DNA from: a bacterium
Lineage (GTDB): Bacteria > Krumholzibacteriota > Krumholzibacteriia > G020349025
DNA length: 64,000 nt
Direction of reading: 5' to 3'
Assembly (NCBI GenBank): GCA_031362565.1
Contig: JANLSU010000018.1
Coordinates: 1-64,000 of the forward strand
This document shows positions 1 through 64,000 of the stretch, piece by piece. How positions within the stretch are numbered: position 1 is the stretch's first letter; each line of letters starts with the position of its first letter. The position numbers were made by a program, and so were the translations under genes. The notes beneath the pieces are model-generated. The model was not told the DNA's origin. It did no database searches and worked only from the letters and a program-made list of their open reading frames with translations.

Positions 1-1257
1 CTGTGCCGCCGGCACACCGGCCACGACCGCGACGGCGTCACCCTGGCGCTCGCAATGCAGCGCCGGCCGTTTGGCGAGGGCGGCAGCGAATTCCGCTGCA
101 TCTTTGGGCGTATCCCAAAGCGTACCGAGAACGGTCGCAAACGCCGCGCCGTTGCGACAGAGCCACCAGCGATCGCCACCCCAACCCGCCGCGGCGGGAT
201 TCGTCAAGGACGCACCCGGCGTCGCAAGCAGCGTTTCGAGGTCCTTCGGTTCCGGATCGGTCAGCACCGCGAGCGTCAGTTCGCCAAGGACGCCGTCGAA
301 CTCCTTTTGCCAGCCGGGCCCGAGCACCGCCGCGGCGTCGAATGCCGGCACCGGGCGCGCGCCGGGCGTTTCCGCATCCGTCCAGTATTGTTCCGGATGC
401 AGGACCTGTTCGGTGGTCGCCGGTGAATGGCGAAACGCCCGGTCCAAGTCGGCAGCAGCGACGGCACCGATCAGCGCCGTCGGGTCGCCACGCATCAAGA
501 ACGACATGCCGGCCACATACGGCGCCAAGAGCGAACGCTGGACGTAGGCCGGTGCCGCTCGCAGGCGTTCGGCACGCGCCGCATCACTCTGTTGAAACTC
601 CGTGAGGGCGTTCATGCCGAGTGTTCCGGCCGCCATGGCATCGACGATGAACTTCGACATGACGACGGTTCCCGATCCCTCCACGACACAATCGAACGCG
701 GCCTGGCGGTCGTCGTCCGGGCCGAGCCCGGCCAGCGTCGAATCGATGCCGAACCATTGGTCATCGAGAGCGTGGGTCAACTCGTGGGCGATCAGGATCG
801 GCGCCAACGCGGCCGGCATGTCGCCCAGAATCACGAACACGTCGCGCTTGGTGTCGTAGTAGCCGCCCGCCTGTTCTTCCAACAAGTCGAGATAGAGGCG
901 ACGCAGCTCGGTTCCGGGCGGCAGGAGGCCGAGCTGTGCGTAGCCTACCTCCATCGCGTGGATGGTTGCCGGCGTCTCGATTTCGTCGATCCGCGCTGCG
1001 AAATGAGTCCGGGCGACGGAGTCGGTCTCGACGATCACCGGGACGGTACGGCGGAAGGCGTGGCCGCGGATCTTCTCCACGACCGGCACGACGCGCCGGG
1101 CGATCGCTTGCACGGACTCGGGCGACGCGAGCACCGGCGCCTCGGGTGGAGGCACCGCGACCGCGCTGGGTTCCCCGGCACCGGTCCGCCCCGCGACAAC
1201 CAGCGACACGGCGCCCAAAACCAATCCCCCTCGCCGCGCCATGCGCCTGGTCATCAT
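1..1257 (-). CDS. Secreted/membrane putative zinc metallopeptidase (Hvo_1808/DUF6782-like); 3' end runs off window
   Basis: Not in ORF track. Manual translation from ATG 1257: MMTRRMARRGGLVLGAVSLVV...GGYYD...IAHELTHALDDQWF...VEGSG...APY..G...TTEQVLHPEQY...LGEL...AAAGWGGD. Start overlaps the rlmD stop (ATGA). Confidence 0.75.
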   Translation of the reverse strand, partial: MMTRRMARRGGLVLGAVSLVVAGRTGAGEPSAVAVPPPEAPVLASPESVQAIARRVVPVVEKIRGHAFRRTVPVIVETDSVARTHFAARIDEIETPATIHAMEVGYAQLGLLPPGTELRRLYLDLLEEQAGGYYDTKRDVFVILGDMPAALAPILIAHELTHALDDQWFGIDSTLAGLGPDDDRQAAFDCVVEGSGTVVMSKFIVDAMAAGTLGMNALTEFQQSDAARAERLRAAPAYVQRSLLAPYVAGMSFLMRGDPTALIGAVAAADLDRAFRHSPATTEQVLHPEQYWTDAETPGARPVPAFDAAAVLGPGWQKEFDGVLGELTLAVLTDPEPKDLETLLATPGASLTNPAAAGWGGDRWWLCRNGAAFATVLGTLWDTPKDAAEFAAALAKRPALHCERQGDAVAVVAGVPAAQ

Positions 1258-2636
1258 GCCAGCACCGCAGTGCCGCGCTCGAGCACCGCAACACATTCGA
1301 TATGGAACGTATGGGGAAACATGTCGACGGGCTGTACCCGCTGCAGCGTGTACGCCCCGTCCTTGCACAGGAGCGCGAGATCGCGCGCCAGAGTGGCGGG
1401 GTTGCACGAGACATACACGATGCGCGGCGGACGTAATTCGCGCAGTGACTGGATGATGTCGGCGTGCAATCCGGCGCGTGGCGGATCGACGAGCACGACT
1501 TGCGCGGCTCGCGCTTCGCCGGGCCGGCGGCGGAAGAACTCGCGCACTTCGCCAACGACGAAGCGGCAGTTGTCGATGCCGTTCAGGGCGGCGTTCTTCT
1601 CGGCCATGGCGATCGACTCGGGCACGAGTTCGATCCCCGTCACCTTGCCGGCGCGTTGGGCGAGAAACAGCGAAATGGCACCCGTCCCGGAGTACAGGTC
1701 CAGAACCTCTTCGCCGCCCGTCAGGCCGGCCGCCTCGACCGCGAGCCCGAACAAGCGCTCGGCCTGCAGCGTGTTGGTCTGAAAAAACGTGTTGGAGGCG
1801 ATGCGAAAACGCAACCCGCCGATCCGCTCCTCGATTTCGGTGCTGCCATGCAAGAGTTCTTCGCGTTCCCCCACCGCGATCGTGGCGCGGCGGCTGTTGA
1901 CGTTGCGGACCAGGCTGTGGATCGAGGCAAACTCGGCGACAAGTGCGGCGGCAAATTCGGCGCCGCCCGGCATCGGCCCCTCGTTGGTCACCATGTTGAC
2001 CATCGTCTGTCCGGTGCTCTTGGCTTCGCGGATGACGAGATAGCGCCAAAAGCCTTCGTGACGCCGCGAGTGGTACGCCGGCAGCCCGGAGCGGACCGCG
2101 AGTTCTCGAACCCGGGTCACGATGCGGTTCGATTCCTCCGACATGAGGTGGCACGCCTCGAGATCGAAGACGCGATCGAACGTGCCAGGCTCGTGGAGGC
2201 CAAGAACGATTTCGCCGTCGCGACCGGCGAAAAACGAGAACTCCATCTTGTTGCGATAGAAGAATGTCGCCGGCGAGGCGATCGCGCGTGGCACGTCGAT
2301 GCCGCGGAACCCGCCGAGGCGCTCCAGCGATTCGCGCACCAGGTCGGTTTTGGTATCGAGCTGCGCCTCGTATTCGAGTTCCTGCCACGAGCACCCGCCG
2401 CAATTCGCCAAATGAACGCAACGTCCCGGCACCCGGGACGGCGACGGCCGCAGAACCGTAAGCGCCCGAGCCTGTGCAAAGTTGCGTTGCGAGCGCGTCA
2501 CGCGCGCTGTGACCCGTTCGCCGGGCAAGGCGCGATCGACGAAGACGACGAGTTCACCCAGTCGGCCGACGCCACGGCCTTCCATGGCGGCGCGATCGAC
2601 ATCGATCTCGATCTCTTCTCCAGGGCGCAGTCGCAA
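1254..2636 (-). CDS. rlmD: 23S rRNA (uracil-1939-C5)-methyltransferase
   Basis: N-terminal TRAM domain, CxxxxxCGGC, FFQTN, LDLYSGTG, DPPRAG, YVSCNPATLARD, VDMFPHTFHIE. Confidence 0.93.
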   Translation of the reverse strand: MRLRPGEEIEIDVDRAAMEGRGVGRLGELVVFVDRALPGERVTARVTRSQRNFAQARALTVLRPSPSRVPGRCVHLANCGGCSWQELEYEAQLDTKTDLVRESLERLGGFRGIDVPRAIASPATFFYRNKMEFSFFAGRDGEIVLGLHEPGTFDRVFDLEACHLMSEESNRIVTRVRELAVRSGLPAYHSRRHEGFWRYLVIREAKSTGQTMVNMVTNEGPMPGGAEFAAALVAEFASIHSLVRNVNSRRATIAVGEREELLHGSTEIEERIGGLRFRIASNTFFQTNTLQAERLFGLAVEAAGLTGGEEVLDLYSGTGAISLFLAQRAGKVTGIELVPESIAMAEKNAALNGIDNCRFVVGEVREFFRRRPGEARAAQVVLVDPPRAGLHADIIQSLRELRPPRIVYVSCNPATLARDLALLCKDGAYTLQRVQPVDMFPHTFHIECVAVLERGTAVLA

Positions 2637-2802
2637 TGTTTTGGCCTCCTCGAGGGGGCAAGGGGTTGGGCGCGGCAGCGTAGCACACTCCCCCCACAGC
2701 CTTCGCCCTGTCTCGAAGTTGTAATAGATCGTACTGACTAGGAACGTGTAACGCGGGATGCGTGTTCAAGGTGTTTCGAACGCCGCGGACGGATCCGGGG
2801 AC

Positions 2803-2831
2803 TTGACCGGCTGTTCACCGCACTGTAGCGT
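2803..2831 (+). promoter_or_regulatory. Candidate sigma70 promoter for yceI
   Basis: TTGACC-N17-TAGCGT about 70 nt upstream of the ATG. Confidence 0.45.
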
Positions 2832-2898
2832 CGGGCGTTCGAACGGCACACCCGAACCAGGGCGTTGCCCATTCCCCAGCATTTGGAGTGAGTGCAGA

Positions 2899-3552
2899 AT
2901 GCTTCGCCGTACCCTGACTGCTGCTGCAGGTTTGTTGGTGATTCCGGCCCTCGCCTTTGCGGCGGTCGAGAACTTCTCGGTGGATCCGGTTCACTCCGAG
3001 GTCAGCTTCACGATCCGCCACTTGGTGTCGAAGGTCACCGGACGCTTCAACCAGTTCGAAGGCGACGTCATGTTGGATCCCAGCGATCCGTCAACGATGT
3101 CTTTCACCGGTAAGATCATGACGGCATCCATCGACACGAACAACGAGCGCCGCGACGGGCACCTGAAGAGCCCCGATTTCTTCGATGCCGCCAAGTTTCC
3201 CGAGATCACGTTCAAGTCGAAGAGCGCCGTCAAGGCGGGCGATGCCTGGACCGTGACCGGCGATTTGACGATGCACGGCGTGACGAAGGACGTGCCCCTG
3301 AACGTCGAGATCTTGGGTGTCAGCCCGGCGCCGATCATGGGCGGCATCCGCGTCGGCATGGAAGTGACTACCAAGGTGAATCGCAAGGATTTCGGGGTAA
3401 TTTGGAATAGCCCCGTCGACGGCGGCATGATGCTCGGCGATGACGTGTGGATCAAAATCGGCATCGAAGCGGTGAACAAGCAGGACAAGCCGGCCGCGAC
3501 TTTGGAAAAAGAAAAGGACGCCGACAAGGACAAAGTCAAGGCGAAGAAGTAA
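2899..3552 (+). CDS. yceI: YceI-family periplasmic polyisoprenoid-binding protein
   Basis: Signal peptide, DPVHSEVSF.IRHL, RDGHLKSPDFFD, GDLTMHGVTK, NRKDFG; Lys-rich tail. Confidence 0.9.
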   Translation: MLRRTLTAAAGLLVIPALAFAAVENFSVDPVHSEVSFTIRHLVSKVTGRFNQFEGDVMLDPSDPSTMSFTGKIMTASIDTNNERRDGHLKSPDFFDAAKFPEITFKSKSAVKAGDAWTVTGDLTMHGVTKDVPLNVEILGVSPAPIMGGIRVGMEVTTKVNRKDFGVIWNSPVDGGMMLGDDVWIKIGIEAVNKQDKPAATLEKEKDADKDKVKAKK

Positions 3553-3580
3553 GGGCGGCGGGACGAAGCGACACACGACG

Positions 3581-3607
3581 CGGGCCGGCGGCACAACCGC
3601 CGGCCCG
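3581..3607. terminator. GC-rich hairpin between convergent genes
   Basis: CGGGCCGGCGG-CACAA-CCGCCGGCCCG. Confidence 0.55.
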
Positions 3608-3631
3608 TGCGTATTTCAGACTTGAAATGAC

Positions 3632-4861
3632 CTACCGGAGCGCTGGAACGGACGGTTCCTGTTGCGCTGCCGGGTCGGCGTCCAGGCCGGCGGCGACGAG
3701 CGCCCGGCGGGCGTTCTCGACCCAATAGTAGCGGCGAGCTTCGATCTTGCCACGCGCCGCGCGACCCATCGACTGGACACGCCCCGGATCGCCGACCAGA
3801 ACCTCGATAGCGCGGCCCATGTCGGCGGCGTCACCGGCCCGGAAGAGCAGCGAATCCTCGCCGTGCGACAGGATTTCGCGGATGTTCTCGAGATCGGGCC
3901 CGACGACGCATTTGCCAAGCGCCAGGTACTCGAAGATCTTCATCGGCGACGCATAGTCCGTCACGTGCGGCTGCAACGCCACATCGAAGGCATCGATGTG
4001 GTCGTAGATTTGATCGCGTCCGACCGGCCCGGTGAACGTCACGGCCGATTCGAGGCCGTGGGCGTGGACGCGCGCCCGCAGAGCGGCCATCTCCGGCCCA
4101 TCCCCGACCAAGAGCAGATGAATACGCTCGCGCCAGCCCGGACGCGTCGCGACAAGATCGATCACAGTGTCCAGCCGGTGCCACGGTTTGAACCAGCCTA
4201 CGAATCCCAACACGAGCTTGGCGCCGATTCCATACTTGGCGCGCACGTCGCAGCGTCCGAGTGCGGAGGCGATCTCGACCGTGTTGACGCCGTTCGAGAC
4301 GACGACCATCTGGTGCTCCGGTACGCCCTGTGACATCAGGATCTTCTTCATGGGCGTCGAGACGACGATCGTGCGCGTCGCATGGCTGCAAATCCAACGC
4401 TCGAGGGCATAGGCAAGCCGCTTCAACGCCAGTTTTTCGTAGTGCTGTTTTTCATAGGCCAGCGGCGCGTTGACTTCGAGAACCATGGGGATGCGCAGCA
4501 GCCGTGACACGACGACGCCACTGATATTGAACAGCGAGTAGCGCTCGTAGAGCAGCGCCGGCCGGCGCCGGCGGGCGGCGCGCCACAGCGCCGTGATGCC
4601 CCAGACGTTGTAGCCGAGCTCGGCACACTCGTACAGGACGGCGAGGTTGCGCACCCGCCCGAGCCACGTGTAACGCTCACCGCCACCGGCCGCGGGGACC
4701 TCGGTGCGGCGCCCCTGCGGCGCCACCTTGGCGCGCTGCCGCTCGGCGAAACTCACGAGTTCCGTCGTGTGCCCCAGGGACTCGAAGGCGCGCAGGATCT
4801 CCTGAATGTGGATCCCCTGGGCATCCTGCCCGGTCGTACGATGGTGATACAAGATGTGCAT
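3632..4861 (-). CDS. Glycosyltransferase family 4
   Basis: Start MHILYHHRT; LEVNAP, GFVGWFKPWH, SPMKIFEYLALG. Confidence 0.88.
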   Translation of the reverse strand: MHILYHHRTTGQDAQGIHIQEILRAFESLGHTTELVSFAERQRAKVAPQGRRTEVPAAGGGERYTWLGRVRNLAVLYECAELGYNVWGITALWRAARRRRPALLYERYSLFNISGVVVSRLLRIPMVLEVNAPLAYEKQHYEKLALKRLAYALERWICSHATRTIVVSTPMKKILMSQGVPEHQMVVVSNGVNTVEIASALGRCDVRAKYGIGAKLVLGFVGWFKPWHRLDTVIDLVATRPGWRERIHLLLVGDGPEMAALRARVHAHGLESAVTFTGPVGRDQIYDHIDAFDVALQPHVTDYASPMKIFEYLALGKCVVGPDLENIREILSHGEDSLLFRAGDAADMGRAIEVLVGDPGRVQSMGRAARGKIEARRYYWVENARRALVAAGLDADPAAQQEPSVPALR

Positions 4862-4887
4862 CGGATCCTCGCCTTGGCAACGGCGGG

Positions 4888-6771
4888 TCAGCGCGCGTAG
4901 TGCGCCGCCCATTTTTCGAGCGCGAACAGAATCCACAATTTGTACGCGTTGTCCTTGGTACCCTGAATCTGGTCCTGCCAGAGCGTCCGCACCACCGCCG
5001 GTTCGAAGAACTCCGAGCAAAACGAGCCTTCCCGCAACACACTCGATTCGAAGGGCACTCGCAGCTCGTTCTTCCACCACTCGGCGAGCGGCACCGAGAA
5101 GCCCATCTTGCGCCGGTAGAGAATGTCGTTCGAGACTCGCGGCTCGAGCGCCTTCTTGAAGATGTACTTGCCCTCACGGCCGCGTAGCTTCAGTCCGGAT
5201 GGGATACGCGCCATGCGCTCCATGAAGACATGGTCGAGAAGCGGCACCCGGACCTCGAGCGATACCGCCATGCTGGCCCGGTCCACCTTGGTCAGAACGT
5301 CATCGACGAGATAGGTCTTGATGTCCACGTACTGGATGCGCGCCAGCGGGTCGTCGGTCTCGGCCGCTTCGAAATGCCGCGCGAATTGATCGAAGACCGA
5401 GTAGTCCCCCACTCCACGCCGCATGCCTTCGCGATACAGGAGTGCTTTGTCGGCCGGCGTAAACCAAGTCATGGTGTTGAAATAGCCCTCGGCCGCCGGC
5501 AACGACAGGTTGTGCAAGAGGGTCTTGGCACGCAACGGCTGCGGCAAATAGTCGGCCTTGGGATACATCGCGGCCAGCGCGCCGAACACCGGCCCGCGAG
5601 TCGCTTGCGGCAACACCCCGCGGATGTTGTTCTCGAGCCGGTCGTAGAAGTAGCGGCGATAGCCCGCGAAGTTCTCGTCGCCACCGTCGCCCGAGAGCGC
5701 CACAGTCACGGCCTGCCGCGCCAGGCGCGAGACATGGTAGGTCGGCAGCGCCGACGAGTCCGCAAACGGCTCGTCATAGTGCCAGAACAATTGGTCGAGC
5801 ACGCCGAGGGCGTTGCCCTCGACCGTGAACTCCTGATGCGACGTGTGGTAACGCTCGCTCACGGCGCGAGCGTATTCGAGTTCGCTCCAGCGTTCGTCAG
5901 CAAAGCCGATGGCGCATGTCTTGATGGGTTCGCTCGACGTCGCAGCCATGGAAGCCACAACGGCGCTCGAGTCGACACCGCCCGACAGGAAGGCACCGAG
6001 CGGCACGTCCGACTCGAGATGCGACCCGACCGTTTCGTCGAGCGCATCCAAGACCTCTTGCTGCCAGTCGGCTTCCGACAAGCGTCCAACACTCTCCCCA
6101 AAACGCAGATCCCAATACGGTTTGACGATGACGCGGCCTTCTTCGACGGTCAGCGTGTGCGCCGCCGGGAGCTTGCGCAGGTTCTTCCAGATCGTATGCG
6201 GCGCCGGCACGTACAAGAGCGACATATAGGCATCCAGAGCCTCGTGGTCGAGGGTGCGATGCACGTCGGGGTGCTCCAGAATCGCTTTGATCTCCGACCC
6301 GAACACCAGTCCATAGGGACTCTCGTAGTAGTGAAACGGCTTGATCCCGAGCCGGTCGCGCGCCGCGAACAGCCGCTTGCGGTTCGAGTCCCAGATCGCG
6401 AAGGCGAACATGCCACGCAGTTTCGGCACGATCGCTTCGCCCCACTCTTCGTACCCGTGCAGGATAACCTCGGTGTCGGCGGCCGATGAGAACGTATGGC
6501 GCCCCGCCAGTTCGGCGCGGATCGCGTGGTGATTGTAGATCTCGCCGTTGAAGACAATGACGACCGAGCGGTCTTCGTTGTAGATGGGCTGCCAGCCGCG
6601 TTGCAGGTCGATGATCGCCAAACGCTGGAATGCGAGCCCCGCACCCGCGCCCGCGAAGTAGCCGTCGCCGTCCGGGCCGCGGTGGCGAATCGTGGCGTTC
6701 ATACGCCGCAGCGTCGCCTCGTCGGCGTGCCGGTCGGCGTCGAAGTACACCATGCCACAGAATCCGCACAT
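4888..6771 (-). CDS. asnB: Asparagine synthase-like glutamine amidotransferase (XrtA/PEP-CTERM EPS type)
   Basis: N-terminal MCG, HRGPD, RDRLGIKP, LSGGVDSS, SGDGGDE, KVDRASMAVSLEVRVPLLD. Confidence 0.92.
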   Translation of the reverse strand: MCGFCGMVYFDADRHADEATLRRMNATIRHRGPDGDGYFAGAGAGLAFQRLAIIDLQRGWQPIYNEDRSVVIVFNGEIYNHHAIRAELAGRHTFSSAADTEVILHGYEEWGEAIVPKLRGMFAFAIWDSNRKRLFAARDRLGIKPFHYYESPYGLVFGSEIKAILEHPDVHRTLDHEALDAYMSLLYVPAPHTIWKNLRKLPAAHTLTVEEGRVIVKPYWDLRFGESVGRLSEADWQQEVLDALDETVGSHLESDVPLGAFLSGGVDSSAVVASMAATSSEPIKTCAIGFADERWSELEYARAVSERYHTSHQEFTVEGNALGVLDQLFWHYDEPFADSSALPTYHVSRLARQAVTVALSGDGGDENFAGYRRYFYDRLENNIRGVLPQATRGPVFGALAAMYPKADYLPQPLRAKTLLHNLSLPAAEGYFNTMTWFTPADKALLYREGMRRGVGDYSVFDQFARHFEAAETDDPLARIQYVDIKTYLVDDVLTKVDRASMAVSLEVRVPLLDHVFMERMARIPSGLKLRGREGKYIFKKALEPRVSNDILYRRKMGFSVPLAEWWKNELRVPFESSVLREGSFCSEFFEPAVVRTLWQDQIQGTKDNAYKLWILFALEKWAAHYAR

Positions 6772-6804
6772 ATCTTGCCCTCCGCCTCTCGTGCCGGTCC
6801 GTGC

Positions 6805-8064
6805 TCAAACGCCGGTCGGAATCGCCACCGCTGATTCCACTGCGGCAACATGCGGCGTTACGATGCCGGCGCGCCGCGCGGCGTGCTCCAACAGGCCCTC
6901 GAGCTTGCCCAACGCCCGGTCCCAGACGTATTCGCGCTCCACGAAGCGCCGCCCGGCGCGACCGGCGCTTTCGGCAGCATTCGGGTCGCGCAAAAGCGCC
7001 AGCGTTTCGCGCGCCAGGCCTTCGGGATCGTCGGCGACGCGCAGGCCGTCATGCGTTCCGGCACCGATGCCGAGGGCCGCCGCCTGCGTCGCCACGACTG
7101 GGCGGCCCATGGCCATCGCTTCCAAGAGCTTGTTCTGAATACCGCGCGCGATGCGGAGCGGCACGACGCACGCTGTCGCCCGCGCGTAGTACGGCCGCAC
7201 GTCCTCTACGAAGCCCGTCACCGTAATTCCCGGGCGGCGGCCGAGCGCCACCACTTCGGGCGTCGGCCGGCTGCCGACGATGTAGAAGTGGGCGTCCGGC
7301 ACTTCGGCGCGAATACGCGGCAGCACATCGTCGGCAAAGAATTGCACCGCATCGACGTTGGCGTAGTAGTCCATGGCGCCCGTGAACACGATCGCGTGCG
7401 GATCGCGCGCGTCACCAAGAGCGGCCGCAGACGTAAAGAACTGCAGATCGACGCCATTCGGCACGACATGCACTTTGGTCTGCAGGTCGGCGGGCAGTCC
7501 CGCCCAGAGTTCACGCTCGCGATCCGCGACCAGGGTCGCCGCGTCGCAGTTGCGGAGCACATGTTCTTCGTAGGCACGCAGACGCCGCGCTTCTAGCGCA
7601 TACAACGGCCGGAGCACGAGCGGGGCGCGTGTTGCGTACTGGCGCCATTTGTCCGAGTCGACGTCGCAGAAATCCATCACCGTCGGCAGGTGCAGGTCCT
7701 CCACGTAGTCGAACATCGGCGACGAGAAAAGCAATACCGCATCGAGTTTTTCGCGCTGAGCGGTGTCACGCACCCACCTCGCCAAACGCGGCGAGCGGAA
7801 ATAGCGCACCGAAAGCGGGCCGCCGGCGGCAAGCGCCCCCAGGCTCTGCACCCGCGCCCGGCGCGGGTCGAGGGGTACGGCTTCGAGGCTCGCCACCATC
7901 TGGCCGAGTTCTGCAACGTGCGCCATGTCTTCCGGTTGATCGACCAGGCATCCGACATGGACCCGATGGCGCCGCGCCAGGTACCGCAGTTCATGGAACG
8001 AGCGAATCTTGTCACCCTTGTTGGGCGGAAATGGAATGCGGTGGACTAGGAAGAGAAGATTCAT
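6805..8064 (-). CDS. GT4 glycosyltransferase, PEP-CTERM/XrtA-system associated (TIGR03087-like)
   Basis: LVHRIPFPPNKGDKIRSF, DVDSDKWRQY, FTGAMDYYANVD, IARGIQNKLLEAMAM. Confidence 0.88.
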   Translation of the reverse strand: MNLLFLVHRIPFPPNKGDKIRSFHELRYLARRHRVHVGCLVDQPEDMAHVAELGQMVASLEAVPLDPRRARVQSLGALAAGGPLSVRYFRSPRLARWVRDTAQREKLDAVLLFSSPMFDYVEDLHLPTVMDFCDVDSDKWRQYATRAPLVLRPLYALEARRLRAYEEHVLRNCDAATLVADRERELWAGLPADLQTKVHVVPNGVDLQFFTSAAALGDARDPHAIVFTGAMDYYANVDAVQFFADDVLPRIRAEVPDAHFYIVGSRPTPEVVALGRRPGITVTGFVEDVRPYYARATACVVPLRIARGIQNKLLEAMAMGRPVVATQAAALGIGAGTHDGLRVADDPEGLARETLALLRDPNAAESAGRAGRRFVEREYVWDRALGKLEGLLEHAARRAGIVTPHVAAVESAVAIPTGV

Positions 8065-9485
8065 CGCACACCCGCCAGATCTGCGCTACGGAGTGGTTCG
8101 ACGGCCGGCAGTTCGGATTCCGCCGGCAGTGGCGTGCCGTCCGACGCCGCGCCCAACACCCCTGCCAAGCGTTCGGCCGCCGCACGCCCCGAGAAGCTCC
8201 GCACGGTCGCGTCCGCCAGTTGGGGCAGTGTGCCTGCGACACCGCGCTCGACGAGTTCCAGGATGCCGGCCGCGATCCCCGCGACGTCGTCCGGTCGATA
8301 CACGTAGGGAGTGAGGCGGCGGCGTTCGAGAAGGCCCGCCAATGCCCCACCGCGAGTGATCGCCAGAATGGGGCGGTTTGCGGCCACGTACTCGTACAAT
8401 TTGCTCGGCACGAAGGTCGAGTGGTCACTCGGCACGGTAAGGAGCAACACCAGGGCGTGCGCTGCGCGCTGCAAGCGAACGGCTTCAGCGTGCGAGACGG
8501 GCTCCTCGACCGCGACCACATCCGCGAGCCCGAGCGCCTGCACGCGCGCCGCGATCCGCCGCGCGCCGGCACCCACCAATCGCACCCGGAACGTACCGCG
8601 CGTCTTGGGATGCGACGCGAGCAACGCGGCGACGCCTTGGAGGAGCGGCTCGGGACTGTGCGCGTCGTACATAGCGCCGACATAGCTCAGCGTGAACACC
8701 GGCTCGCGGGCCGGTGCGGGGGTGACGTAGTCACCCGCATCGAAACTGTTATGGATGACGACCGTCTTGTCGCCGAGTGCATCGCCATGCGCCCGCATGA
8801 GCGTTTCGCGCAGCACGTCGGTATTGGCGACGATGGCACGGGCCCGGTGCACCACGGTGCGCTCGAGACGCAAGGCCAGGTTTTCGAAAGCGTTTCCGGA
8901 GCGCGCGACGGCGGGATTGAGCGTCCACGGGTCCCGATAGTCGAGCACGAGCGGCACTCCCGTCAGGCGCGCCAGGTCGCGCGCCACGAGGAACGTCGTC
9001 CACGGCCCGCCGCTCGCGTACAGCACATCCGGTCGCTCTCGCGCGACGGCCACGAGGCCGCGGCAAAGGGCCGGCACGTACCAGCCGGCATCGATGTCCG
9101 GCGTACGGCACAGCATGTAGACGAGATCGAGCGGCGAGAGAGCGGCGGGCGCCGGTGCCGCCGCGGCGGCATTCGTCGACGCGACCGTTGCGACTGGTGC
9201 GCTGCCGACGCGACCGCCGGTGCGCAAGGCTTTGGCCCGCGCCACCGCGTTCTTGTACCAGCGATGATATTGCGGTGCCGCGGCACGGTAGACCTTCAGG
9301 TCCGCCGGGACCTTCTGTACGAGACCGGTGTCGATCTCGGCGCTTGGATATGTCGCTGGATGCACCGTCAACACCGATGGCGTCCAACCGCACTGCGGCA
9401 GATCGCGCACGAACCGTAGCGTACGGAACGTGCCCGCGGCCTTCGAGGGCGGGAAGAAATAGGCGACCATGAGTACGCGCTTCAC
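8061..9485 (-). CDS. Glycosyltransferase family 4
   Basis: AYFFPP, LDYRDPW, PSKLYEY. Confidence 0.85.
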   Translation of the reverse strand: MKRVLMVAYFFPPSKAAGTFRTLRFVRDLPQCGWTPSVLTVHPATYPSAEIDTGLVQKVPADLKVYRAAAPQYHRWYKNAVARAKALRTGGRVGSAPVATVASTNAAAAAPAPAALSPLDLVYMLCRTPDIDAGWYVPALCRGLVAVARERPDVLYASGGPWTTFLVARDLARLTGVPLVLDYRDPWTLNPAVARSGNAFENLALRLERTVVHRARAIVANTDVLRETLMRAHGDALGDKTVVIHNSFDAGDYVTPAPAREPVFTLSYVGAMYDAHSPEPLLQGVAALLASHPKTRGTFRVRLVGAGARRIAARVQALGLADVVAVEEPVSHAEAVRLQRAAHALVLLLTVPSDHSTFVPSKLYEYVAANRPILAITRGGALAGLLERRRLTPYVYRPDDVAGIAAGILELVERGVAGTLPQLADATVRSFSGRAAAERLAGVLGAASDGTPLPAESELPAVEPLRSADLAGVR

Positions 9486-10645
9486 GATCGGCCCCCCACC
9501 TCGGCAACGAGCGGCACGGGTGCATCAAGGCGCGACGACGGCATCGGTGTGGTACCGGCAAGGGCGTGGTACAGGCGTTCATAGCCCCGCACCATCGCCG
9601 GCAACGTGAACTCTTCCTCATAGAACGCGCGGCCACGGGCGCCAAAGCGAGCGCGTAGGGCGGCGTCCTGCAGGAGGCGCGCCAGGGCATCGGCCATCGG
9701 AATCTCAGCGTTCGACTCGACGAGAAAGCCGTTCTCGCCATCACGCACCACTTCGGGATTGCCGCCGACCCGGGTGGCGACAATGGGCAGCGACGCGGCA
9801 CTCGCCTCGAGAAGCGTCAGCGACAGGCCTTCGCTGAAACTCGACAGCACGAAGACGTCGAAGCTCTGGAGGAGTTCAGCGACGTCGAGGCGAAATCCCA
9901 GAAACCGCACATGGCCGTCGAGCCCCAATCGCGCCGCCTGGGCACGCAAGTCCGCCTCGCGCCGCCCATTGCCGACGACAACGAGCACCGCATCGGGAAC
10001 GCGTTCGATGGTGTGTTTCCAGGCACGCAGGAGCAGGTCGTGATTCTTGACGTCCGCCAGCCGGGCGATGATCCCGGCGGTGGGCCGCTGCCCCAAACCG
10101 AGTTCGGCGCGCACGTCGTCGCGGGTGCGCGTCGCGGGCGCGAGCGCGACGCCGTTCTTGACGACGTGCACCCGGGACGGCGGAAAGGCCTCGTAGCGAA
10201 TGAGATTGTCGTGCAACGTCTTCGAGACGGTCACCACGGCGTCGGTGCGTCGCGCCAGGACCGCATGCAGGCCGCGCTCGCGGAGCGGCGTCGGGAAGGC
10301 GCGGTCATGCTCGGTGTACAGAAAGCGGCAACGCCGGACGAGGCTCGTAACCGCCGCCCCATAGAAGAAGGCCGTCGCATTGTGTGCATGGATGATGTCG
10401 ATCCGTTCGCGCTGTACAAGCCTGGCCAGCCAGACGACGAATCCCGGGTCGATGCCGCCGCGGCGGAGTCGAAAATGCAATGGCATGCCCCGCTCGCGCA
10501 CTTCGTCCGCCAGCTGCCCTTGGCGGTCGAAAGCGCAGAACTGGGTCTGGAACTCCTGCTCGGGCAAATTGAAAACCAGATCGAGCGCCATCCGCTCGAT
10601 GCCGCCGATCGCCAGGCCCTGCAAGAGTTGCAATACTCGAATCAC
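9482..10645 (-). CDS. GT4 glycosyltransferase (TIGR03088-like)
   Basis: Probable GTG start (VIRVLQLL); GGIER, YTEH, SEGLSLTLLEA, VGGNPEVV. Confidence 0.85.
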   Translation of the reverse strand: MIRVLQLLQGLAIGGIERMALDLVFNLPEQEFQTQFCAFDRQGQLADEVRERGMPLHFRLRRGGIDPGFVVWLARLVQRERIDIIHAHNATAFFYGAAVTSLVRRCRFLYTEHDRAFPTPLRERGLHAVLARRTDAVVTVSKTLHDNLIRYEAFPPSRVHVVKNGVALAPATRTRDDVRAELGLGQRPTAGIIARLADVKNHDLLLRAWKHTIERVPDAVLVVVGNGRREADLRAQAARLGLDGHVRFLGFRLDVAELLQSFDVFVLSSFSEGLSLTLLEASAASLPIVATRVGGNPEVVRDGENGFLVESNAEIPMADALARLLQDAALRARFGARGRAFYEEEFTLPAMVRGYERLYHALAGTTPMPSSRLDAPVPLVAEVGGRS

Positions 10646-10661
10646 GTTGGCGCGCCTCCGC

Positions 10662-11948
10662 TCAAGCTGCCTCGTCTTCGTCGTCATCGTCTTCTTCATC
10701 GGCGCGCTCGGCGCGCATCATCGCGATCTCGTGGCCCACGAGCCGCTGCAGCGCCGCCGAGAGTCCCATGACGTGATAGATGAGGTCGAAATGGGCCCGG
10801 CTCAGGAACGTGCCGCCGACCGCGAAGGCCACCATGCTCGCCGCCAGGCACTTGGCACCGTTGTCGGCCCAAGTGAGCCCCGCGCGCCGGGCTCGCTGCC
10901 GTGTCGTCCACAGCGTCACGAGGCTGGCGATGAACAGCGTCACATAGATGGCGAGACCCGTGTACCCACACTCGGCGAGCACCTGCAGCCAGGTGTTGTG
11001 TGCCACATGCACGTCGTCCGGATCCGGCGCGTAGTACTGGAATTTGTACAAAAAATTGTCGAGCCCGACGCCGGCAATCGGATAGTCGTTCGCCATGTCA
11101 TAGGCCGCGTGCCACGCATTGATGCGGCCCATCGCCGAACCGTCGTCCTCATAGTGCCCAATGCTGGCAATGCGCTCATAGAAGCTCTGGCCGACGAACA
11201 GACTGGCGGCGAGCGCCAGTACGGCCACCGAGGCAAGCGCCAGCACCTTGCGGCGGCTGAACAACACCAGGAAGAGCGTCAGCGCCACGAGCGACAGGAA
11301 GCCGCCGCGCGAATGGGTGAAGATCACGGTGATCGCCACCAACGGCACCATACCCATCGCCACCAGACGCAGCCACTTCGACTTAGCGTCCCAGACGACA
11401 TACATGAGGATGGGCAGCGCCATGTTGAGCGCCAAGGCGAAGTCGTTGTTGTCGCCGATCATCCCACCGACACCGCGCGTGAAGTGCACACCGCCGGCCG
11501 CCACACCGTAGATTCCATACTTGACGCCCAGCACGCCGAGCGACAGGCCAATGACCGCCATCGCAGCACGAAACCGCTTTGCATCGCTGACGAGCACGAC
11601 CGACAAGAGCGCAATCAACATCACCTTGCCGATGTCCTCGAACTTGTTGAAAGCGGCTTCTTGCTTGCCGGCGACGAAACAGCAGACGAGCAACCAACCC
11701 AACCAAATCAGCATCCACGTCGTGATGGCAGTGCGGCGGTAGGGATTGAATTTGCCGCGGATGATCAGGCTCACCCACACGGCGAGCGCCATCCACTTGG
11801 AGAGCGGCAACTCGGCCGCCAGCCCCCAGGAGAGATCCTGCGGGCGCATGTAAGCGAGCCAGCTGAAACCGAGCAGTCCGAAAAACGGCCGGTAGAACGC
11901 CAGCGGCAGGGTGGCGAGCACAATGGCTAGGACCAGATAGTCGCGCAT
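10662..11948 (-). CDS. O-antigen ligase-like O-glycosylation ligase, exosortase A-associated
   Basis: Multi-TM; MRD start, YMRPQ.LSWG, DNNDFAL, THSRGGF, D.SAMGR..AW, AHN..LQVLAE.G. Confidence 0.85.
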   Translation of the reverse strand: MRDYLVLAIVLATLPLAFYRPFFGLLGFSWLAYMRPQDLSWGLAAELPLSKWMALAVWVSLIIRGKFNPYRRTAITTWMLIWLGWLLVCCFVAGKQEAAFNKFEDIGKVMLIALLSVVLVSDAKRFRAAMAVIGLSLGVLGVKYGIYGVAAGGVHFTRGVGGMIGDNNDFALALNMALPILMYVVWDAKSKWLRLVAMGMVPLVAITVIFTHSRGGFLSLVALTLFLVLFSRRKVLALASVAVLALAASLFVGQSFYERIASIGHYEDDGSAMGRINAWHAAYDMANDYPIAGVGLDNFLYKFQYYAPDPDDVHVAHNTWLQVLAECGYTGLAIYVTLFIASLVTLWTTRQRARRAGLTWADNGAKCLAASMVAFAVGGTFLSRAHFDLIYHVMGLSAALQRLVGHEIAMMRAERADEEDDDDEDEAA

Positions 11949-11951
11949 CGC

Positions 11952-13022
11952 TCAGCCCTTCCTCAGCCGCCGTCCCGTAAGCACGTCGAACACCCCGGTC
12001 ATTTCGCACCAGAAGTAGGCCGCCGAGAAGCGGCCGTCACGGCCGCGCGACGTGTCTTCACAGACATTGCGACGCGCGATCCGCAGCGCATCGACGCTGG
12101 GGCCGGGACCAACATTGCGGCCCGCCATCGTGAATCCGAAACGCACCCCGGCGCGCCGCGCCAAATCCGCCACGGCATCGTCGACGTCGCCATTCGGGTA
12201 GGCGAAGGTCTCGACCGGCGCGCCGACGCGCTGGCCGATGAGCGACACACTGTCGCGGATTTCCCGTGCGGCATCGTCGCCCGGCATGCGGGTCAAGATC
12301 CCGTGGCGCATCCCGTGGGCGCCGATCGACATGCCGGCTTGCCGCAGCGCGCGGATCTCGTCCCACTCCATGGGTGCGTCGGCGGCTGCGGCGCCTTGCG
12401 CGAGCGGTGTGAGGACCTGCACCCAGCGCCGGCGTTCGTCGTCGGGCAGTGTTTTCAGGAATGAGGCCGCAGCTCGCACCCGTTCGGCGAGTGAGCCCGG
12501 GCTGTCGAAGGCCTTCACGAGGCCCTCGGGCAAGCCTGTTGGGCGCGCCGCCACGCTCGTGCTCCAGGCGCGGGCGGCGGCTGCCACGCGGTCGAACCAG
12601 AACGATTCGCCGCGATCGACGAAATCGACGCTGACGAAGAACGTCGCCGCAATATTGCGCGCCGCGAGAATAGGGAGCGCGTTGCGGTAGTTGTCGCGGT
12701 ACCCGTCATCGAAGGTGATCACGGCGACGTGCTCGCGGAGCGGCTCGGTGCCGGCCAGGATCGGCCCGAGGTCGCGGAGCGGCACGATGCGGTACAGCTC
12801 GGACAATGCCGCGAGCTGCGCATCGAACGTCGATGTCGAGACGTGCATCGCCGGATAGGCACAGGACGCCAGTTCGGCGTCCGGCGTGACGCGATGGTAG
12901 GCGAGAACCAGGACGTGCGGCCGGCGCCGGCGGTGCAACGTGCGCAAAACGCCGCTCTTTGCCAACCCGTCGGCGACCATCGCCTTGAACTGATGAAGCA
13001 TCCGCTGCACTCGAGCCTCCAA
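11952..13022 (-). CDS. Polysaccharide deacetylase (NodB homology)
   Basis: LAYHRV, ITFDDGYRDN, IGAH..RH, FAYPNG. Confidence 0.85.
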   Translation of the reverse strand: MEARVQRMLHQFKAMVADGLAKSGVLRTLHRRRRPHVLVLAYHRVTPDAELASCAYPAMHVSTSTFDAQLAALSELYRIVPLRDLGPILAGTEPLREHVAVITFDDGYRDNYRNALPILAARNIAATFFVSVDFVDRGESFWFDRVAAAARAWSTSVAARPTGLPEGLVKAFDSPGSLAERVRAAASFLKTLPDDERRRWVQVLTPLAQGAAAADAPMEWDEIRALRQAGMSIGAHGMRHGILTRMPGDDAAREIRDSVSLIGQRVGAPVETFAYPNGDVDDAVADLARRAGVRFGFTMAGRNVGPGPSVDALRIARRNVCEDTSRGRDGRFSAAYFWCEMTGVFDVLTGRRLRKG

Positions 13023-13056
13023 GCCGATTCGTCGCGCCGTCCTGGCGCGCGCCGCC

Positions 13057-14082
13057 CTACGGGATGTACTTCAAGAGCTGCGGTCCCACCATTTTGGTGA
13101 CGCCGAGCGGCAGATGGCTCCAGATGCGCCGCGGCAATTCGAACTTTGGATTCGACGGATTGATGCGCGGCAACTCGCTCAGGCCGCGCAGCACGTATTG
13201 GTAGTGCAAGGTCACGGGCTCGAAACCCATGTTGACCTTGAACTGATAGGGGCCCGCACCACGGCGACTGCGCCCGAAGTCGAAGCGCCGGTAGCCGCGC
13301 TTGACGCCTGCTTCCATGAGGTCGCAGTACATGACGTTGCTGCACTGGGTAAAGAAGTAGTTGTCGTCGCAGCCGGAGTAGTACGGGATCATCGTGCCGC
13401 GGTCGTAGAACGTCAGCACGGCCGCCACCACCCGGTCCTCGAAGAGCGTGTGCTGGACGTCGATGTTGGCGCCGAAGGATTCCTGGAGTGCGACCAGGAA
13501 GCGCAACGGGAACGTCGGTGATCCCAAACGCCGGACGTTGAGCGCGTAGAGTTCGTACAAGCGCGTGAAGTCACTCGTGAACTCCGACCGCACCCCGAAC
13601 TTCGTGCGCCCGTTGCGGACCGAGGCGCGCGACTTGCGCGGAATGAGCGCCAGGCACTCCTCGGGGGTCGCCGGAAGATCGCGCTGGAACGTGACGTACA
13701 GATCATTCTCCGGAAGCCCCAAAGCGCTCGCGTGACGAGCCCGCAGTTCGATGTACTTGGCGTCGCACTTCGCCGCCTCGGCTTCGGCAGCAGCCAACAG
13801 AGCGCGCTCGGCCGCCTCGTCATCAGCCAGAATCCCGCCATAGACACCGTACGGCACCGACACCAGCGCGCGGCCCTTGAGCGTCGACACCTTGAAGAGC
13901 GGCAGCACCCCCACCCATGCGCCATCGCGTTCGGCGCAAAGGTAGACTGGACGGTGCCCGAACGTCCGCTCGACGGCGTGTTTCCACGCCGACAAATGGA
14001 AGATCGTCCCCTCCGGATGGGCAGCGACGTACGCATCCCACTGAATGGTCTCGGCGGCGTCGAGTTGGCGGACGGCGGTCAT
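13057..14082 (-). CDS. FemAB-like GNAT protein, XrtA/PEP-CTERM-associated
   Basis: Start MTAVRQLD; LVSVPYGVYGG, RLGSP, FDFGRS, NPSNPKF. Confidence 0.87.
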   Translation of the reverse strand: MTAVRQLDAAETIQWDAYVAAHPEGTIFHLSAWKHAVERTFGHRPVYLCAERDGAWVGVLPLFKVSTLKGRALVSVPYGVYGGILADDEAAERALLAAAEAEAAKCDAKYIELRARHASALGLPENDLYVTFQRDLPATPEECLALIPRKSRASVRNGRTKFGVRSEFTSDFTRLYELYALNVRRLGSPTFPLRFLVALQESFGANIDVQHTLFEDRVVAAVLTFYDRGTMIPYYSGCDDNYFFTQCSNVMYCDLMEAGVKRGYRRFDFGRSRRGAGPYQFKVNMGFEPVTLHYQYVLRGLSELPRINPSNPKFELPRRIWSHLPLGVTKMVGPQLLKYIP

Positions 14083-14095
14083 GGGTTCTCCCGTC

Positions 14096-14974
14096 TCACA
14101 CGGACGCTGGTTCCAACACTCCCGGCGCGGATCGGATCTCGCTCTGTCGCACGGAGTCCAGAATGTCGCGACACGAACCGAACTCGAACTCCCGGACGAG
14201 GCGCGCGAGCTTGCTCTCTGTCGAGGCCATTCGGCCGTAGTGCCGGAGCGCCCGGGCGCGTGGCAGCGGCAGCCGCGGCTGCTCGACGTCGTATTCCCAC
14301 GGGTGCGTGTAGACGATGCCGGGCAAGCCTTCGGCGTTGATGCGCCGCAATGCCCAGGCGTTAAAGGCGTACGGCAAGAGACGCAGATAACCACCGCCGG
14401 CAGCCGGCAGATTGTGGCCGGCGACGCGGGCCGTGACCGGCGGCAGTTCCCAAAGATCGCGACCGGCGCCCGTGCGCACGATGTACGGCGCCCGCTTGGC
14501 ATCCGGAATCCCATACCGGTCATGATGGACCGGGAAGATCGAGCTGTCGTATTCGATGCCCTGGTCGAGCATGATGTCGAGCGCCCACAGCGTGTCGCGC
14601 ACGACAGAAAACGATGGGGCCCGGTACCCGACGACGGCCTGGCCCGATTGCGCCCGCAGAACCCGCAACGAGTGCCGCAGGTCGGCGGCGAATTCCGCCG
14701 GCGACTGCTGGGTAATCATGTGATGCGCGTAGCCGTGCGAGGCGATCTCGTGTCCGGCGGCAGCGATGCGCGGCACGAGGCTCGGCTGCCGGTCCGCCAC
14801 CCACCCGAGTACGAAGAATGTCGCGTGCACCTGCGCTTGGTCGAACACCTTCAAGAGACGGTCGACCGCGAGCGCGGCGCGCGGCTCGAGAACCGAGCAA
14901 TCCTCCGGCACGAAGCCGCGTACGGCTTCCGGATGGAACCAGTCTTCGACATCCACGGACATGGCGTTGCGCAC
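14096..14974 (-). CDS. XrtA-system polysaccharide deacetylase (DUF3473 C-terminus)
   Basis: SVDVEDWF, ATFFVLGW, HEIASHGY.H, GYRAPSFS, GGGYLRL, HPWEYD. Confidence 0.9.
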   Translation of the reverse strand: MRNAMSVDVEDWFHPEAVRGFVPEDCSVLEPRAALAVDRLLKVFDQAQVHATFFVLGWVADRQPSLVPRIAAAGHEIASHGYAHHMITQQSPAEFAADLRHSLRVLRAQSGQAVVGYRAPSFSVVRDTLWALDIMLDQGIEYDSSIFPVHHDRYGIPDAKRAPYIVRTGAGRDLWELPPVTARVAGHNLPAAGGGYLRLLPYAFNAWALRRINAEGLPGIVYTHPWEYDVEQPRLPLPRARALRHYGRMASTESKLARLVREFEFGSCRDILDSVRQSEIRSAPGVLEPASV

Positions 14975-15086
14975 GCTGCCTCCGGAAAGTACGGCCAGAC
15001 GCGCTTCCGCGCGTCACGACCACAATCTGAGGTTGAACAGCAAGGTTCGTTCCGCGGCCGGCACGTCCAGGCGCCGCAAGTGGTGG

Positions 15087-16511
15087 CTAGACGCGACGAT
15101 TGCAGCGCTCCAGGAGCAGTTGCCAATTCTGCGTCAGGAAGGCCCGCACCATGGCATCCGGTGGGGCATTGCTGACGAGTTCCAGAGGCTTCTCCGGGCG
15201 CAGGACGTCGCGAAACACCCGATCCATCGTCTCGAACTGGGCGCGATCGAGCTGCGGCTTGCGGAGTTCGACGAGGTCGTAGGGCGTTGTCAGGTAGAGA
15301 ACGCCGTCGGGAGATGGAAAAGCACGGAAGAACCAGCGCCGGAACATTTGTCCATGCGTGAACGGTGTTTTCCCCTGCCGGAACTCGAGGTCGTAGACCC
15401 AACGATCGCTGATAACGATCGGCCGGCGCGATGCCCGGATGGCCTTCACGTAGCGGAACCCGAGTTCAATGCTGAGCGCCACGAAGAAGGCCGCGCCCTT
15501 CACCGCGTATCGCAGCATCGCGGCCGCCAAGCGGAGCGGCGACGGCCGGGACGCAAGATGAGCCTGCTCCTCCACGCTGACCGCGACGGGAAGGCCACAG
15601 CGTCGCGCCAGCAAGCGCGCATGCGACATCTGTGGCGGAATCAACCGCCGCGCCTGGCGCATCGGCAAGAGGTCATGGCCCCAGCATCCCATGTAGACGC
15701 GGCCGGGACGCAGCGGCGAATCGTCGAGATGCGCTTGCAGTGCATCCGCGAACGAGGTCTTCCCCGAGCCATCGGGACCCAAAAGGGCCAGCACCACCGC
15801 GCGGCGTGGCAGGCGAAGGCGCAGGCGGTCGCCGTAGCGATAGCGCCACAGGCCCCACACATTGGCCGGCCGGCGCAGGAGCGCACCCCGCGCCGCAGTG
15901 CGCAGGGCGCCAAACGCGACGGCATCGCCCGCCAAATGTGCCGGCTCGCGATCCAAGGCGATGTGCCCACTCAGGCCGAAGCGATCCGTTTGGGTGCGAA
16001 TCTGCCCGGCATCGAGTCCTTGCGCGCGCAGGGTGGCCAACACCGGCAGATGCTTGGCTTGGAGTTCACTCTTGCCAAGAATGTTGTGCAGCAGCACGTG
16101 CAGATAGAAATCCTCGCGGCCGAGGCGTGGCGCCGGACCACTGGTGTCGAGGCGGCCGAGCGCGAGACGCGCATCCATGTATTCGATGCCGTTTTGCACG
16201 AATGCCGCGTGCAGGTCGACCGCATGAAAGCGCCCATTCCAGTACCGCAGGAAGACCCACTTGTGGCGCAGGCGCCGATCGCGCCGCAGCACGAAGCCGG
16301 CGCGCTGGAGTGCCGCGAACGCCCCGCGTTGGTCGTCGGGGTGCACCAGCACATCGAGGTCGTGCAGTTGGGCGAGTTCCGCGACATCGTCACGCAAGAG
16401 TGCATGGCGAATGCTCGCCTGCGCGAGCGCCGCCAGTGCGTCGCGAAATGGCCGCGCCGGATCGTCTTGGGATTGAACCGCACGAGCGCGCTGCAACACC
16501 GATTCGCTCAC
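15087..16511 (-). CDS. Nucleotidyltransferase-like plus thymidylate/NMP-kinase-like fusion
   Basis: N-terminal DLDVLV and VDLH; C-terminal P-loop GPDGSGKTS and DRWVYD; GTG start overlaps the upstream stop. Confidence 0.7.
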   Translation of the reverse strand: MSESVLQRARAVQSQDDPARPFRDALAALAQASIRHALLRDDVAELAQLHDLDVLVHPDDQRGAFAALQRAGFVLRRDRRLRHKWVFLRYWNGRFHAVDLHAAFVQNGIEYMDARLALGRLDTSGPAPRLGREDFYLHVLLHNILGKSELQAKHLPVLATLRAQGLDAGQIRTQTDRFGLSGHIALDREPAHLAGDAVAFGALRTAARGALLRRPANVWGLWRYRYGDRLRLRLPRRAVVLALLGPDGSGKTSFADALQAHLDDSPLRPGRVYMGCWGHDLLPMRQARRLIPPQMSHARLLARRCGLPVAVSVEEQAHLASRPSPLRLAAAMLRYAVKGAAFFVALSIELGFRYVKAIRASRRPIVISDRWVYDLEFRQGKTPFTHGQMFRRWFFRAFPSPDGVLYLTTPYDLVELRKPQLDRAQFETMDRVFRDVLRPEKPLELVSNAPPDAMVRAFLTQNWQLLLERCNRRV

Positions 16512-18127
16512 GTGCCGACCTCCACTGCACCACCGGCCGGCAAGGCATCGAGAACGGGGGCGACGTTGGCCGCGACCCATCCCGTGGTCGGCCACGCACC
16601 GCGCGCCGCCACCGGGCCGACGCGATCGAGCCAATACAAGAGCGGCGCGACCGCGACATAGCGCGGGTCGAGACCGCGCGACAAACGCCCGAGCAACGCC
16701 CGCTCGGGAGCTGTCAAGTCGCCGGCCAACACCCAGCGGCGCACCGCCGAACCCATCGCGCAGCCGGCATCGCGCGACCGGCGTGAGGCGATCAGATGCC
16801 ACGCGTCCAAGAGCGGCAAGCCGCGCGGCAGCCACAGTTCCCAGTCGAGCACCCGCCACGATTCCGGTGCATCGGCGCGCCCCAGAATATTCTCGAGTTT
16901 GAAATCGCCATGGCGCGGCACGATCGGCACCGGCACGTCGCGCAGCGTCTCCAGGAGCCGCGCGCGCACCGCATTCATGCGCTCGGCAAGTGGCGCCGGC
17001 AAGAGACGCCCTGCATCCCGAAACGCGACACCGATGTGTGCATCGAGTGCCGCAGCGTCGAGCGGCCGGGCCGGTGCACCCAATGCTGCCAACTTCTCCA
17101 AGCAATCCCCGAGCGCTTCGAGAGAGCGGTCCTTTTCGGCCGGCGTCCAGCTCTGCGCATCATCACCGGCCGCGAAGTCTTCCGCTGTCCAGTTCCAGCC
17201 CTGCGTGCAACCGCGGGCCCGCAGACGCGGAAACGCCGTGCCCCACGATCCAAGGCGCGACGCCTGCTGTGTCAGCCATTCGAGGGCTGCAGCATTGGCG
17301 GCGACGCGTGGCTCCGAGGCTGCCGTGAACGGTACCTTGAGCACGACGCGCTCGGCGCCCGCGGCACTCAGCAACTGCAACAGGACAATCGCCGTACCGT
17401 TCGGCGAGACGAGAAATCGTTCGACGTGCGGCGAGGCCGAGCACGTCTGTCCAAGGTCGGCGAGAATCGCCTCGAGAACGGAGGCTGTTGGACTCACCGA
17501 GGCGCGGCTCGCGCGGCGCAAGCGCGCCGGCACAATCCATCGTGACGCGGGTTGGCGCGCCAGCCACGCTTGCCAAGCGCGGTGCGTGCGGCGGTGGCGA
17601 ACGAGCGGCGTCCGCGCATAGGCGTCCCAATCGACGATCTGCCGGACGCGGTCGACATGCGGAAGCCCGAGTTGCGCCGTTCCGAGCTGCCAGCCGGCGC
17701 GTTCCATCCAGGCGTCCATGCGCCACCAATACGGCGCGCCCGCTTGCGTCAGCGGGTTGCGGCTCCAGGCCGCCAACTCGCGCGGTGCAATCGGCAAGGC
17801 GCGCACCCGTGCAAGCCAATCACGGACATCGGCGCCGGTCTCGGGGTCCCAAAGCACCGCCGTGTCGTAGTCGGCGTCGGGATCCGGCTCCCACAGGCAG
17901 CGCAGTTCCGGCGGCGCTCCCTCGAGCATGCCGGTCCACGATTCGAAATCGCACCGCGACACAATGTCCACCCGCACTCCACGCCGCGCCAGCTCGAGCG
18001 CGAACGGCGGTGGCGTTCGTGCATAACAGACCAGGCGATCTGCCTGCGGTAACACCAAGCTCCAGACTCGCAAGCCGGGGCCGGCATCGGTGCGCAATGG
18101 CGAATTGTGAACGATTTCTGCGGACAC
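16508..18127 (-). CDS. Aminoglycoside/choline phosphotransferase-family kinase with long N-terminal domain
   Basis: VLKVP, HGDFKLENIL, VLDWE; GGAGGG RBS before GTG 18127. Confidence 0.72.
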   Translation of the reverse strand: MSAEIVHNSPLRTDAGPGLRVWSLVLPQADRLVCYARTPPPFALELARRGVRVDIVSRCDFESWTGMLEGAPPELRCLWEPDPDADYDTAVLWDPETGADVRDWLARVRALPIAPRELAAWSRNPLTQAGAPYWWRMDAWMERAGWQLGTAQLGLPHVDRVRQIVDWDAYARTPLVRHRRTHRAWQAWLARQPASRWIVPARLRRASRASVSPTASVLEAILADLGQTCSASPHVERFLVSPNGTAIVLLQLLSAAGAERVVLKVPFTAASEPRVAANAAALEWLTQQASRLGSWGTAFPRLRARGCTQGWNWTAEDFAAGDDAQSWTPAEKDRSLEALGDCLEKLAALGAPARPLDAAALDAHIGVAFRDAGRLLPAPLAERMNAVRARLLETLRDVPVPIVPRHGDFKLENILGRADAPESWRVLDWELWLPRGLPLLDAWHLIASRRSRDAGCAMGSAVRRWVLAGDLTAPERALLGRLSRGLDPRYVAVAPLLYWLDRVGPVAARGAWPTTGWVAANVAPVLDALPAGGAVEVGT

Positions 18128-18276
18128 GCGCCCTCCGCACGGATGACCTACAGCGGCGAGACGTTGCGCGTCCTGCCGCTCCACGCCTCGGAACCCGAAT
18201 GCACTCGTGGAAGTGCAAGGCAAGGGCCGGGCCGAGCGTGGAACGGAGGCACGATTCTTCCACCCGGAAGGACACC

Positions 18277-19515
18277 ATGCGGATCCTCGTGTTCAGCAGC
18301 CTGTATCCAAACGCTGCGATGCCGCAGCTCGGACTCTTCGTACACCGGCGGGTCGAGGCCGTAGCCCGCGCCGGCGTGCAAGTTCGCGTCGTGGCACCGG
18401 TGCCGTACTTCCCGCGCGCCATGCCGTCGGTTCGCTGGCGTGCCTATTCCCAGGTTCCGGACCACGAACGCCTCGGCAAGATCGCCGTCTCACATCCGCG
18501 TTACCTGCATGCGCCGGGGCCGGGCATGTACGTGCAAGCCTGGAGCATGGCGCGCGCCGCGCTGCCCCACCTGCGGGCGCTCCGCGCCGAATTCGATTTC
18601 CAGATGATTGATGCCCACTATGTGTATCCCGACGGAGTCGCGGCCGTGCAACTGGCCCGCGCCCTCGGGGTTCCCTGCGTGCTGACGGCGCGCGGCTCCG
18701 ATATCAATTTGCTGCCCAAGCACCGCGGCGTGCGCGAGCAGATCATGCGCGCCTTGGGCCAGGCGGATGCGGTCGTCGCAGTCAGCGGCGCCCTCGCCGA
18801 TTCGATGCGCGCCCTCGGTGCCCCGAACGAACGCCTGCACGTCGTACCCAATGGCATCGACCGTGATCTCTTCCACTACGGCGAGCCGCCCGCAGCGCGC
18901 GAGCGCCTGCGCGTCTTCTCCGACGAGAAGATGTTGCTCACGGTCGGCAACCTCCACGAACTCAAAGGCCATGCGCTCATCATCGAAGCCGTAGCGCGCT
19001 TGCGGGCGCGCGGCATCCGCACTCGGTATCACATCATTGGCGCCGGTGAGGAACAGGCCCGTCTCGAGGCCAAGATCGCAGCCCTCAAGGTCGACGATTG
19101 CGTGGTGCTCGAGGGTCCGCTCCCGAACGAGCGCCTGCGGGCCTGGTATCAGGCCGCGTCGCTCTTCGTCCTCGCCAGTTCACGCGAAGGCTGGCCGAAC
19201 GTTTTGAATGAAGCGTTGGCGTGCGGCTGTCCCGTCGTCGGCACCAAAGTCGGCGGCATCCCGGAGATCATCCGCCACGGCGAGAACGGCCTGCTCATGG
19301 AGCGGAGCCCCGAAGCGATCGCCGACACCATCGCCGACGCACTCAGCCGCGACTGGGACCGGCGCGCCCTCGCCGCCGCCGCAGCCCGAACGAGCTGGAG
19401 CGACGTTGCCGACCGTCTCGTGCAGATCTTCGCCACGGTGACCGGCGAAAGCGCGCCGCGGCGCACGATGGCGCCGGATGCGCAGCAGCCGGCGTCTCTC
19501 GTCGCACCTGCCTGA
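18277..19515 (+). CDS. GT4 glycosyltransferase (TuaC-like)
   Basis: MRILVFSSLYPN, DAHYVYPDG, TARGSDIN, EGWPNVLNEALACG. Confidence 0.9.
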   Translation: MRILVFSSLYPNAAMPQLGLFVHRRVEAVARAGVQVRVVAPVPYFPRAMPSVRWRAYSQVPDHERLGKIAVSHPRYLHAPGPGMYVQAWSMARAALPHLRALRAEFDFQMIDAHYVYPDGVAAVQLARALGVPCVLTARGSDINLLPKHRGVREQIMRALGQADAVVAVSGALADSMRALGAPNERLHVVPNGIDRDLFHYGEPPAARERLRVFSDEKMLLTVGNLHELKGHALIIEAVARLRARGIRTRYHIIGAGEEQARLEAKIAALKVDDCVVLEGPLPNERLRAWYQAASLFVLASSREGWPNVLNEALACGCPVVGTKVGGIPEIIRHGENGLLMERSPEAIADTIADALSRDWDRRALAAAAARTSWSDVADRLVQIFATVTGESAPRRTMAPDAQQPASLVAPA

Positions 19516-19518
19516 GCG
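19275..19518 (+). repeat. GT4 3'-end repeat, copy 1 (within the intact gene)
   Basis: Homologous to 22500-22729 and 25030-25261; all begin CCACGG and end GCACCTGCyTGAGC. Confidence 0.92.
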
Positions 19519-19546
19519 AATTACTACCCCAAACGCGGCCCTCACT

Positions 19547-19571
19547 CGGACGGACCCCGCGGTCTCGTCCG
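19547..19571. terminator. Hairpin between convergent GT4 and kinase genes
   Basis: CGGACG-GACC-ccgc-GGTC-t-CGTCCG. Confidence 0.45.
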
Positions 19572-19576
19572 GCAGC

Positions 19577-22246
19577 TCACTTCGGCATCCGTTGGGTCCA
19601 GTTGGCAATCACGGTAAGCGGCTTGCCGACGTCGCCGTCGGCGGGGCGCCGGGCGATGAAACGCTGGCCGTCGGGTGAGACGTCGAAGTCTTCCATCGGG
19701 TGGCGGAACACCTCGCGGGGCGATGAGAAGCGCGGCACTGGACCGGGCTCGACTGTGACGGACATGACGCGGTCGGGCCGGGCGAGGAAGAACAGTTCAC
19801 GGGCGTCGGCACGCCAATGCGGCAGGCGGCCGCCCTCGCTCGAGACTTGCCACTTGCCCTGTTCACCGTCCAACGACTGCACGAAGACTTCCCAGCGGCC
19901 CGACTGCTCGGAGGAGTACGCGAGCAAGTGATTGTCGGGCGACAGGGTTCCGTCTTCGTCCAAGAACGGTGTCGAGACGAGCGGCGCGATGGCCTTCGTC
20001 ACCAGATCGAAGCGGAAGAGATCCTGGCTCGATTCGCCGCCGACTCCTCCGACCACGAGCCAGCGACCGTCGGCGGACGCATCCAGCGGCCACATGCCAT
20101 TGTCCGTGGTTCCCATCTCCACGGCCGAGCCGGCACCGTCGGACGACCGGCGAAAGACGACGCCGTCGTTGCGGCGATCGTTCGCGTAGTAGATGTAGCG
20201 ATCATCGCGCGACCACACCGGGAAGCTCTCGCCGCCATCTTCGAACGTCAGGCGGCTTGCCGCACCCCGAACGAGGTCCTGGACCCAAAGGTCCGTGGCT
20301 CCCTGCCCCGGGCTGTTCACCGCGAAGGCCAGGCGTTTGCCGTCGTGCGACAGCGCGAACTCGCTGAACAGCTCGCGGTCACGAATCACTTGCATGCCGA
20401 CGCCGTTCCGGTCGAACCATGCGAGCGACGAGAACGTGCCGCGGCTGCCCTCTCGATAGACGAGCGTGCCTTGCGTCGAGACGCTGGCCAAAGCTTGCTC
20501 GTTTTGGGTGTACGCGACGGGTGCCGCGATCGACACCGGATCGCCGGCAACCTTGAGGCCGCCCGGATCGAAGCGCACGGCGACCAGTGCGCCGTCGCGC
20601 CAGAAGAGAATTTGGCCGCTCGGTGCGAAGAGCGGCGAGGAGTTTGCCGTGATGAGCCGCGTACGCTTCCCGGTCGCGACTTCGAGCGCTTCGATCGCGC
20701 TCTCGTCGTTGCGTGTGCCACCTTCGGCGGTCTGCGCCAAGAAGAGAATCGTCTTGCCGCCGGGAAGGAACACCGGGAACCGGTGGCTCTTTTCCTTGCG
20801 CGCGATGTCGAGTTTCGTGAGATCCGTGGGCGTCCCGCCACTCGCGGACACGATCGAGAGGCCGGTGCGAAAAGCGCCGGTAAAAATGATCCGACCGTCA
20901 GTGCCCCACGCGCCACCGCGCGGCGTGGGTGCGTCGCAGATGGCTTGCGCAGTCCCGGCTTGCAAATCGAGCCGCTCGAGCTTGCCCTCGGCGAAGAACC
21001 CGAGTTGGGACCCATCCGGAGACCAGAATGGCATCTCGCCACCCTCGGTCGGCGCGAGCCGCGTCGCCGCGCCGCGGTCGAGTGAACGCAACCAGAGGGC
21101 CCGCGCACCGGTTGTCTGGTCGTAGGCTTCGAAGACGATGCGCTGTCCGTCGGGGGACACGGCGAATGTGTCACCAAACCCCGTGCCGTCCGGCGCGACG
21201 AATGCGGCTTCGAGGACACGCGACGGCGCTGCGCTGTGACGCGCGCCGCGCCACAGCGATGCGAAGCCAACCGCTGCAACCACGCCAGCCGCGGCAACAA
21301 TCCAAGCGAGCTTCGACGGCTTCCGTGTACCCGAGATCGTCGCGACTCGTGCGGCGGCGTTCTGTTCGTCCCGATGTGGATCCGCCAGAACCTCTTCGAT
21401 CACGATGCGAGCATCGCCCATGGCCTGCAAGCGTTCACGCGGCTTCTTGCGCAGACAGCGACGCACGAGATTCACGATCCGCTCGGGAGTCCCGGCGGGA
21501 AGCGCTGTGAAATCGGGCGCGTCCTTGAGAACCGACGCCAGCACGTGTGACGTCGTCTCGCCCTCGAAAAGCCTCTGGCCGGTCAACATCTCGTAGAAGA
21601 CGACGCCAAAGGCCCAGATGTCGGCGCGCCGGTCGACGGCGCCGCCCACGGCCTGTTCGGGCGCCATGTAAGCCGCCGTGCCGAGGATGGTCCCCATCTG
21701 CGTCGCACGGTGCGTCAGAGTCGGTGAATTGAGGACCTGGGACTCGGTCGGGTTGGCGCCACTCGGATCCAGCGCCTTCGCCAAGCCGAAGTCGAGGACT
21801 TTGACCTTGTGATCCGGCGTCAATTTGATGTTCGCGGGCTTCAGATCGCGGTGGACGATGCCCCTTTCGTGAGCCTCCTCGAGCGCCTCGGCGATCTGGC
21901 GCGCGATGGACAGGCTGTCCTCGAGCGGCAACGCGCCTTGCGCCAGACGCTCGGACAGCGTGTATCCCTCGACGAGTTCCATGACGAGGTAGTCGGTCTC
22001 GCCCTCGCGCCCGACGTCGAAGAGCGTGCAGATGTGCGGATGGTTGAGCGACGAGACGGCGCGCGCCTCACGCTCGAATCGCGCCCGCAAGTCGGGGTTC
22101 GAGGACAACTGCGCCGGTAGCACCTTGACTGCGACCTCGCGGCCGAGCCGCGTGTCGCGGGCGCGATAGACCTCGCCCATGCCGCCCGCGCCGAGCGGCG
22201 AGACGATCTCATAGGGGCCGAGGCGGCGGCCGGAGGGGAGGGTCAT
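19577..22246 (-). CDS. Hanks-type Ser/Thr protein kinase with TM and TolB/PD40 beta-propeller
   Basis: [25 protein letters not shown]; repeated SPDG motifs. Confidence 0.93.
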
Positions 22247-22367
22247 CGCATTCCTTTGGTGAGCGCCACCGAAGCCATAGCCAGCGGAGAGAGTAATGCC
22301 TGGGGATCGATACGGCCAACGCGGAATCGTCGCACCCGGCGGCGGGTTGTTCGATCGCGGGTGTCGC

Positions 22368-22502
22368 GGGCTCGAAACACAGCGGACCTCCGCGCGTCGC
22401 CGCGCTTCAGCCCTTCTTGGCCTTCGCCGCTTGCCGGCGCCTTCGTGGCCATCCTCGGCTCCTTCGGCGCTGCCGGAACCGACGGCTTATGCCCCAGTTC
22501 CA
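22368..22502 (-). repeat. Remnant of DUF4340 3' end, spacer and DJ-1 start codons (copy A)
   Basis: Matches about 30475-30611 and 24898-25032; encodes ELGHKPSVPAAPKEPRMATKAP versus native ELEPGYKPPAPAAPKPPKMAAKAP. Confidence 0.9.
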
Positions 22503-22729
22503 CGGTCAGAACTGCTTGCTCATTGAGCGCAGCCCCAAGCCATCGCCGACGCCCTCAACCGCGACTTGGACCGGCGTGCCCTGGCCACAGCCGCGGCCGA
22601 ACGAGCTGGAGCGATGTGGCGGACCGCCTCGTGCAAATCTTCGCGACTGTGACCGGCGAAAACGCACCGCGGCGGGCGACGGCGCCGGATGCGCTGCTGC
22701 CGGCGTCTCTTGTAGCACCTGCTTGAGCT
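22500..22729 (+). pseudogene. GT4 3'-end fragment, copy 2 (frameshifted)
   Basis: Ends RTSWSDVADRLVQIFATVTGENAPRRATAPDALLPASLVAPA*, nearly the native GT4 C-terminus. Confidence 0.9.
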
Positions 22730-22735
22730 GGTAAC

Positions 22736-24280
22736 CTACCGAACCACGACAGTGCGGGCGGTTGCAATCATGCGACCGGTGGCATTCTCGACCCGGAACA
22801 CGTAGCAACCGGCGCGGAGCGAGTGCACCGGCAAACCAATGGCTCCGCCCGCGCCAGGAGCGATGTTCTGCCGGAGTACCAAGCGGCCCCCGACGTCAAA
22901 CACAGAGACCGCGGACGCCGGGCCCGATGTCGTGCGGTCGGGCAGGCGAAGCATTGCCTGTGAGCGGCACGGAGTCGGCTCTACGGTGGCGACGAACGGC
23001 CGTACCGGTCCAAGCGTTGCATCGGTGGGAGAAGTCGCCGGTCGTTCCAAGACAAGGGTGTTACCGAAGTTGGTGTTGCCATCAAACGTCCAATACAGCT
23101 CGTCCCGACCGTTCTTGTTGACATCATAGTGAGTCAGGAGGGTGTGCGATGCGTTCGGGTTTGGATCAGCAATCACGTCCGCCAGCACCCACTGCCCAGG
23201 AGCAACCGCCCTCTCCACGAGAAGCTGCCGGTAGACCAGCCAAGCATACTCAGGATTGCCCACGCCGTCCGTATTCGCGATGCAGTTCGACGACGCGCCG
23301 CTTGCACTCGTGCAAACCCGTATGCTACCCACCCGCGAAAACGTATTGTCGCTCGTCGCCTCGTACACCCTCGTGAGGTATCCGCAGGAGCTGTCACCCG
23401 CAACGAACAATTCAGGCTTGCCATTCCCGTCTGTATCGAAACCACCTGCGACGGCGTACGCATTGATCATCCCAGTCGTATCCGTAAATGTTTCCTGCCA
23501 GACGTCGTTCGCTGGCGACTCGAAAATATGCAGATAGCCGTTGGTACCGCAAAAGGCGATCTCCAGGAGGCCATCCTGATCCAGGTCGGCGATCACTTTC
23601 GCACCACTCTCTTGACTGCCGCTGGTCAGAGTATTGAGTTTCAGAGCGAAGGTATTGTCGCCGGTACTCTCAAAAATTAACAGGCGTGACGAACCCGAGT
23701 TTCGCGAGTGGAGGATCTCAAGGTTTCCGTCGCGGTCGGTGTCGCCCACGGTCGAATACCCGATGATATTCGGCATGGGGCCAGACTGCCACACGAGAGA
23801 CGTTGGGTACTCCCCGGGGCTCAGTGATTCGTACATGCGAAGCACCCCCCCGTACTGCCCGATGACATCGGCTTTGCCGTCATGGTCAATGTCGCCAACC
23901 GCATATGGGGTCATCTCCGGACCAGAAAACGATTGATTGAAAGTACCATTGTTCTTGTCGTATTCCAGGATTCGATATGTGAAGGTGTCGCTCGTACTGA
24001 CACCTCCGCTCGCTTCGGGACTTCCATCGTGATTCGCGTCGCCAAACAGCGGCGGGATATAATAGAAAGCGAGCGTTTGGGCGATAACTTGAAACGAATC
24101 CGGTCCGGAGCTCGCTCGGAGGTCAACCTGCAACGGGCGTGCGTCCGCCGCCGTTTCAAGGGCGACACCGCGTCCAATCTCCGGACGAATCATTCGGACC
24201 GGCCGGATTGCACCCGCTTCACCCCAGGCAAGGCTCGGGGCCACGAGCACAGCCAATAGAAAAGCCAGCGCAGCGTGCAT
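22736..24280 (-). CDS. Secreted FG-GAP/VCBS-repeat protein with C-terminal sorting-like domain (paralog 1)
   Basis: Signal peptide; GDIDHDGKAD, GDTDRDGNLEI, ADLDQDGLLEI, DTDGNGKPEL, DVNKNGRDEL; C-terminal VFDVGGRLV...AGCYV. Confidence 0.85.
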   Translation of the reverse strand: MHAALAFLLAVLVAPSLAWGEAGAIRPVRMIRPEIGRGVALETAADARPLQVDLRASSGPDSFQVIAQTLAFYYIPPLFGDANHDGSPEASGGVSTSDTFTYRILEYDKNNGTFNQSFSGPEMTPYAVGDIDHDGKADVIGQYGGVLRMYESLSPGEYPTSLVWQSGPMPNIIGYSTVGDTDRDGNLEILHSRNSGSSRLLIFESTGDNTFALKLNTLTSGSQESGAKVIADLDQDGLLEIAFCGTNGYLHIFESPANDVWQETFTDTTGMINAYAVAGGFDTDGNGKPELFVAGDSSCGYLTRVYEATSDNTFSRVGSIRVCTSASGASSNCIANTDGVGNPEYAWLVYRQLLVERAVAPGQWVLADVIADPNPNASHTLLTHYDVNKNGRDELYWTFDGNTNFGNTLVLERPATSPTDATLGPVRPFVATVEPTPCRSQAMLRLPDRTTSGPASAVSVFDVGGRLVLRQNIAPGAGGAIGLPVHSLRAGCYVFRVENATGRMIATARTVVVR

Positions 24281-24378
24281 CGAGGAGCCTCCCGAGGATA
24301 CCCCTCCAGCATAGCCCTTCGCGCTTGAGGGCGCATCGTGAGTCCGGCGGGAGCCGTTCGAGGCGTGAAAAATTCGCG

Positions 24379-24910
24379 CTAGGCGAGCGTGTCTTCGCGG
24401 AGGGCCTGTGCGGGCGCCGGGCCTTGTAACGCGTCGACGAGCGTCAGCGCGAATTCCAGTGCGGTGCCGGGGCCGCGGCTGGTGATGATGTTGCCGTCGC
24501 GGACGACGCGGGCTTGCGAATAGACGGCGCCGCCGCTCCGCACTTCGGCTTCGACGCCGGGGAAACTCGTCGCGGCGCGGTCGTCGAGCAGGCCGTGGGC
24601 GGCGACAGCGCGCGGCGCGGCGCAGATGGCGGCGAGCAGGCGGCCGGCGTGGGCTTGCGATTTCAGCATCGAGCCGAGGGCGGCACTGGCGGCGAGATTC
24701 GTGTTGCCCGGCTCACCGCCGGGCAACACGATCAGATCAAACGAAGCCGACCGCACCGCGTCGAGCGCGGCTTCCGCCTGCACCCTGATGCCATGCGCGC
24801 CCTCAACCGGCCCGGCGCCTTCGAGCCCGGCGATCACGACCACGACATCGAATCCCGGCGCGCCGTAAGACGTCGATGAGGGCTGCGAGCGGCACGAGGG
24901 CTCGAAAAAC
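24379..24910 (-). pseudogene. DJ-1/PfpI pseudogene (duplicate of 29936-30487)
   Basis: Body highly similar to the intact copy. Start GTG changed to GTT, the FEEIEAVT-coding segment is deleted, and there is a frameshift near 24850-24870. Confidence 0.88.
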
Positions 24911-25032
24911 AGCAGACCTCCGCGGCGTCGCCGCGCTTCAGCTCTTCTTGGCCTTTGCGCTTTGCCCGGTGCCTTGGTGGCCATCCTCGGCTCCTTCGGC
25001 GCTGTCGGAGCCGACGGCTTATACCCCACCCA
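24911..25032 (-). repeat. DUF4340 3' end remnant and spacer (copy B)
   Basis: Encodes GYKPSAPTAPKEPRMATKAPGKA; matches 30488-30611. Confidence 0.9.
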
Positions 25033-25261
25033 CGGTCAGAACGGCTTGCTCATTGAGCGCAGCCCCGGAGCCATCGCCGACGCCCTCACCCGCGACTGGG
25101 ACCGCCGCGCCCTGGCTGCAGCCGCGGCCCGGACGAGCTGGAGCGATGTCGCGGACCGCCTCGTGCAGATCTTCGCGACCGTGACCGGCGAAAACGCGCC
25201 GCGGCGCGCGACGGCATCGGATGCGCAGCAACCCGTGTCTCTTGTAGCACCTGCCTGAGCG
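25030..25261 (+). pseudogene. GT4 3'-end fragment, copy 3 (frame still open)
   Basis: HGQNGLLIERSPGAIADALTRDWDRRALAAAAARTSWSDVADRLVQIFATVTGENAP...SLVAPA*. Confidence 0.9.
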
Positions 25262-25267
25262 AGTAAC

Positions 25268-26755
25268 TTACCGAACCACGACAGTGCGGGCGGTTGCAAT
25301 CATGCGACCGGTGGCACTCTCGACCCGGACAACGTAGCAACCGGCGCGGAGCGAGTGCACCGGCAAACCAATGGCTCCGCCGGCTCCGGGAGCGATGTTC
25401 TGCCGGAGAACCAAGCGGCCCCCAACGTCAAAAACGGAGAGTGCTGACACCCGGCCCAACGTCGTGCTGCTGGGGAGGCGAAGCGTTGCTTGCGCGCGGC
25501 ACGGCGTCGGCTGCACCGTAGCGACGAACGACTGCAGCGGACGCCACGGCGAGTCTGTGGGACTGGTGGCGGGGCGCTCCAAGACAAGAGTATTTTCGAA
25601 GGGCACGTTCACCTGGGGGACCCAATACAACTCATCCCGACCGTTCTTGTTCACGTCGAAGGAGGTCAAGAGAGTATGCGATCCGTTATCGGTTATTACG
25701 TCAGAAAGGATCCACTGCCCAGGTGCCACCGCTTTGTAAACTTGAAGGTGCCGGTCAATGACGCAAACATATTCGGGGTAGCCCACACCATCCGTATTCG
25801 CAACGCAGTTCGCAATGGCCAAAGGCCCAAACCGCGCCACTCGCACAAACGAGTTGTTGCCGTTCGACTCATAGACGATCGTGCCGAGGTTTCCGGCAAC
25901 GAAGAGTTCAGGCTTGCCGTTGCCATCCGTATCGAAACCACCCGTCGCGGCGTAAGCGTTGAAATTGCCGGTCGACTCCGTGAACGTCTCCTGCCAAACG
26001 TCGTTCGTGGGAGACTCGAAGACATGCACATAGCCTCTGCCGCCACAGAATGCGATCTCCTGAAGGCCGTCCTGGTCGAAATCAGCAATCACCTTGGTGC
26101 CGGTTTCCTGTTGACCGCTCGTCAGAACGTTCAATTTCAAGGCGAAGGCGTTGTCGCCCGTGTTTTCAAAAATCACCAGTCGAGACGAGCCTGAATTTCG
26201 CGAGTGGATGATCTCGAGGTTACCGTCGCGATCCGTATCGCCCACAGCGTCATACCCGATGGTGTTGGTCATGAACGGCGATTGCCAGACGAGAGTTGCT
26301 GGGTACTCCGTCGGGCTGAGCGACTCGTACATGAAAAGCTGGAAGCCGTATTGGCCGATGACATCAGATTTCCCGTCGTGGTCGATGTCCCCAACGGCGT
26401 ATGGATCCATATACGTGCCCGTGAACGCCTCGTGGAAGCCGCCATCCTCCTTGCTGTACTCCAGGATTCGATAAGAGATCCCGCTGCTCGAATTAACGTG
26501 GCCGCTCAGCTCGGGACTTCCGTCGTGATTCGAATCGCCAAACAGAGGCGGGATGTCAAGAAAGGCCAGCGTTTGCGTGATGACTTGAAACGAATCCGGC
26601 CCAGCGGAAGAGAATCGAGCACCAACTCCGCCTGAACCCGCCTTTGGAACGGGCGGGAGTTCAAAAATCCGAACCGGGCGGACAGCCCCCCCCTCGCCCC
26701 AGGCAAGACTCGGCGCCACAAGCAGGGCGAACAAAACAACCCACGCGGTGCGCAT
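25268..26755 (-). CDS. Secreted FG-GAP/VCBS-repeat protein (paralog 2)
   Basis: Collinear with 22736-24280; GGAGG RBS before ATG 26755. Confidence 0.85.
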   Translation of the reverse strand: MRTAWVVLFALLVAPSLAWGEGGAVRPVRIFELPPVPKAGSGGVGARFSSAGPDSFQVITQTLAFLDIPPLFGDSNHDGSPELSGHVNSSSGISYRILEYSKEDGGFHEAFTGTYMDPYAVGDIDHDGKSDVIGQYGFQLFMYESLSPTEYPATLVWQSPFMTNTIGYDAVGDTDRDGNLEIIHSRNSGSSRLVIFENTGDNAFALKLNVLTSGQQETGTKVIADFDQDGLQEIAFCGGRGYVHVFESPTNDVWQETFTESTGNFNAYAATGGFDTDGNGKPELFVAGNLGTIVYESNGNNSFVRVARFGPLAIANCVANTDGVGYPEYVCVIDRHLQVYKAVAPGQWILSDVITDNGSHTLLTSFDVNKNGRDELYWVPQVNVPFENTLVLERPATSPTDSPWRPLQSFVATVQPTPCRAQATLRLPSSTTLGRVSALSVFDVGGRLVLRQNIAPGAGGAIGLPVHSLRAGCYVVRVESATGRMIATARTVVVR

Positions 26756-26919
26756 CTTACGCCTCCAGGAGCCGTGCGTTCCTAGCATAGCCCCTCGGGA
26801 TCGAGGTTACAATCGGCGGAGCCTGGCACATCCTGCCGAAGAGCGTTGCCCATTGCGTCCGAATCGCAGGATCACTGCGGTTCTGTTCGGAGTACGCCGG
26901 GCGTTCGAACCACAATCAG

Positions 26920-27768
26920 TCACTCTCGCAGCACAACCCTCTGGTTCAGGGCGACGGAACCTGCACTGAGTCGGACGAAGTAGATGCCGGCGCTGACGCG
27001 GCTCCCGGAGTTGCTTCGGCCGTCCCAGGCATGACTGAAGGCTCCGGCCTCGAACGTCCTGTGCGCTAGGTCCCTCACCACCCGCCCCGTCACATCGTAT
27101 ATGCGGAGCGTCACGGGTCCCGAAGTTGCGAGCTCAAAATCAAGAGTGACAGACGAGGAAGCGCCCTGCCGTACCGTGAGAAACGTTTGCCGCGGACGTA
27201 CGGGTTGCTCCGACGAGGGCATGTTGCTCGCCTTCGACTGCCCCCCCGTCGCGCTCGTCGTTAGGCTGATTGCGAAATCAGATGCCAGCGGGACAAGCTC
27301 GCCACTGCTGCCACATGCGACGTAGCTTCCATTCGGCGAGTCGATGTCATCGGCTCCGAGCGCGGGGCCCTGTCCAAGGCCCTGTTTGCCCGTCCCTGCC
27401 GGCGAGCAAACGCCAACGCGGTAGGTACCCGCTTCCGAAGCGACGACTGGCGACGGCCAAGTGACGGTAACCACTCCACCGGACGCTTCCCGAACGTTGG
27501 CAACTGAGGCGACGGTAGTGCCGTCCCACAAGCTGTTCTCACCTCCGCGAACAAGGACTACGACAGGAAACACCGTCGCAGGATCGTTGTTGACGAACTG
27601 CGCCCCCAGGATGGTTGTCCCCGCCGCAACGGGAAAGGCCTTCACGAAGAGCGCGACGCCATCGGATGGGACGAGCCCTACCATGCGATCAACGGCGGCC
27701 CCGGTATTCGCCCAAAAGCTGCAAGCTCCCAAGGCGACAGCCAGCGAGTTCAGTAGTCGGGTTTTCAT
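26920..27768 (-). CDS. Secreted protein with C-terminal FlgD Ig-like domain
   Basis: Signal peptide; IYDVTGRVVRDL...WDGRSNSGSRVSAGIYFVRL. Confidence 0.8.
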   Translation of the reverse strand: MKTRLLNSLAVALGACSFWANTGAAVDRMVGLVPSDGVALFVKAFPVAAGTTILGAQFVNNDPATVFPVVVLVRGGENSLWDGTTVASVANVREASGGVVTVTWPSPVVASEAGTYRVGVCSPAGTGKQGLGQGPALGADDIDSPNGSYVACGSSGELVPLASDFAISLTTSATGGQSKASNMPSSEQPVRPRQTFLTVRQGASSSVTLDFELATSGPVTLRIYDVTGRVVRDLAHRTFEAGAFSHAWDGRSNSGSRVSAGIYFVRLSAGSVALNQRVVLRE

Positions 27769-27793
27769 CAGCACCACCTTTTTCTTGGCCTTT

Positions 27794-29572
27794 TCAATCA
27801 ACACAGGTCAGAACCCTGAAGGTCTTGGATTGATTCGCCATTTGCGGAGGGGAGTATCCAGCACGAGTGCTCATCACGGTGTAGGTCCAGTAGCCAGACT
27901 CGCAGGTGCATGTCGTGGAGACGGAGTGACTCGTTGTCGCGCTGGAAGGTGTGGCGGTTGGCTTGTAGTTAACATTGCTCGGCGAGATCAACGCGACGCT
28001 GTCCTCGCCATCGGACCAGAGATTCGTCGACCAGGAGGCAGTAAGGTTGAGCACCATGCCTGCGTCGACCGAGTGCGAAGTTGATATAGACGATTGCACG
28101 ATACCATAGAGCTGGATGGGTGACGTGTACGCCTTCATCTGAGTGCTGTCTTGCCGGCTGTCGGCCCACACCGGGTACGCGACGCCGTCTCCGGCGGCAA
28201 CCGCAATGTAGTCGCCCGCGCTTCCGGGGGCGCTACCAGGTGGCCGGTCACCGGTCCACGACGCGTCGCTCACTTTGAGTTCGTTGAAGGTCGAGCCCCG
28301 GTCGTACGAAACCGCAAGGTACATCTCTGCCCTTGTCGAGATGTTGCGGCTATCGAAGTACGCGACGACCAGGGCTTTCATGCCGTTGTCCCAAGCAATG
28401 GCGGGCAGCCATTGATCCGCAGTTCCCGCGTCCTGGTTCACTCGTTTGGGAGCCGATCCCAACGCCGTCCAGTCTCCTCCCCCATTTGTTGATTTCTTGA
28501 GGTAGACGTCAGCATCGGTGCCGGTCAAACTTCTCTGACCCCAGGCAATGTAGATGTTCGCCTGATCATCGACCGCCAACTGCGGCGCAGAACTCGCTCC
28601 CATATTCTTCCCCGAGAGTTCCTCTCGACTCCCGTAGCCCTTGCCGCTTCCCAGGTTGTAGACTGCTGTCGGTGGATCCGCGAGAATTGGCGACCAAGTG
28701 ACGCCTGCATTGACCGGCGATTTGCGGAAGAAAATCGAGCTTGTCGGTCCCGTAAGGCCATCGTGGGTCTGCGGCCAAGCCGCGTACACGGCCCCCAGGT
28801 CGCTGGGGCTGATCCCGACCGTCAGAACCACGCCCCACTCGCCATAACCCCTCTCGCCCGGGGGCTCTCCGCCCTCGTCGATGCGCTGGTCGCCACCCCA
28901 GGAAACTCCGTTGTCTGTTGAACGCTTGAAGTGCAGTTCGTGGGAGTCGAGGTCTGACCATACGGAATATAGATTTCCTGCGTTGGATCCGGTGCTATTG
29001 TCCGCCCAGAGGAAACCCTTGTCGGTATGCGCGCTCTTCCCCAGATTGTCGGTGATGATGCTTTGGCCGGACCAGGTAGTCGACGTTCTGCTGTCCTTGA
29101 AGACGGCCTGTTGTCCAAGAGCGAGAAGGTCATTGTCCGGTGTGCAGCCTGACTGAGGTGGCGTGGCACATGGATAGTTGGGATCGCTCTCGGGCAGAGT
29201 GAGGCTTTGAACAAAGTAGCGAATCGCCCCGGAGCTGCTTCTGCATATCACCACGCTCGGGTCGCCTTTGCCGCCGTGGGGTGGTTGGTTATTGCCGTGC
29301 CAATGGTGCCCGCCGTCCTGTGACACCCATCCCGCGGCGGCGCCTGCGCCTACGAGCACATTGAGGCCCATGAGCACGATCCGGGAGTTGGTCGGGTGAA
29401 CGAAGGCCGAGGTCTCGAAGCCGAGCGCTTCAATCACCGTGTTGGTCGTCGCCGTGGTCGAGTCTCGAACTAGAACGTCCGGTGAATCAACAAGCACCAC
29501 TGCTCTGGAGGGCGAACTCCAGAGGCCGCACGCGAGTGCAGCCGCAAGCAACGGAAAGCGCGCCTTGCTCAT
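27794..29572 (-). CDS. Secreted BNR/Asp-box (sialidase-like) beta-propeller protein
   Basis: Asp-boxes SQDGGHHW, STDNGVSW, STNGGGDW, SYDRGSTF; DQW.P, GDY, WADSR. Confidence 0.8.
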   Translation of the reverse strand: MSKARFPLLAAALACGLWSSPSRAVVLVDSPDVLVRDSTTATTNTVIEALGFETSAFVHPTNSRIVLMGLNVLVGAGAAAGWVSQDGGHHWHGNNQPPHGGKGDPSVVICRSSSGAIRYFVQSLTLPESDPNYPCATPPQSGCTPDNDLLALGQQAVFKDSRTSTTWSGQSIITDNLGKSAHTDKGFLWADNSTGSNAGNLYSVWSDLDSHELHFKRSTDNGVSWGGDQRIDEGGEPPGERGYGEWGVVLTVGISPSDLGAVYAAWPQTHDGLTGPTSSIFFRKSPVNAGVTWSPILADPPTAVYNLGSGKGYGSREELSGKNMGASSAPQLAVDDQANIYIAWGQRSLTGTDADVYLKKSTNGGGDWTALGSAPKRVNQDAGTADQWLPAIAWDNGMKALVVAYFDSRNISTRAEMYLAVSYDRGSTFNELKVSDASWTGDRPPGSAPGSAGDYIAVAAGDGVAYPVWADSRQDSTQMKAYTSPIQLYGIVQSSISTSHSVDAGMVLNLTASWSTNLWSDGEDSVALISPSNVNYKPTATPSSATTSHSVSTTCTCESGYWTYTVMSTRAGYSPPQMANQSKTFRVLTCVD

Positions 29573-29802
29573 CTTTCCACCAGTCCTTTCCGAAAGATTG
29601 TTCAGTTCGTTGTTTCACTGCCTCCGGTGCTCAAACGACTTCGGCGAATTCGACTTGAACGATCAGCGAGCTGGCTACGATGCACGAACTCGCGCAGGCC
29701 ATCCATGCGAGGTCGGACTCACCGCACCGTGCCGCAATTGCCCAAGGCACGCCGGTGAATGCGAGAATCGCAATGGCTCGAATCCAGATAGACCCAACCA
29801 TA

Positions 29803-29814
29803 CCCCCCCCCCCC
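29803..29814 (-). repeat. G12 homopolymer (C12 on plus strand)
   Basis: Directly visible; longest homopolymer I found in the window. Confidence 0.9.
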
Positions 29815-29935
29815 GGCGTCAAGGAGAATCAGCGCATTCGTCAAAGTTGCTTGTGGTGCGGTTCAGAAATTGCGAGCTCAAAGTACGGTCGTCGACGCCG
29901 ACAGGCAGCTCGTTGCGCTCGTGGAAAGGGTCGCG

Positions 29936-30487
29936 CTAAGCGAGGGTGGCTTCGCGGACGGCTTGTGCTGGCGCCGGGCCCTGCAACGCCTCCACGAGCG
30001 TCAGCGCGAATTCCAGCGCGGTGCCGGGGCCGCGGCTGGTGATGATGTTGCCGTCACGGACGACGCGCGCCGTCGAGTACACGGCTCCCCCGGCGCGCAC
30101 TTCCGCTTCGAAGCCGGGGAAACTCGTCGCGGCGCGGTCGTCGAGCAGGCCTTGGGCGGCGAGAACGCGCGGCGCGGCGCAGATGGCGGCGAGCAGACGC
30201 CCGGCGTGCGCTTGCGATTTCAGCATCGCTCGGAGGGCGGCACTGGCGGCGAGATTCGTGGTGCCCGGCTCACCGCCGGGCAACACGATCAAATCAAACG
30301 ACGCCGACCGGACCGCATCGAGTGCGGCGTCCGCCTGCACCGTGATGCCATGCGCGCCTTCGACCGGGCCGGCGCGGTCGAGTCCGGCGACGACGACATC
30401 GATTCCGGCGCGCCGTAACACGTCGATGATCGTCACGGCTTCGATTTCCTCGAAGCCGGCCGCGAGCGGCACGAGGGCTCGAAACAC
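29936..30487 (-). CDS. DJ-1/PfpI (YajL/ThiJ-like) glyoxalase III family protein
   Basis: GFEEIEAV, LPGG.PG, AICAAP, TSRGPGTA. Confidence 0.92.
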   Translation of the reverse strand: MFRALVPLAAGFEEIEAVTIIDVLRRAGIDVVVAGLDRAGPVEGAHGITVQADAALDAVRSASFDLIVLPGGEPGTTNLAASAALRAMLKSQAHAGRLLAAICAAPRVLAAQGLLDDRAATSFPGFEAEVRAGGAVYSTARVVRDGNIITSRGPGTALEFALTLVEALQGPAPAQAVREATLA

Positions 30488-30513
30488 AGCAGACCTCCGC
30501 GTGTCGCCACGCC

Positions 30514-31527
30514 TCAGCTCTTTTTCGCCTTCGCGGCTTTGCCCGGTGCCTTCGCGGCCATCTTCGGCGGCTTGGGCGCCGCCGGAGCCGGCGGCTTGTA
30601 CCCGGGTTCCAGCTCTTCGGCTTTCCTCATGATGTTGACGAGATTGCCCTTGAAGAGCGTGAACACCACGTCCGAGCCGTCGGCCTTGGCCAGCGTCCGG
30701 TTCTCATCGACGGAGATGAAACTCACGACATGCGGCGCCCCACCGGCGTCGACCCGCAGACGGAAGTCGGGCGCCGACCAATCTTTGCCGGCCGTCTCTT
30801 CCGGCGTCGCGAACTCGACCGTATTGAGACGCGCCACGTTACTCGCAACGCGGGCCGCCGCCGTCGAATCCGCCCGTGCCGCCGGATGCGCCCCCGACTG
30901 CAGGTTCCAGTGCGTGCTGTCGGCGCGTGCCAGCGTCACCACGACCGGCGGCTTGTCCTTCGGATATTCGAGGACGATCTTTTGGATCTGCTTCTCCTCG
31001 AGCTTGAGGATCGACTTGTCACGCCAGTCTTTCGCCGCGTGGTTGAAGTTGTATGAAATCACGCCGCCGGCGCGGTAGACCTCGTCCCGGTCGGCGTAGC
31101 GCAGGTACGTGTGCGTGTAGTCCGTGCTCGCCTTGCCGATGATGGCCGAAAGCGCCAGCTTGTCTCCGGTCCAGATCTTGACCGCGGTGCCGGTGGAATC
31201 CACCTCATACGTCGTCCGGTTGGCAGGATTGCTGGAAATTACGTCCTCGAGCTTAAGCTCCTCGACCGATTTCAACATCCCCTTGATCATGTCGGTATTG
31301 GCCGGATACTCGAGCGGCTTCGTGAGCTTCCACTCTTCACCGGTGCGCACCAGCTCGACGTCGCCGTCCTTGCCGTGGATCTCGACCTTGGTGACCTTGT
31401 CCGCTTCGATCTTGACGGTCTGTGCGGGGCCGGCGGCCACGATTTTCTTGTGCTGCTGGCGCTGCAGGAACATGAATCCGAGCAGCACCACAAACACGAC
31501 GATCAAACTCTGCATTCGTCTTGTCAT
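30514..31527 (-). CDS. DUF4340-like protein of the Gld-type ABC operon
   Basis: N-terminal TM, W.L.KP..YPA, WRDK; typical position after GldG-like gene. Confidence 0.75.
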   Translation of the reverse strand: MTRRMQSLIVVFVVLLGFMFLQRQQHKKIVAAGPAQTVKIEADKVTKVEIHGKDGDVELVRTGEEWKLTKPLEYPANTDMIKGMLKSVEELKLEDVISSNPANRTTYEVDSTGTAVKIWTGDKLALSAIIGKASTDYTHTYLRYADRDEVYRAGGVISYNFNHAAKDWRDKSILKLEEKQIQKIVLEYPKDKPPVVVTLARADSTHWNLQSGAHPAARADSTAAARVASNVARLNTVEFATPEETAGKDWSAPDFRLRVDAGGAPHVVSFISVDENRTLAKADGSDVVFTLFKGNLVNIMRKAEELEPGYKPPAPAAPKPPKMAAKAPGKAAKAKKS

Positions 31528-31542
31528 GTGTTCCGCCTCCCC

Positions 31543-33144
31543 TCACAGATCAATCTTGCGCCGGCGGCGCATTTGACGCATGCCGAGGCCCAGAAGCACG
31601 ACGAGCAGCGGCGTGCCGAGCATGTTGGCGTATTTCACGAGCCGCTTCGTAGGCGGCGTCGTTTGCCGTAGCGGGCGTTCCGCGGCGCCATGCGACCGGA
31701 TCGCGATGAGCGCCTCGTCTTGCGCCAGCCAATCGACCATGTTCTGAAAGAAGAGCAGGTTGGCTTGGTCGCCGCCGCCCTTCTGATCGACGAAGAACTC
31801 GCCGTCGCCGATGACCAGGATGCGGCTGTCCGGCGATTGGTCTTGGCGGCCGGCATCGCTGGTCGCCATCGCGACCGCTCCCGAATCGCCCTCCGCCGGC
31901 ACCGGCTGGCCCTTGAACGCACTCGTGAACTTGCCCGAAATGATCGCCGCGACCACCTGCTGGCCCTTGTCGAACTGCTCGATTTGCCACTTCTGCACCG
32001 GATTGATGTCGAAGGTGCGTTCCTGCAAGAGCGTCTTGGGCGAGGTCATAATCAAGGCTTCCGCCTTGAGACCCTTGGCCTTCGCATCACTCGTATCGAC
32101 CGTGCTCGCGAAGTACGGGCTGAAGCGCTGCAAGCCCTTCACCATGACGTTGGTGCGGTTGAAGTCGCGCAGTTGCGGGATGAACGGGAACGGCACCTGC
32201 GTCATCATCCGGAACTGGCCCTCTTGCTGGGTCACGGTCACGGCGCCGGCGTTGTCATGATCGGCTATCAGGTTGTCGCCGATCTTGAAGCCGTAGGCCC
32301 GGGTCCAATCGTCGATCGTCAGGTGCACCGCCTGCGCCTGGCCGTACTGCAGATTGACGTCGACCTTGTCCACCAGGAACGCGACCTTGCCGCCCCTCAT
32401 GATGTACTGGTCGATGGCGTAGCGCTCCCAGGGTCCGATGTCGCTCCGCGGCGAGGCGATCAAGAGCGCCTGGATGTTGTCCGGTACCCGCTTACCGCCG
32501 GCCAGCGTGACGCTCTCCATGCGATACAGCTTCGCGAACACCTGATTGACGGTTTGCAGTTGCTCCATGCCGGGCTCACCGTGGCCGGCCAGAATGCCGA
32601 TGCTCGGCAAGTCCTGCTTGCCGCTCGTCAAGCGCTTGATGGCAGACGTGATGTCGTATTCGAGCCCCACCGGGTTGTCGACTACCGGCAGCACTTCTTG
32701 CCGATCCTTGTACAGAGCCACGAGACCCATATAGACCTTCTTGGCCTGATACTGGTCTTGGTTGATGACCTGCACTTGAACCGGTGGAATCCGGTACTTC
32801 TGACACTCTTCCTCGAGCTTGGCATCGTCGCCCGGATCCACGAAGGTGAACTTGACGTGGCCCTTGCTGTAGGCCCGGTATTCTTGCAGCTGATCCTGCA
32901 CGTAGCGCGCGTTGGAGTTGTACGGCGGCGGCAGGTTCTTGCTGAAGTAGGCCTTGACCAGCAGATCGTCCTCGAGACCGGCGACGATCTTCTTGCTGGC
33001 GTCGTTCAGGCTGTAGATCTTGCCACTCGTGAGATCGGCCCGGCCGAACAGGTTCATGGACACGATGTTCGCCACAATGACGATACCGACCAAGAGCGCC
33101 GTAGTGGTGAGGCCGTAGACGGCCATCTTCTGTTTGGTTTGCAT
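31543..33144 (-). CDS. GldG-like ABC transporter auxiliary component
   Basis: DLT..KIYSL, FVDP, LEYDITSAI, GHGE, IDQYIMRGG, N.VDWL; C-terminal TM. Confidence 0.85.
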   Translation of the reverse strand: MQTKQKMAVYGLTTTALLVGIVIVANIVSMNLFGRADLTSGKIYSLNDASKKIVAGLEDDLLVKAYFSKNLPPPYNSNARYVQDQLQEYRAYSKGHVKFTFVDPGDDAKLEEECQKYRIPPVQVQVINQDQYQAKKVYMGLVALYKDRQEVLPVVDNPVGLEYDITSAIKRLTSGKQDLPSIGILAGHGEPGMEQLQTVNQVFAKLYRMESVTLAGGKRVPDNIQALLIASPRSDIGPWERYAIDQYIMRGGKVAFLVDKVDVNLQYGQAQAVHLTIDDWTRAYGFKIGDNLIADHDNAGAVTVTQQEGQFRMMTQVPFPFIPQLRDFNRTNVMVKGLQRFSPYFASTVDTSDAKAKGLKAEALIMTSPKTLLQERTFDINPVQKWQIEQFDKGQQVVAAIISGKFTSAFKGQPVPAEGDSGAVAMATSDAGRQDQSPDSRILVIGDGEFFVDQKGGGDQANLLFFQNMVDWLAQDEALIAIRSHGAAERPLRQTTPPTKRLVKYANMLGTPLLVVLLGLGMRQMRRRRKIDL

Positions 33145-33155
33145 GTGCCGCCTCC

Positions 33156-33866
33156 TCAAATCCGCCGCTGCAGCGCGCGCGCAGCGAGGTACAGGCTCAG
33201 AACCACGATACTCGCGTAGTAGACCAAATCCCGCGTGTCGAGCACGCCGCGCGAGATGTTCGTGAAGTGATACGTGGCGCTCAGGTATTCGAACACGCTG
33301 GCGAATGCCGCCGGCACGTGCGGCAACACCACGTCGACGAACGACAGGATGAACAGCATGAGGAAGCTGACGATGAAGGCAACGACTTGGTTCTCGGTCA
33401 GGCTTGAAGCCAGCACGCCGATCGCCACCTGCCCGGCGCCGAGGAGCACCAGGCCGACATACCCTGCGAACATCACGCCGACATCGGCGTCACCAAGTGA
33501 CTTCACCGTGATTGCGTAAGTCAGCGTGAAAAAGAACGCCGTCACGAGCAGGGTCAAAGCCGCCAGATACTTGCCGAGCACGATCTCGATGTCCTCGATC
33601 GGCATGGTAGCCAGCAGTTCGAAGGTGCCGGACTTCCGTTCCTCCGACAAGAGGCCCATGGTGATCGCCGGAACAAAGAGGGTGAGCAGAAACAGAACGG
33701 TCGGAAACACACTGCGCAGGCTCGCTTCGCCCTCGACGAACAGCCGGGCGGAGAAGAACCAACCGCAAATCAGCAGGAACACCGTCAGCACGATGTACGC
33801 CACCGGTGAAGTGAAGTAGCCGCGTAGCTCTTTCTTATAGATCGGCAGCACGTTACTAAAGGTCAT
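33156..33866 (-). CDS. GldF-like ABC-2 permease
   Basis: KKEL..YF.SP.AY, PAITM, EERKSGT.ELL, LGKY, RG.LD.RD..YY. Confidence 0.88.
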   Translation of the reverse strand: MTFSNVLPIYKKELRGYFTSPVAYIVLTVFLLICGWFFSARLFVEGEASLRSVFPTVLFLLTLFVPAITMGLLSEERKSGTFELLATMPIEDIEIVLGKYLAALTLLVTAFFFTLTYAITVKSLGDADVGVMFAGYVGLVLLGAGQVAIGVLASSLTENQVVAFIVSFLMLFILSFVDVVLPHVPAAFASVFEYLSATYHFTNISRGVLDTRDLVYYASIVVLSLYLAARALQRRI

Positions 33867-33927
33867 GCCGTCCAACCCACCTCCATGAAAAGGGCGCGGG
33901 AAAGGGCCCAGCGCCGGATGCCCCGAC

Positions 33928-34860
33928 TCACGCCGCACTCGTCGTGAGTTCGCGGAAGACGTCTTCGAAACTCACCGATTCGCGGCGCATCTCGAGCAGT
34001 ACCCAGTGGTTCTGGACTGCAGCCGCGAAGATCTGCTCGCGCACGTCTTTGCCGCGCGGAGCCTCGATCGACAATTTGAAAACCGCCTCGTTCTTGGTGA
34101 CGACTTGCACCGATTCGACGCCGGGAATCGCCCGCAACGCGGCGACCGGGTCGCTCGTCGCACGCAACTCGACTTGGACGCGGTCCTTGCCGGACAGGCC
34201 GTACTGCAGATCCTGCTTCGAACCGTCGAAAACCTTCTGGCCGCTGCTGATGATCACCACGCGGTCGCACATGGCTTCGACTTCGGACAAGATGTGGGTC
34301 GAGAAGACGACGGTCTTCTCGCGGCCCAGCTCGCGAATCAGGCTGCGGATCTCGACGATCTGATTCGGGTCGAGGCCGCGTGTCGGCTCGTCGAGGACCA
34401 AAATCTGCGGATCGTGCAGAATCGCCTGCGCGAGGCCCGTGCGCTGGCGATAGCCGCTCGAAAGTTGCCCGACGTTCTTCTGCAGGACGTCGCCCAGCGA
34501 GCAGACGTCGATGGCGCGGCGCACCTTGCGCTTGCGCTCCGCCGACGGCACCCGGCGCATTTCGGCGACGAACATCAGATAGTCGACGACATTCATATCG
34601 TTGTAGGTCGGGGCGCTTTCGGGCAGGTAGCCGATTTGGCGCCGCACCTCGAGCGAGTGCGTTTGGACGTCCTTGCCGTCGATTTCGACGCGGCCCGATG
34701 TCGGCTGCAAGAAACACGTGATGATGCGCATCGTGGTGGTCTTACCGGCGCCGTTCGGACCGAGGAATCCGAGAATCTCGCCGCCCTTGATGTCGAACGA
34801 CACGTTATTGACGGCGAGCGTGGTGCCGAAACGTTTGGACAGGTCTCGAACTTCGATCAT
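33928..34860 (-). CDS. GldA-like ABC ATP-binding protein
   Basis: GPNGAGKTT, LSSGYRQR, LDEPT, STHILSEV. Confidence 0.92.
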   Translation of the reverse strand: MIEVRDLSKRFGTTLAVNNVSFDIKGGEILGFLGPNGAGKTTTMRIITCFLQPTSGRVEIDGKDVQTHSLEVRRQIGYLPESAPTYNDMNVVDYLMFVAEMRRVPSAERKRKVRRAIDVCSLGDVLQKNVGQLSSGYRQRTGLAQAILHDPQILVLDEPTRGLDPNQIVEIRSLIRELGREKTVVFSTHILSEVEAMCDRVVIISSGQKVFDGSKQDLQYGLSGKDRVQVELRATSDPVAALRAIPGVESVQVVTKNEAVFKLSIEAPRGKDVREQIFAAAVQNHWVLLEMRRESVSFEDVFRELTTSAA

Positions 34861-35128
34861 GCGTCTGTCTCCCTTGGGGGCCCTGAGGACCGCGAACCCA
34901 TCGGGGCCGCAGCAAGTTCCAAGCGGCAACTCGCGATCAGCTCTATTGGGAATCGCGCCCCGGCACGGGCGCCGGGGGACTCTAGGACAAGCGCTGGCGC
35001 CGGGCAAGCCCGCCGTGCATCGCGTCTGGATTCGGGGCCCGCCACGCCCCGCGTGGCTCCCGACGCTCCTGACTGTTTCTCGTTTACCGACAAAGAGTTG
35101 CGCCGACGGGCTAGGGCCGCAACGAACG

Positions 35129-35158
35129 TTGACACGTTCCGACGGCGCTCCTTAGAGT
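35129..35158 (+). promoter_or_regulatory. Candidate sigma70 promoter for the HD-GYP gene
   Basis: TTGACA-N18-TAGAGT; the -35 is centred in the inverted repeat GAACGT-TGAC-ACGTTC (35124-35139). Confidence 0.5.
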
Positions 35159-35206
35159 GCGCGGCACGCGGCGCCGGCGCGCCGCACTGTGAAGGGTGGG
35201 GACGAC

Positions 35207-36217
35207 GTGGAGCACCGGGCGCAGCTGGCATCGACGCAGGTTCGGCTTTCGATCGGATCACTCACGGCCGCGGCTGTGGTTCTCGTCCCCGGGGTCGTGC
35301 TGGTCGGCTTCGCCGCCGCCGGCGCCTGGCAGATGGGGCTCGTCCCGACCGCCATCGTGCTCGTGACGCTGTGGCTCTTGCACGCCCAAGTCGGCGCGCT
35401 CTCGGCCTCCGCCCGCGATTCCCAGCGCGTCTTGAGCGACGTCTCGCCGCGCGCCAAGACACTGCGCGATGAAGTCGACACCTTGCACAAGCGGGTCGAA
35501 GGCCATCAGCTGGAGTTGCAGCATGCCCGCGAGACGACGGCCTTCGCGCTCACGAAACTCGTGGAGGCGCGCGATCCGTCGACCGGCGTCCACCTGGAGC
35601 GAGTCCGTGCCTACGCCCGGCTCCTCGCCACCCACTTGGGGGAAACCACTCGCTACCGGGATTACATCGACGCGCACTTCATTCACACGCTCTATGTCGC
35701 GAGTCCGCTGCACGACATCGGCAAGGTCGGCATCGCCGACATGATTCTTCTCAAGCCGGCGCGTCTGACGCCGGAGGAAACAGCACTCATGCGCCGCCAC
35801 GCCACCCTGGGTGGCCGGGCGCTCCGCGCCATCGCACGCCGCGACGGCCAGAATCCGTTCGTGGAGACGGCCTACGATGTGGCCATGTACCACCACGAGA
35901 AGTGGGACGGCAGCGGCTATCCCTTCGGCCTGTCGGGGCATCACATTCCGCTCACGGCGCGCATCGTGGCGCTCGCCGACGTCTACGACGCACTCACGTC
36001 GCAACGCTGCTACAAGCCGGCCTTCTCGCATGCCGATGCCCGGGCCTTCGTGATCGAGGAATCCGGCAAGCACTTCGATCCGGAAGTGGTCGAAGCCTTC
36101 ATGGCGCGCGAATTGGATTTCGTGCGGATTCGCGAGGCGTTGACCGGGGATCACGCGATTCAGAGCGAGGATTTGCCGGAACTCGGCCGTTCGCGTCGGC
36201 TGCGTGGCGCGGCCTGA
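35207..36217 (+). CDS. Membrane-anchored HD-GYP c-di-GMP phosphodiesterase
   Basis: Two N-terminal hydrophobic segments; LHDIGK, HHEKWDGSGYP, ADVYDAL. Start uncertain (35189 or 35207). Confidence 0.88.
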   Translation: MEHRAQLASTQVRLSIGSLTAAAVVLVPGVVLVGFAAAGAWQMGLVPTAIVLVTLWLLHAQVGALSASARDSQRVLSDVSPRAKTLRDEVDTLHKRVEGHQLELQHARETTAFALTKLVEARDPSTGVHLERVRAYARLLATHLGETTRYRDYIDAHFIHTLYVASPLHDIGKVGIADMILLKPARLTPEETALMRRHATLGGRALRAIARRDGQNPFVETAYDVAMYHHEKWDGSGYPFGLSGHHIPLTARIVALADVYDALTSQRCYKPAFSHADARAFVIEESGKHFDPEVVEAFMARELDFVRIREALTGDHAIQSEDLPELGRSRRLRGAA

Positions 36218-36232
36218 AGCCGTCGTCGAACC

Positions 36233-36517
36233 TCAACCGCGAATCGGCAGCCTCTTCTCCCAGCGCAGAACTTCGGGCAGCGAGTGCACGTGCGTGCCGT
36301 CGTGTGCTTCGGTCTGACACGCGTAGTTGTGATCGCGAACACCGTTGTAGGTAAAGTCGAGGATGCACTGCTGGCACTTGGCATTCCAGCAGAAGCGCGC
36401 AAAGCCGTACCCCGGCAACCCGCGTGCTACGCCGTATTGTTGCAACGTGCGCAGGATCGAGTCCCCCGGCTGTACTTCGATGACATCGTCCAGGATGTGG
36501 ACCCGAATGCTGCCCAC
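36233..36517 (-). CDS. Small 2Fe-2S ferredoxin-like protein
   Basis: FCWNAKCQQC...ACQT; GGAGG before GTG 36517. Confidence 0.7.
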   Translation of the reverse strand: MGSIRVHILDDVIEVQPGDSILRTLQQYGVARGLPGYGFARFCWNAKCQQCILDFTYNGVRDHNYACQTEAHDGTHVHSLPEVLRWEKRLPIRG

Positions 36518-36648
36518 GCCAACGCCTCCGTTGCAACCAAGGTCGCAAAGGAGGCGAGCAATGAGCCTGCCAGGTGCGGCGCCAGTCTGGATGGTGCGAA
36601 ACAACGCGGCCGGCGGGGAAACAGCGCGACGGCCTACGGCACCGCTCG

Positions 36649-37482
36649 CTATGCCGAGGCGAATTCCACCGTCACCGGACCCGGTACGATCCCCGCCGCG
36701 ACGCCACGCGCCAGGAACTCGCGGATGCCGGCCCGCCCGCGCTCACCGAGGTCCTCGGTCAGGTCGTTGACGTACATGCCGATGAATCGATCGGCGAGGT
36801 TGGTGTCGAGTCCGCGGCCCCAACGCATGGCATGCTGCACGGCCGGGGCGCGATGCTCGAGCGCGTAGCGAATGCTGGCCCCCAACACCCGCACGCACCC
36901 CTGAATGATCTGTGGCGGCAGGTCGCGGCGCACCGCGTTGACGCCCAAAGGCAGTGGCAAGCCCTTGGTTTCGTCGCGCCACCACTCGCCCAAGTCGAGC
37001 ACCTTGTGGAAGCCAGCCTCGGAGTAGGTCAACTGGCCCTCGTGAATGAGCAAGCCCGCATCGCTCTCGCCCGAACGCACATGCTCCATGATGCGATCGA
37101 ACGGCACCACGACATGCTCGAACTCGCCGAGCGCGAGACGCGCCGCGAGATACGCCGAAGTGCGGAGGCCGGGCACGGCGATGCGGCTCTTGCGGAGCGC
37201 GTCGATGCCCATCGGCCGGCGCGCGACAAACAGCGGTCCGTAGCCATCGCCCATGCTGGCCCCATGTGGCAGCAAGATATAACGGTCGTGCAGATAGGCG
37301 TAGGCGTGCACCGACAATGCCGTGATGTCGATTTCGCTCCGCTCGGCGCGCTGATTCAGCGTCTCGATATCTTGCAGAATATGTTCAAACTCGAGCCCCT
37401 CGGCATCGATCTTGTGAGCCGCGAGCGCGTAGAACATGAAGGCGTCGTCCGGATCCGGGCTATGCCCGAGCGTGAGGCGCAC
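36649..37482 (-). CDS. mqnD: MqnA/MqnD family, 1,4-dihydroxy-6-naphthoate synthase-like (futalosine menaquinone pathway)
   Basis: HSPDPDDAFMF, GYGP, LIHEG, DLGEWW, LPLPLG, YVN. Confidence 0.8.
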   Translation of the reverse strand: MRLTLGHSPDPDDAFMFYALAAHKIDAEGLEFEHILQDIETLNQRAERSEIDITALSVHAYAYLHDRYILLPHGASMGDGYGPLFVARRPMGIDALRKSRIAVPGLRTSAYLAARLALGEFEHVVVPFDRIMEHVRSGESDAGLLIHEGQLTYSEAGFHKVLDLGEWWRDETKGLPLPLGVNAVRRDLPPQIIQGCVRVLGASIRYALEHRAPAVQHAMRWGRGLDTNLADRFIGMYVNDLTEDLGERGRAGIREFLARGVAAGIVPGPVTVEFASA

Positions 37483-37586
37483 GCGGCGCTCCCTTCAGCG
37501 ATATACGAGTGTGTTCCGGAGCGGCCGTTGCCGCTGTCCGATCGACCGCCGGGGAGCATAGCAGAAGCCGCAACCGGCGGGCGCCG

Positions 37587-38759
37587 TCATCCAGGCGAGA
37601 GTTGCAGCCCGTTATAAGCGTGGCAAACACCGGTCGTTGCGCTGTCATAAAGGATGGCGTTGTTCTTGAAACGCTCGAAGGGCAAGTCACTGCCCGCGAC
37701 GAGCGTGGCGCACAGGCGCTCGCGCGCCGCGTCGATGGCGCGCCGGTCGGCGGCCGAAAAGACGTAGATCCGGCTCCGGTCGACGACCCCGAAGACTTCC
37801 AGCAGGTGGCCGCGCAACTTGACGCGCGCATCGTAGGCCACGGCGCGTGCCGCATCGGCGCCTGCCAGTTTGACATTCAGTTTTTCCACCGCGTCGATGA
37901 CGTGTTCATCGTACGACAGGCGGCGAATCGCGGTCCGCATGTGCAGGGCGAATTGCTTTTTCCGGGCCGGTGTTCCCCAGCCGTGCGCCATCGCTACGGC
38001 GAGCGCATACAGCATGTGCAAACCACCGCAGACCCGGGCGTAGACCGGGCAATTGCGTGGCGGATCCAGGCTTTGCAGATCCACACGGCGGATGAGTTCG
38101 GTATCCTGCTCGAGAGCCGCCGACGTGTCGTCGATCATCTGTCCCAAGTCGACTTGCTGGCCCGAGATGTTGGACCAGGTGCCATGACCCGCCGGCAACA
38201 CTTGCGCCATGGCGATGATCGTCCACGAGTGCTCGTCGATGGGCAGCAGGCCGGGATAGTTCACCAGCAAACGCGCGCTCTCGATCAAGTCGCGAAAATG
38301 GTACGTGCGGCCTTGGACCGTGAACTCGAGATCGGGTTCGCACTGTTTCTCGATGAGTGTCTTGAGCATGGCATTGGGATGGCCTTCGAACCGCACCGGC
38401 ACTTCGAGCAGCGGCCGCTGCCCGACTGCTTTTTCGACCGTGAAGGCTTCCAGCAACACGCGGTATGGATCGCCGGATCCGAGCGGCGTCTCGCGCCCGA
38501 GGGCGCGAACCGAGTGGATGGCGCCATTTGGGAAATCGAGCTGGGCGCAGTACTGAATGATCTGGCGGCGGGCGACATCGAGGCCCGCGGTGCAGGCCGC
38601 CGATCGCGCCGCACGCCGGCGCCCGAGCACCCGTCGCGCTGTAGGTGTGCCGGCATCCGCAATGGCGCTCGAGATCCAGGCCGGCGCCAACGCCATGCCG
38701 GCGATCGCGCCGGCCAAAAAACGCCGCCGATCGATCGACGCCGGGCCGTCCCGCTTCAC
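37587..38759 (-). CDS. Hypothetical Tat-exported protein
   Basis: DRRRFL plus hydrophobic stretch; EGHPN, EHSWT, CGGLH, GHLLE; GTGA overlap with ileS stop. Confidence 0.7.
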   Translation of the reverse strand: MKRDGPASIDRRRFLAGAIAGMALAPAWISSAIADAGTPTARRVLGRRRAARSAACTAGLDVARRQIIQYCAQLDFPNGAIHSVRALGRETPLGSGDPYRVLLEAFTVEKAVGQRPLLEVPVRFEGHPNAMLKTLIEKQCEPDLEFTVQGRTYHFRDLIESARLLVNYPGLLPIDEHSWTIIAMAQVLPAGHGTWSNISGQQVDLGQMIDDTSAALEQDTELIRRVDLQSLDPPRNCPVYARVCGGLHMLYALAVAMAHGWGTPARKKQFALHMRTAIRRLSYDEHVIDAVEKLNVKLAGADAARAVAYDARVKLRGHLLEVFGVVDRSRIYVFSAADRRAIDAARERLCATLVAGSDLPFERFKNNAILYDSATTGVCHAYNGLQLSPG

Positions 38760-41700
38760 GCGCCCACCTTCTCGATGCGGATATCGCAGGCATTGCCGTT
38801 CAAATCCGTCGCCGTGCCGTCGCCGAGTGGCGACGGCGACGCGACGATGGCATCCGCCTGCGTTTCGGTGCGAATCGTTGCTGCGTAATGCTCGAAGGCG
38901 CCCAAGACCGGCGGCGATTCGGCGTGAAACAGGATTCGAATCCGGTCCAGCACCTGCAGTCCGGCGTCTTTGCGCAGGTTTTGAACCCGATTTACGAGTT
39001 CACGGGCCAGGCCTTCCTCGATGAGTTCCGGCGTCAACACCGGGTCGAGCCCCACGGTCAGCGGCCCGGAATTTTCCACGAATAAACCTTCACGCTCGCG
39101 CCGTTCGACGATGACGTCGTCGCGTTCGAGCGTCACCGTGAGCCCGTCGAGCGCTAACTCGTACGCCTGCCCGGCTTCGATCGCCAGCACCGTCGCGATA
39201 GGCAGCGCGGTGATCGCCTTGGAGACCCGCTGCACGTCGCGTCCGAGTTTGGGTCCGAGCGTTTTGAAATTGGCTTTGACCGTAAAGGTGACGAGGTCTT
39301 CCTCGCGCTCGTCGAAGCGCAGTTCCTTGACATTCAGTTCGTCGCGAACGAGATCCGCCATCTCGGTCAGGGCAGCGCGAATGCCCGCATCCCGCGTCGC
39401 GATGTGCATGGCCTGCAAGGGCTGGCGCACCTTGAGCGCATGCACGGTGCGCAGCGCCCGCCCCATCGACACGGTGCGAATGACGATATCCATCCGCTCG
39501 TCCAGCTCGCGATCTTCCTCGCCGGCCCGATACTCGGGCCACTCGCAGAGGTGCACGCTATCCGGCGCGCCGACGGCCTCGCGTACCGGCGCCAAGAGGT
39601 TGCGATACATCGCATCGGCGAGAAAGGGCGTGTAGGGCGCCAGGATGCGGCAGGTGTCGACGAGCACCGCATATAGTGTTTCGTACGCCTGGCGTTTGTC
39701 GGCATCATCTTCCGACTTCCAGAACCGCCGCCGGCTCCGCCGCACGTACCAATTCGTGAGGTCGTCGACAAAGTGCACGATGGGCTCGATGGCGCGCTGC
39801 AGCTCGTAGGCTTCCATCGATTCGGTCACGACCCGCACCAGGCGTTGCTGCGCCGACAAGATCCAACGGTCGAGCAGGTGCACGCGGCTCGCGGCATGCG
39901 GCCGCAGCCGCGCCAGCGGATCGTTGGGCGCTGCCCCGCCGGCCGCAACGCCATCTGCAAGTGCGGCGGGCACCCAGCCGTCGGCATTGGCGTAAGTCAC
40001 CAGGAATGCGTACACATTCCAAAGCGGCAGAACGATGCTCCGCAGAACTTCCTGCACACCGGCCTCGCTGAAACGCAGATTCTCACCGCGCACGACTGCC
40101 GAGTTCATGAGATAGAGCCGCAGCGCATCGGCGCCGTAACGATCGATGACCGCTTCCGGGTCCGGATAGTTCTTGAGGCGCTTGCTCATCTTCTTGCCGT
40201 CGTCGGCGAGCACGAGGCCGTTGACGATGACGTTGCGGAACGCCGGCCGGTCGAAGAGCGCCGACGACAGCACGATGAGGGTGTAGAACCAGCCGCGCGT
40301 CTGGTCCATGCCCTCGGCGATGAACTGGGCCGGGAAGTTGGCTTCGAACTCGGCCTTGTTCTCGAACGGATAGTGATTCTGCGCGTACGGCATCGAGCCA
40401 CTCTCGAACCAGCAATCCAGCACTTCCGGGATGCGCCGGCGCGTTCCGCCGCAGTCGCAGGCAAAGGTGAGTTCGTCGACGAAGTGCTTGTGCAGGTCGG
40501 CGACCGGCTGCAGGGTGAGTGTCTCGAGTTCGCTAATGCTGCCCAAGCAGACGTCGGCGTGGCAGGCGTCGCAGCGCCAGACCGGCAGCGGCGTCCCCCA
40601 ATAGCGGTTCCGCGAGATCGCCCAGTCGCGCGCCCCTTCGAGCCAATTGCCGAAGCGGCCGTCCTTCAAATGCCCCGGCACCCAATGGATCTGCTGGTTC
40701 GCAGCCAGCATGCGCGGCTTGATGGCATCGATGCGCACGAACCACGTCGTGATGGCGCGATAGATGAGCGGCGAGTCGCACCGGTAGCAGTGCGGATAAC
40801 TGTGTTCGATGACATCGCGCTTGACGAGCTTGTGCTCGGTCTTCAGGCGCCGGATGATGTCGGAGTCGGCATCCTTGACGAACGTACCCGCCCAATCCGG
40901 CACTTCCGCCGTGAAGCGGCCTTCCGCATCGATGGGACACACAACGGTGAGTCCGTGCTTCAGTCCAACCGCCGCGTCGTCTTCTCCGAACCCCGGCGCC
41001 ACATGCACGACGCCGGTGCCGTCGCCGGTCGAGACGAAATCGGCGGTATGAACGCGAAACGCGCCGGTCTCGGCCTGGGATGCGAAGTACGGAAACAGCG
41101 GCTCGTAGGCCACGCCCTCGAGCTCCGAACCCGGGAACTCTTCGAGTACCGTCGCCGCAGTCTCGCCGCCCGCCGCAGCGTCCAGCTCCTTGGCGTACGC
41201 CGCCATGCGGTCCCGCGCCAAAATGTATTCAACGTCGCCGGCCCGTACGCGCACGTAGGAAATATCGGCGCCGACGGCGAGCGCCAGGTTGCTGGGCAAG
41301 GTCCACGGCGTCGTCGTCCACGCTAAAACATAGAGCGGCGCCGTAGCGCCACGCGCGGCGGCTGCCTCGGCGGCGACGCGAAACCGCACCGTGATCGCCG
41401 GATCCTGCACATTCTGATAGCCCTGCGCCGTTTCGAAGTTCGACAAAGGCGTCGCGCAGCGCGGGCAGTACGGCATCACCTTGTAGCCTTCGTAGATCCA
41501 GCCCAGATCCCAAATCGTCTTGAAGGCCCACCAGATGGATTCCATGTACTCGGGATCCATGGTCTTGTAGTCGTTGTCGAAGTCGACCCAGCGTCCCATG
41601 CGGCGCACGGTCTTGCGCCACTCGGCGACGTAACGCAACACGATGCCGCGACAGGCCTCGTTGAAAGCGCCGATGCCGTATTTCTCGATGTCGCGTCGCG

Positions 41701-42013
41701 ACTTCAGTTCGAGCTGCTTCTCCATCTCGAACTCGACCGGCAGCCCGTGGCAGTCCCAGCCGAAGCGCCGTTCAACCCGCTCACCGCGCATGGTGCGGTA
41801 GCGCGGCACGATGTCCTTGATGGTGCCCGCGAGCAAGTGGCCGTAGTGCGGCAGGCCGGTCGCGAACGGCGGCCCATCGTAGAAGACGAACTCCGGCGCC
41901 CCGGTGCGCTGTTCGATGGAACGCTCGAAAGTGCGCTCGCGCTCCCAAGTCTGATTGATGTCTTCTTCGAGCGCGGCAAAGTCGACCTTGCTCGAAACGT
42001 CGCGAAACGCCAT
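38756..42013 (-). CDS. ileS: Isoleucyl-tRNA synthetase, type 2
   Basis: DGPPFATGLPHYGH, GWDCHGLP, WTTTPWTL, DQTRGWFY, KMSKR; type-2 C-terminal extension (EGLARE...RK). Confidence 0.96.
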   Translation of the reverse strand: MAFRDVSSKVDFAALEEDINQTWERERTFERSIEQRTGAPEFVFYDGPPFATGLPHYGHLLAGTIKDIVPRYRTMRGERVERRFGWDCHGLPVEFEMEKQLELKSRRDIEKYGIGAFNEACRGIVLRYVAEWRKTVRRMGRWVDFDNDYKTMDPEYMESIWWAFKTIWDLGWIYEGYKVMPYCPRCATPLSNFETAQGYQNVQDPAITVRFRVAAEAAAARGATAPLYVLAWTTTPWTLPSNLALAVGADISYVRVRAGDVEYILARDRMAAYAKELDAAAGGETAATVLEEFPGSELEGVAYEPLFPYFASQAETGAFRVHTADFVSTGDGTGVVHVAPGFGEDDAAVGLKHGLTVVCPIDAEGRFTAEVPDWAGTFVKDADSDIIRRLKTEHKLVKRDVIEHSYPHCYRCDSPLIYRAITTWFVRIDAIKPRMLAANQQIHWVPGHLKDGRFGNWLEGARDWAISRNRYWGTPLPVWRCDACHADVCLGSISELETLTLQPVADLHKHFVDELTFACDCGGTRRRIPEVLDCWFESGSMPYAQNHYPFENKAEFEANFPAQFIAEGMDQTRGWFYTLIVLSSALFDRPAFRNVIVNGLVLADDGKKMSKRLKNYPDPEAVIDRYGADALRLYLMNSAVVRGENLRFSEAGVQEVLRSIVLPLWNVYAFLVTYANADGWVPAALADGVAAGGAAPNDPLARLRPHAASRVHLLDRWILSAQQRLVRVVTESMEAYELQRAIEPIVHFVDDLTNWYVRRSRRRFWKSEDDADKRQAYETLYAVLVDTCRILAPYTPFLADAMYRNLLAPVREAVGAPDSVHLCEWPEYRAGEEDRELDERMDIVIRTVSMGRALRTVHALKVRQPLQAMHIATRDAGIRAALTEMADLVRDELNVKELRFDEREEDLVTFTVKANFKTLGPKLGRDVQRVSKAITALPIATVLAIEAGQAYELALDGLTVTLERDDVIVERREREGLFVENSGPLTVGLDPVLTPELIEEGLARELVNRVQNLRKDAGLQVLDRIRILFHAESPPVLGAFEHYAATIRTETQADAIVASPSPLGDGTATDLNGNACDIRIEKVGA

Positions 42014-42133
42014 CGATTCCCCCGCGGAATACGCCACCCACGACGCGCCGGCCGCGCCGCACGACGGCCATCATACGCCGAAGCCCGCAAACCCGGGAAG
42101 GCGGCGGGTCAGTCGACGAACGGCGGCGATGCG

Positions 42134-43861
42134 TCAGTTCGCGAGAACGAGCTTGCGGGTGGCTCGAGCGGTGTTCGTGGCGAGGTGCACGAAATACACT
42201 CCGGGCGCCACGACGCGGCCGCGCGACGCACTTCGATCCCAAAGCACGGCATGCGTTCCGGTGCCGGAGTCGCCGGTAGCGATCGTGGCGACGGTGCGGC
42301 CCCGGACGTCGAAGACTTGCAGCCGCGCCAAGGCCGGCGCCGGGAGTGAATAACGAATCACCACGGGCGCTCCGTGGCGTGGCGTCGCAATGGGTGCGAG
42401 TGCCATGCGAGCCAACGGTTGCACGGCCGGTGCCGCGACCGTTGCAGCGCAAACGACCGCGCCGTCACGCCGTTCGACGACGATGCGATACCACGCGAAC
42501 GCCGGATCCGGAGTGCGGTCGAGAACGCTCATCGCAGCCCGCGCTTCGAGCATCCCGGCCGGCAGCCTCTCGCCTGTCGTACCGGGCGCCGCCGAGCGCT
42601 CGACGAACACTCGGCCAATGTCGTCCATCGCCACCGGCGCGAACCGCCAGGCGACGCGCACGCCCCCGGGTTCGCTTGTCGCGCTGACATCGGAAACGAG
42701 AATCGCCGTCGCCTGCAACGGACTCCACTGCCCGCCGATGAACGCCGCCACGGACGCGGCCGCCGCCGTGCCGGCGTGGGTGAAATTGCCGCCGGCAACG
42801 ATGCCGCCACCGTACCCGGCCAATGTGGTGACCGGCCCGTCGGTGCCGCTGCCCAGCGCCGACCATTGGAATCCATCCCAGCGCGCCACATGCCGGGCCG
42901 AGCGCAGTTCGGCGAGAGTGAAATCGCCGCCCGCTACGAGGTCACTGCCGACAACCGCGAGAGCCCGCACCGCAGCTCCCGTCTCGCCGTTCGCGACACC
43001 GACTCCGATTGAACTCCACGTCTCGCCGATGAGTCGCGCGATGTGACTGGCCGGGGTCACGAGATCGATGTTCTCGAATGTGCCGCCTGCGACAAGACTG
43101 CCCTCGAAGACGGCGAGCGCCGAAATCGGGCCATCGATACCGAGTGCAAGCGTGCGCCATGCGCCGCTTCGAAACTGGGACAAGTGATGACCGAGTCCGC
43201 CGCTATCGATCGTTCCGAAGTCACCGCCGATGACGAGAGTGCTGTTGTAGATGACAAGGGCGCGCACTTCGCCCGTGACGCCGGTGCCGACGGCGCTCCA
43301 GTTGGTGCCAATCCAACGCGCCACACCGCGTGCCTCCACGTTACCGGCGTGGGTGAACGCGCCACCGGCATAGAGGATGACATCGGCCTGCGTCGCGAGG
43401 GCGTGCACGGGTCCATCCGTACCGGCGCCGAACGGCTGCCATGCGGTGCCGTCCCAGAGCGCCAAGTGATGGAGTGCCGTGGTGCCCGCATGCTCGAAGT
43501 CGCCACCAGCGACGAGTTGGCCTTGCAGCGCAACAAGCGCGCACACCGCACCATCGAACGGCTGTCCAACCGCGCTCCAGGCCAGGCCGTTCCACCGTGC
43601 AAGCGAGCCCGTTGCCACGCCGCCTGCATGCTGGAAGTTGCCGCCGATGATGAGCCCGCCGTCAAACTCGAGCGCGGCGGCGACCGGGCCGTCGACTTGG
43701 GCGAGCGCCTGCCCGCTCGAGCCGGGGTTGGGATCGGGGCCCGGGCCCGCTTCCGGGGCTCGATCGGCGCCGGCGTGGGCCGGAGGGACAAGGGCGATCA
43801 AGATTGCCAACCACACGAGCGTGCGGGACAAGCGATGGGTGCTTCTGAGCCTTGGTGCCAC
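42134..43861 (-). CDS. Secreted repeat beta-propeller protein with FlgD Ig-like C-terminus
   Basis: About six repeats of GG.F..AG...A.W.G..W..G.G.DG.V.AL; VFDVRGRTVATI...WD...PGVYFV. Confidence 0.8.
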   Translation of the reverse strand: MAPRLRSTHRLSRTLVWLAILIALVPPAHAGADRAPEAGPGPDPNPGSSGQALAQVDGPVAAALEFDGGLIIGGNFQHAGGVATGSLARWNGLAWSAVGQPFDGAVCALVALQGQLVAGGDFEHAGTTALHHLALWDGTAWQPFGAGTDGPVHALATQADVILYAGGAFTHAGNVEARGVARWIGTNWSAVGTGVTGEVRALVIYNSTLVIGGDFGTIDSGGLGHHLSQFRSGAWRTLALGIDGPISALAVFEGSLVAGGTFENIDLVTPASHIARLIGETWSSIGVGVANGETGAAVRALAVVGSDLVAGGDFTLAELRSARHVARWDGFQWSALGSGTDGPVTTLAGYGGGIVAGGNFTHAGTAAAASVAAFIGGQWSPLQATAILVSDVSATSEPGGVRVAWRFAPVAMDDIGRVFVERSAAPGTTGERLPAGMLEARAAMSVLDRTPDPAFAWYRIVVERRDGAVVCAATVAAPAVQPLARMALAPIATPRHGAPVVIRYSLPAPALARLQVFDVRGRTVATIATGDSGTGTHAVLWDRSASRGRVVAPGVYFVHLATNTARATRKLVLAN

Positions 43862-44065
43862 GACCCCTCCTGGGATGAAGCCGGACGGCCGGTGCGGCGT
43901 TACGCGCGCCAGCCGGCGTCGCGCTCAGCAGGCCGCACCCGGCGGCGTGCGAACGCAGAGTCCGGACCGGCGCGAGGCGAGCCACACAACGCCGCGGCCG
44001 ACCGCCCGGACAACTCCTTGGGGGGATGGCTTGTTGCCTGGAAAATGCACCAGAAAATGCCGCCC

Positions 44066-44079
44066 GTCAACCCTTGACA
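44066..44079. promoter_or_regulatory. Back-to-back -35-like hexamers / inverted repeat in divergent intergenic region
   Basis: GTCAA-CCC-TTGAC; direct repeat GAAAATGC x2 at 44041 and 44053. Confidence 0.3.
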
Positions 44080-44356
44080 GCAAGATCCGGCGGGGCGCAT
44101 TTCGTCTCCGGCGGCGACACCGTGGCGTCGAGTCGCGAAACAGTGAAACCCACCCCACCCACGGTACGAATCTGGCACCATTGGCCTCAGCAGGCCCTCC
44201 GACCCGGTCGGTGTGGCTCGAGAACATCCGACCCGCGATGGCGGCGGCGCATCCTTGGCCGCGCCGGAGTCCGGTGTCGGGAGACGCGCCGGGCGCATTC
44301 AGTGTCGGCTTTTGGCTTGGCGTCTCGCTCGTGGCGAGCTTGGACAGGAGGATCCC

Positions 44357-45625
44357 GTGGGCAACGGATTCGATGGGCAAAAAATCTGTGTGCTGGGCTT
44401 GGGTTATGTGGGGCTGCCGCTCGCGGTCGAATTCGCCAAGCGCCACAAGGTGATCGGCTTCGACATCGATACGCAAAAGATCGAGGAGCTGCGGCGCAAC
44501 TTCGATCGCATGGTCGAAGTCACGACCGAGGAACTGCAGTCGGTGAAGATGGAGTACACCACCGACCCGACGCGGATGAAGGACGCCGAGTACATCATCG
44601 TGGCGGTGCCCACTCCCATCGACAAACACAACAATCCGGATCTCTTCCTGGTCGAAGAAGCGAGCCGCATGGTCGGCCGCAACATGGCGCGCGGCACGAC
44701 CGTGGTGTTCGAATCCACCGTGTATCCCGGCGTGACCGAAGAGCTTTGCCTGCCGATTCTCGAGAAGGAATCCGGCATGCGCTGCCCCGAGGATTTCTCC
44801 ATCGGCTACAGCCCGGAACGCGTCAACCCGGGCGACAAGGAACACATCATCTCGAAGGTCGTGAAGATCGTCTCGGGATACGACGAGAAGACACTGGACC
44901 GCGTTGCCGCCCTGTACGGCAGCATCGTGCACGCCGGAGTGCATCGCGCCGCCAACATCCGCACCGCGGAAGCCGCCAAGGTCATCGAGAACGTCCAGCG
45001 CGATCTCAACATCGCGCTCGTCAACGAGCTGGCGCAGATTTTCGAACGCATGGGCATTCGCACCCGCGACGTCATCGAGGCGGCCGGTACCAAGTGGAAC
45101 TTCCACAAATACACCCCGGGCCTGGTCGGCGGACATTGCATCGGCGTCGATCCGTACTACTTGACGCAAAAGGCGCAGGAGTTGGGTTACCACCCGGAGA
45201 TCATCCTGGCCGGCCGGCGCTTGAACGACAACATGCACCGCTACGTGGCGCAGCGATTGGTACGCAAGCTGAACCAAAAGGGCATCGCGTCGGCGAATGC
45301 GACGGTGCTGGTCCTTGGTCTCACCTTCAAGGAGAACTGCTCCGATCCGCGCAACAGCCGCGCCAAGCACTTGATCTCGGAGTTGAAGTCGTACGGCTAT
45401 AAGGTGCTGGGCTGCGACCCCTGGCTCTCCGACGACGTCATCCGCAACAAGTTCAAGGTGGAGCCGGTGTCGGTCTCGGGCCTGGGAGCGCTCCTGACCG
45501 GCGGCAGCGTCCAGGGCGCCGTGGTGACTGCCCCCCACAAAGAGTTCTACGACCTGCCCCTCGAGGCAGCCGCCGTGGTCATCGACATCAAGGGCGTGTT
45601 GCCGGGCCGGTACGACTCGCTCTGA
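44357..45625 (+). CDS. UDP-N-acetylhexosamine dehydrogenase (WbpO/TviB-like)
   Basis: GLGYVGLP, ESTVYPG, YSPERVNPGD, KVIEN.QRD.NIA, GGHCIGVDPYY, TFKENC.D.RNS. Confidence 0.92.
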   Translation: MGNGFDGQKICVLGLGYVGLPLAVEFAKRHKVIGFDIDTQKIEELRRNFDRMVEVTTEELQSVKMEYTTDPTRMKDAEYIIVAVPTPIDKHNNPDLFLVEEASRMVGRNMARGTTVVFESTVYPGVTEELCLPILEKESGMRCPEDFSIGYSPERVNPGDKEHIISKVVKIVSGYDEKTLDRVAALYGSIVHAGVHRAANIRTAEAAKVIENVQRDLNIALVNELAQIFERMGIRTRDVIEAAGTKWNFHKYTPGLVGGHCIGVDPYYLTQKAQELGYHPEIILAGRRLNDNMHRYVAQRLVRKLNQKGIASANATVLVLGLTFKENCSDPRNSRAKHLISELKSYGYKVLGCDPWLSDDVIRNKFKVEPVSVSGLGALLTGGSVQGAVVTAPHKEFYDLPLEAAAVVIDIKGVLPGRYDSL

Positions 45626-45655
45626 GACGGCCGGCCGCGATATTTCCCAACGACG

Positions 45656-45678
45656 ACGGGTGCCCCTGGGGCGCCCGT
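45656..45678 (+). terminator. Hairpin after the dehydrogenase gene
   Basis: ACGGGTGCCC-CTG-GGGCGCCCGT, with T-rich bases shortly after. Confidence 0.4.
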
Positions 45679-46038
45679 TCGCCGTTTTGGGGCCTTCCCG
45701 AGTCATTTTGGGGCGGCCGCGCCGGGGGCCCGAGTCCCCCATTTGGCCCCCCGAATCGATGCCGCGGGTCGCAAAGCCAAGCCCAGACACTAAACGGGCT
45801 TCTGGGCCCCTTTAGCCCCGGGCGCGAAAATGTCCGTCACGGACGGGCCGGACCCTGGTAGAGTGTGGCCGGGGCGCCCTCTCGGAATTGCCGGATGGGA
45901 GCCGCACTTCGGACGAACATGAGTTGCAAACGTTGCGCGAGGTTTCGAGACCTGCAACGCGAGCCGTTTCGTACCGCATGACGACGCCGCGCACGAACAG
46001 GCGGCGTTCCACACGATCGTGAACCGAGGAGTGGATCG

Positions 46039-46416
<378 letters not shown>

Positions 46417-46464
46417 TCGCAACGCGCAGGTCGGCGATTCATCGCACGACGCGCAGGATTGTTG

Positions 46465-46502
46465 AAGCAGGGCGGGCGCCAACGCGTCCGCCCTGCTTTT
46501 TT
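46465..46502 (+). terminator. Rho-independent terminator
   Basis: AAGCAGGGCGGGCGC-CAAC-GCGTCCGCCCTGCTT followed by a T run. Confidence 0.85.
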
Positions 46503-46507
46503 AAGAT

Positions 46508-47659
46508 TTAGAAGATGCAGAGACCGGAGAGCAGCACCGTGAGTTGATTCGTGTCGCGGCTACGGAGATCTTCGAAGACGAGCTTGTCCGAGTGATCGAG
46601 CCGCACATCGGCGCGCAGGCGCATCTGATCCGTGAGACGCACCTCAGGCGTCAGAGTGCCTTCCGTGAGGGTCTGCGCGGTACCGGTCCGGAAGCCGTCG
46701 CGGTCTTTGAACCATTCACCACGGACCGCGACGCTGGCACGGCCGCCGACTTCGAGCCGCGCATAACCCGCGGCGCCGCCCCACACCGCATCTCCCGAAA
46801 CAACGCCATTCACCTCGCGCCCATACACCCCCTCGGCGCCGAGCACGAAGCACGTTGCGACTCTGCAGGTGGTGGTGACGCCGTACGTATGGCGCAGGTC
46901 GTGGCTCTCCCGGGCGCGTTCGGCGCCCTCCATGAATGTCCCGGAACACGTGAACCGGTCGCTGGGCGTGACCGTCAGCTGGCCACCTACCGTCTTGGCG
47001 GAATTGTTGTCGGTCGCCAGATCCCAGCCATTGACGACGAGAAGCGTGCCGGTCACTCGGCCCCCGAAATCGTACCCCGCTCGCACGCCCGTGTGCGTGA
47101 ACGGAATGGCGTAGCCGAACAAGAGGGAGCGCGTCGCGTTGTCGTTGAAACCGTCGTAACCCTCGATCACTTCGTAGCCGAACGGCGTCACGAACTTCCC
47201 CGCATCCAAACGCAGCCCATGTCCGACCGGCGCCACCCAGCGCCCGAAGGCCTGTTGCAGGTCGAAATCCTCGGCAACTCCGTTCGCGTCGCGAAACAGA
47301 CCGGCGGCGGCCGACACGCGCGGCACCGACCCGCCAAAGACGAGATCGAACCGGAATCCACTCGACCCGCGGTCGACTGCCGCCTTCTGCATCACCAGCT
47401 CGAGGACGTCGACCTTCATCGAGTTGTCGTCGAAGTCGAACACCCGCAACGTATTGGTGCGCGAGTCAGGCCGGTTGAAGTTGTAGGACCAACTTGCGGC
47501 GGCAAAGCCGTCGAGTTGGACGCGTGTGTACCAAGGGGTTGGAGCGGCCGCGTCTTGGGCGGCCACGCAATGCGGTGCCAGCAGAAACGCGACGGCGAGC
47601 GCGCCGCCAATGACACCGCACTGCGCCGTCGTTCGTTGGAGCCGTGCAAGGACCGTCAT
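46508..47659 (-). CDS. Outer-membrane beta-barrel porin (BBP2-like)
   Basis: Signal peptide; YNFNRP, DAGKF.T..GYE, PFTHTG, VNGWD, RGEWF.D; terminal Phe. Confidence 0.8.
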   Translation of the reverse strand: MTVLARLQRTTAQCGVIGGALAVAFLLAPHCVAAQDAAAPTPWYTRVQLDGFAAASWSYNFNRPDSRTNTLRVFDFDDNSMKVDVLELVMQKAAVDRGSSGFRFDLVFGGSVPRVSAAAGLFRDANGVAEDFDLQQAFGRWVAPVGHGLRLDAGKFVTPFGYEVIEGYDGFNDNATRSLLFGYAIPFTHTGVRAGYDFGGRVTGTLLVVNGWDLATDNNSAKTVGGQLTVTPSDRFTCSGTFMEGAERARESHDLRHTYGVTTTCRVATCFVLGAEGVYGREVNGVVSGDAVWGGAAGYARLEVGGRASVAVRGEWFKDRDGFRTGTAQTLTEGTLTPEVRLTDQMRLRADVRLDHSDKLVFEDLRSRDTNQLTVLLSGLCIF

Positions 47660-48876
47660 ACAGCCTCCAGGTACGCGGTTTCGCCGTGCAGCCCTTCGTC
47701 GAGGCCCAAGGACTCGGTGTCGCTCGCAACCTTGACAGGCGTGAACCGGTCGATGACCCACAGCATGCCGAGCGTGAACAGGAAGGCCCAAACCGAGGAG
47801 AACAGTGCCGCGACACATTGCTTCATGAAGAACGACGTGTTGCCGAGGAGCAAACCATCGACGCCGGCGGGATTGAAGGTCTTGGTTGCGAAGACGCCGA
47901 GGAGGATGATGCCCAGCAAGCCGCCGACGCCGTGCACGCCCCACACGTCCAGCGCGTCGTCCCAGCGCAGCTTGTTCTTGAGTGCGACCGCGTAGTAGCA
48001 GACGACGCCGGCGATGATGCCGATGAGCGCCGCGGTCGTCGGTGAGACGTAACCGGCGGCCGGGGTGATCGTCGCGAGGCCCGCCACGGCACCCGTCAAC
48101 AGACCGACGAATTTCGGCTTCTTCTCGAGCCTCCAGGCGATGAACAGCCACGTCATGGCGGCGAAGGATGCCGCGATGTCGGTGTTCAAGAATGCCGTCG
48201 CGGTCACCGAATCGACGCGGAATTCGCTGCCGGCGTTGAACCCGTACCAGCCGAACCACAGGAGTCCAGTGCCGAGAGCCACGAGCGGAATGCTGTGCGG
48301 ACCAGTGTCGGCAACTTTACGCCGCCCGACGTACAGTACCGATGCCAGTGCGGCCATGCCGGCGATGTTGTGGACGACGATGCCGCCCGCGAAGTCGAGC
48401 ACGCCCCAGCGCTGCAGGAATCCCCCGCCCCAGATCATGTGCACGAACGGGAAATACACGAGCAAGAGCCACAAGGTCAGAAAGATCATGTAGGCCTTGA
48501 ATGTGACGCGGTTCGCGAAGGCGCCGGTGATCAGCGCCGGCGTGATGATCGCGAACATCATCTGATAAGCGATGAAAACCAGCATCGGAATCGTGTCGTT
48601 GGGCGACGGCGTATCGAGGGTCACGCCGCGCAGGAAGGCGTAATCCAAGTTGCCGATGACGCCGCCGACATCCCCGGAAAAGCACATCGAAAAGCCCACC
48701 GTGTACCAGATGACCGTCGTCCAACCCAAGGAGACGAAGCTCTGGATCATGATCGCGAGGACGTTCTTGCGGCCCACCAGGCCGCCGTAGAAGAACGCCA
48801 GGCCCGGCGTCATGAGCATGACGAGGCTGCAACAAAGCAGCATGAAGCCGGTGTTGCCGGTGTCGAGATGCAGCAT
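47656..48876 (-). CDS. amtB: Ammonium transporter
   Basis: LMTPGLAFFYGG, QMMFAIITPALI.G, DFAGG.VVH, LWFGWYGFNAGS, DDALDVWGVHG. Confidence 0.94.
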   Translation of the reverse strand: MLHLDTGNTGFMLLCCSLVMLMTPGLAFFYGGLVGRKNVLAIMIQSFVSLGWTTVIWYTVGFSMCFSGDVGGVIGNLDYAFLRGVTLDTPSPNDTIPMLVFIAYQMMFAIITPALITGAFANRVTFKAYMIFLTLWLLLVYFPFVHMIWGGGFLQRWGVLDFAGGIVVHNIAGMAALASVLYVGRRKVADTGPHSIPLVALGTGLLWFGWYGFNAGSEFRVDSVTATAFLNTDIAASFAAMTWLFIAWRLEKKPKFVGLLTGAVAGLATITPAAGYVSPTTAALIGIIAGVVCYYAVALKNKLRWDDALDVWGVHGVGGLLGIILLGVFATKTFNPAGVDGLLLGNTSFFMKQCVAALFSSVWAFLFTLGMLWVIDRFTPVKVASDTESLGLDEGLHGETAYLEAV

Positions 48877-49038
48877 GGTTCCTCCCTGCACGAGGTGCCT
48901 TGCGTTCCAAAAAACGGCGTGCGAGCCGGTCGCCCGCGCCGCATCTGTCTGGACGTGGCAGCGTTGATTCTGAAGCGGCAACTGTACACGCCGATGTGGA
49001 CTCGCCGTCAACGGGGACGCGGAGCACGAGTGGGCGCA

Positions 49039-49067
49039 TTGACGTTCGTCGTCGGTTGGATTACTTT
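49039..49067 (+). promoter_or_regulatory. Candidate sigma70 promoter
   Basis: TTGACG-N17-TACTTT, implying a leader of about 130 nt. Confidence 0.55.
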
Positions 49068-49073
49068 CAGGAC

Positions 49074-49203
49074 ACAGGTGCGCAGGGGCGCCTGATCCGC
49101 CGAAAGACTCCTCACCCTGCTGTACACAGAATCACTGGTTTCGCCATTGCGAATCCTGTTGGGCCCGAGCGGAGCGGAGTGCGGCCCAGTCCGGGAGGAC
49201 GCA
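49074..49203 (+). ncRNA. Candidate structured cis-regulatory RNA leader
   Basis: Four to five stems, a possible pseudoknot and an SD-containing hairpin (see findings); folded by eye. Confidence 0.45.
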
Positions 49204-49746
49204 ATGGTCCACGTGTTGGACAATCTCAAAGCCCAAGCCCGTATTCTGCATCGCGAGGCCGCCACGCACCAACCGGCGGCACTCGCCCGGCTGAGAGCGT
49301 TGCCGGAACTGCGTGACATCGACGCCGCTGAATTGCCGGCAGTGATTCAACGCCGCCACTGCCTTGCCGCGATCGCCCGTGAGTTGGGTTTCGACGGCTG
49401 GCCGCATGCGGTTGCGGTGCTCGCGGGACATCCGGTGACGGACTTTGGAACGCTGCTCTATCCGCCGGGCGGTAGCCGGCACACGAACATCTGGTTCGCG
49501 TCGTACGAAAAAGCGCGCACGGTCCGCGTCCAGAACGACGGCTACCTGCTGGCCTACAAGCACCAGTTCTTGGTGACCGACGGCTATTTCATCACCACGC
49601 TCGGACTCGATCCGGAGGATCCGGACTGGGCGGAGATGGGGCGGGATTGGGTGCGGCCGGCGGTTCCGGCGGCGCGTGACCGGCTCTATGCGCGGCTCGT
49701 CCTGTTACGGCAGGAGCAACTCGGCGCGGTGCAAGCTCGCGCCTGA
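49204..49746 (+). CDS. Hypothetical protein with LKxQARxL...IARELGFxxW N-terminal helical motif
   Basis: GGAGG RBS before ATG; N-terminus resembles the short helical module seen on glyoxalase-superfamily and ankyrin proteins. Confidence 0.7.
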   Translation: MVHVLDNLKAQARILHREAATHQPAALARLRALPELRDIDAAELPAVIQRRHCLAAIARELGFDGWPHAVAVLAGHPVTDFGTLLYPPGGSRHTNIWFASYEKARTVRVQNDGYLLAYKHQFLVTDGYFITTLGLDPEDPDWAEMGRDWVRPAVPAARDRLYARLVLLRQEQLGAVQARA

Positions 49747-49754
49747 GCGTTGTT

Positions 49755-50972
49755 TCACCGCAGCACGGGCCGAGTGGTGAAGGCGCCATTTGCGCCCCAG
49801 ATCATGCTCTTCAGCCGCAATTCGCGCCGGTGGAGCGGATGATCGCCCGACTCTTGTTCGGCGATGCTCTGGGACATGATCCATGTCTGGGGGTCGGGCT
49901 GCACAATCTCGATCGCATTGACGCCGGGGTCGGGTGTGTAGCCACGGTAAATCCAGTTCAGGCTTCCCATCGGGTCGGCGGTGAGCGACGTGGACGTCGC
50001 GTACTGCACCATCGTGCGCGGATGATCGACCGCGCAACTGTCTTGCGGGTCTTGCCAATCGGTGAACAGGAGGTCGTACGTTCCATCGTGCAAGACGACG
50101 AACGGGTTCTCGGCTTGGCCACCGGTTGTTTGTCCGCCGGAGCCCGTTGCCAAACGACGCGTGGCATTGATGAATCCGGCACCGGTCCACGTCGTGAGGT
50201 TCGTGGAGTAGGCGACGGTGACGACACCATAGCCGTTGGTACTCTTCGTCGTCGCGAAGAGCACCCACCGTCGATTGGCATCGTCCCAGAGCACGAAGGC
50301 ATCCCGGCACTGCTGGTTGTACGAACCGGGCGCTCGAACCGTCGTCGTCCAAGATTCCGCACACTCGTAGACGCAACCGCTGCCGGTTGTCCCGGGGCAG
50401 TTGTTGACGGCGACGCGCGTCCAATGCACGAGGTCCTGCGACGTCGCCACCCCAAGCCGTTGAATGTTGTTCGGGTTGTTGGGGCCGGTTGTTCCCGTAT
50501 AAAACATGAAGTAGGTCGACCCATCCTGCACGATATACGGCGCCCAGAGCGCGTAGGAGTCCCAGCCGCTGGGATCGGGCTGCAGCGCGACGCCGACGTA
50601 CACGAGACTGCGGAAATCCGTCGACGTGTAGTGCTCGATGGCACTGCCCGTGGCCCGGCCCTCGTTCTGGAAAAACAGATGGTAGAGGCCGCTCCCGTCC
50701 CGAATCCACGCGTGGTCGGCGATGTCGTCGTCCTCGTCGTTGATTGGCGGGAAGTGCTCGTCGCGCGGATTGCCGTCCCCGTCGTCGTCGTCGATTTTGG
50801 AATGCAGGAACACTTGGGCGGCACTCGGCCGGCACGGCGCCGGTCCGCCGCCGCCGAGCGGTTGATCCCCGGCACAGCTCGAATGGACCAGAGTCGCGGC
50901 CAAGGCGCCGAAGATGAGCCCACGAGCGTCGAGGGTGAGACCGAAAGGGCGTGACCCGAACCCGGAACCCAT
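49755..50972 (-). CDS. Five-bladed beta-propeller glycoside hydrolase-like protein (GH32/43 clan)
   Basis: DHAW..YHLF, WAPY, YFMFYTG, S.DLVHW, RDAFV, ENPFV; RBS before ATG 50972. Confidence 0.7.
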   Translation of the reverse strand: MGSGFGSRPFGLTLDARGLIFGALAATLVHSSCAGDQPLGGGGPAPCRPSAAQVFLHSKIDDDDGDGNPRDEHFPPINDEDDDIADHAWIRDGSGLYHLFFQNEGRATGSAIEHYTSTDFRSLVYVGVALQPDPSGWDSYALWAPYIVQDGSTYFMFYTGTTGPNNPNNIQRLGVATSQDLVHWTRVAVNNCPGTTGSGCVYECAESWTTTVRAPGSYNQQCRDAFVLWDDANRRWVLFATTKSTNGYGVVTVAYSTNLTTWTGAGFINATRRLATGSGGQTTGGQAENPFVVLHDGTYDLLFTDWQDPQDSCAVDHPRTMVQYATSTSLTADPMGSLNWIYRGYTPDPGVNAIEIVQPDPQTWIMSQSIAEQESGDHPLHRRELRLKSMIWGANGAFTTRPVLR

Positions 50973-51090
50973 GCCGCGCCTCCACGCGCTACGGGCAGGC
51001 TTGGAGGATCGTACGAGGTAAGGCAACCAGAGGCAAGGCGGCAAAGCCGTCATCGCTGGCGCCGCTCCTTGATGCTATAGTGTTACACGC

Positions 51091-52737
51091 ATGATTTCCT
51101 TCAACTCCATCAGCAAGCAGTACGGACGCCAGGTTCTCTTCGTCGAAGCCACGTTCCAACTGAACCCGGGCGAGAAGGCCGGGCTCGTGGGGCCGAACGG
51201 CGCCGGCAAGACGACTCTCTTCCGCATGATCGTCGGCGAAGAATCGCCCGACGAAGGCGATGTCAGTCTCCCGAAGCGCGTCTCGATCGGTTATTTCCGG
51301 CAGGACATCGGTGAAATGTCGGGCCGGAGCGTGCTCGACGAAGCCATCGCCGGCAGCGGCCGGCTGGGCGACTTGCACCATGAGCTGGCCGACTTGGAGC
51401 ACGCCCTCGGCGATCCCGAGCAGGCCGACAACATGGAGAAGTTGCTCGGGCGTTTTGGCGAGGTGCAGGACGCTTACCAGCAGGGCGGCGGCTACGATTT
51501 GGAAGCGCGGGCTCGCGAGGTGCTGCACGGGCTCGGATTCGAGGACGCGGTCGTCGATGGCGACGTCGGCGCCCTGTCGGGCGGCTGGAAGATGCGGGTC
51601 GGATTGGCACGCGTCCTCTTGGGGCGCCCGGACGTGTTGCTCATGGACGAGCCCACGAACCACCTCGATATCGAGTCCATCTTGTGGCTCGAGCGCTTCA
51701 TCCGCGACTACCCGGGTGCGGTGTTCATGACGTGCCACGACAAGGACTTCATGGACCGGGTCGTGAGCCGCATCGTCGAAATCGACGGCGGCGAACTGGT
51801 GAGCTACACCGGCAACTACGAATACTACGTCCGCGAGCGCGCGCTGGCGGAAACCAACCGCGAAGCCGCGTACGCGCGCCAACAAGCAATGCTCGCCAAG
51901 GAGAAACGCTTCATCGAGCGTTTCGCCGCCCACGCGGCCAAGGCGGCGCAGGTGCAGAGCCGGGTCAAAAAGCTCGACAAGATCGAGATGGTCGAGCTGC
52001 CGCGCCGCCGCAAGGTGGTGCGATTCGATTTTCGCCAGCCGCCGCGTTCGGGCGACGACGTCGTGTCGCTGGAAGGCGTCGCCAAGGGCTATGGCGGCCG
52101 GGTCATCTACGATGGCTTCGACATGCGAATCCATCGCGGCGAGCGCTGGTGCGTGATGGGCCGGAACGGCGCCGGCAAGACGACGTTGCTCAAGATCGTC
52201 GCCGGAACCCTCGAGCCGGATCGCGGCACTGTCAAGCTGGGCGCCAATCTCAAGGTCGGATACTTCGCGCAGCAGTCGCTCGATCTGCTCGACCCGGCGC
52301 TCAATGTGTTCGAGCAGATGCAGCGCGACTTCCCCAAGGAAGGCCAAGGCGCGCTGCGCACATTGCTCGGCGCTTTTCAGTTCTCGGGCACCGACATCGA
52401 CAAGCCGGTGCGGGTGCTTTCCGGTGGCGAGAAATCACGCCTCGTTCTGGCCCGCATGCTCTTCGATCCGCCCAACTTCCTGATCCTGGACGAGCCGACC
52501 AACCATCTCGACTTGGAAACCAAGGAGATGCTGGTGTCCGCGCTTCGGAACTTCGAAGGCACGATGCTCTTCGTGTCGCACGACCGCACGTTCCTCCGGG
52601 GCCTGAGCAACCGCGTTCTGGAACTGCGCCCCGGCGACGGCAACGGCATCCCGGCGCAGCCGCCGTTGCAATACTCGGGCAGCTACATCGAATTCGTCGA
52701 GCGCACCGGCCAGGAAGCGGCCGGCGTCCACAACTGA
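51091..52737 (+). CDS. ABC-F family ATPase
   Basis: Two NBDs (GPNGAGKTT and GRNGAGKTT; LSGG; DEPTNHLD twice), no TM. Confidence 0.93.
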   Translation: MISFNSISKQYGRQVLFVEATFQLNPGEKAGLVGPNGAGKTTLFRMIVGEESPDEGDVSLPKRVSIGYFRQDIGEMSGRSVLDEAIAGSGRLGDLHHELADLEHALGDPEQADNMEKLLGRFGEVQDAYQQGGGYDLEARAREVLHGLGFEDAVVDGDVGALSGGWKMRVGLARVLLGRPDVLLMDEPTNHLDIESILWLERFIRDYPGAVFMTCHDKDFMDRVVSRIVEIDGGELVSYTGNYEYYVRERALAETNREAAYARQQAMLAKEKRFIERFAAHAAKAAQVQSRVKKLDKIEMVELPRRRKVVRFDFRQPPRSGDDVVSLEGVAKGYGGRVIYDGFDMRIHRGERWCVMGRNGAGKTTLLKIVAGTLEPDRGTVKLGANLKVGYFAQQSLDLLDPALNVFEQMQRDFPKEGQGALRTLLGAFQFSGTDIDKPVRVLSGGEKSRLVLARMLFDPPNFLILDEPTNHLDLETKEMLVSALRNFEGTMLFVSHDRTFLRGLSNRVLELRPGDGNGIPAQPPLQYSGSYIEFVERTGQEAAGVHN

Positions 52738-52779
52738 ACAACGCCTGCCGCGTTGCACGGCCTGGCCCGCGAACCAAGA

Positions 52780-55700
52780 TCACAACCGGAACAGGGCGTT
52801 CTTACGCCGTAGTTGGAGGACCTTGGCGTCGGGGTCTGCGACGACGAGTTGTGGCTCGAACGGGCATTCGAGTTTGAACTCCGCCGACTGGCCGGCCGCA
52901 GGCGTCACCGTGGTCCGCTGTTCGCTGTAGTCCTTCGTGACTGCGGCGGGGCCCTGCTTGGCTTGGTCGGGTGTTTGTTTTTCGAATCGCTCGCCGCGCG
53001 TGGCGGCGACCTCGACCGGCATCGTGCCGGTGCCCTGGTTCTTGACGGTCCCGGTCACGGTCCAGTGATCGCCGTCTTGAGTTTTCTTGACTGCCTGGAA
53101 TTCATACTCGGGCACGACCACCGTGAAGAACCACTGTTTCGTGAAGGCATCGTAGGCCGTCGAGTCGGGCGCAAAGGGCCGCAATTCCTCCACGAAATCC
53201 TGCAGGAGCGCGTGATCGGGGTTCGCGAGGCGGTTCTTCAGGAACGCCTGGATTCCGGCGAGATTGTGATCCCGTCCCATGACGTTTTGCAGCATCCAAA
53301 ACACCCAGCCGCCCTTGTCGTACATGACGGTCGTGTCGCCGGTCTTGCTGCCGTCGATCTTGACGAGCGGGCGCTCGGCGTCGACGTTGCGATTCTCGCC
53401 GTAGCGTTCCTCGATCCGTTTGGCGAACTCGGTGCGGCCTTGCAGGCCGTTCATTTGCTCGTCCAACATCAAGGTCGAAAAGTGCGCCATGCCCTCGCTC
53501 AAGATGTCGCCGCCCGGTGCATCACCCGGGACGAGCAGATTGCCCCACCATTGGTGCGCCGCTTCGTGTGCCGTGACCATGAAGGCCGTTCGCGCTCGCG
53601 GGTCCGACAGCGTCAAGAAACCAATGCCCTCCGAGAACGTAATGTCGGTCGCGAAACCCTGGGCATAGCTCGCCAGGTTCGCGAACTCGCTCAATTTGAG
53701 CTCGTTCCAGGGGTAGGGATAGAACCACTCGGAGTAGTACCGGCGAGCGGCATCCAGCGCGTGGCTCATCTCGTCGATGTTGTAGGTGTGGCCCGGGTGG
53801 TAGTAGATCGCCGTCCCTGTACCCCGTTTGACGGCCCACTTCCCCGCTACGATATTGAAGAGCGCCACCGGATGATCGCTGACCCATTCCGCGTGCCGTT
53901 CATCGCCTTCCACATGCTCGTCGACGAGCGTGCCGACGGAGTTGTAGGTGTATTCCTTGGGTCCGTGCAGCCGGATGTGCGTCGTGAAGGGCGTCCGCGT
54001 ATTGAACGACGCCTTCACCATCCCCTTGTAGTAGTCGTCCGGGTAAACGCGCGGCTCGAACTGGTTCTCCTTCGGCTCGACGCCGATCGCTTCCAGGTAC
54101 CCCACGACCGGCGCCAAGACCGGCGCGAAACCCGTCAACACGGCACCCGACGGCTCGATGAATTCCATCATGCCGCCGCCGTTCCGGGTGATGCCGTCGG
54201 GGAACTTCGTTGCGTAGTCGAAGCTGATCGCCAGGCTGTCGCCCTGGGCGAGAGCGAGAGCCGGCGTGAACACGAACAGGTTGGTGCGGTTTTCCGGCGT
54301 ATAGTCCGCGCCCGCCATCTTCCACTTGACGTCGCGAATATGCGTCGCGAGTGTCAGCGCGATCTTGCGGAGCGGCGCCGCGTCGATATTGACGAACGTG
54401 AAGGTTCCTGTCGAGTGAATGGCGTGGCGGCGCGGCTGCAAGCCGACGTCGAGTTCGAGATGCGCGATGGCCGGCACCGGTGCCTCGCGCCACGTCCCCA
54501 GGTTCTGCTTCCAGTAGTCGCGGTCACGATGCTTGGCGGCCCGGGACTGGAACCCGTTCGAGACCTGCATCCCCAACAAGATGGCGAGCGCGATGATGGG
54601 CAGTGCATAGGGCAAAAGGCGCAGCGAACTCCGCAACATCCGCGCGGGCGCCAGCCGGTGCAGGATGCGCGTCGCATCGAACTCGCGCCTGGCAAAGAGC
54701 CGCACCGTGAGCGCGATCCAGAAGACCGACCCCAAGAGCGCCAGCACCCGGTTCAGAACGAGCGGCCAGCCGTTCGGCTCGAGGAGTCCCATGTCGCTCC
54801 AACGAATCGTGCTCCACAGGTCCCAGTTCCACACCCAGTTCATCTTGTCGCGGCTTTGCAGAAGCCCCGTCACGATGAGTGCTGCAAGCGCCAAGGCGTA
54901 CGTGCCATAGCGATTCCGGATCACGGCCATGAGCGCCATCACGAATGACGACCAGAGCAAGAACGTCGGTACGAGGAGCAAGCCCCAGACAATGAGGAAT
55001 GGCCGCAAGTCCATGCTCGCCTGGTGCTGCGCGAGCTGAATGATGGCGCCACCCAGCCAGGCGGCAAGCAGGATAACGACCGCCACCGCGCAGTTCGCGA
55101 CCGCCTTGCCGAGCAACATCGCTCCGGTGCGCGTCGACGTGCTGGCATAGATGGGATATAAACCGGTCGCATGCTCACGATCGAACGACTCGACGGTGTA
55201 GAAAAGCAGCAGCAGGACGATCGTCAGCGTCAGTGTATCGAACGTCAGCGACGTGAACAGCCCGGGGGTGACAAGGAGCCGGGTGCCCCAAGGCCCCGTC
55301 GCAAAATATCCAGCCTGGATGGCCTGCAACAGGATGAGTGGGATGAAGAGATAGAGGCCGGGTGAACTTGCCAAGTTGCGCAGCTCGAAGCGCGCAATGG
55401 TCCACGCCTCGCGTACGAGCCCCTGCGGTAAGCGGCGCATAGCGAGGGCCGCAAGCGTCCGGCCGCCGGATTCGAAACCACCGTCAGCGTCCGTTGCGGC
55501 TGCGGAGACCGGCGATGCGACGGCGCGGCGAGCGCGGCGCCGCCCGCGGGCGCTCACTTGTCCCCGCACGCTGCGTCCGAAGTGGCGTGCACTCCACTCC
55601 ACGGCACCGAGTCCAGCCAAGACGAACAGGGCGCGGCTCAGTAGAAACGGCGCGTCGTACGCGACCGCACGCGTGTTGTAGTACTCGACGCCACGGTCCA

Positions 55701-56418
55701 CCTTGAGAAGTGTCTCGCTCAGCCAACGAAAGCCCGCCGGCTCGATCCACATGAGCAACCGGTTGATGCGCGGGTCGAGCCAGGGCGGCGCCCAGCTCCA
55801 CAGGAAAAAGGCCGAGAACAGCAGCATGGCCACCGGCAGGAGAAAGACAAGGATCGGCCGGCGGGTGCGTTCGCCGAGCAGGAACGTCAAACCCGCCAGA
55901 AAGACGAGCTGCGGCCCGACGATGACGAGCACCGGCTTGAAGTAGCTGAGGAGCGCAAAGGGTCCGCGCAGTTTGTCGGCGTTATCGTATGGAAGCAAGT
56001 GATAGACGATCATCATCCAGAGGACCTGCACGGCGACGACCACTGCAAAGCTCGCAAGAATTCCCGCAAACTTGCCCCACACGTACTCGTGCGGGCGCAG
56101 CCCGGTCGAGTGCAGGATCTCGCCGACCTTGAGATCTTCGTCGCGCGGCACGCTCATGCCGGACGCGACGGCCACGAAGAACGTGTAGAAGAGGAAGTTG
56201 ACGACACAGAGCGTGAGTGTGATGGAGTGCTCGGAGGTCACATAGGCACGCTTGCCGCCCACCGACTGATCGCCGGTGCTGATGCGGACATTGCCACTCG
56301 TGAGCCCGTAGGTCGTGAAGCCGAGCAGGAGAACGAGCACGATCAGCAACGGGCGGCGAATGTGGAAGCCGAATTCGAGCGCGCCGATCTGCGCGGCGCG
56401 ACGCAACGCGCGGTTCAC
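52780..56418 (-). CDS. ABC-2 permease fused to M1 aminopeptidase
   Basis: Two permease modules, then YAQGF, AHEAAHQWWGN, LSEGMA, YDKG; GTG start overlaps the ATPase stop. Confidence 0.87.
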   Translation of the reverse strand: MNRALRRAAQIGALEFGFHIRRPLLIVLVLLLGFTTYGLTSGNVRISTGDQSVGGKRAYVTSEHSITLTLCVVNFLFYTFFVAVASGMSVPRDEDLKVGEILHSTGLRPHEYVWGKFAGILASFAVVVAVQVLWMMIVYHLLPYDNADKLRGPFALLSYFKPVLVIVGPQLVFLAGLTFLLGERTRRPILVFLLPVAMLLFSAFFLWSWAPPWLDPRINRLLMWIEPAGFRWLSETLLKVDRGVEYYNTRAVAYDAPFLLSRALFVLAGLGAVEWSARHFGRSVRGQVSARGRRRARRAVASPVSAAATDADGGFESGGRTLAALAMRRLPQGLVREAWTIARFELRNLASSPGLYLFIPLILLQAIQAGYFATGPWGTRLLVTPGLFTSLTFDTLTLTIVLLLLFYTVESFDREHATGLYPIYASTSTRTGAMLLGKAVANCAVAVVILLAAWLGGAIIQLAQHQASMDLRPFLIVWGLLLVPTFLLWSSFVMALMAVIRNRYGTYALALAALIVTGLLQSRDKMNWVWNWDLWSTIRWSDMGLLEPNGWPLVLNRVLALLGSVFWIALTVRLFARREFDATRILHRLAPARMLRSSLRLLPYALPIIALAILLGMQVSNGFQSRAAKHRDRDYWKQNLGTWREAPVPAIAHLELDVGLQPRRHAIHSTGTFTFVNIDAAPLRKIALTLATHIRDVKWKMAGADYTPENRTNLFVFTPALALAQGDSLAISFDYATKFPDGITRNGGGMMEFIEPSGAVLTGFAPVLAPVVGYLEAIGVEPKENQFEPRVYPDDYYKGMVKASFNTRTPFTTHIRLHGPKEYTYNSVGTLVDEHVEGDERHAEWVSDHPVALFNIVAGKWAVKRGTGTAIYYHPGHTYNIDEMSHALDAARRYYSEWFYPYPWNELKLSEFANLASYAQGFATDITFSEGIGFLTLSDPRARTAFMVTAHEAAHQWWGNLLVPGDAPGGDILSEGMAHFSTLMLDEQMNGLQGRTEFAKRIEERYGENRNVDAERPLVKIDGSKTGDTTVMYDKGGWVFWMLQNVMGRDHNLAGIQAFLKNRLANPDHALLQDFVEELRPFAPDSTAYDAFTKQWFFTVVVPEYEFQAVKKTQDGDHWTVTGTVKNQGTGTMPVEVAATRGERFEKQTPDQAKQGPAAVTKDYSEQRTTVTPAAGQSAEFKLECPFEPQLVVADPDAKVLQLRRKNALFRL

Positions 56419-57320
56419 TGGGCTTGTCCACCCGCGGCAGTGCTCTGCTCGCGGGCGTTCTGCATGAGGACCATATAGACATCCTCGAGAGTCGGCGCCA
56501 CGGCCTCGAATCCCGGGCGCACCGTGCCCGGCAGAGCGCGAATCCGGACGCGGCTCCGGCCCTCGACCAGAATCGCCTGGGTCACTTGTCCCGCGTCGCG
56601 CAACTGGCGCAGTTCGTCGTCGCTGACCGAGCCCTCGAAGATGGTGCCGCGGAGTGCCCCGCGCGCTTCGGACGGCGTCATCGAAGCCACCAGCCGGCCG
56701 TTCCGAATCACCGCGAAGCGCGGGCAAAGGACCGCCACGTCCTCGACGATGTGCGTCGAGAGCACCACGGTGCGATCCTGCGCCAACTCGGTGAGCAGCC
56801 GGTAGAAGCGCAATCGTTCCTCGGGGTCGAGCCCCGCCGTCGGCTCGTCGACGATGAGCAACGCCGGGTCGCCGGCGATCGCCTGCGCGATCCCGAGCCG
56901 TTGGCGCATGCCGCCCGAGTAGCCCTTCACTTTGCGTTTGGCCGCGAAGGTCAGATTGACGCGCTCCAGCAACTCGGCCGTCAGACACTTCAAGCCCTGC
57001 GGCGCATCGATGCCCTTCAAGCGCAGCAAGTATTCGAGCATGGCTTCGCCGGAGAGATGCGGATAAAAGCCGAAATCCTGCGGCAAGTAACCCAGGCGCG
57101 ACCAAATGCGCTCCGGCTGCGACAGAACTTCCTCGCCATCCCAAGTCACCGTGCCCGACGTCGGCTCGAGGAGTCCCGCCAGGATTTTCATGAACGTCGA
57201 TTTGCCGGCGCCGTTCGGTCCCAAGAGCCCGAACATGCCGACCGGGATGTCCAAATCGATGCCCTGCAGTGCCGAAACCGGCCCCGGGTAGATCTTCACC
57301 AGACTGCGAATTTCGAGCAT
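56415..57320 (-). CDS. ABC transporter ATP-binding protein
   Basis: GPNGAGKST, YSGGMRQR, VDEPTAGLDPEER. Confidence 0.92.
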   Translation of the reverse strand: MLEIRSLVKIYPGPVSALQGIDLDIPVGMFGLLGPNGAGKSTFMKILAGLLEPTSGTVTWDGEEVLSQPERIWSRLGYLPQDFGFYPHLSGEAMLEYLLRLKGIDAPQGLKCLTAELLERVNLTFAAKRKVKGYSGGMRQRLGIAQAIAGDPALLIVDEPTAGLDPEERLRFYRLLTELAQDRTVVLSTHIVEDVAVLCPRFAVIRNGRLVASMTPSEARGALRGTIFEGSVSDDELRQLRDAGQVTQAILVEGRSRVRIRALPGTVRPGFEAVAPTLEDVYMVLMQNAREQSTAAGGQAQ

Positions 57321-57363
57321 CGAAAGGGCCTCCTGGCGCCTGCCACCCATCGCCGGTCAATGA

Positions 57364-57987
57364 TCAGGGACGGGGCAATTCCCGGGCGTTCCGGTACTGC
57401 CGGATGCTCCAGAGCGCGAAACGTGTGGTCGAAACGAAAAGGCCATAGCCGAGGAAAAGGCCGATCGGAATGATCCACCAGCCGAGGATTTCCTTGCCGG
57501 CCGGCGTCGATGAGTCCATGCCGAGATCGATACTGAGACTCAGGCCGCCGCTGCGCTCCGTGGATTGCCAAACGCCCGTCGTGTGCGGATGGAAGGGTTT
57601 CAACACCGCGCACAACACGAGGATTATCGCCATTCCGTAACCGAACAAAGCACCGAGGCAGACAAAGAAGCCGCCGGCACTCAAGCCCGCCCACCGAAAC
57701 AGGGTTTCCATGAGAACGATCGGCGAACGGCTGACCTGCGCTCGCGCCATCAACTCTTCGGTCGTGTACTGGCCGGCGAGCGACTCCGGACTGCCGAGGC
57801 CTTTGATTGCGGCGTCGACACCGGCGGCGGTTGCTTCGCCGCCATCGGCGGCGGCGCGATCGAGAATGTGACTGCGCAGCTCAGCGATGATTTCGTCCGC
57901 GTCGTCGCTCGCCATGCCGCGCAGCCCTTTGCGGACGCGCTTCAAGTAGGCGTCGATTCTCTTTTGCGACTCACTCGAGATGGTCAT
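57364..57987 (-). CDS. DUF1700/HAAS-like membrane protein
   Basis: YL..V...L...EI..EL..HI...LGSP..LA, then TMs; follows padR. Confidence 0.75.
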   Translation of the reverse strand: MTISSESQKRIDAYLKRVRKGLRGMASDDADEIIAELRSHILDRAAADGGEATAAGVDAAIKGLGSPESLAGQYTTEELMARAQVSRSPIVLMETLFRWAGLSAGGFFVCLGALFGYGMAIILVLCAVLKPFHPHTTGVWQSTERSGGLSLSIDLGMDSSTPAGKEILGWWIIPIGLFLGYGLFVSTTRFALWSIRQYRNARELPRP

Positions 57988-58361
57988 CGCGCGGTCCCTT
58001 TTCCGAGTGGCACGAGCAGGCGGCCGAGGCCGGCCGAGAATCGCGACCAGATCTGCGCCATCTCGATGGCGCGTTCGCGGCCGGACGGCGTGAGCAGGTA
58101 ATACTTGCGCGGATGTCCGGCATCGGATTCGACCCACTTCGATTCGACCAAGCCAAGCGATTTGAGACGGCTCAAGAGCGGATAAACGGTGCCTTCCGAC
58201 ACGATCAGTTCCGAGTCGCTCGCCAGCCGCCGCAGAATCTCCAAACCGTAGAGTTCGCCGCCCCAGAGCGACGCCAAGATGGCCAACTCGAGGCAGCCCT
58301 TACGGAGCTGAACCTCCCACTTGTCCGGCGGCTCTCGATCGGCATTTGGCGTCGGCTTCAT
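57984..58361 (-). CDS. PadR-family transcriptional regulator
   Basis: QLRKG.LE, YGLEI, EGTVYPLLSRL, RKYY.LT..G. Confidence 0.92.
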   Translation of the reverse strand: MKPTPNADREPPDKWEVQLRKGCLELAILASLWGGELYGLEILRRLASDSELIVSEGTVYPLLSRLKSLGLVESKWVESDAGHPRKYYLLTPSGRERAIEMAQIWSRFSAGLGRLLVPLGKGTAR

Positions 58362-58365
58362 CTTG

Positions 58366-58386
58366 ATACCTTGTACTGCAAGGTAT
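58366..58386. promoter_or_regulatory. Palindromic operator, likely PadR autoregulatory
   Basis: ATACCTTG-TACTG-CAAGGTAT between minus-strand TTGACA (58392-58397) and the padR ATG. Confidence 0.75.
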
Positions 58387-58542
58387 ACGGTTGTCAACAG
58401 CTCCAGGTTTCAGGCGTTTTTGGGGGGACCCGAAGCCCCTCGACGGCCGCCCACAATCCAGCCAGGGCTGGGCGCCGTAAGTCCTTCACGCGCCCCTGAC
58501 TTGTCGCCGTGGACGGCATCAGCGTGGAAGGGATCCCTCGCA

Positions 58543-59790
58543 ATGAGTACCTATCGTGAAATCGATCTGAACCTGACCGCCGAGCACCAAGCGCTCAAAG
58601 CGGGCGTCCACCAGTTTTCCGCCCAGGTCCTGCGCCCCGCTTCACAGGCGCTCGATCGCCTGCACGATCCGCGACAAGTGATCGCCCCGGACTCGGCGCT
58701 TTGGGATGTATTCCGGGCGGCCTACGGGCAGGGTTTCCATACGGCACTCGTGCCGCGCGAGTGCGGCGGCCTGGGCCTCTCGGGGCTGGCTCTGCACATC
58801 GCACTCGAAGAACTCGGCTGGGGCAGCGCCGACTTTGCACTCGGGTTGGCGGTCGCCGGATTCCCGTTCGCAATGGTGGCGGGCACCGGCAACCAGGAAC
58901 TCATCGCCGAACTCGTCACCCCCTTCGTCGCCAACCGCGATGCGAGCCAAGTAGGCTGCTGGTCGATCACCGAACCCGATCACGGTTCCGATCAGTTCCT
59001 GGCCGGCACGCCCGAGTTGCGGAATCCGAAACTCGCCGGCCAAACAACGGCGCGCGCCGACGGCGACCACTACGTCATTCAAGGCGCCAAGGCGCTCTGG
59101 GTTTCGAACGGCACGATTGCCACCCATACCGTGGCGCACGTGACGATCGATCCTTCACAGGGACTGGCGGGCAGCGGCGTCGCCTTCATTCCGCTCAATC
59201 TGCCCGGCGTTTCGAAGACTCCACCGCTCGACAAGCTGGGCCAGCGGGCGCTCAACCAGGGCGGCATCCTGTTCGACAACGTGCGCATTCCGCGCCGCTA
59301 CATGATCTTCGATGCCACAGCCTACGACATGGTGCTGCGGCAAACCCTGGCGCTCACGAACGGCGCCATGGGTGCGGCCTTCACCGGCGTCGCGCGCGCC
59401 GCCTACGAGATGGCGCTCGCGTACGTCAAGACACGCGTGCAGGGCGGCAAGGCGATCAGCGAGCATCAGCTCGTGCAGAAGCACTTGTTCGACATGTTCA
59501 CCAAGGTCGAAACGAGCCGGGCGCTGTCACGCGCTGCATTGGCGTACAACGCCGTGACCAACCCGCCGGCGCTCGAGTACGCCATCGCGGCCAAGACGTA
59601 CTGCACCCAAGCCTGCTTGGAAGTCACGGACACGGCACTGCAACTCTTCGGCGGCAAGGGGCTGAGCCGCGAGTTCCCAATCGAAAAACTCTACCGCGAT
59701 GCGCGCGCGTCGTTGATCGAGGACGGCGCCAACGATGTCCTGGCGCTGGTCGGCGCGCGGCGCCTGTTGGAGGCGCAGCCGACCGAGTAG
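58543..59790 (+). CDS. Acyl-CoA dehydrogenase family protein
   Basis: ITEPDHGSD, WVSNG, KLGQR, FDNVRIP, RVQGGK.I..HQ, QLFGGKG, EKLYRDAR. Confidence 0.92.
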   Translation: MSTYREIDLNLTAEHQALKAGVHQFSAQVLRPASQALDRLHDPRQVIAPDSALWDVFRAAYGQGFHTALVPRECGGLGLSGLALHIALEELGWGSADFALGLAVAGFPFAMVAGTGNQELIAELVTPFVANRDASQVGCWSITEPDHGSDQFLAGTPELRNPKLAGQTTARADGDHYVIQGAKALWVSNGTIATHTVAHVTIDPSQGLAGSGVAFIPLNLPGVSKTPPLDKLGQRALNQGGILFDNVRIPRRYMIFDATAYDMVLRQTLALTNGAMGAAFTGVARAAYEMALAYVKTRVQGGKAISEHQLVQKHLFDMFTKVETSRALSRAALAYNAVTNPPALEYAIAAKTYCTQACLEVTDTALQLFGGKGLSREFPIEKLYRDARASLIEDGANDVLALVGARRLLEAQPTE

Positions 59791-59825
59791 CGGGATTTCA
59801 GGCGCTACTCCACGTGTTACCTTGC

Positions 59826-59851
59826 AAGGCCTCGTTCTCGGACGAGGCCTT
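59826..59851 (+). terminator. Hairpin after the acyl-CoA dehydrogenase gene
   Basis: AAGGCCTCGT-TCTCGG-ACGAGGCCTT. Confidence 0.55.
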
Positions 59852-59913
59852 GTTCGTGATGGCCCGTGCGGCGGGCGCCCGTTGGATGTGTCGACACGGA
59901 TGGAGATTTGACG

Positions 59914-60963
59914 ATGCTTCGCATACCGTTCGCGGTCACGGCTGGCCTCGCGTTCCTGGCTTCCGTCGCGACGGCGCAGGCGCCGAGTGCGACTTCGGCG
60001 CCGGCGGTTCCCGACTCGGCAGCGCCGCCCGCGCCGGTGCCCGCGCCACCCGCCATACCCGACACGGACATCTTCGTTGCCGATCTCGATCTCGTGGCGG
60101 GCACGGCGCGCGCACCGCACAACATCACGGCGCGCCCCGGGTACGACAATCAGCCAGCGTTTCTCGCTGACGGCAGCGGATTGCTGTACGTGGTGCGTGA
60201 TGATTCGGGCTCGACCGATGTGTGGCGCATCGACCTGGCGAATGGCCAACGCACCCAAGTCACGGCCACACCCGAGGCCGAGTACTCGCCGACACCGCTC
60301 GCCGATGGCAGCGGCTTTTCCGCCGTGCAGGTCGATGCACCACACGCCGACGGCGAGGTGTTCACTGAATCACAGCGCCTGTTCAAATACGGTTTCGACG
60401 GCAACGCCATCGGGCCGGTATTCGCCGACGTCCGTCGCGTCGGCTATCACGCCTGGATCGATGCGACGCATGTCGCGCTGTTCTTCGTCGGCAACGCCGA
60501 CGCCAAGATCCCGAATTCGCTCGGGCTGGCGGCGCTCCCGGCCGGCAAGGTCACGCCACTCGCGAAGGACATCGGCCGTTCACTCGGCCGTGCCCCCAAT
60601 GGGCGCGTCACGTTCGTGGATCAAAGCGTGGCCGCCGCCTGGACTGTCGCCACGATTGCGCCCGGCAAGGCGAAGCCAACGGTGCTGATCGCCGTCCCGC
60701 GCGGCGCAACGCCGGCGCAAACCACCGGCGAAGCGAAGCTCGCGGACCAAAGCCAGGACTTCTGCTGGTTGCCCGATGGCACGCTCCTGATGGCGAACGG
60801 CAACCGCCTGCTGCGCTGGGGCGGCAAGCGCGGCGAGAATTGGGCAACGCTGGCGGAGTTCGCCGACTTGCCGGGCCCGATCCGCCGGCTCGCCGTCAGC
60901 CGCGACGCCAAACACGTCGCCTTCGTCGTCGAAATGCCGGCGGCGCCTAAGACCGGCGGTTGA
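59914..60963 (+). CDS. Secreted TolB-like beta-propeller protein
   Basis: Signal peptide, Pro/Ala linker, GYDNQPAF, EYSPTP, VGYHAW. Confidence 0.78.
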   Translation: MLRIPFAVTAGLAFLASVATAQAPSATSAPAVPDSAAPPAPVPAPPAIPDTDIFVADLDLVAGTARAPHNITARPGYDNQPAFLADGSGLLYVVRDDSGSTDVWRIDLANGQRTQVTATPEAEYSPTPLADGSGFSAVQVDAPHADGEVFTESQRLFKYGFDGNAIGPVFADVRRVGYHAWIDATHVALFFVGNADAKIPNSLGLAALPAGKVTPLAKDIGRSLGRAPNGRVTFVDQSVAAAWTVATIAPGKAKPTVLIAVPRGATPAQTTGEAKLADQSQDFCWLPDGTLLMANGNRLLRWGGKRGENWATLAEFADLPGPIRRLAVSRDAKHVAFVVEMPAAPKTGG

Positions 60964-60987
60964 GTCTGCCGGGCAAGAGAGCAAGGC

Positions 60988-62700
60988 CTATTGAACCCGC
61001 TTCCCGGGCTGGTCCTGCCCGCCTTGGTGCAGGATCAGGCTCGTCATGCGGCCATCGGCGCCGGGTTGAAACTCGATCTGCGCATCGACCACCTTCAAAA
61101 AGAACATCGTCGCGGATTCGGGAAACATCTCGACTTTCGACTGGCCGGTCGCCTGCAGCATGAGGCTCGAACCCTCCAGCATCACCGCAAGGTTAAAAGT
61201 CGGAGCGAGTTCATAGACTCCGACGCAGGCTTCGAGCTGCGCCGGATCGAGACGGATGGCGTGCCGTACCACCGGAACCGGCTTATTCGTTCGCGGTGCG
61301 GTCAGCGTCACACCCGACTGCGTCACCGTCATGCGATCGACATGCCCACTCGCATCGTGGCCGAAAACGATGCGGCTGGCGCGTGAAACGTAAGCGAAGG
61401 TCGAGTCCGAGGTCGGAAAGATTTCCAGCTGGGCGCCGCCCGTGCGGTGCGCGAACAGTGCCCCACCGTCACGCACGATGTCGCGCGTCGTCACCGAGTC
61501 GACTTGGTAGACGCCTACGAAGCGATCCAGTTGCTCGGGTGTCATCGTGAACGCCCCGGGTTCCGGAAGCGGCTTCCCCACCGCGAGCCCCGCCACTTTC
61601 AGGGCCAGAAAATCGCCATCGACGACCGGTGTCCCGGTGTTGAACAGAAGTGCAACATACAGATGATCGTCGGGAAGGCGGGTCACATGCGAGAAAAAGC
61701 CGTTGATCCCACCGTTGTGCTCCTGGATCCGATGTCCCTCGTACTCTGAAATCGCCCAGCCGTACCCATAGCCCGTGGACTTGCCGTCCTTCAGGGTGTA
61801 CGGCGTGAACATCTTGTCGAGCGAGGCCGCCTTCAGCACCCGGCCCGCATTCAAGCCATTGTCCCATCGCAGCATGTCGTCGACGGACGACACGATCGCC
61901 CCGGCCGCATAGGGCGAGGTCATGCTCAGAGAATCGGCGCCGGCGATCGTGTCGCCATGCCGCTCGTAGCCCCACACTTCGCCCGGAAACGACGGCACGC
62001 TCTTCCCATACCCGGAATGCTTCATCCCGAGCGGCGCCAGAATTTCCGTCTCGAGAGCCTGGGCGTAGGTCCGGCCCGTCACCTTCTCGATGATCGCCCC
62101 GAGCAAGAAGTAGCCCGAGTTGCTGTACGCCCATTGCGAGCCAGGCTCGAAGTTCAACGGTTTGTCTTTGAACAGGTCGAGGAGCTGGGCGACGCTGAAA
62201 TCCCGGTTCATGTGGGCCTGCCAATCCGGCAGCCCCGTGTAGTTGACGATTCCCGATGTGTGGGTCAGCAGATTCTCGATCGTGATCGGCTTGCCCTGGG
62301 TTGGGTAGCCGGGAAGATAACGCGTGACGTCGTCTTGCAGCGACAGCTTGCCCTGTTCGGCGAGGCGCAGAATCACGGTCGCCGTGAACTGTTTGGTCAC
62401 CGAACCAATTCGGAACACCATCTCCGGCGCAATCGGTATCTTGTGTTCGACGTCGGCCAAACCAAAACCGCGCCGGTAGACCGCCTTGCCATCGCGCGCC
62501 ACGAGGACCGCGACCCCCGGCTTGTCGGCCGCAAAAATCGGCTGCAGCAAGGCGTCGAGGCCGCGGACAAGCGTCGCGTCATCGACGGCAACGCGATTGC
62601 CGACCGCCGTGGCGCTCTCGGCCAGCGCCGGCGCTGGCGCCGTTCCCAATGTCCCTGCCATCAACGAAACAGCAAACCAGAAACCGGCAAACCAACGCAT
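60988..62700 (-). CDS. Serine hydrolase (beta-lactamase/AmpC family) with DUF3471-like C-terminal domains
   Basis: SVTK (SxxK), LLTHTSG, YSN, HNGG; C-terminal YELAP.F...F.KVVDAQ. Confidence 0.9.
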   Translation of the reverse strand: MRWFAGFWFAVSLMAGTLGTAPAPALAESATAVGNRVAVDDATLVRGLDALLQPIFAADKPGVAVLVARDGKAVYRRGFGLADVEHKIPIAPEMVFRIGSVTKQFTATVILRLAEQGKLSLQDDVTRYLPGYPTQGKPITIENLLTHTSGIVNYTGLPDWQAHMNRDFSVAQLLDLFKDKPLNFEPGSQWAYSNSGYFLLGAIIEKVTGRTYAQALETEILAPLGMKHSGYGKSVPSFPGEVWGYERHGDTIAGADSLSMTSPYAAGAIVSSVDDMLRWDNGLNAGRVLKAASLDKMFTPYTLKDGKSTGYGYGWAISEYEGHRIQEHNGGINGFFSHVTRLPDDHLYVALLFNTGTPVVDGDFLALKVAGLAVGKPLPEPGAFTMTPEQLDRFVGVYQVDSVTTRDIVRDGGALFAHRTGGAQLEIFPTSDSTFAYVSRASRIVFGHDASGHVDRMTVTQSGVTLTAPRTNKPVPVVRHAIRLDPAQLEACVGVYELAPTFNLAVMLEGSSLMLQATGQSKVEMFPESATMFFLKVVDAQIEFQPGADGRMTSLILHQGGQDQPGKRVQ

Positions 62701-62798
62701 GATCTCTCCCCGGTGAACGGACGCCACGCGCCGCCAAGCGGCGCGTGATCTTGCCCCACTGCCCCGTCGCAGTACGAGGGTCGGATACGTATCGACCA

Positions 62799-63998
62799 TC
62801 ACGGTCCTGCCACAGATTCCGCGACACGGAAACCGAGGAATGGTGCGGAGTATGGGTACGGTGCCCAGCGGCGCTTCGAGCCTCCGAGTTCCACCGAGAA
62901 CGCATTCAGCGCCGGGATGAGCGGCCCATACCAGCTATCGCCGCGGCAGGCTTTGACGTCATCGATGCTGGGCAGAACGGTGTCGGGACCGTGCGGGTCG
63001 TCGGCCGGCGAATCGACGTAGTAGCCGAACGCAAACCAGTCGTAACACCATTCGGCGGCGTTGCCGTACAAGTCGTCGTGACCGTAGGGTCCGCGGCCGC
63101 CCGGGAAGCTGCCCACGGGCAGCGCACCGCCGAAAATCGGACCGTTGAACGGGCGGTTGGCATTGGGCGGTGCCGCGACGTTGGCTCGCAGTGAACCGTA
63201 CAAATCGAGCGGGTACGCTGGGTCGCCGTCCAAATTCTCGTTGATATGGAAATGCAAATCCTGGTTCCCCCATGGGAAGCTGCGATCAGGCGCGGGGTTC
63301 GTTCCCGCCGCCAAGCTGAGTCCGCCGCGTGCCGCTTTTTCCCACTCGGCTTCCGTCGGGAGGCGGTAGCCGCGGCGGGTGAAATCGCAGGTCACCGTGT
63401 ACAAATGCAGCGGGTTGGAGACGACGAACGTGTAGCAGGGCTCCAACGCCTCCATGGAACTCAGCCAATTGCAAACCGCGGCGGCGCCCACCCACCGAAC
63501 CCCGGTGGCCGGATACAAGTCGCGCCCTGCACGCACCATGATCGCGGTTCCGCTCCAGATCAGGTCACTTGCGTCCAGGGCGAGCACAACGGTCGGGTCG
63601 CCGCCGGGAGCGAGTGTCGAAACCAGAAAGTGTGGATCGGCTGCCGCCTGCACCAGCCCACGCGCTGCGGCCCATTGGATGGCCTGCGCCAACGTGGCGT
63701 TCGTCATTTCGGTGCGGGCGAGGGCGAACTCCGAGATTTCGAGCTGGCGCTGAGGACGCTGCAGTGAAAAGGCGCTCTGGTCGTCGCCGCGCAGAAAGGG
63801 TCCGGCGGTGATGGGGATCATTTCCAAGGAACCGTCGTGGTCGCCGACGCTCACATGGACATTCTGCGACAGGATCCGTTCTTCCGTGCCGGCCTGAATG
63901 CGAACGCGAACCTGCTGATCCCCGCCTCCGAAAAACTGCAACTGCAGTTCGACCCGCCCGACATCGTCGAACAGGTACGAATACTGTTCGGTCCATCC
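62799..63998 (-). CDS. FGE-sulfatase/SUMF1-family domain protein; 5' end outside window
   Basis: TEMTN, YRLPTEAEWEKAARGG, FPWG, GNAAEWC, LGFR; frame is open to the window edge. Confidence 0.85.
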   Translation of the reverse strand, partial: GWTEQYSYLFDDVGRVELQLQFFGGGDQQVRVRIQAGTEERILSQNVHVSVGDHDGSLEMIPITAGPFLRGDDQSAFSLQRPQRQLEISEFALARTEMTNATLAQAIQWAAARGLVQAAADPHFLVSTLAPGGDPTVVLALDASDLIWSGTAIMVRAGRDLYPATGVRWVGAAAVCNWLSSMEALEPCYTFVVSNPLHLYTVTCDFTRRGYRLPTEAEWEKAARGGLSLAAGTNPAPDRSFPWGNQDLHFHINENLDGDPAYPLDLYGSLRANVAAPPNANRPFNGPIFGGALPVGSFPGGRGPYGHDDLYGNAAEWCYDWFAFGYYVDSPADDPHGPDTVLPSIDDVKACRGDSWYGPLIPALNAFSVELGGSKRRWAPYPYSAPFLGFRVAESVAGP

Positions 63999-64000
63999 CC

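Follow-up and report, generated by a model that had tools for sequence, protein, structure and literature searches.

Tandem duplication in bacteria reportedly has its classical treatment in the Salmonella work of Reams and Roth. In integron arrays, and in islands that accrete at gene 3' ends, serial cargo is found at one site and duplicated 3'-end pieces mark the boundaries. Orphan arrays of rhs and cdiA are made of serial modules, each placed after a host-gene fragment that can be used as homology back into the expressed copy, the fragments running on in frame into a variable toxin tip, with an immunity gene after it. Orphan cassette arrays of this type downstream of rhs/cdiA genes are described in PMC3967940. 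Minimal mobile elements of Neisseria are small gene sets between conserved flanks, without mobility genes, thought to move by homologous recombination via the flanks and often surface-related (PMC1797815, citing Saunders and Snyder 2002). Tandem duplications and amplifications that join at a microhomology and grow by unequal homologous crossing-over are treated in PMC11111574 and PMC13167724.

The locus described here was found in a window of 64,000 nt (the whole stretch of DNA that was analysed), where positions 19275-30611 hold an array that is probably what is left of a tandem segmental duplication, altered later by unequal crossing-over, deletions and replacements. As in tandem duplications, the units are direct head-to-tail repeats, one joint at a few bases of microhomology is repeated identically at each internal boundary, the boundary genes are whole at the outer ends only, and no recombinase is needed. 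The joint is a novel, distal-to-proximal one, relatives carrying the GT4 and DJ-1/DUF4340 genes unjoined. Known cases are mostly young and unstable with identical units, whereas this array is old (dS 0.25-0.5), apparently fixed and has different genes in each unit; similarity does not run over the whole length of the units, so that later remodelling is required. Conserved flanks (GT4, DJ-1/DUF4340) and a lack of mobility domains are shared with the minimal mobile elements, but the latter are alternative contents at one site, mutually replacing, unstacked and without a fragment-to-fragment joint. At the array site the relatives show an empty site but are distant, and the contig of the close relative L025 ends before the interval. 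The rhs/cdiA arrays differ in that here the fragments stand apart from the cargo, on the opposite strand, and come from two genes, and the cargo is not toxin/immunity. Serial units bounded by duplicated gene 3' ends are a likeness to integrons and islands; the repeats, however, abut one another in a duplication joint and do not flank the cargo as attL and attR.

Searches for mobility functions were negative within their scope. Phage_integrase (PF00589) gave three matches in the genome, on contigs C70 and C130, and none on the array contig (C32), and Pfam found no mobility domain in the 48 window ORFs scanned. No IntI-type tyrosine recombinase lay next to the array, and no attC hairpin was found between cassettes by inverted-repeat and Rfam searches: joint 1 showed no inverted repeat, joint 2 had one palindrome of 16 nt close by, and Rfam matched neither joint. 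The lack of integrase, transposase and attC reported in the initial annotation was reproduced, and no recombinase near the array, circle or copy-number variant was found. Promoter and terminator scans (1 site versus 1.6 expected; 13 versus 10.8 expected) carried no information.

The left flank is an intact GT4 glycosyltransferase gene (18298-19515, start approximate, + strand; Pfam Glycos_transf_1 and Glyco_transf_4), the final gene of a polysaccharide-synthesis cluster, with 45 full-length orthologs at 60-94% identity. On the right lie the native DJ-1 gene of glyoxalase III type (29936-30487, - strand; Pfam, and TIGR01383 above cut-off) and the intact DUF4340 gene (30514-31527, - strand), the final gene of a GldG-like ABC operon. 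Full GT4 occurs at the left end only and full DUF4340 at the right end only, as first annotated; the same claim for DJ-1 has to be softened, the copy in unit 2 being nearly full length with a GTT start. The native left arm (19275-19535, + strand; blastn and alignment) comprises the last 80 GT4 codons and about 20 nt past the stop, and the native right arm (30514-30611, - strand) the last 32 codons of DUF4340.

Self-blastn and alignments divided 19275-30611 into three head-to-tail units, with three arm copies in direct orientation spaced by 3225 and 2530 nt. By self-blastn, the GT4 tail (19275-19525) matched 22500-22728 at 81.5% (E 4e-62) and 25030-25268 at 82.5% (E 1e-69), 22365-22502 matched the DUF4340 tail region (30472-30611) at 82%, 24374-25026 matched DJ-1 plus the DUF4340 tail (29931-30603) at 84%, and unit 2 (22365-24106) matched unit 3 (24895-26602) at 76.7%. 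Both internal GT4 tails (+ strand) carry a shared 12-nt deletion, that at 22500-22728 having two 1-nt deletions as well and that at 25030-25268 being in frame. On the - strand, 22365-22502 copies the start of DJ-1 (16 nt), the spacer that separates it from DUF4340, and the final 32 codons of DUF4340, with the reading frame disrupted by 1-nt indels, and 24895-25032 copies the spacer upstream of DJ-1 and the DUF4340 tail (blastn and alignments). In the alignments joint 1 (22500-22502) and joint 2 (25030-25032), to which no strand applies, both fuse the DUF4340 3' end to the GT4 3' end at the identical CCA, common to the native DUF4340 tail (end 30611) and the native GT4 tail (start 19275). As the initial annotation held, the array consists of end pieces of two convergent genes, and a single microhomology joint recurs in it at the same overlap. 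No further copy of the arm sequences was found anywhere in the 5.4-Mb genome.

The cargo of unit 1 is a Ser/Thr kinase with a PD40 beta-propeller (19577-22246, - strand; Pfam), preceded by a 45-codon leader (22243-22380, - strand; translation and frame check) that starts at the retained DJ-1 RBS and GTG and ends in a stop that overlaps the ATG of the kinase (ATGA). What is homologous to the DJ-1 region in this unit is limited to the spacer between the genes, the start codon and the gene's first 16 nt (22365-22380); the unit of GT4 3' end, cargo, DJ-1 and DUF4340 3' end said to occur three times is hence threefold and head to tail, but without DJ-1 beyond its RBS and 16 nt in unit 1. The kinase query gave 21 matches in its own genome, the best paralog at 43%, against 70% and 69% amino-acid identity to a tandem pair in the related genome G001 (contig C4), a range similar to that of two other kinase ortholog pairs (56% and 68%); the G001 orthologs are located in a kinase cluster, elsewhere than the GT4-DJ-1 locus. 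Judged from sequence, the kinase is a resident, vertically inherited family gene and not foreign DNA.

Unit 2 carries FG-GAP protein 1 (22736-24280, - strand; Pfam, ncbifam, dS windows), with a signal peptide and a weak match to a T9SS tail, and a DJ-1 copy (24379-24900, - strand) of near full length, 88% identical to the native protein, with a 9-codon in-frame deletion near the N-terminus and the start changed from GTG to GTT. In unit 3 were found FG-GAP protein 2 (25268-26788, likely start 26755, - strand; Pfam, dS windows), a FlgD_ig protein with a T9SS type A sorting tail (26920-27804, - strand; Pfam FlgD_ig, and TIGR04183 at 25.7 bits versus a cut-off of 23) and a 592-aa protein (27794-29572, - strand) with no family match above threshold. 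The kinase, FG-GAP and FlgD_ig identities proposed earlier were recovered with Pfam, but the 'BNR' label goes back to a single sub-threshold Asp-box match (16.8 bits versus 27) in the 592-aa protein, which has partial paralogs on contigs C35 and C33 and a 37% homolog adjoining an FG-GAP gene on contig C7 of G001. The units are not alike end to end. The unit 1 kinase is unrelated to the FG-GAP genes of units 2 and 3, and these two units differ by a 3.1-kb indel with clean edges, consisting of the FlgD_ig gene and the 592-aa gene; with an FG-GAP dS of about 1 as well, the differences in cargo go beyond divergence.

All cargo is co-oriented with the ABC operon, and the array would accordingly act as a series of additional surface and signalling genes at the operon's end. 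Low GC (0.57-0.62) was common to all eight FG-GAP copies measured in the genome, and a foreign origin of the cargo on this ground was rejected, the low GC being a family-wide trait; the cargo comes from large resident families. Tandem gene arrays are common in this genome: 30 contigs carry local repeats, among them C45 with about eight units of 3.3 kb and C35 with a pair of FG-GAP genes. Antisense 'shadow' ORFs over the GT4 tails have third-codon positions in common with GT4 and have no common frame between the arm copies at joints 1 and 2 (J1 and J2), and were not taken as genes.

The source genome is a 133-contig metagenome bin, and Logan unitigs break at the most similar between-unit stretches, so that strain variants of one locus stitched in series might be suspected, as the initial annotation had allowed. 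In a second assembly of the sample (Logan contigs), however, both joints were spanned at an even depth of 10-13x, equal to that of the flanks, record 3 (22174-22766) bridging joint 1 and record 5 (24707-25298) joint 2 with 0 mismatches. Collapsed strain variants cannot create a joint between a DUF4340 tail and a GT4 tail, the copies are 8-25% different, far beyond strain variants, and the longest exact repeat between units (50 nt) is shorter than a read. No alternative joint was supported in the Logan contigs of four runs, of which one holds the locus well and X2, X3 and X5 gave short pieces at depth 2-4, uninformative on structure; contigs drop rare variants. The assembly is sound, and an artefact of this kind is very improbable.

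Five lineages had readable context (G001, G003, G005, G006 and L028), and in none was a gene found between DJ-1 and the next conserved gene, and the GT4 gene converges on DJ-1 across a gap of about 0.7 kb in G003 and of about 0.2 kb in L028. These relatives are distant (DUF4340 41-55% amino-acid identity), and their empty site marks the 10-kb interval as an expansion in the source lineage. The only close relative, L025 (88% nt), has a contig that ends 48 nt inside the repeated DUF4340 tail, and this tail differs from the internal-arm type. In metagenome scans, a genome-contig scan and a protein collection the joint was not met a second time, whether in a genome, a contig or a predicted protein. 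The metagenome scan with the DUF4340 protein alone gave 182 pattern matches and no relatives; with the ABC_transp_aux alignment it gave 11 loci, of which nine (L025-L033) were analysed and L034 and L035 were dropped at 30-31% identity, L030 and L031 having the tblastn identities of G005 and G006 and not being counted as independent. Among 80 loci kept from the genome-contig scan with the GT4 alignment, one (L036, 68%) was an ortholog, with no other locus gene in its 6,981 nt, and the rest were at 48% or below. The joint-spanning 98-aa ORF gave 54 candidates in the protein collection, none of which scored.

The two joints have a single origin. The 12-nt deletion common to both internal GT4 tails is present in 0 of the 45 full-length orthologs, and at 37 sites J1 and J2 agree and are unlike the native tail (J1-only 21, J2-only 16), which together point to one event. 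Native and internal arms differ by dS 0.47-0.53, J1 and J2 by 0.24-0.27, and native DJ-1 and the unit 2 copy by 0.29 (omega 0.21). The divergence of the array is thus old (dS about 0.5, then about 0.25) and comparable to the split from the sister lineage L025, which differs from the window by dS 0.49-0.64. FG-GAP1 and FG-GAP2 are at dS about 1.0 (0.75-2.4 in 60-codon windows) but 0.11 over the last 46 codons, and the FG-GAP bodies are far older than their flanks (dS 0.1-0.3); a paralog on C64 resembles FG-GAP1 more closely (73% amino-acid identity) than FG-GAP2 does (68%). An old body with a young 3' end places at least one cargo breakpoint inside the FG-GAP gene, outside the arms. In the fast-evolving last 23 GT4 residues the internal tails differ from the native one at 5 of 23 positions and the 94% ortholog P0001 at 10 of 23; import of the arms from a distant donor's GT4 was rejected on this basis, and the arms derive from the source's own lineage.

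The anatomy, the common origin of the joints, the empty ancestral site, the layered ages and the soundness of the assembly are shown by these data, and from them a history is inferred in its order of events and its route of remodelling. The ancestral locus had GT4 facing DJ-1, DUF4340 and the ABC operon, its GT4-DJ-1 interval being empty, and secreted-protein genes would then have been added in the source lineage. One illegitimate exchange at the 3-nt CCA, about dS 0.5 ago, may have joined DUF4340 codon ~305 to GT4 codon ~325 and so duplicated all sequence between the two points; unequal homologous crossing-over between the two units, about dS 0.25 ago, could then have produced a third unit with the same joint copied. 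The units being redundant, each would have lost or swapped different parts. Unit 1 retains the kinase alone, set behind the translation start of DJ-1; unit 2 has one FG-GAP gene left, beside a DJ-1 that is damaged; and unit 3 retains the other FG-GAP gene, two more secreted-protein genes and a working DJ-1. The unit 2 FG-GAP chimera would be explained most simply by deletion between two tandem FG-GAP paralogs, or else by replacement of the body. Against this history, the non-homologous stretches between units demand several further events, and no larger ancestral unit was seen among the sequences compared. The contrast in age between the FG-GAP bodies and their last 46 codons, and cargo edges that coincide with gene limits, also count against it.

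The array had initially been read as a recombinase-free additive capture platform, in which joint-bearing circles excised via the arms move between cells or strains and re-integrate Campbell-style, so that it expands and contracts; we regard this as unlikely. Cargo does differ within shared flanks, with FG-GAP bodies older than the flanks, and no recombinase lies nearby, but both joints come from one event, nothing shows repeated or continuing capture, and frequent cycling would have kept alike arms that are now at dS 0.25-0.5 and bear frame-breaking indels. Cargo edges coincide almost exactly with gene limits, lying no more than about 10 nt from the DJ-1 stop, some 60 nt upstream of where the FG-GAP genes start and some 25 nt past the GT4 stop, a pattern that resembles cassettes more than random deletion; selection that keeps genes intact could also yield such edges, one breakpoint falls within FG-GAP and not in an arm, and the kinase is a vertically inherited family gene. 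The end of the L025 contig inside the repeated tail, as contigs end at repeats, is a weak point in favour. Nothing showed the circles, expansion or contraction that had been proposed, depth in the source sample being even and no alternative joint supported in contigs, which can hide rare variants. Alternative cargo was not seen in relatives either: all five lineages have an empty site, and the joint was in no second genome, contig or predicted protein searched. One result keeps a more dynamic model alive, namely the shortage of nonsynonymous changes in the arms, which is expected under repeated exchange of arms into the place of the working gene. Omega was 0.12-0.16 for the internal GT4 tails versus the native tail and 0.20 for J1 versus J2, and of 22 changes after the J1/J2 split 13 were synonymous, where neutrality predicts 26-35% (P 0.001-0.016 across 12 mutation spectra), in the same arm copies that carry the frame-breaking indels. 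These are too few amino-acid changes for decaying pseudogenes, and the duplication model is without an explanation for them. Gene conversion with the native tail was considered as the cause, but conversion so frequent as to expose the arms to selection should also homogenise the copies, yet these differ by 18%. That the internal fragments are kept clean by selection through ongoing recombination with the working GT4 and DUF4340 ends, the array being a recombinase-free cassette site at which units are added, dropped and exchanged between strains, seems to us a long shot.

A duplication-built array might also owe its cargo differences mainly to later imports, by ectopic insertion of the kinase and replacement of an FG-GAP body by a diverged paralog from elsewhere in the genome or from another strain, which we likewise think improbable. 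No FG-GAP donor closer than dS of about 1 was found in the genome, in keeping with a donor that was lost or lay outside; FG-GAP1 clusters with the dispersed copy on C64, and a gene-sized FG-GAP module with a leader of about 44-60 nt is common to three loci. Yet deletion between tandem FG-GAP paralogs gives the chimera in one step, and tandem FG-GAP pairs exist (C35). The position of the G001 kinase orthologs in a kinase cluster speaks for ectopic insertion, but imports require illegitimate insertions, which are rarer than deletions, and the family-wide low GC is no foreign sign. Plain duplication with unequal crossing-over and later deletions and replacements explains the anatomy without a dedicated mechanism.

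If the cassette-site reading were true, this uncultured lineage could vary secreted and signalling proteins beside its surface-polysaccharide cluster; and if clean fragments hold in more genomes, silent repeats may stay recombinationally active and visible to selection, which would be a new point. Bacterial tandem duplications are usually seen young and short-lived, whereas this array, as the probable remnant of a segmental duplication, would show a long-surviving state in which the joint is still readable to the base. Its copies would have been pared to complementary gene sets, and an operon would have acquired new surface and signalling genes, now fixed at its end, with no mobile-element machinery involved. 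The locus would thereby illustrate, with dates attached, how gene families expand and operons grow via duplication plus differential loss or replacement.

Self-comparison with blastn and alignment of the repeated segments essentially bore out the three-unit array (19275–30611) and recurring CCA joint described in the initial annotation. The GT4 tail (19275–19525) recurred at 22500–22728 (81.5%) and 25030–25268 (82.5%), the DUF4340 tail region (30472–30611) matched 22365–22502 at 82%, DJ-1 together with the DUF4340 tail (29931–30603) matched 24374–25026 at 84%, and unit 2 (22365–24106) aligned with unit 3 (24895–26602) at 76.7%. Both joints (22500–22502 and 25030–25032) fell in the alignments at one CCA common to the two parent sequences, and no further arm copies were found elsewhere in the 5.4-Mb genome. 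DJ-1, initially assigned to every unit, was recovered in units 2 and 3; all that unit 1 kept of it was the RBS, the GTG start and four codons, which continue in frame into a 45-codon leader (22243–22380, minus strand). The leader's stop and the kinase start codon overlap as ATGA, an arrangement which suggests that the kinase may be translationally coupled to the old DJ-1 start. The unit-2 DJ-1 copy (88% protein identity to native) had GTT as its start and lacked nine codons near the N-terminus, a stretch presumably containing a glutamate conserved in this family. The 592-aa protein of unit 3, initially labelled 'BNR', gave only a single sub-threshold Asp-box match. Approximately 25 nt beyond the native GT4 stop (19516–19576) aligned with the FG-GAP-bearing units, FG-GAP stop codon position included, which hints that unit 1 may once have held an FG-GAP gene after the GT4 stop.

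Chimeric assembly was assessed using Logan contigs, a separate assembly of X1, the single sequencing run that held 94% of the sampled words and is probably the source sample. Eight Logan pieces covered the array at a depth of 10.4–13.4, with joint 1 bridged by record 3 (22174–22766) and joint 2 by record 5 (24707–25298), each with 0 mismatches. Unitigs broke only at the stretches most alike between units, and the longest exact inter-unit repeat (50 nt) was shorter than a read, so that the arm-to-cargo pairings are determined and a chimera is not supported. No alternative joint was supported in the X1 Logan contigs; those listed either had sides of <30 nt or fell within the conserved kinase domain, a region crowded with matches from many other organisms.

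The DUF4340 protein matched five of the six other family genomes searched. Context was taken for all five matches, and sequence extended beyond DUF4340 in four (G001, G003, G005 and G006), DJ-1 following directly in 4/4. In G003, GT4 was convergent on DJ-1 across a gap of ~0.7 kb; in G001, G005 and G006 an NTP_transf_5-like gene came next after DJ-1 and GT4 was missing. A closer metagenome relative, L028 (GT4 66%, DJ-1 71% and DUF4340 55% amino acid identity), had ~0.2 kb between DJ-1 and the convergent GT4. The interval contained genes in none of these five lineages; in the genome under study it spans 10.4 kb. The one close relative, the metagenome contig L025 (88% nt identity over 3.6 kb), stops before the interval; its end (3500–3617) extends 48 nt into the DUF4340 stretch that is repeated in the window, which would fit a repeat there too but proves nothing.

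A 12-nt in-frame deletion was common to both internal GT4 tails and present in 0/45 full-length orthologues, and across both arms the copies at joints 1 and 2 (J1 and J2) agreed with each other and differed from the native genes at 37 sites, with 21 sites J1-only and 16 J2-only. Over the variable last 23 GT4 residues the internal tails differed from native at 5 positions and a 94%-identical orthologue (P0001) at 10, so the arms are attributed to the lineage's own GT4. By these patterns the two joints share one origin, and the array probably formed in two steps. Values of dS were 0.47–0.53 for native versus internal arms, 0.24–0.27 for J1 versus J2, 0.29 for DJ-1 versus its copy and 0.49–0.64 for the window versus L025 orthologues, by which the first event would be about as old as the L025 split and the second roughly half as old.

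The cargo differences exceed simple divergence. FG-GAP1 and FG-GAP2 had an overall dS of 1.0 and dN of 0.21 (dS of 60-codon windows, 0.75–2.4); the last 46 codons, adjoining the GT4 tail, had a dS of 0.11 and dN of 0.02. FG-GAP1 was closer to a dispersed paralogue on contig C64 (73% amino acid identity, dN 0.16) than to FG-GAP2 (68%, dN 0.21). Homology between units 2 and 3 took in ~60 nt ahead of the FG-GAP start codon and ended ≤~10 nt from the DJ-1 stop; these limits make the FlgD_ig and 592-aa genes a clean 3.1-kb indel. The subfamily formed by FG-GAP1, FG-GAP2 and the C64 paralogue is lineage-specific, relatives reaching only 43% with a gene that adjoins a homologue of the 592-aa protein, and low GC was common to all eight FG-GAP copies measured. 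FG-GAP genes also lay beside FlgD_ig- or 592-aa-protein homologues at C33:11401–13799 and C35:3933–9077 in the genome under study (G000) and at G001:C7:65488–68965, a recurrence across loci and in another genus that marks these genes as a recurring secreted-protein module. Kinase homologues in G001 formed a tandem pair (70% and 69%) inside a kinase cluster whose other members matched G000 genes on C131 (56%) and C46 (68%), so the kinase is a resident family gene, here placed in the array. That cluster (L122/L123, G001:C4:31421–48385) comprises four large kinase-PD40 genes including the tandem pair; their best G000 matches were spread over C131, C32 and C46 at 56–70%, which indicates rearrangement of the family between genera.

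Boundary genes whole only at the outer ends, with a single repeated microhomology joint, are the anatomy of a tandem duplication join point. Such a join point requires no recombinase, and none was present near the array, as originally noted; the locus is neither an integron nor an integrative island. The locus is read as a well-preserved, remodelled tandem triplication, in which an illegitimate duplication would have been followed by unequal crossing-over, giving the third unit, and by remodelling of the redundant units. Remodelling of units 2 and 3 would most simply have been differential loss from a larger unit with two tandem FG-GAP paralogues; deletion between these would yield just the chimera seen, in which a young 3′ end is joined to an old body. 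Alternative routes are that the FG-GAP body was replaced and that the kinase was inserted ectopically. A recombinase-free capture platform with host-gene fragments as homology arms, as first proposed, is not supported, the joints sharing one origin. In most respects the locus behaves like a tandem segmental duplication joined at a point of microhomology (PMC11111574; PMC13167724), although the units here are not uniform. Neisseria minimal mobile elements (PMC1797815) likewise have conserved flanks and no mobility genes, but replace one another without stacking, unlike these units; no such alternative content was seen at the locus in the relatives examined. The likeness to orphan Rhs/CDI arrays (PMC3967940) lies only in gene fragments as potential homology. 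Narrow literature searches turned up no account of an old tandem array whose arms derive from two convergent genes and whose units each carry their own cargo; absence from print is not claimed.

The internal GT4 tails would be expected to be pseudogenes. The one at J1 carried two 1-nt deletions, and frame-breaking indels were present in every internal DUF4340 tail. Despite such indels, the substitutions in the GT4 tails look selected: omega was 0.155 for native versus J1 (20 synonymous, 11 nonsynonymous), 0.115 for native versus J2 (21 and 9) and 0.20 for J1 versus J2 (13 and 8), and by parsimony 13 of the 22 changes since the J1/J2 split were synonymous, against a neutral expectation of 26–35% over 12 mutation spectra (P 0.001–0.016). 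Selection was tested on the GT4 tails, the DUF4340 tail (31 codons) having too few changes. The arms may spend part of their time in the working position, selection may act on them indirectly via conversion into the working gene, or the pattern may be due to chance. Mainly because of these tails some weight is kept on a dynamic cassette site, which we consider improbable beside a remodelled triplication.

G000 is rich in tandem gene arrays, local repeats occurring on 30 of its contigs. At C45:13654–39860, an array of secreted-protein genes much larger than the one studied comprises approximately eight head-to-tail units of ~3.28 kb, each with a FlgD_ig-type tail at its end. Tandem repeats at contig starts (339 nt at C43:1–4652 and C113:1–2531; ~150 nt at C30:1–794 and C95:1–785) are probably repeat-domain proteins that broke assembly. 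In the window, a 62-nt inverted repeat (79%; 52157–52218 and 57162–57223) flanks a 1526-aa Peptidase_M1-domain gene (52780–57360).

The window lies on contig C32 (67.8 kb) of G000, a 5.4-Mb metagenome bin of 133 contigs (65% GC), and GT4 orthologues at 68% bear the label Krumholzibacteriia. GT4 (plus strand) is the last gene of a polysaccharide-synthesis cluster left of the array, with five GT4-type transferases, Wzy_C, asparagine synthase, a deacetylase and an NTP_transf_5-like gene. To the right, on the minus strand, an ABC operon encodes an ATPase, an ABC-2 permease, a GldG-like ABC_transp_aux protein and DUF4340, after which comes DJ-1, and every cargo gene is oriented as this operon. A T9SS sorting tail scored above cut-off in the FlgD_ig protein and weakly in FG-GAP1. 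By predicted function, the array would represent secreted proteins and a kinase added downstream of a gliding-type transporter operon.
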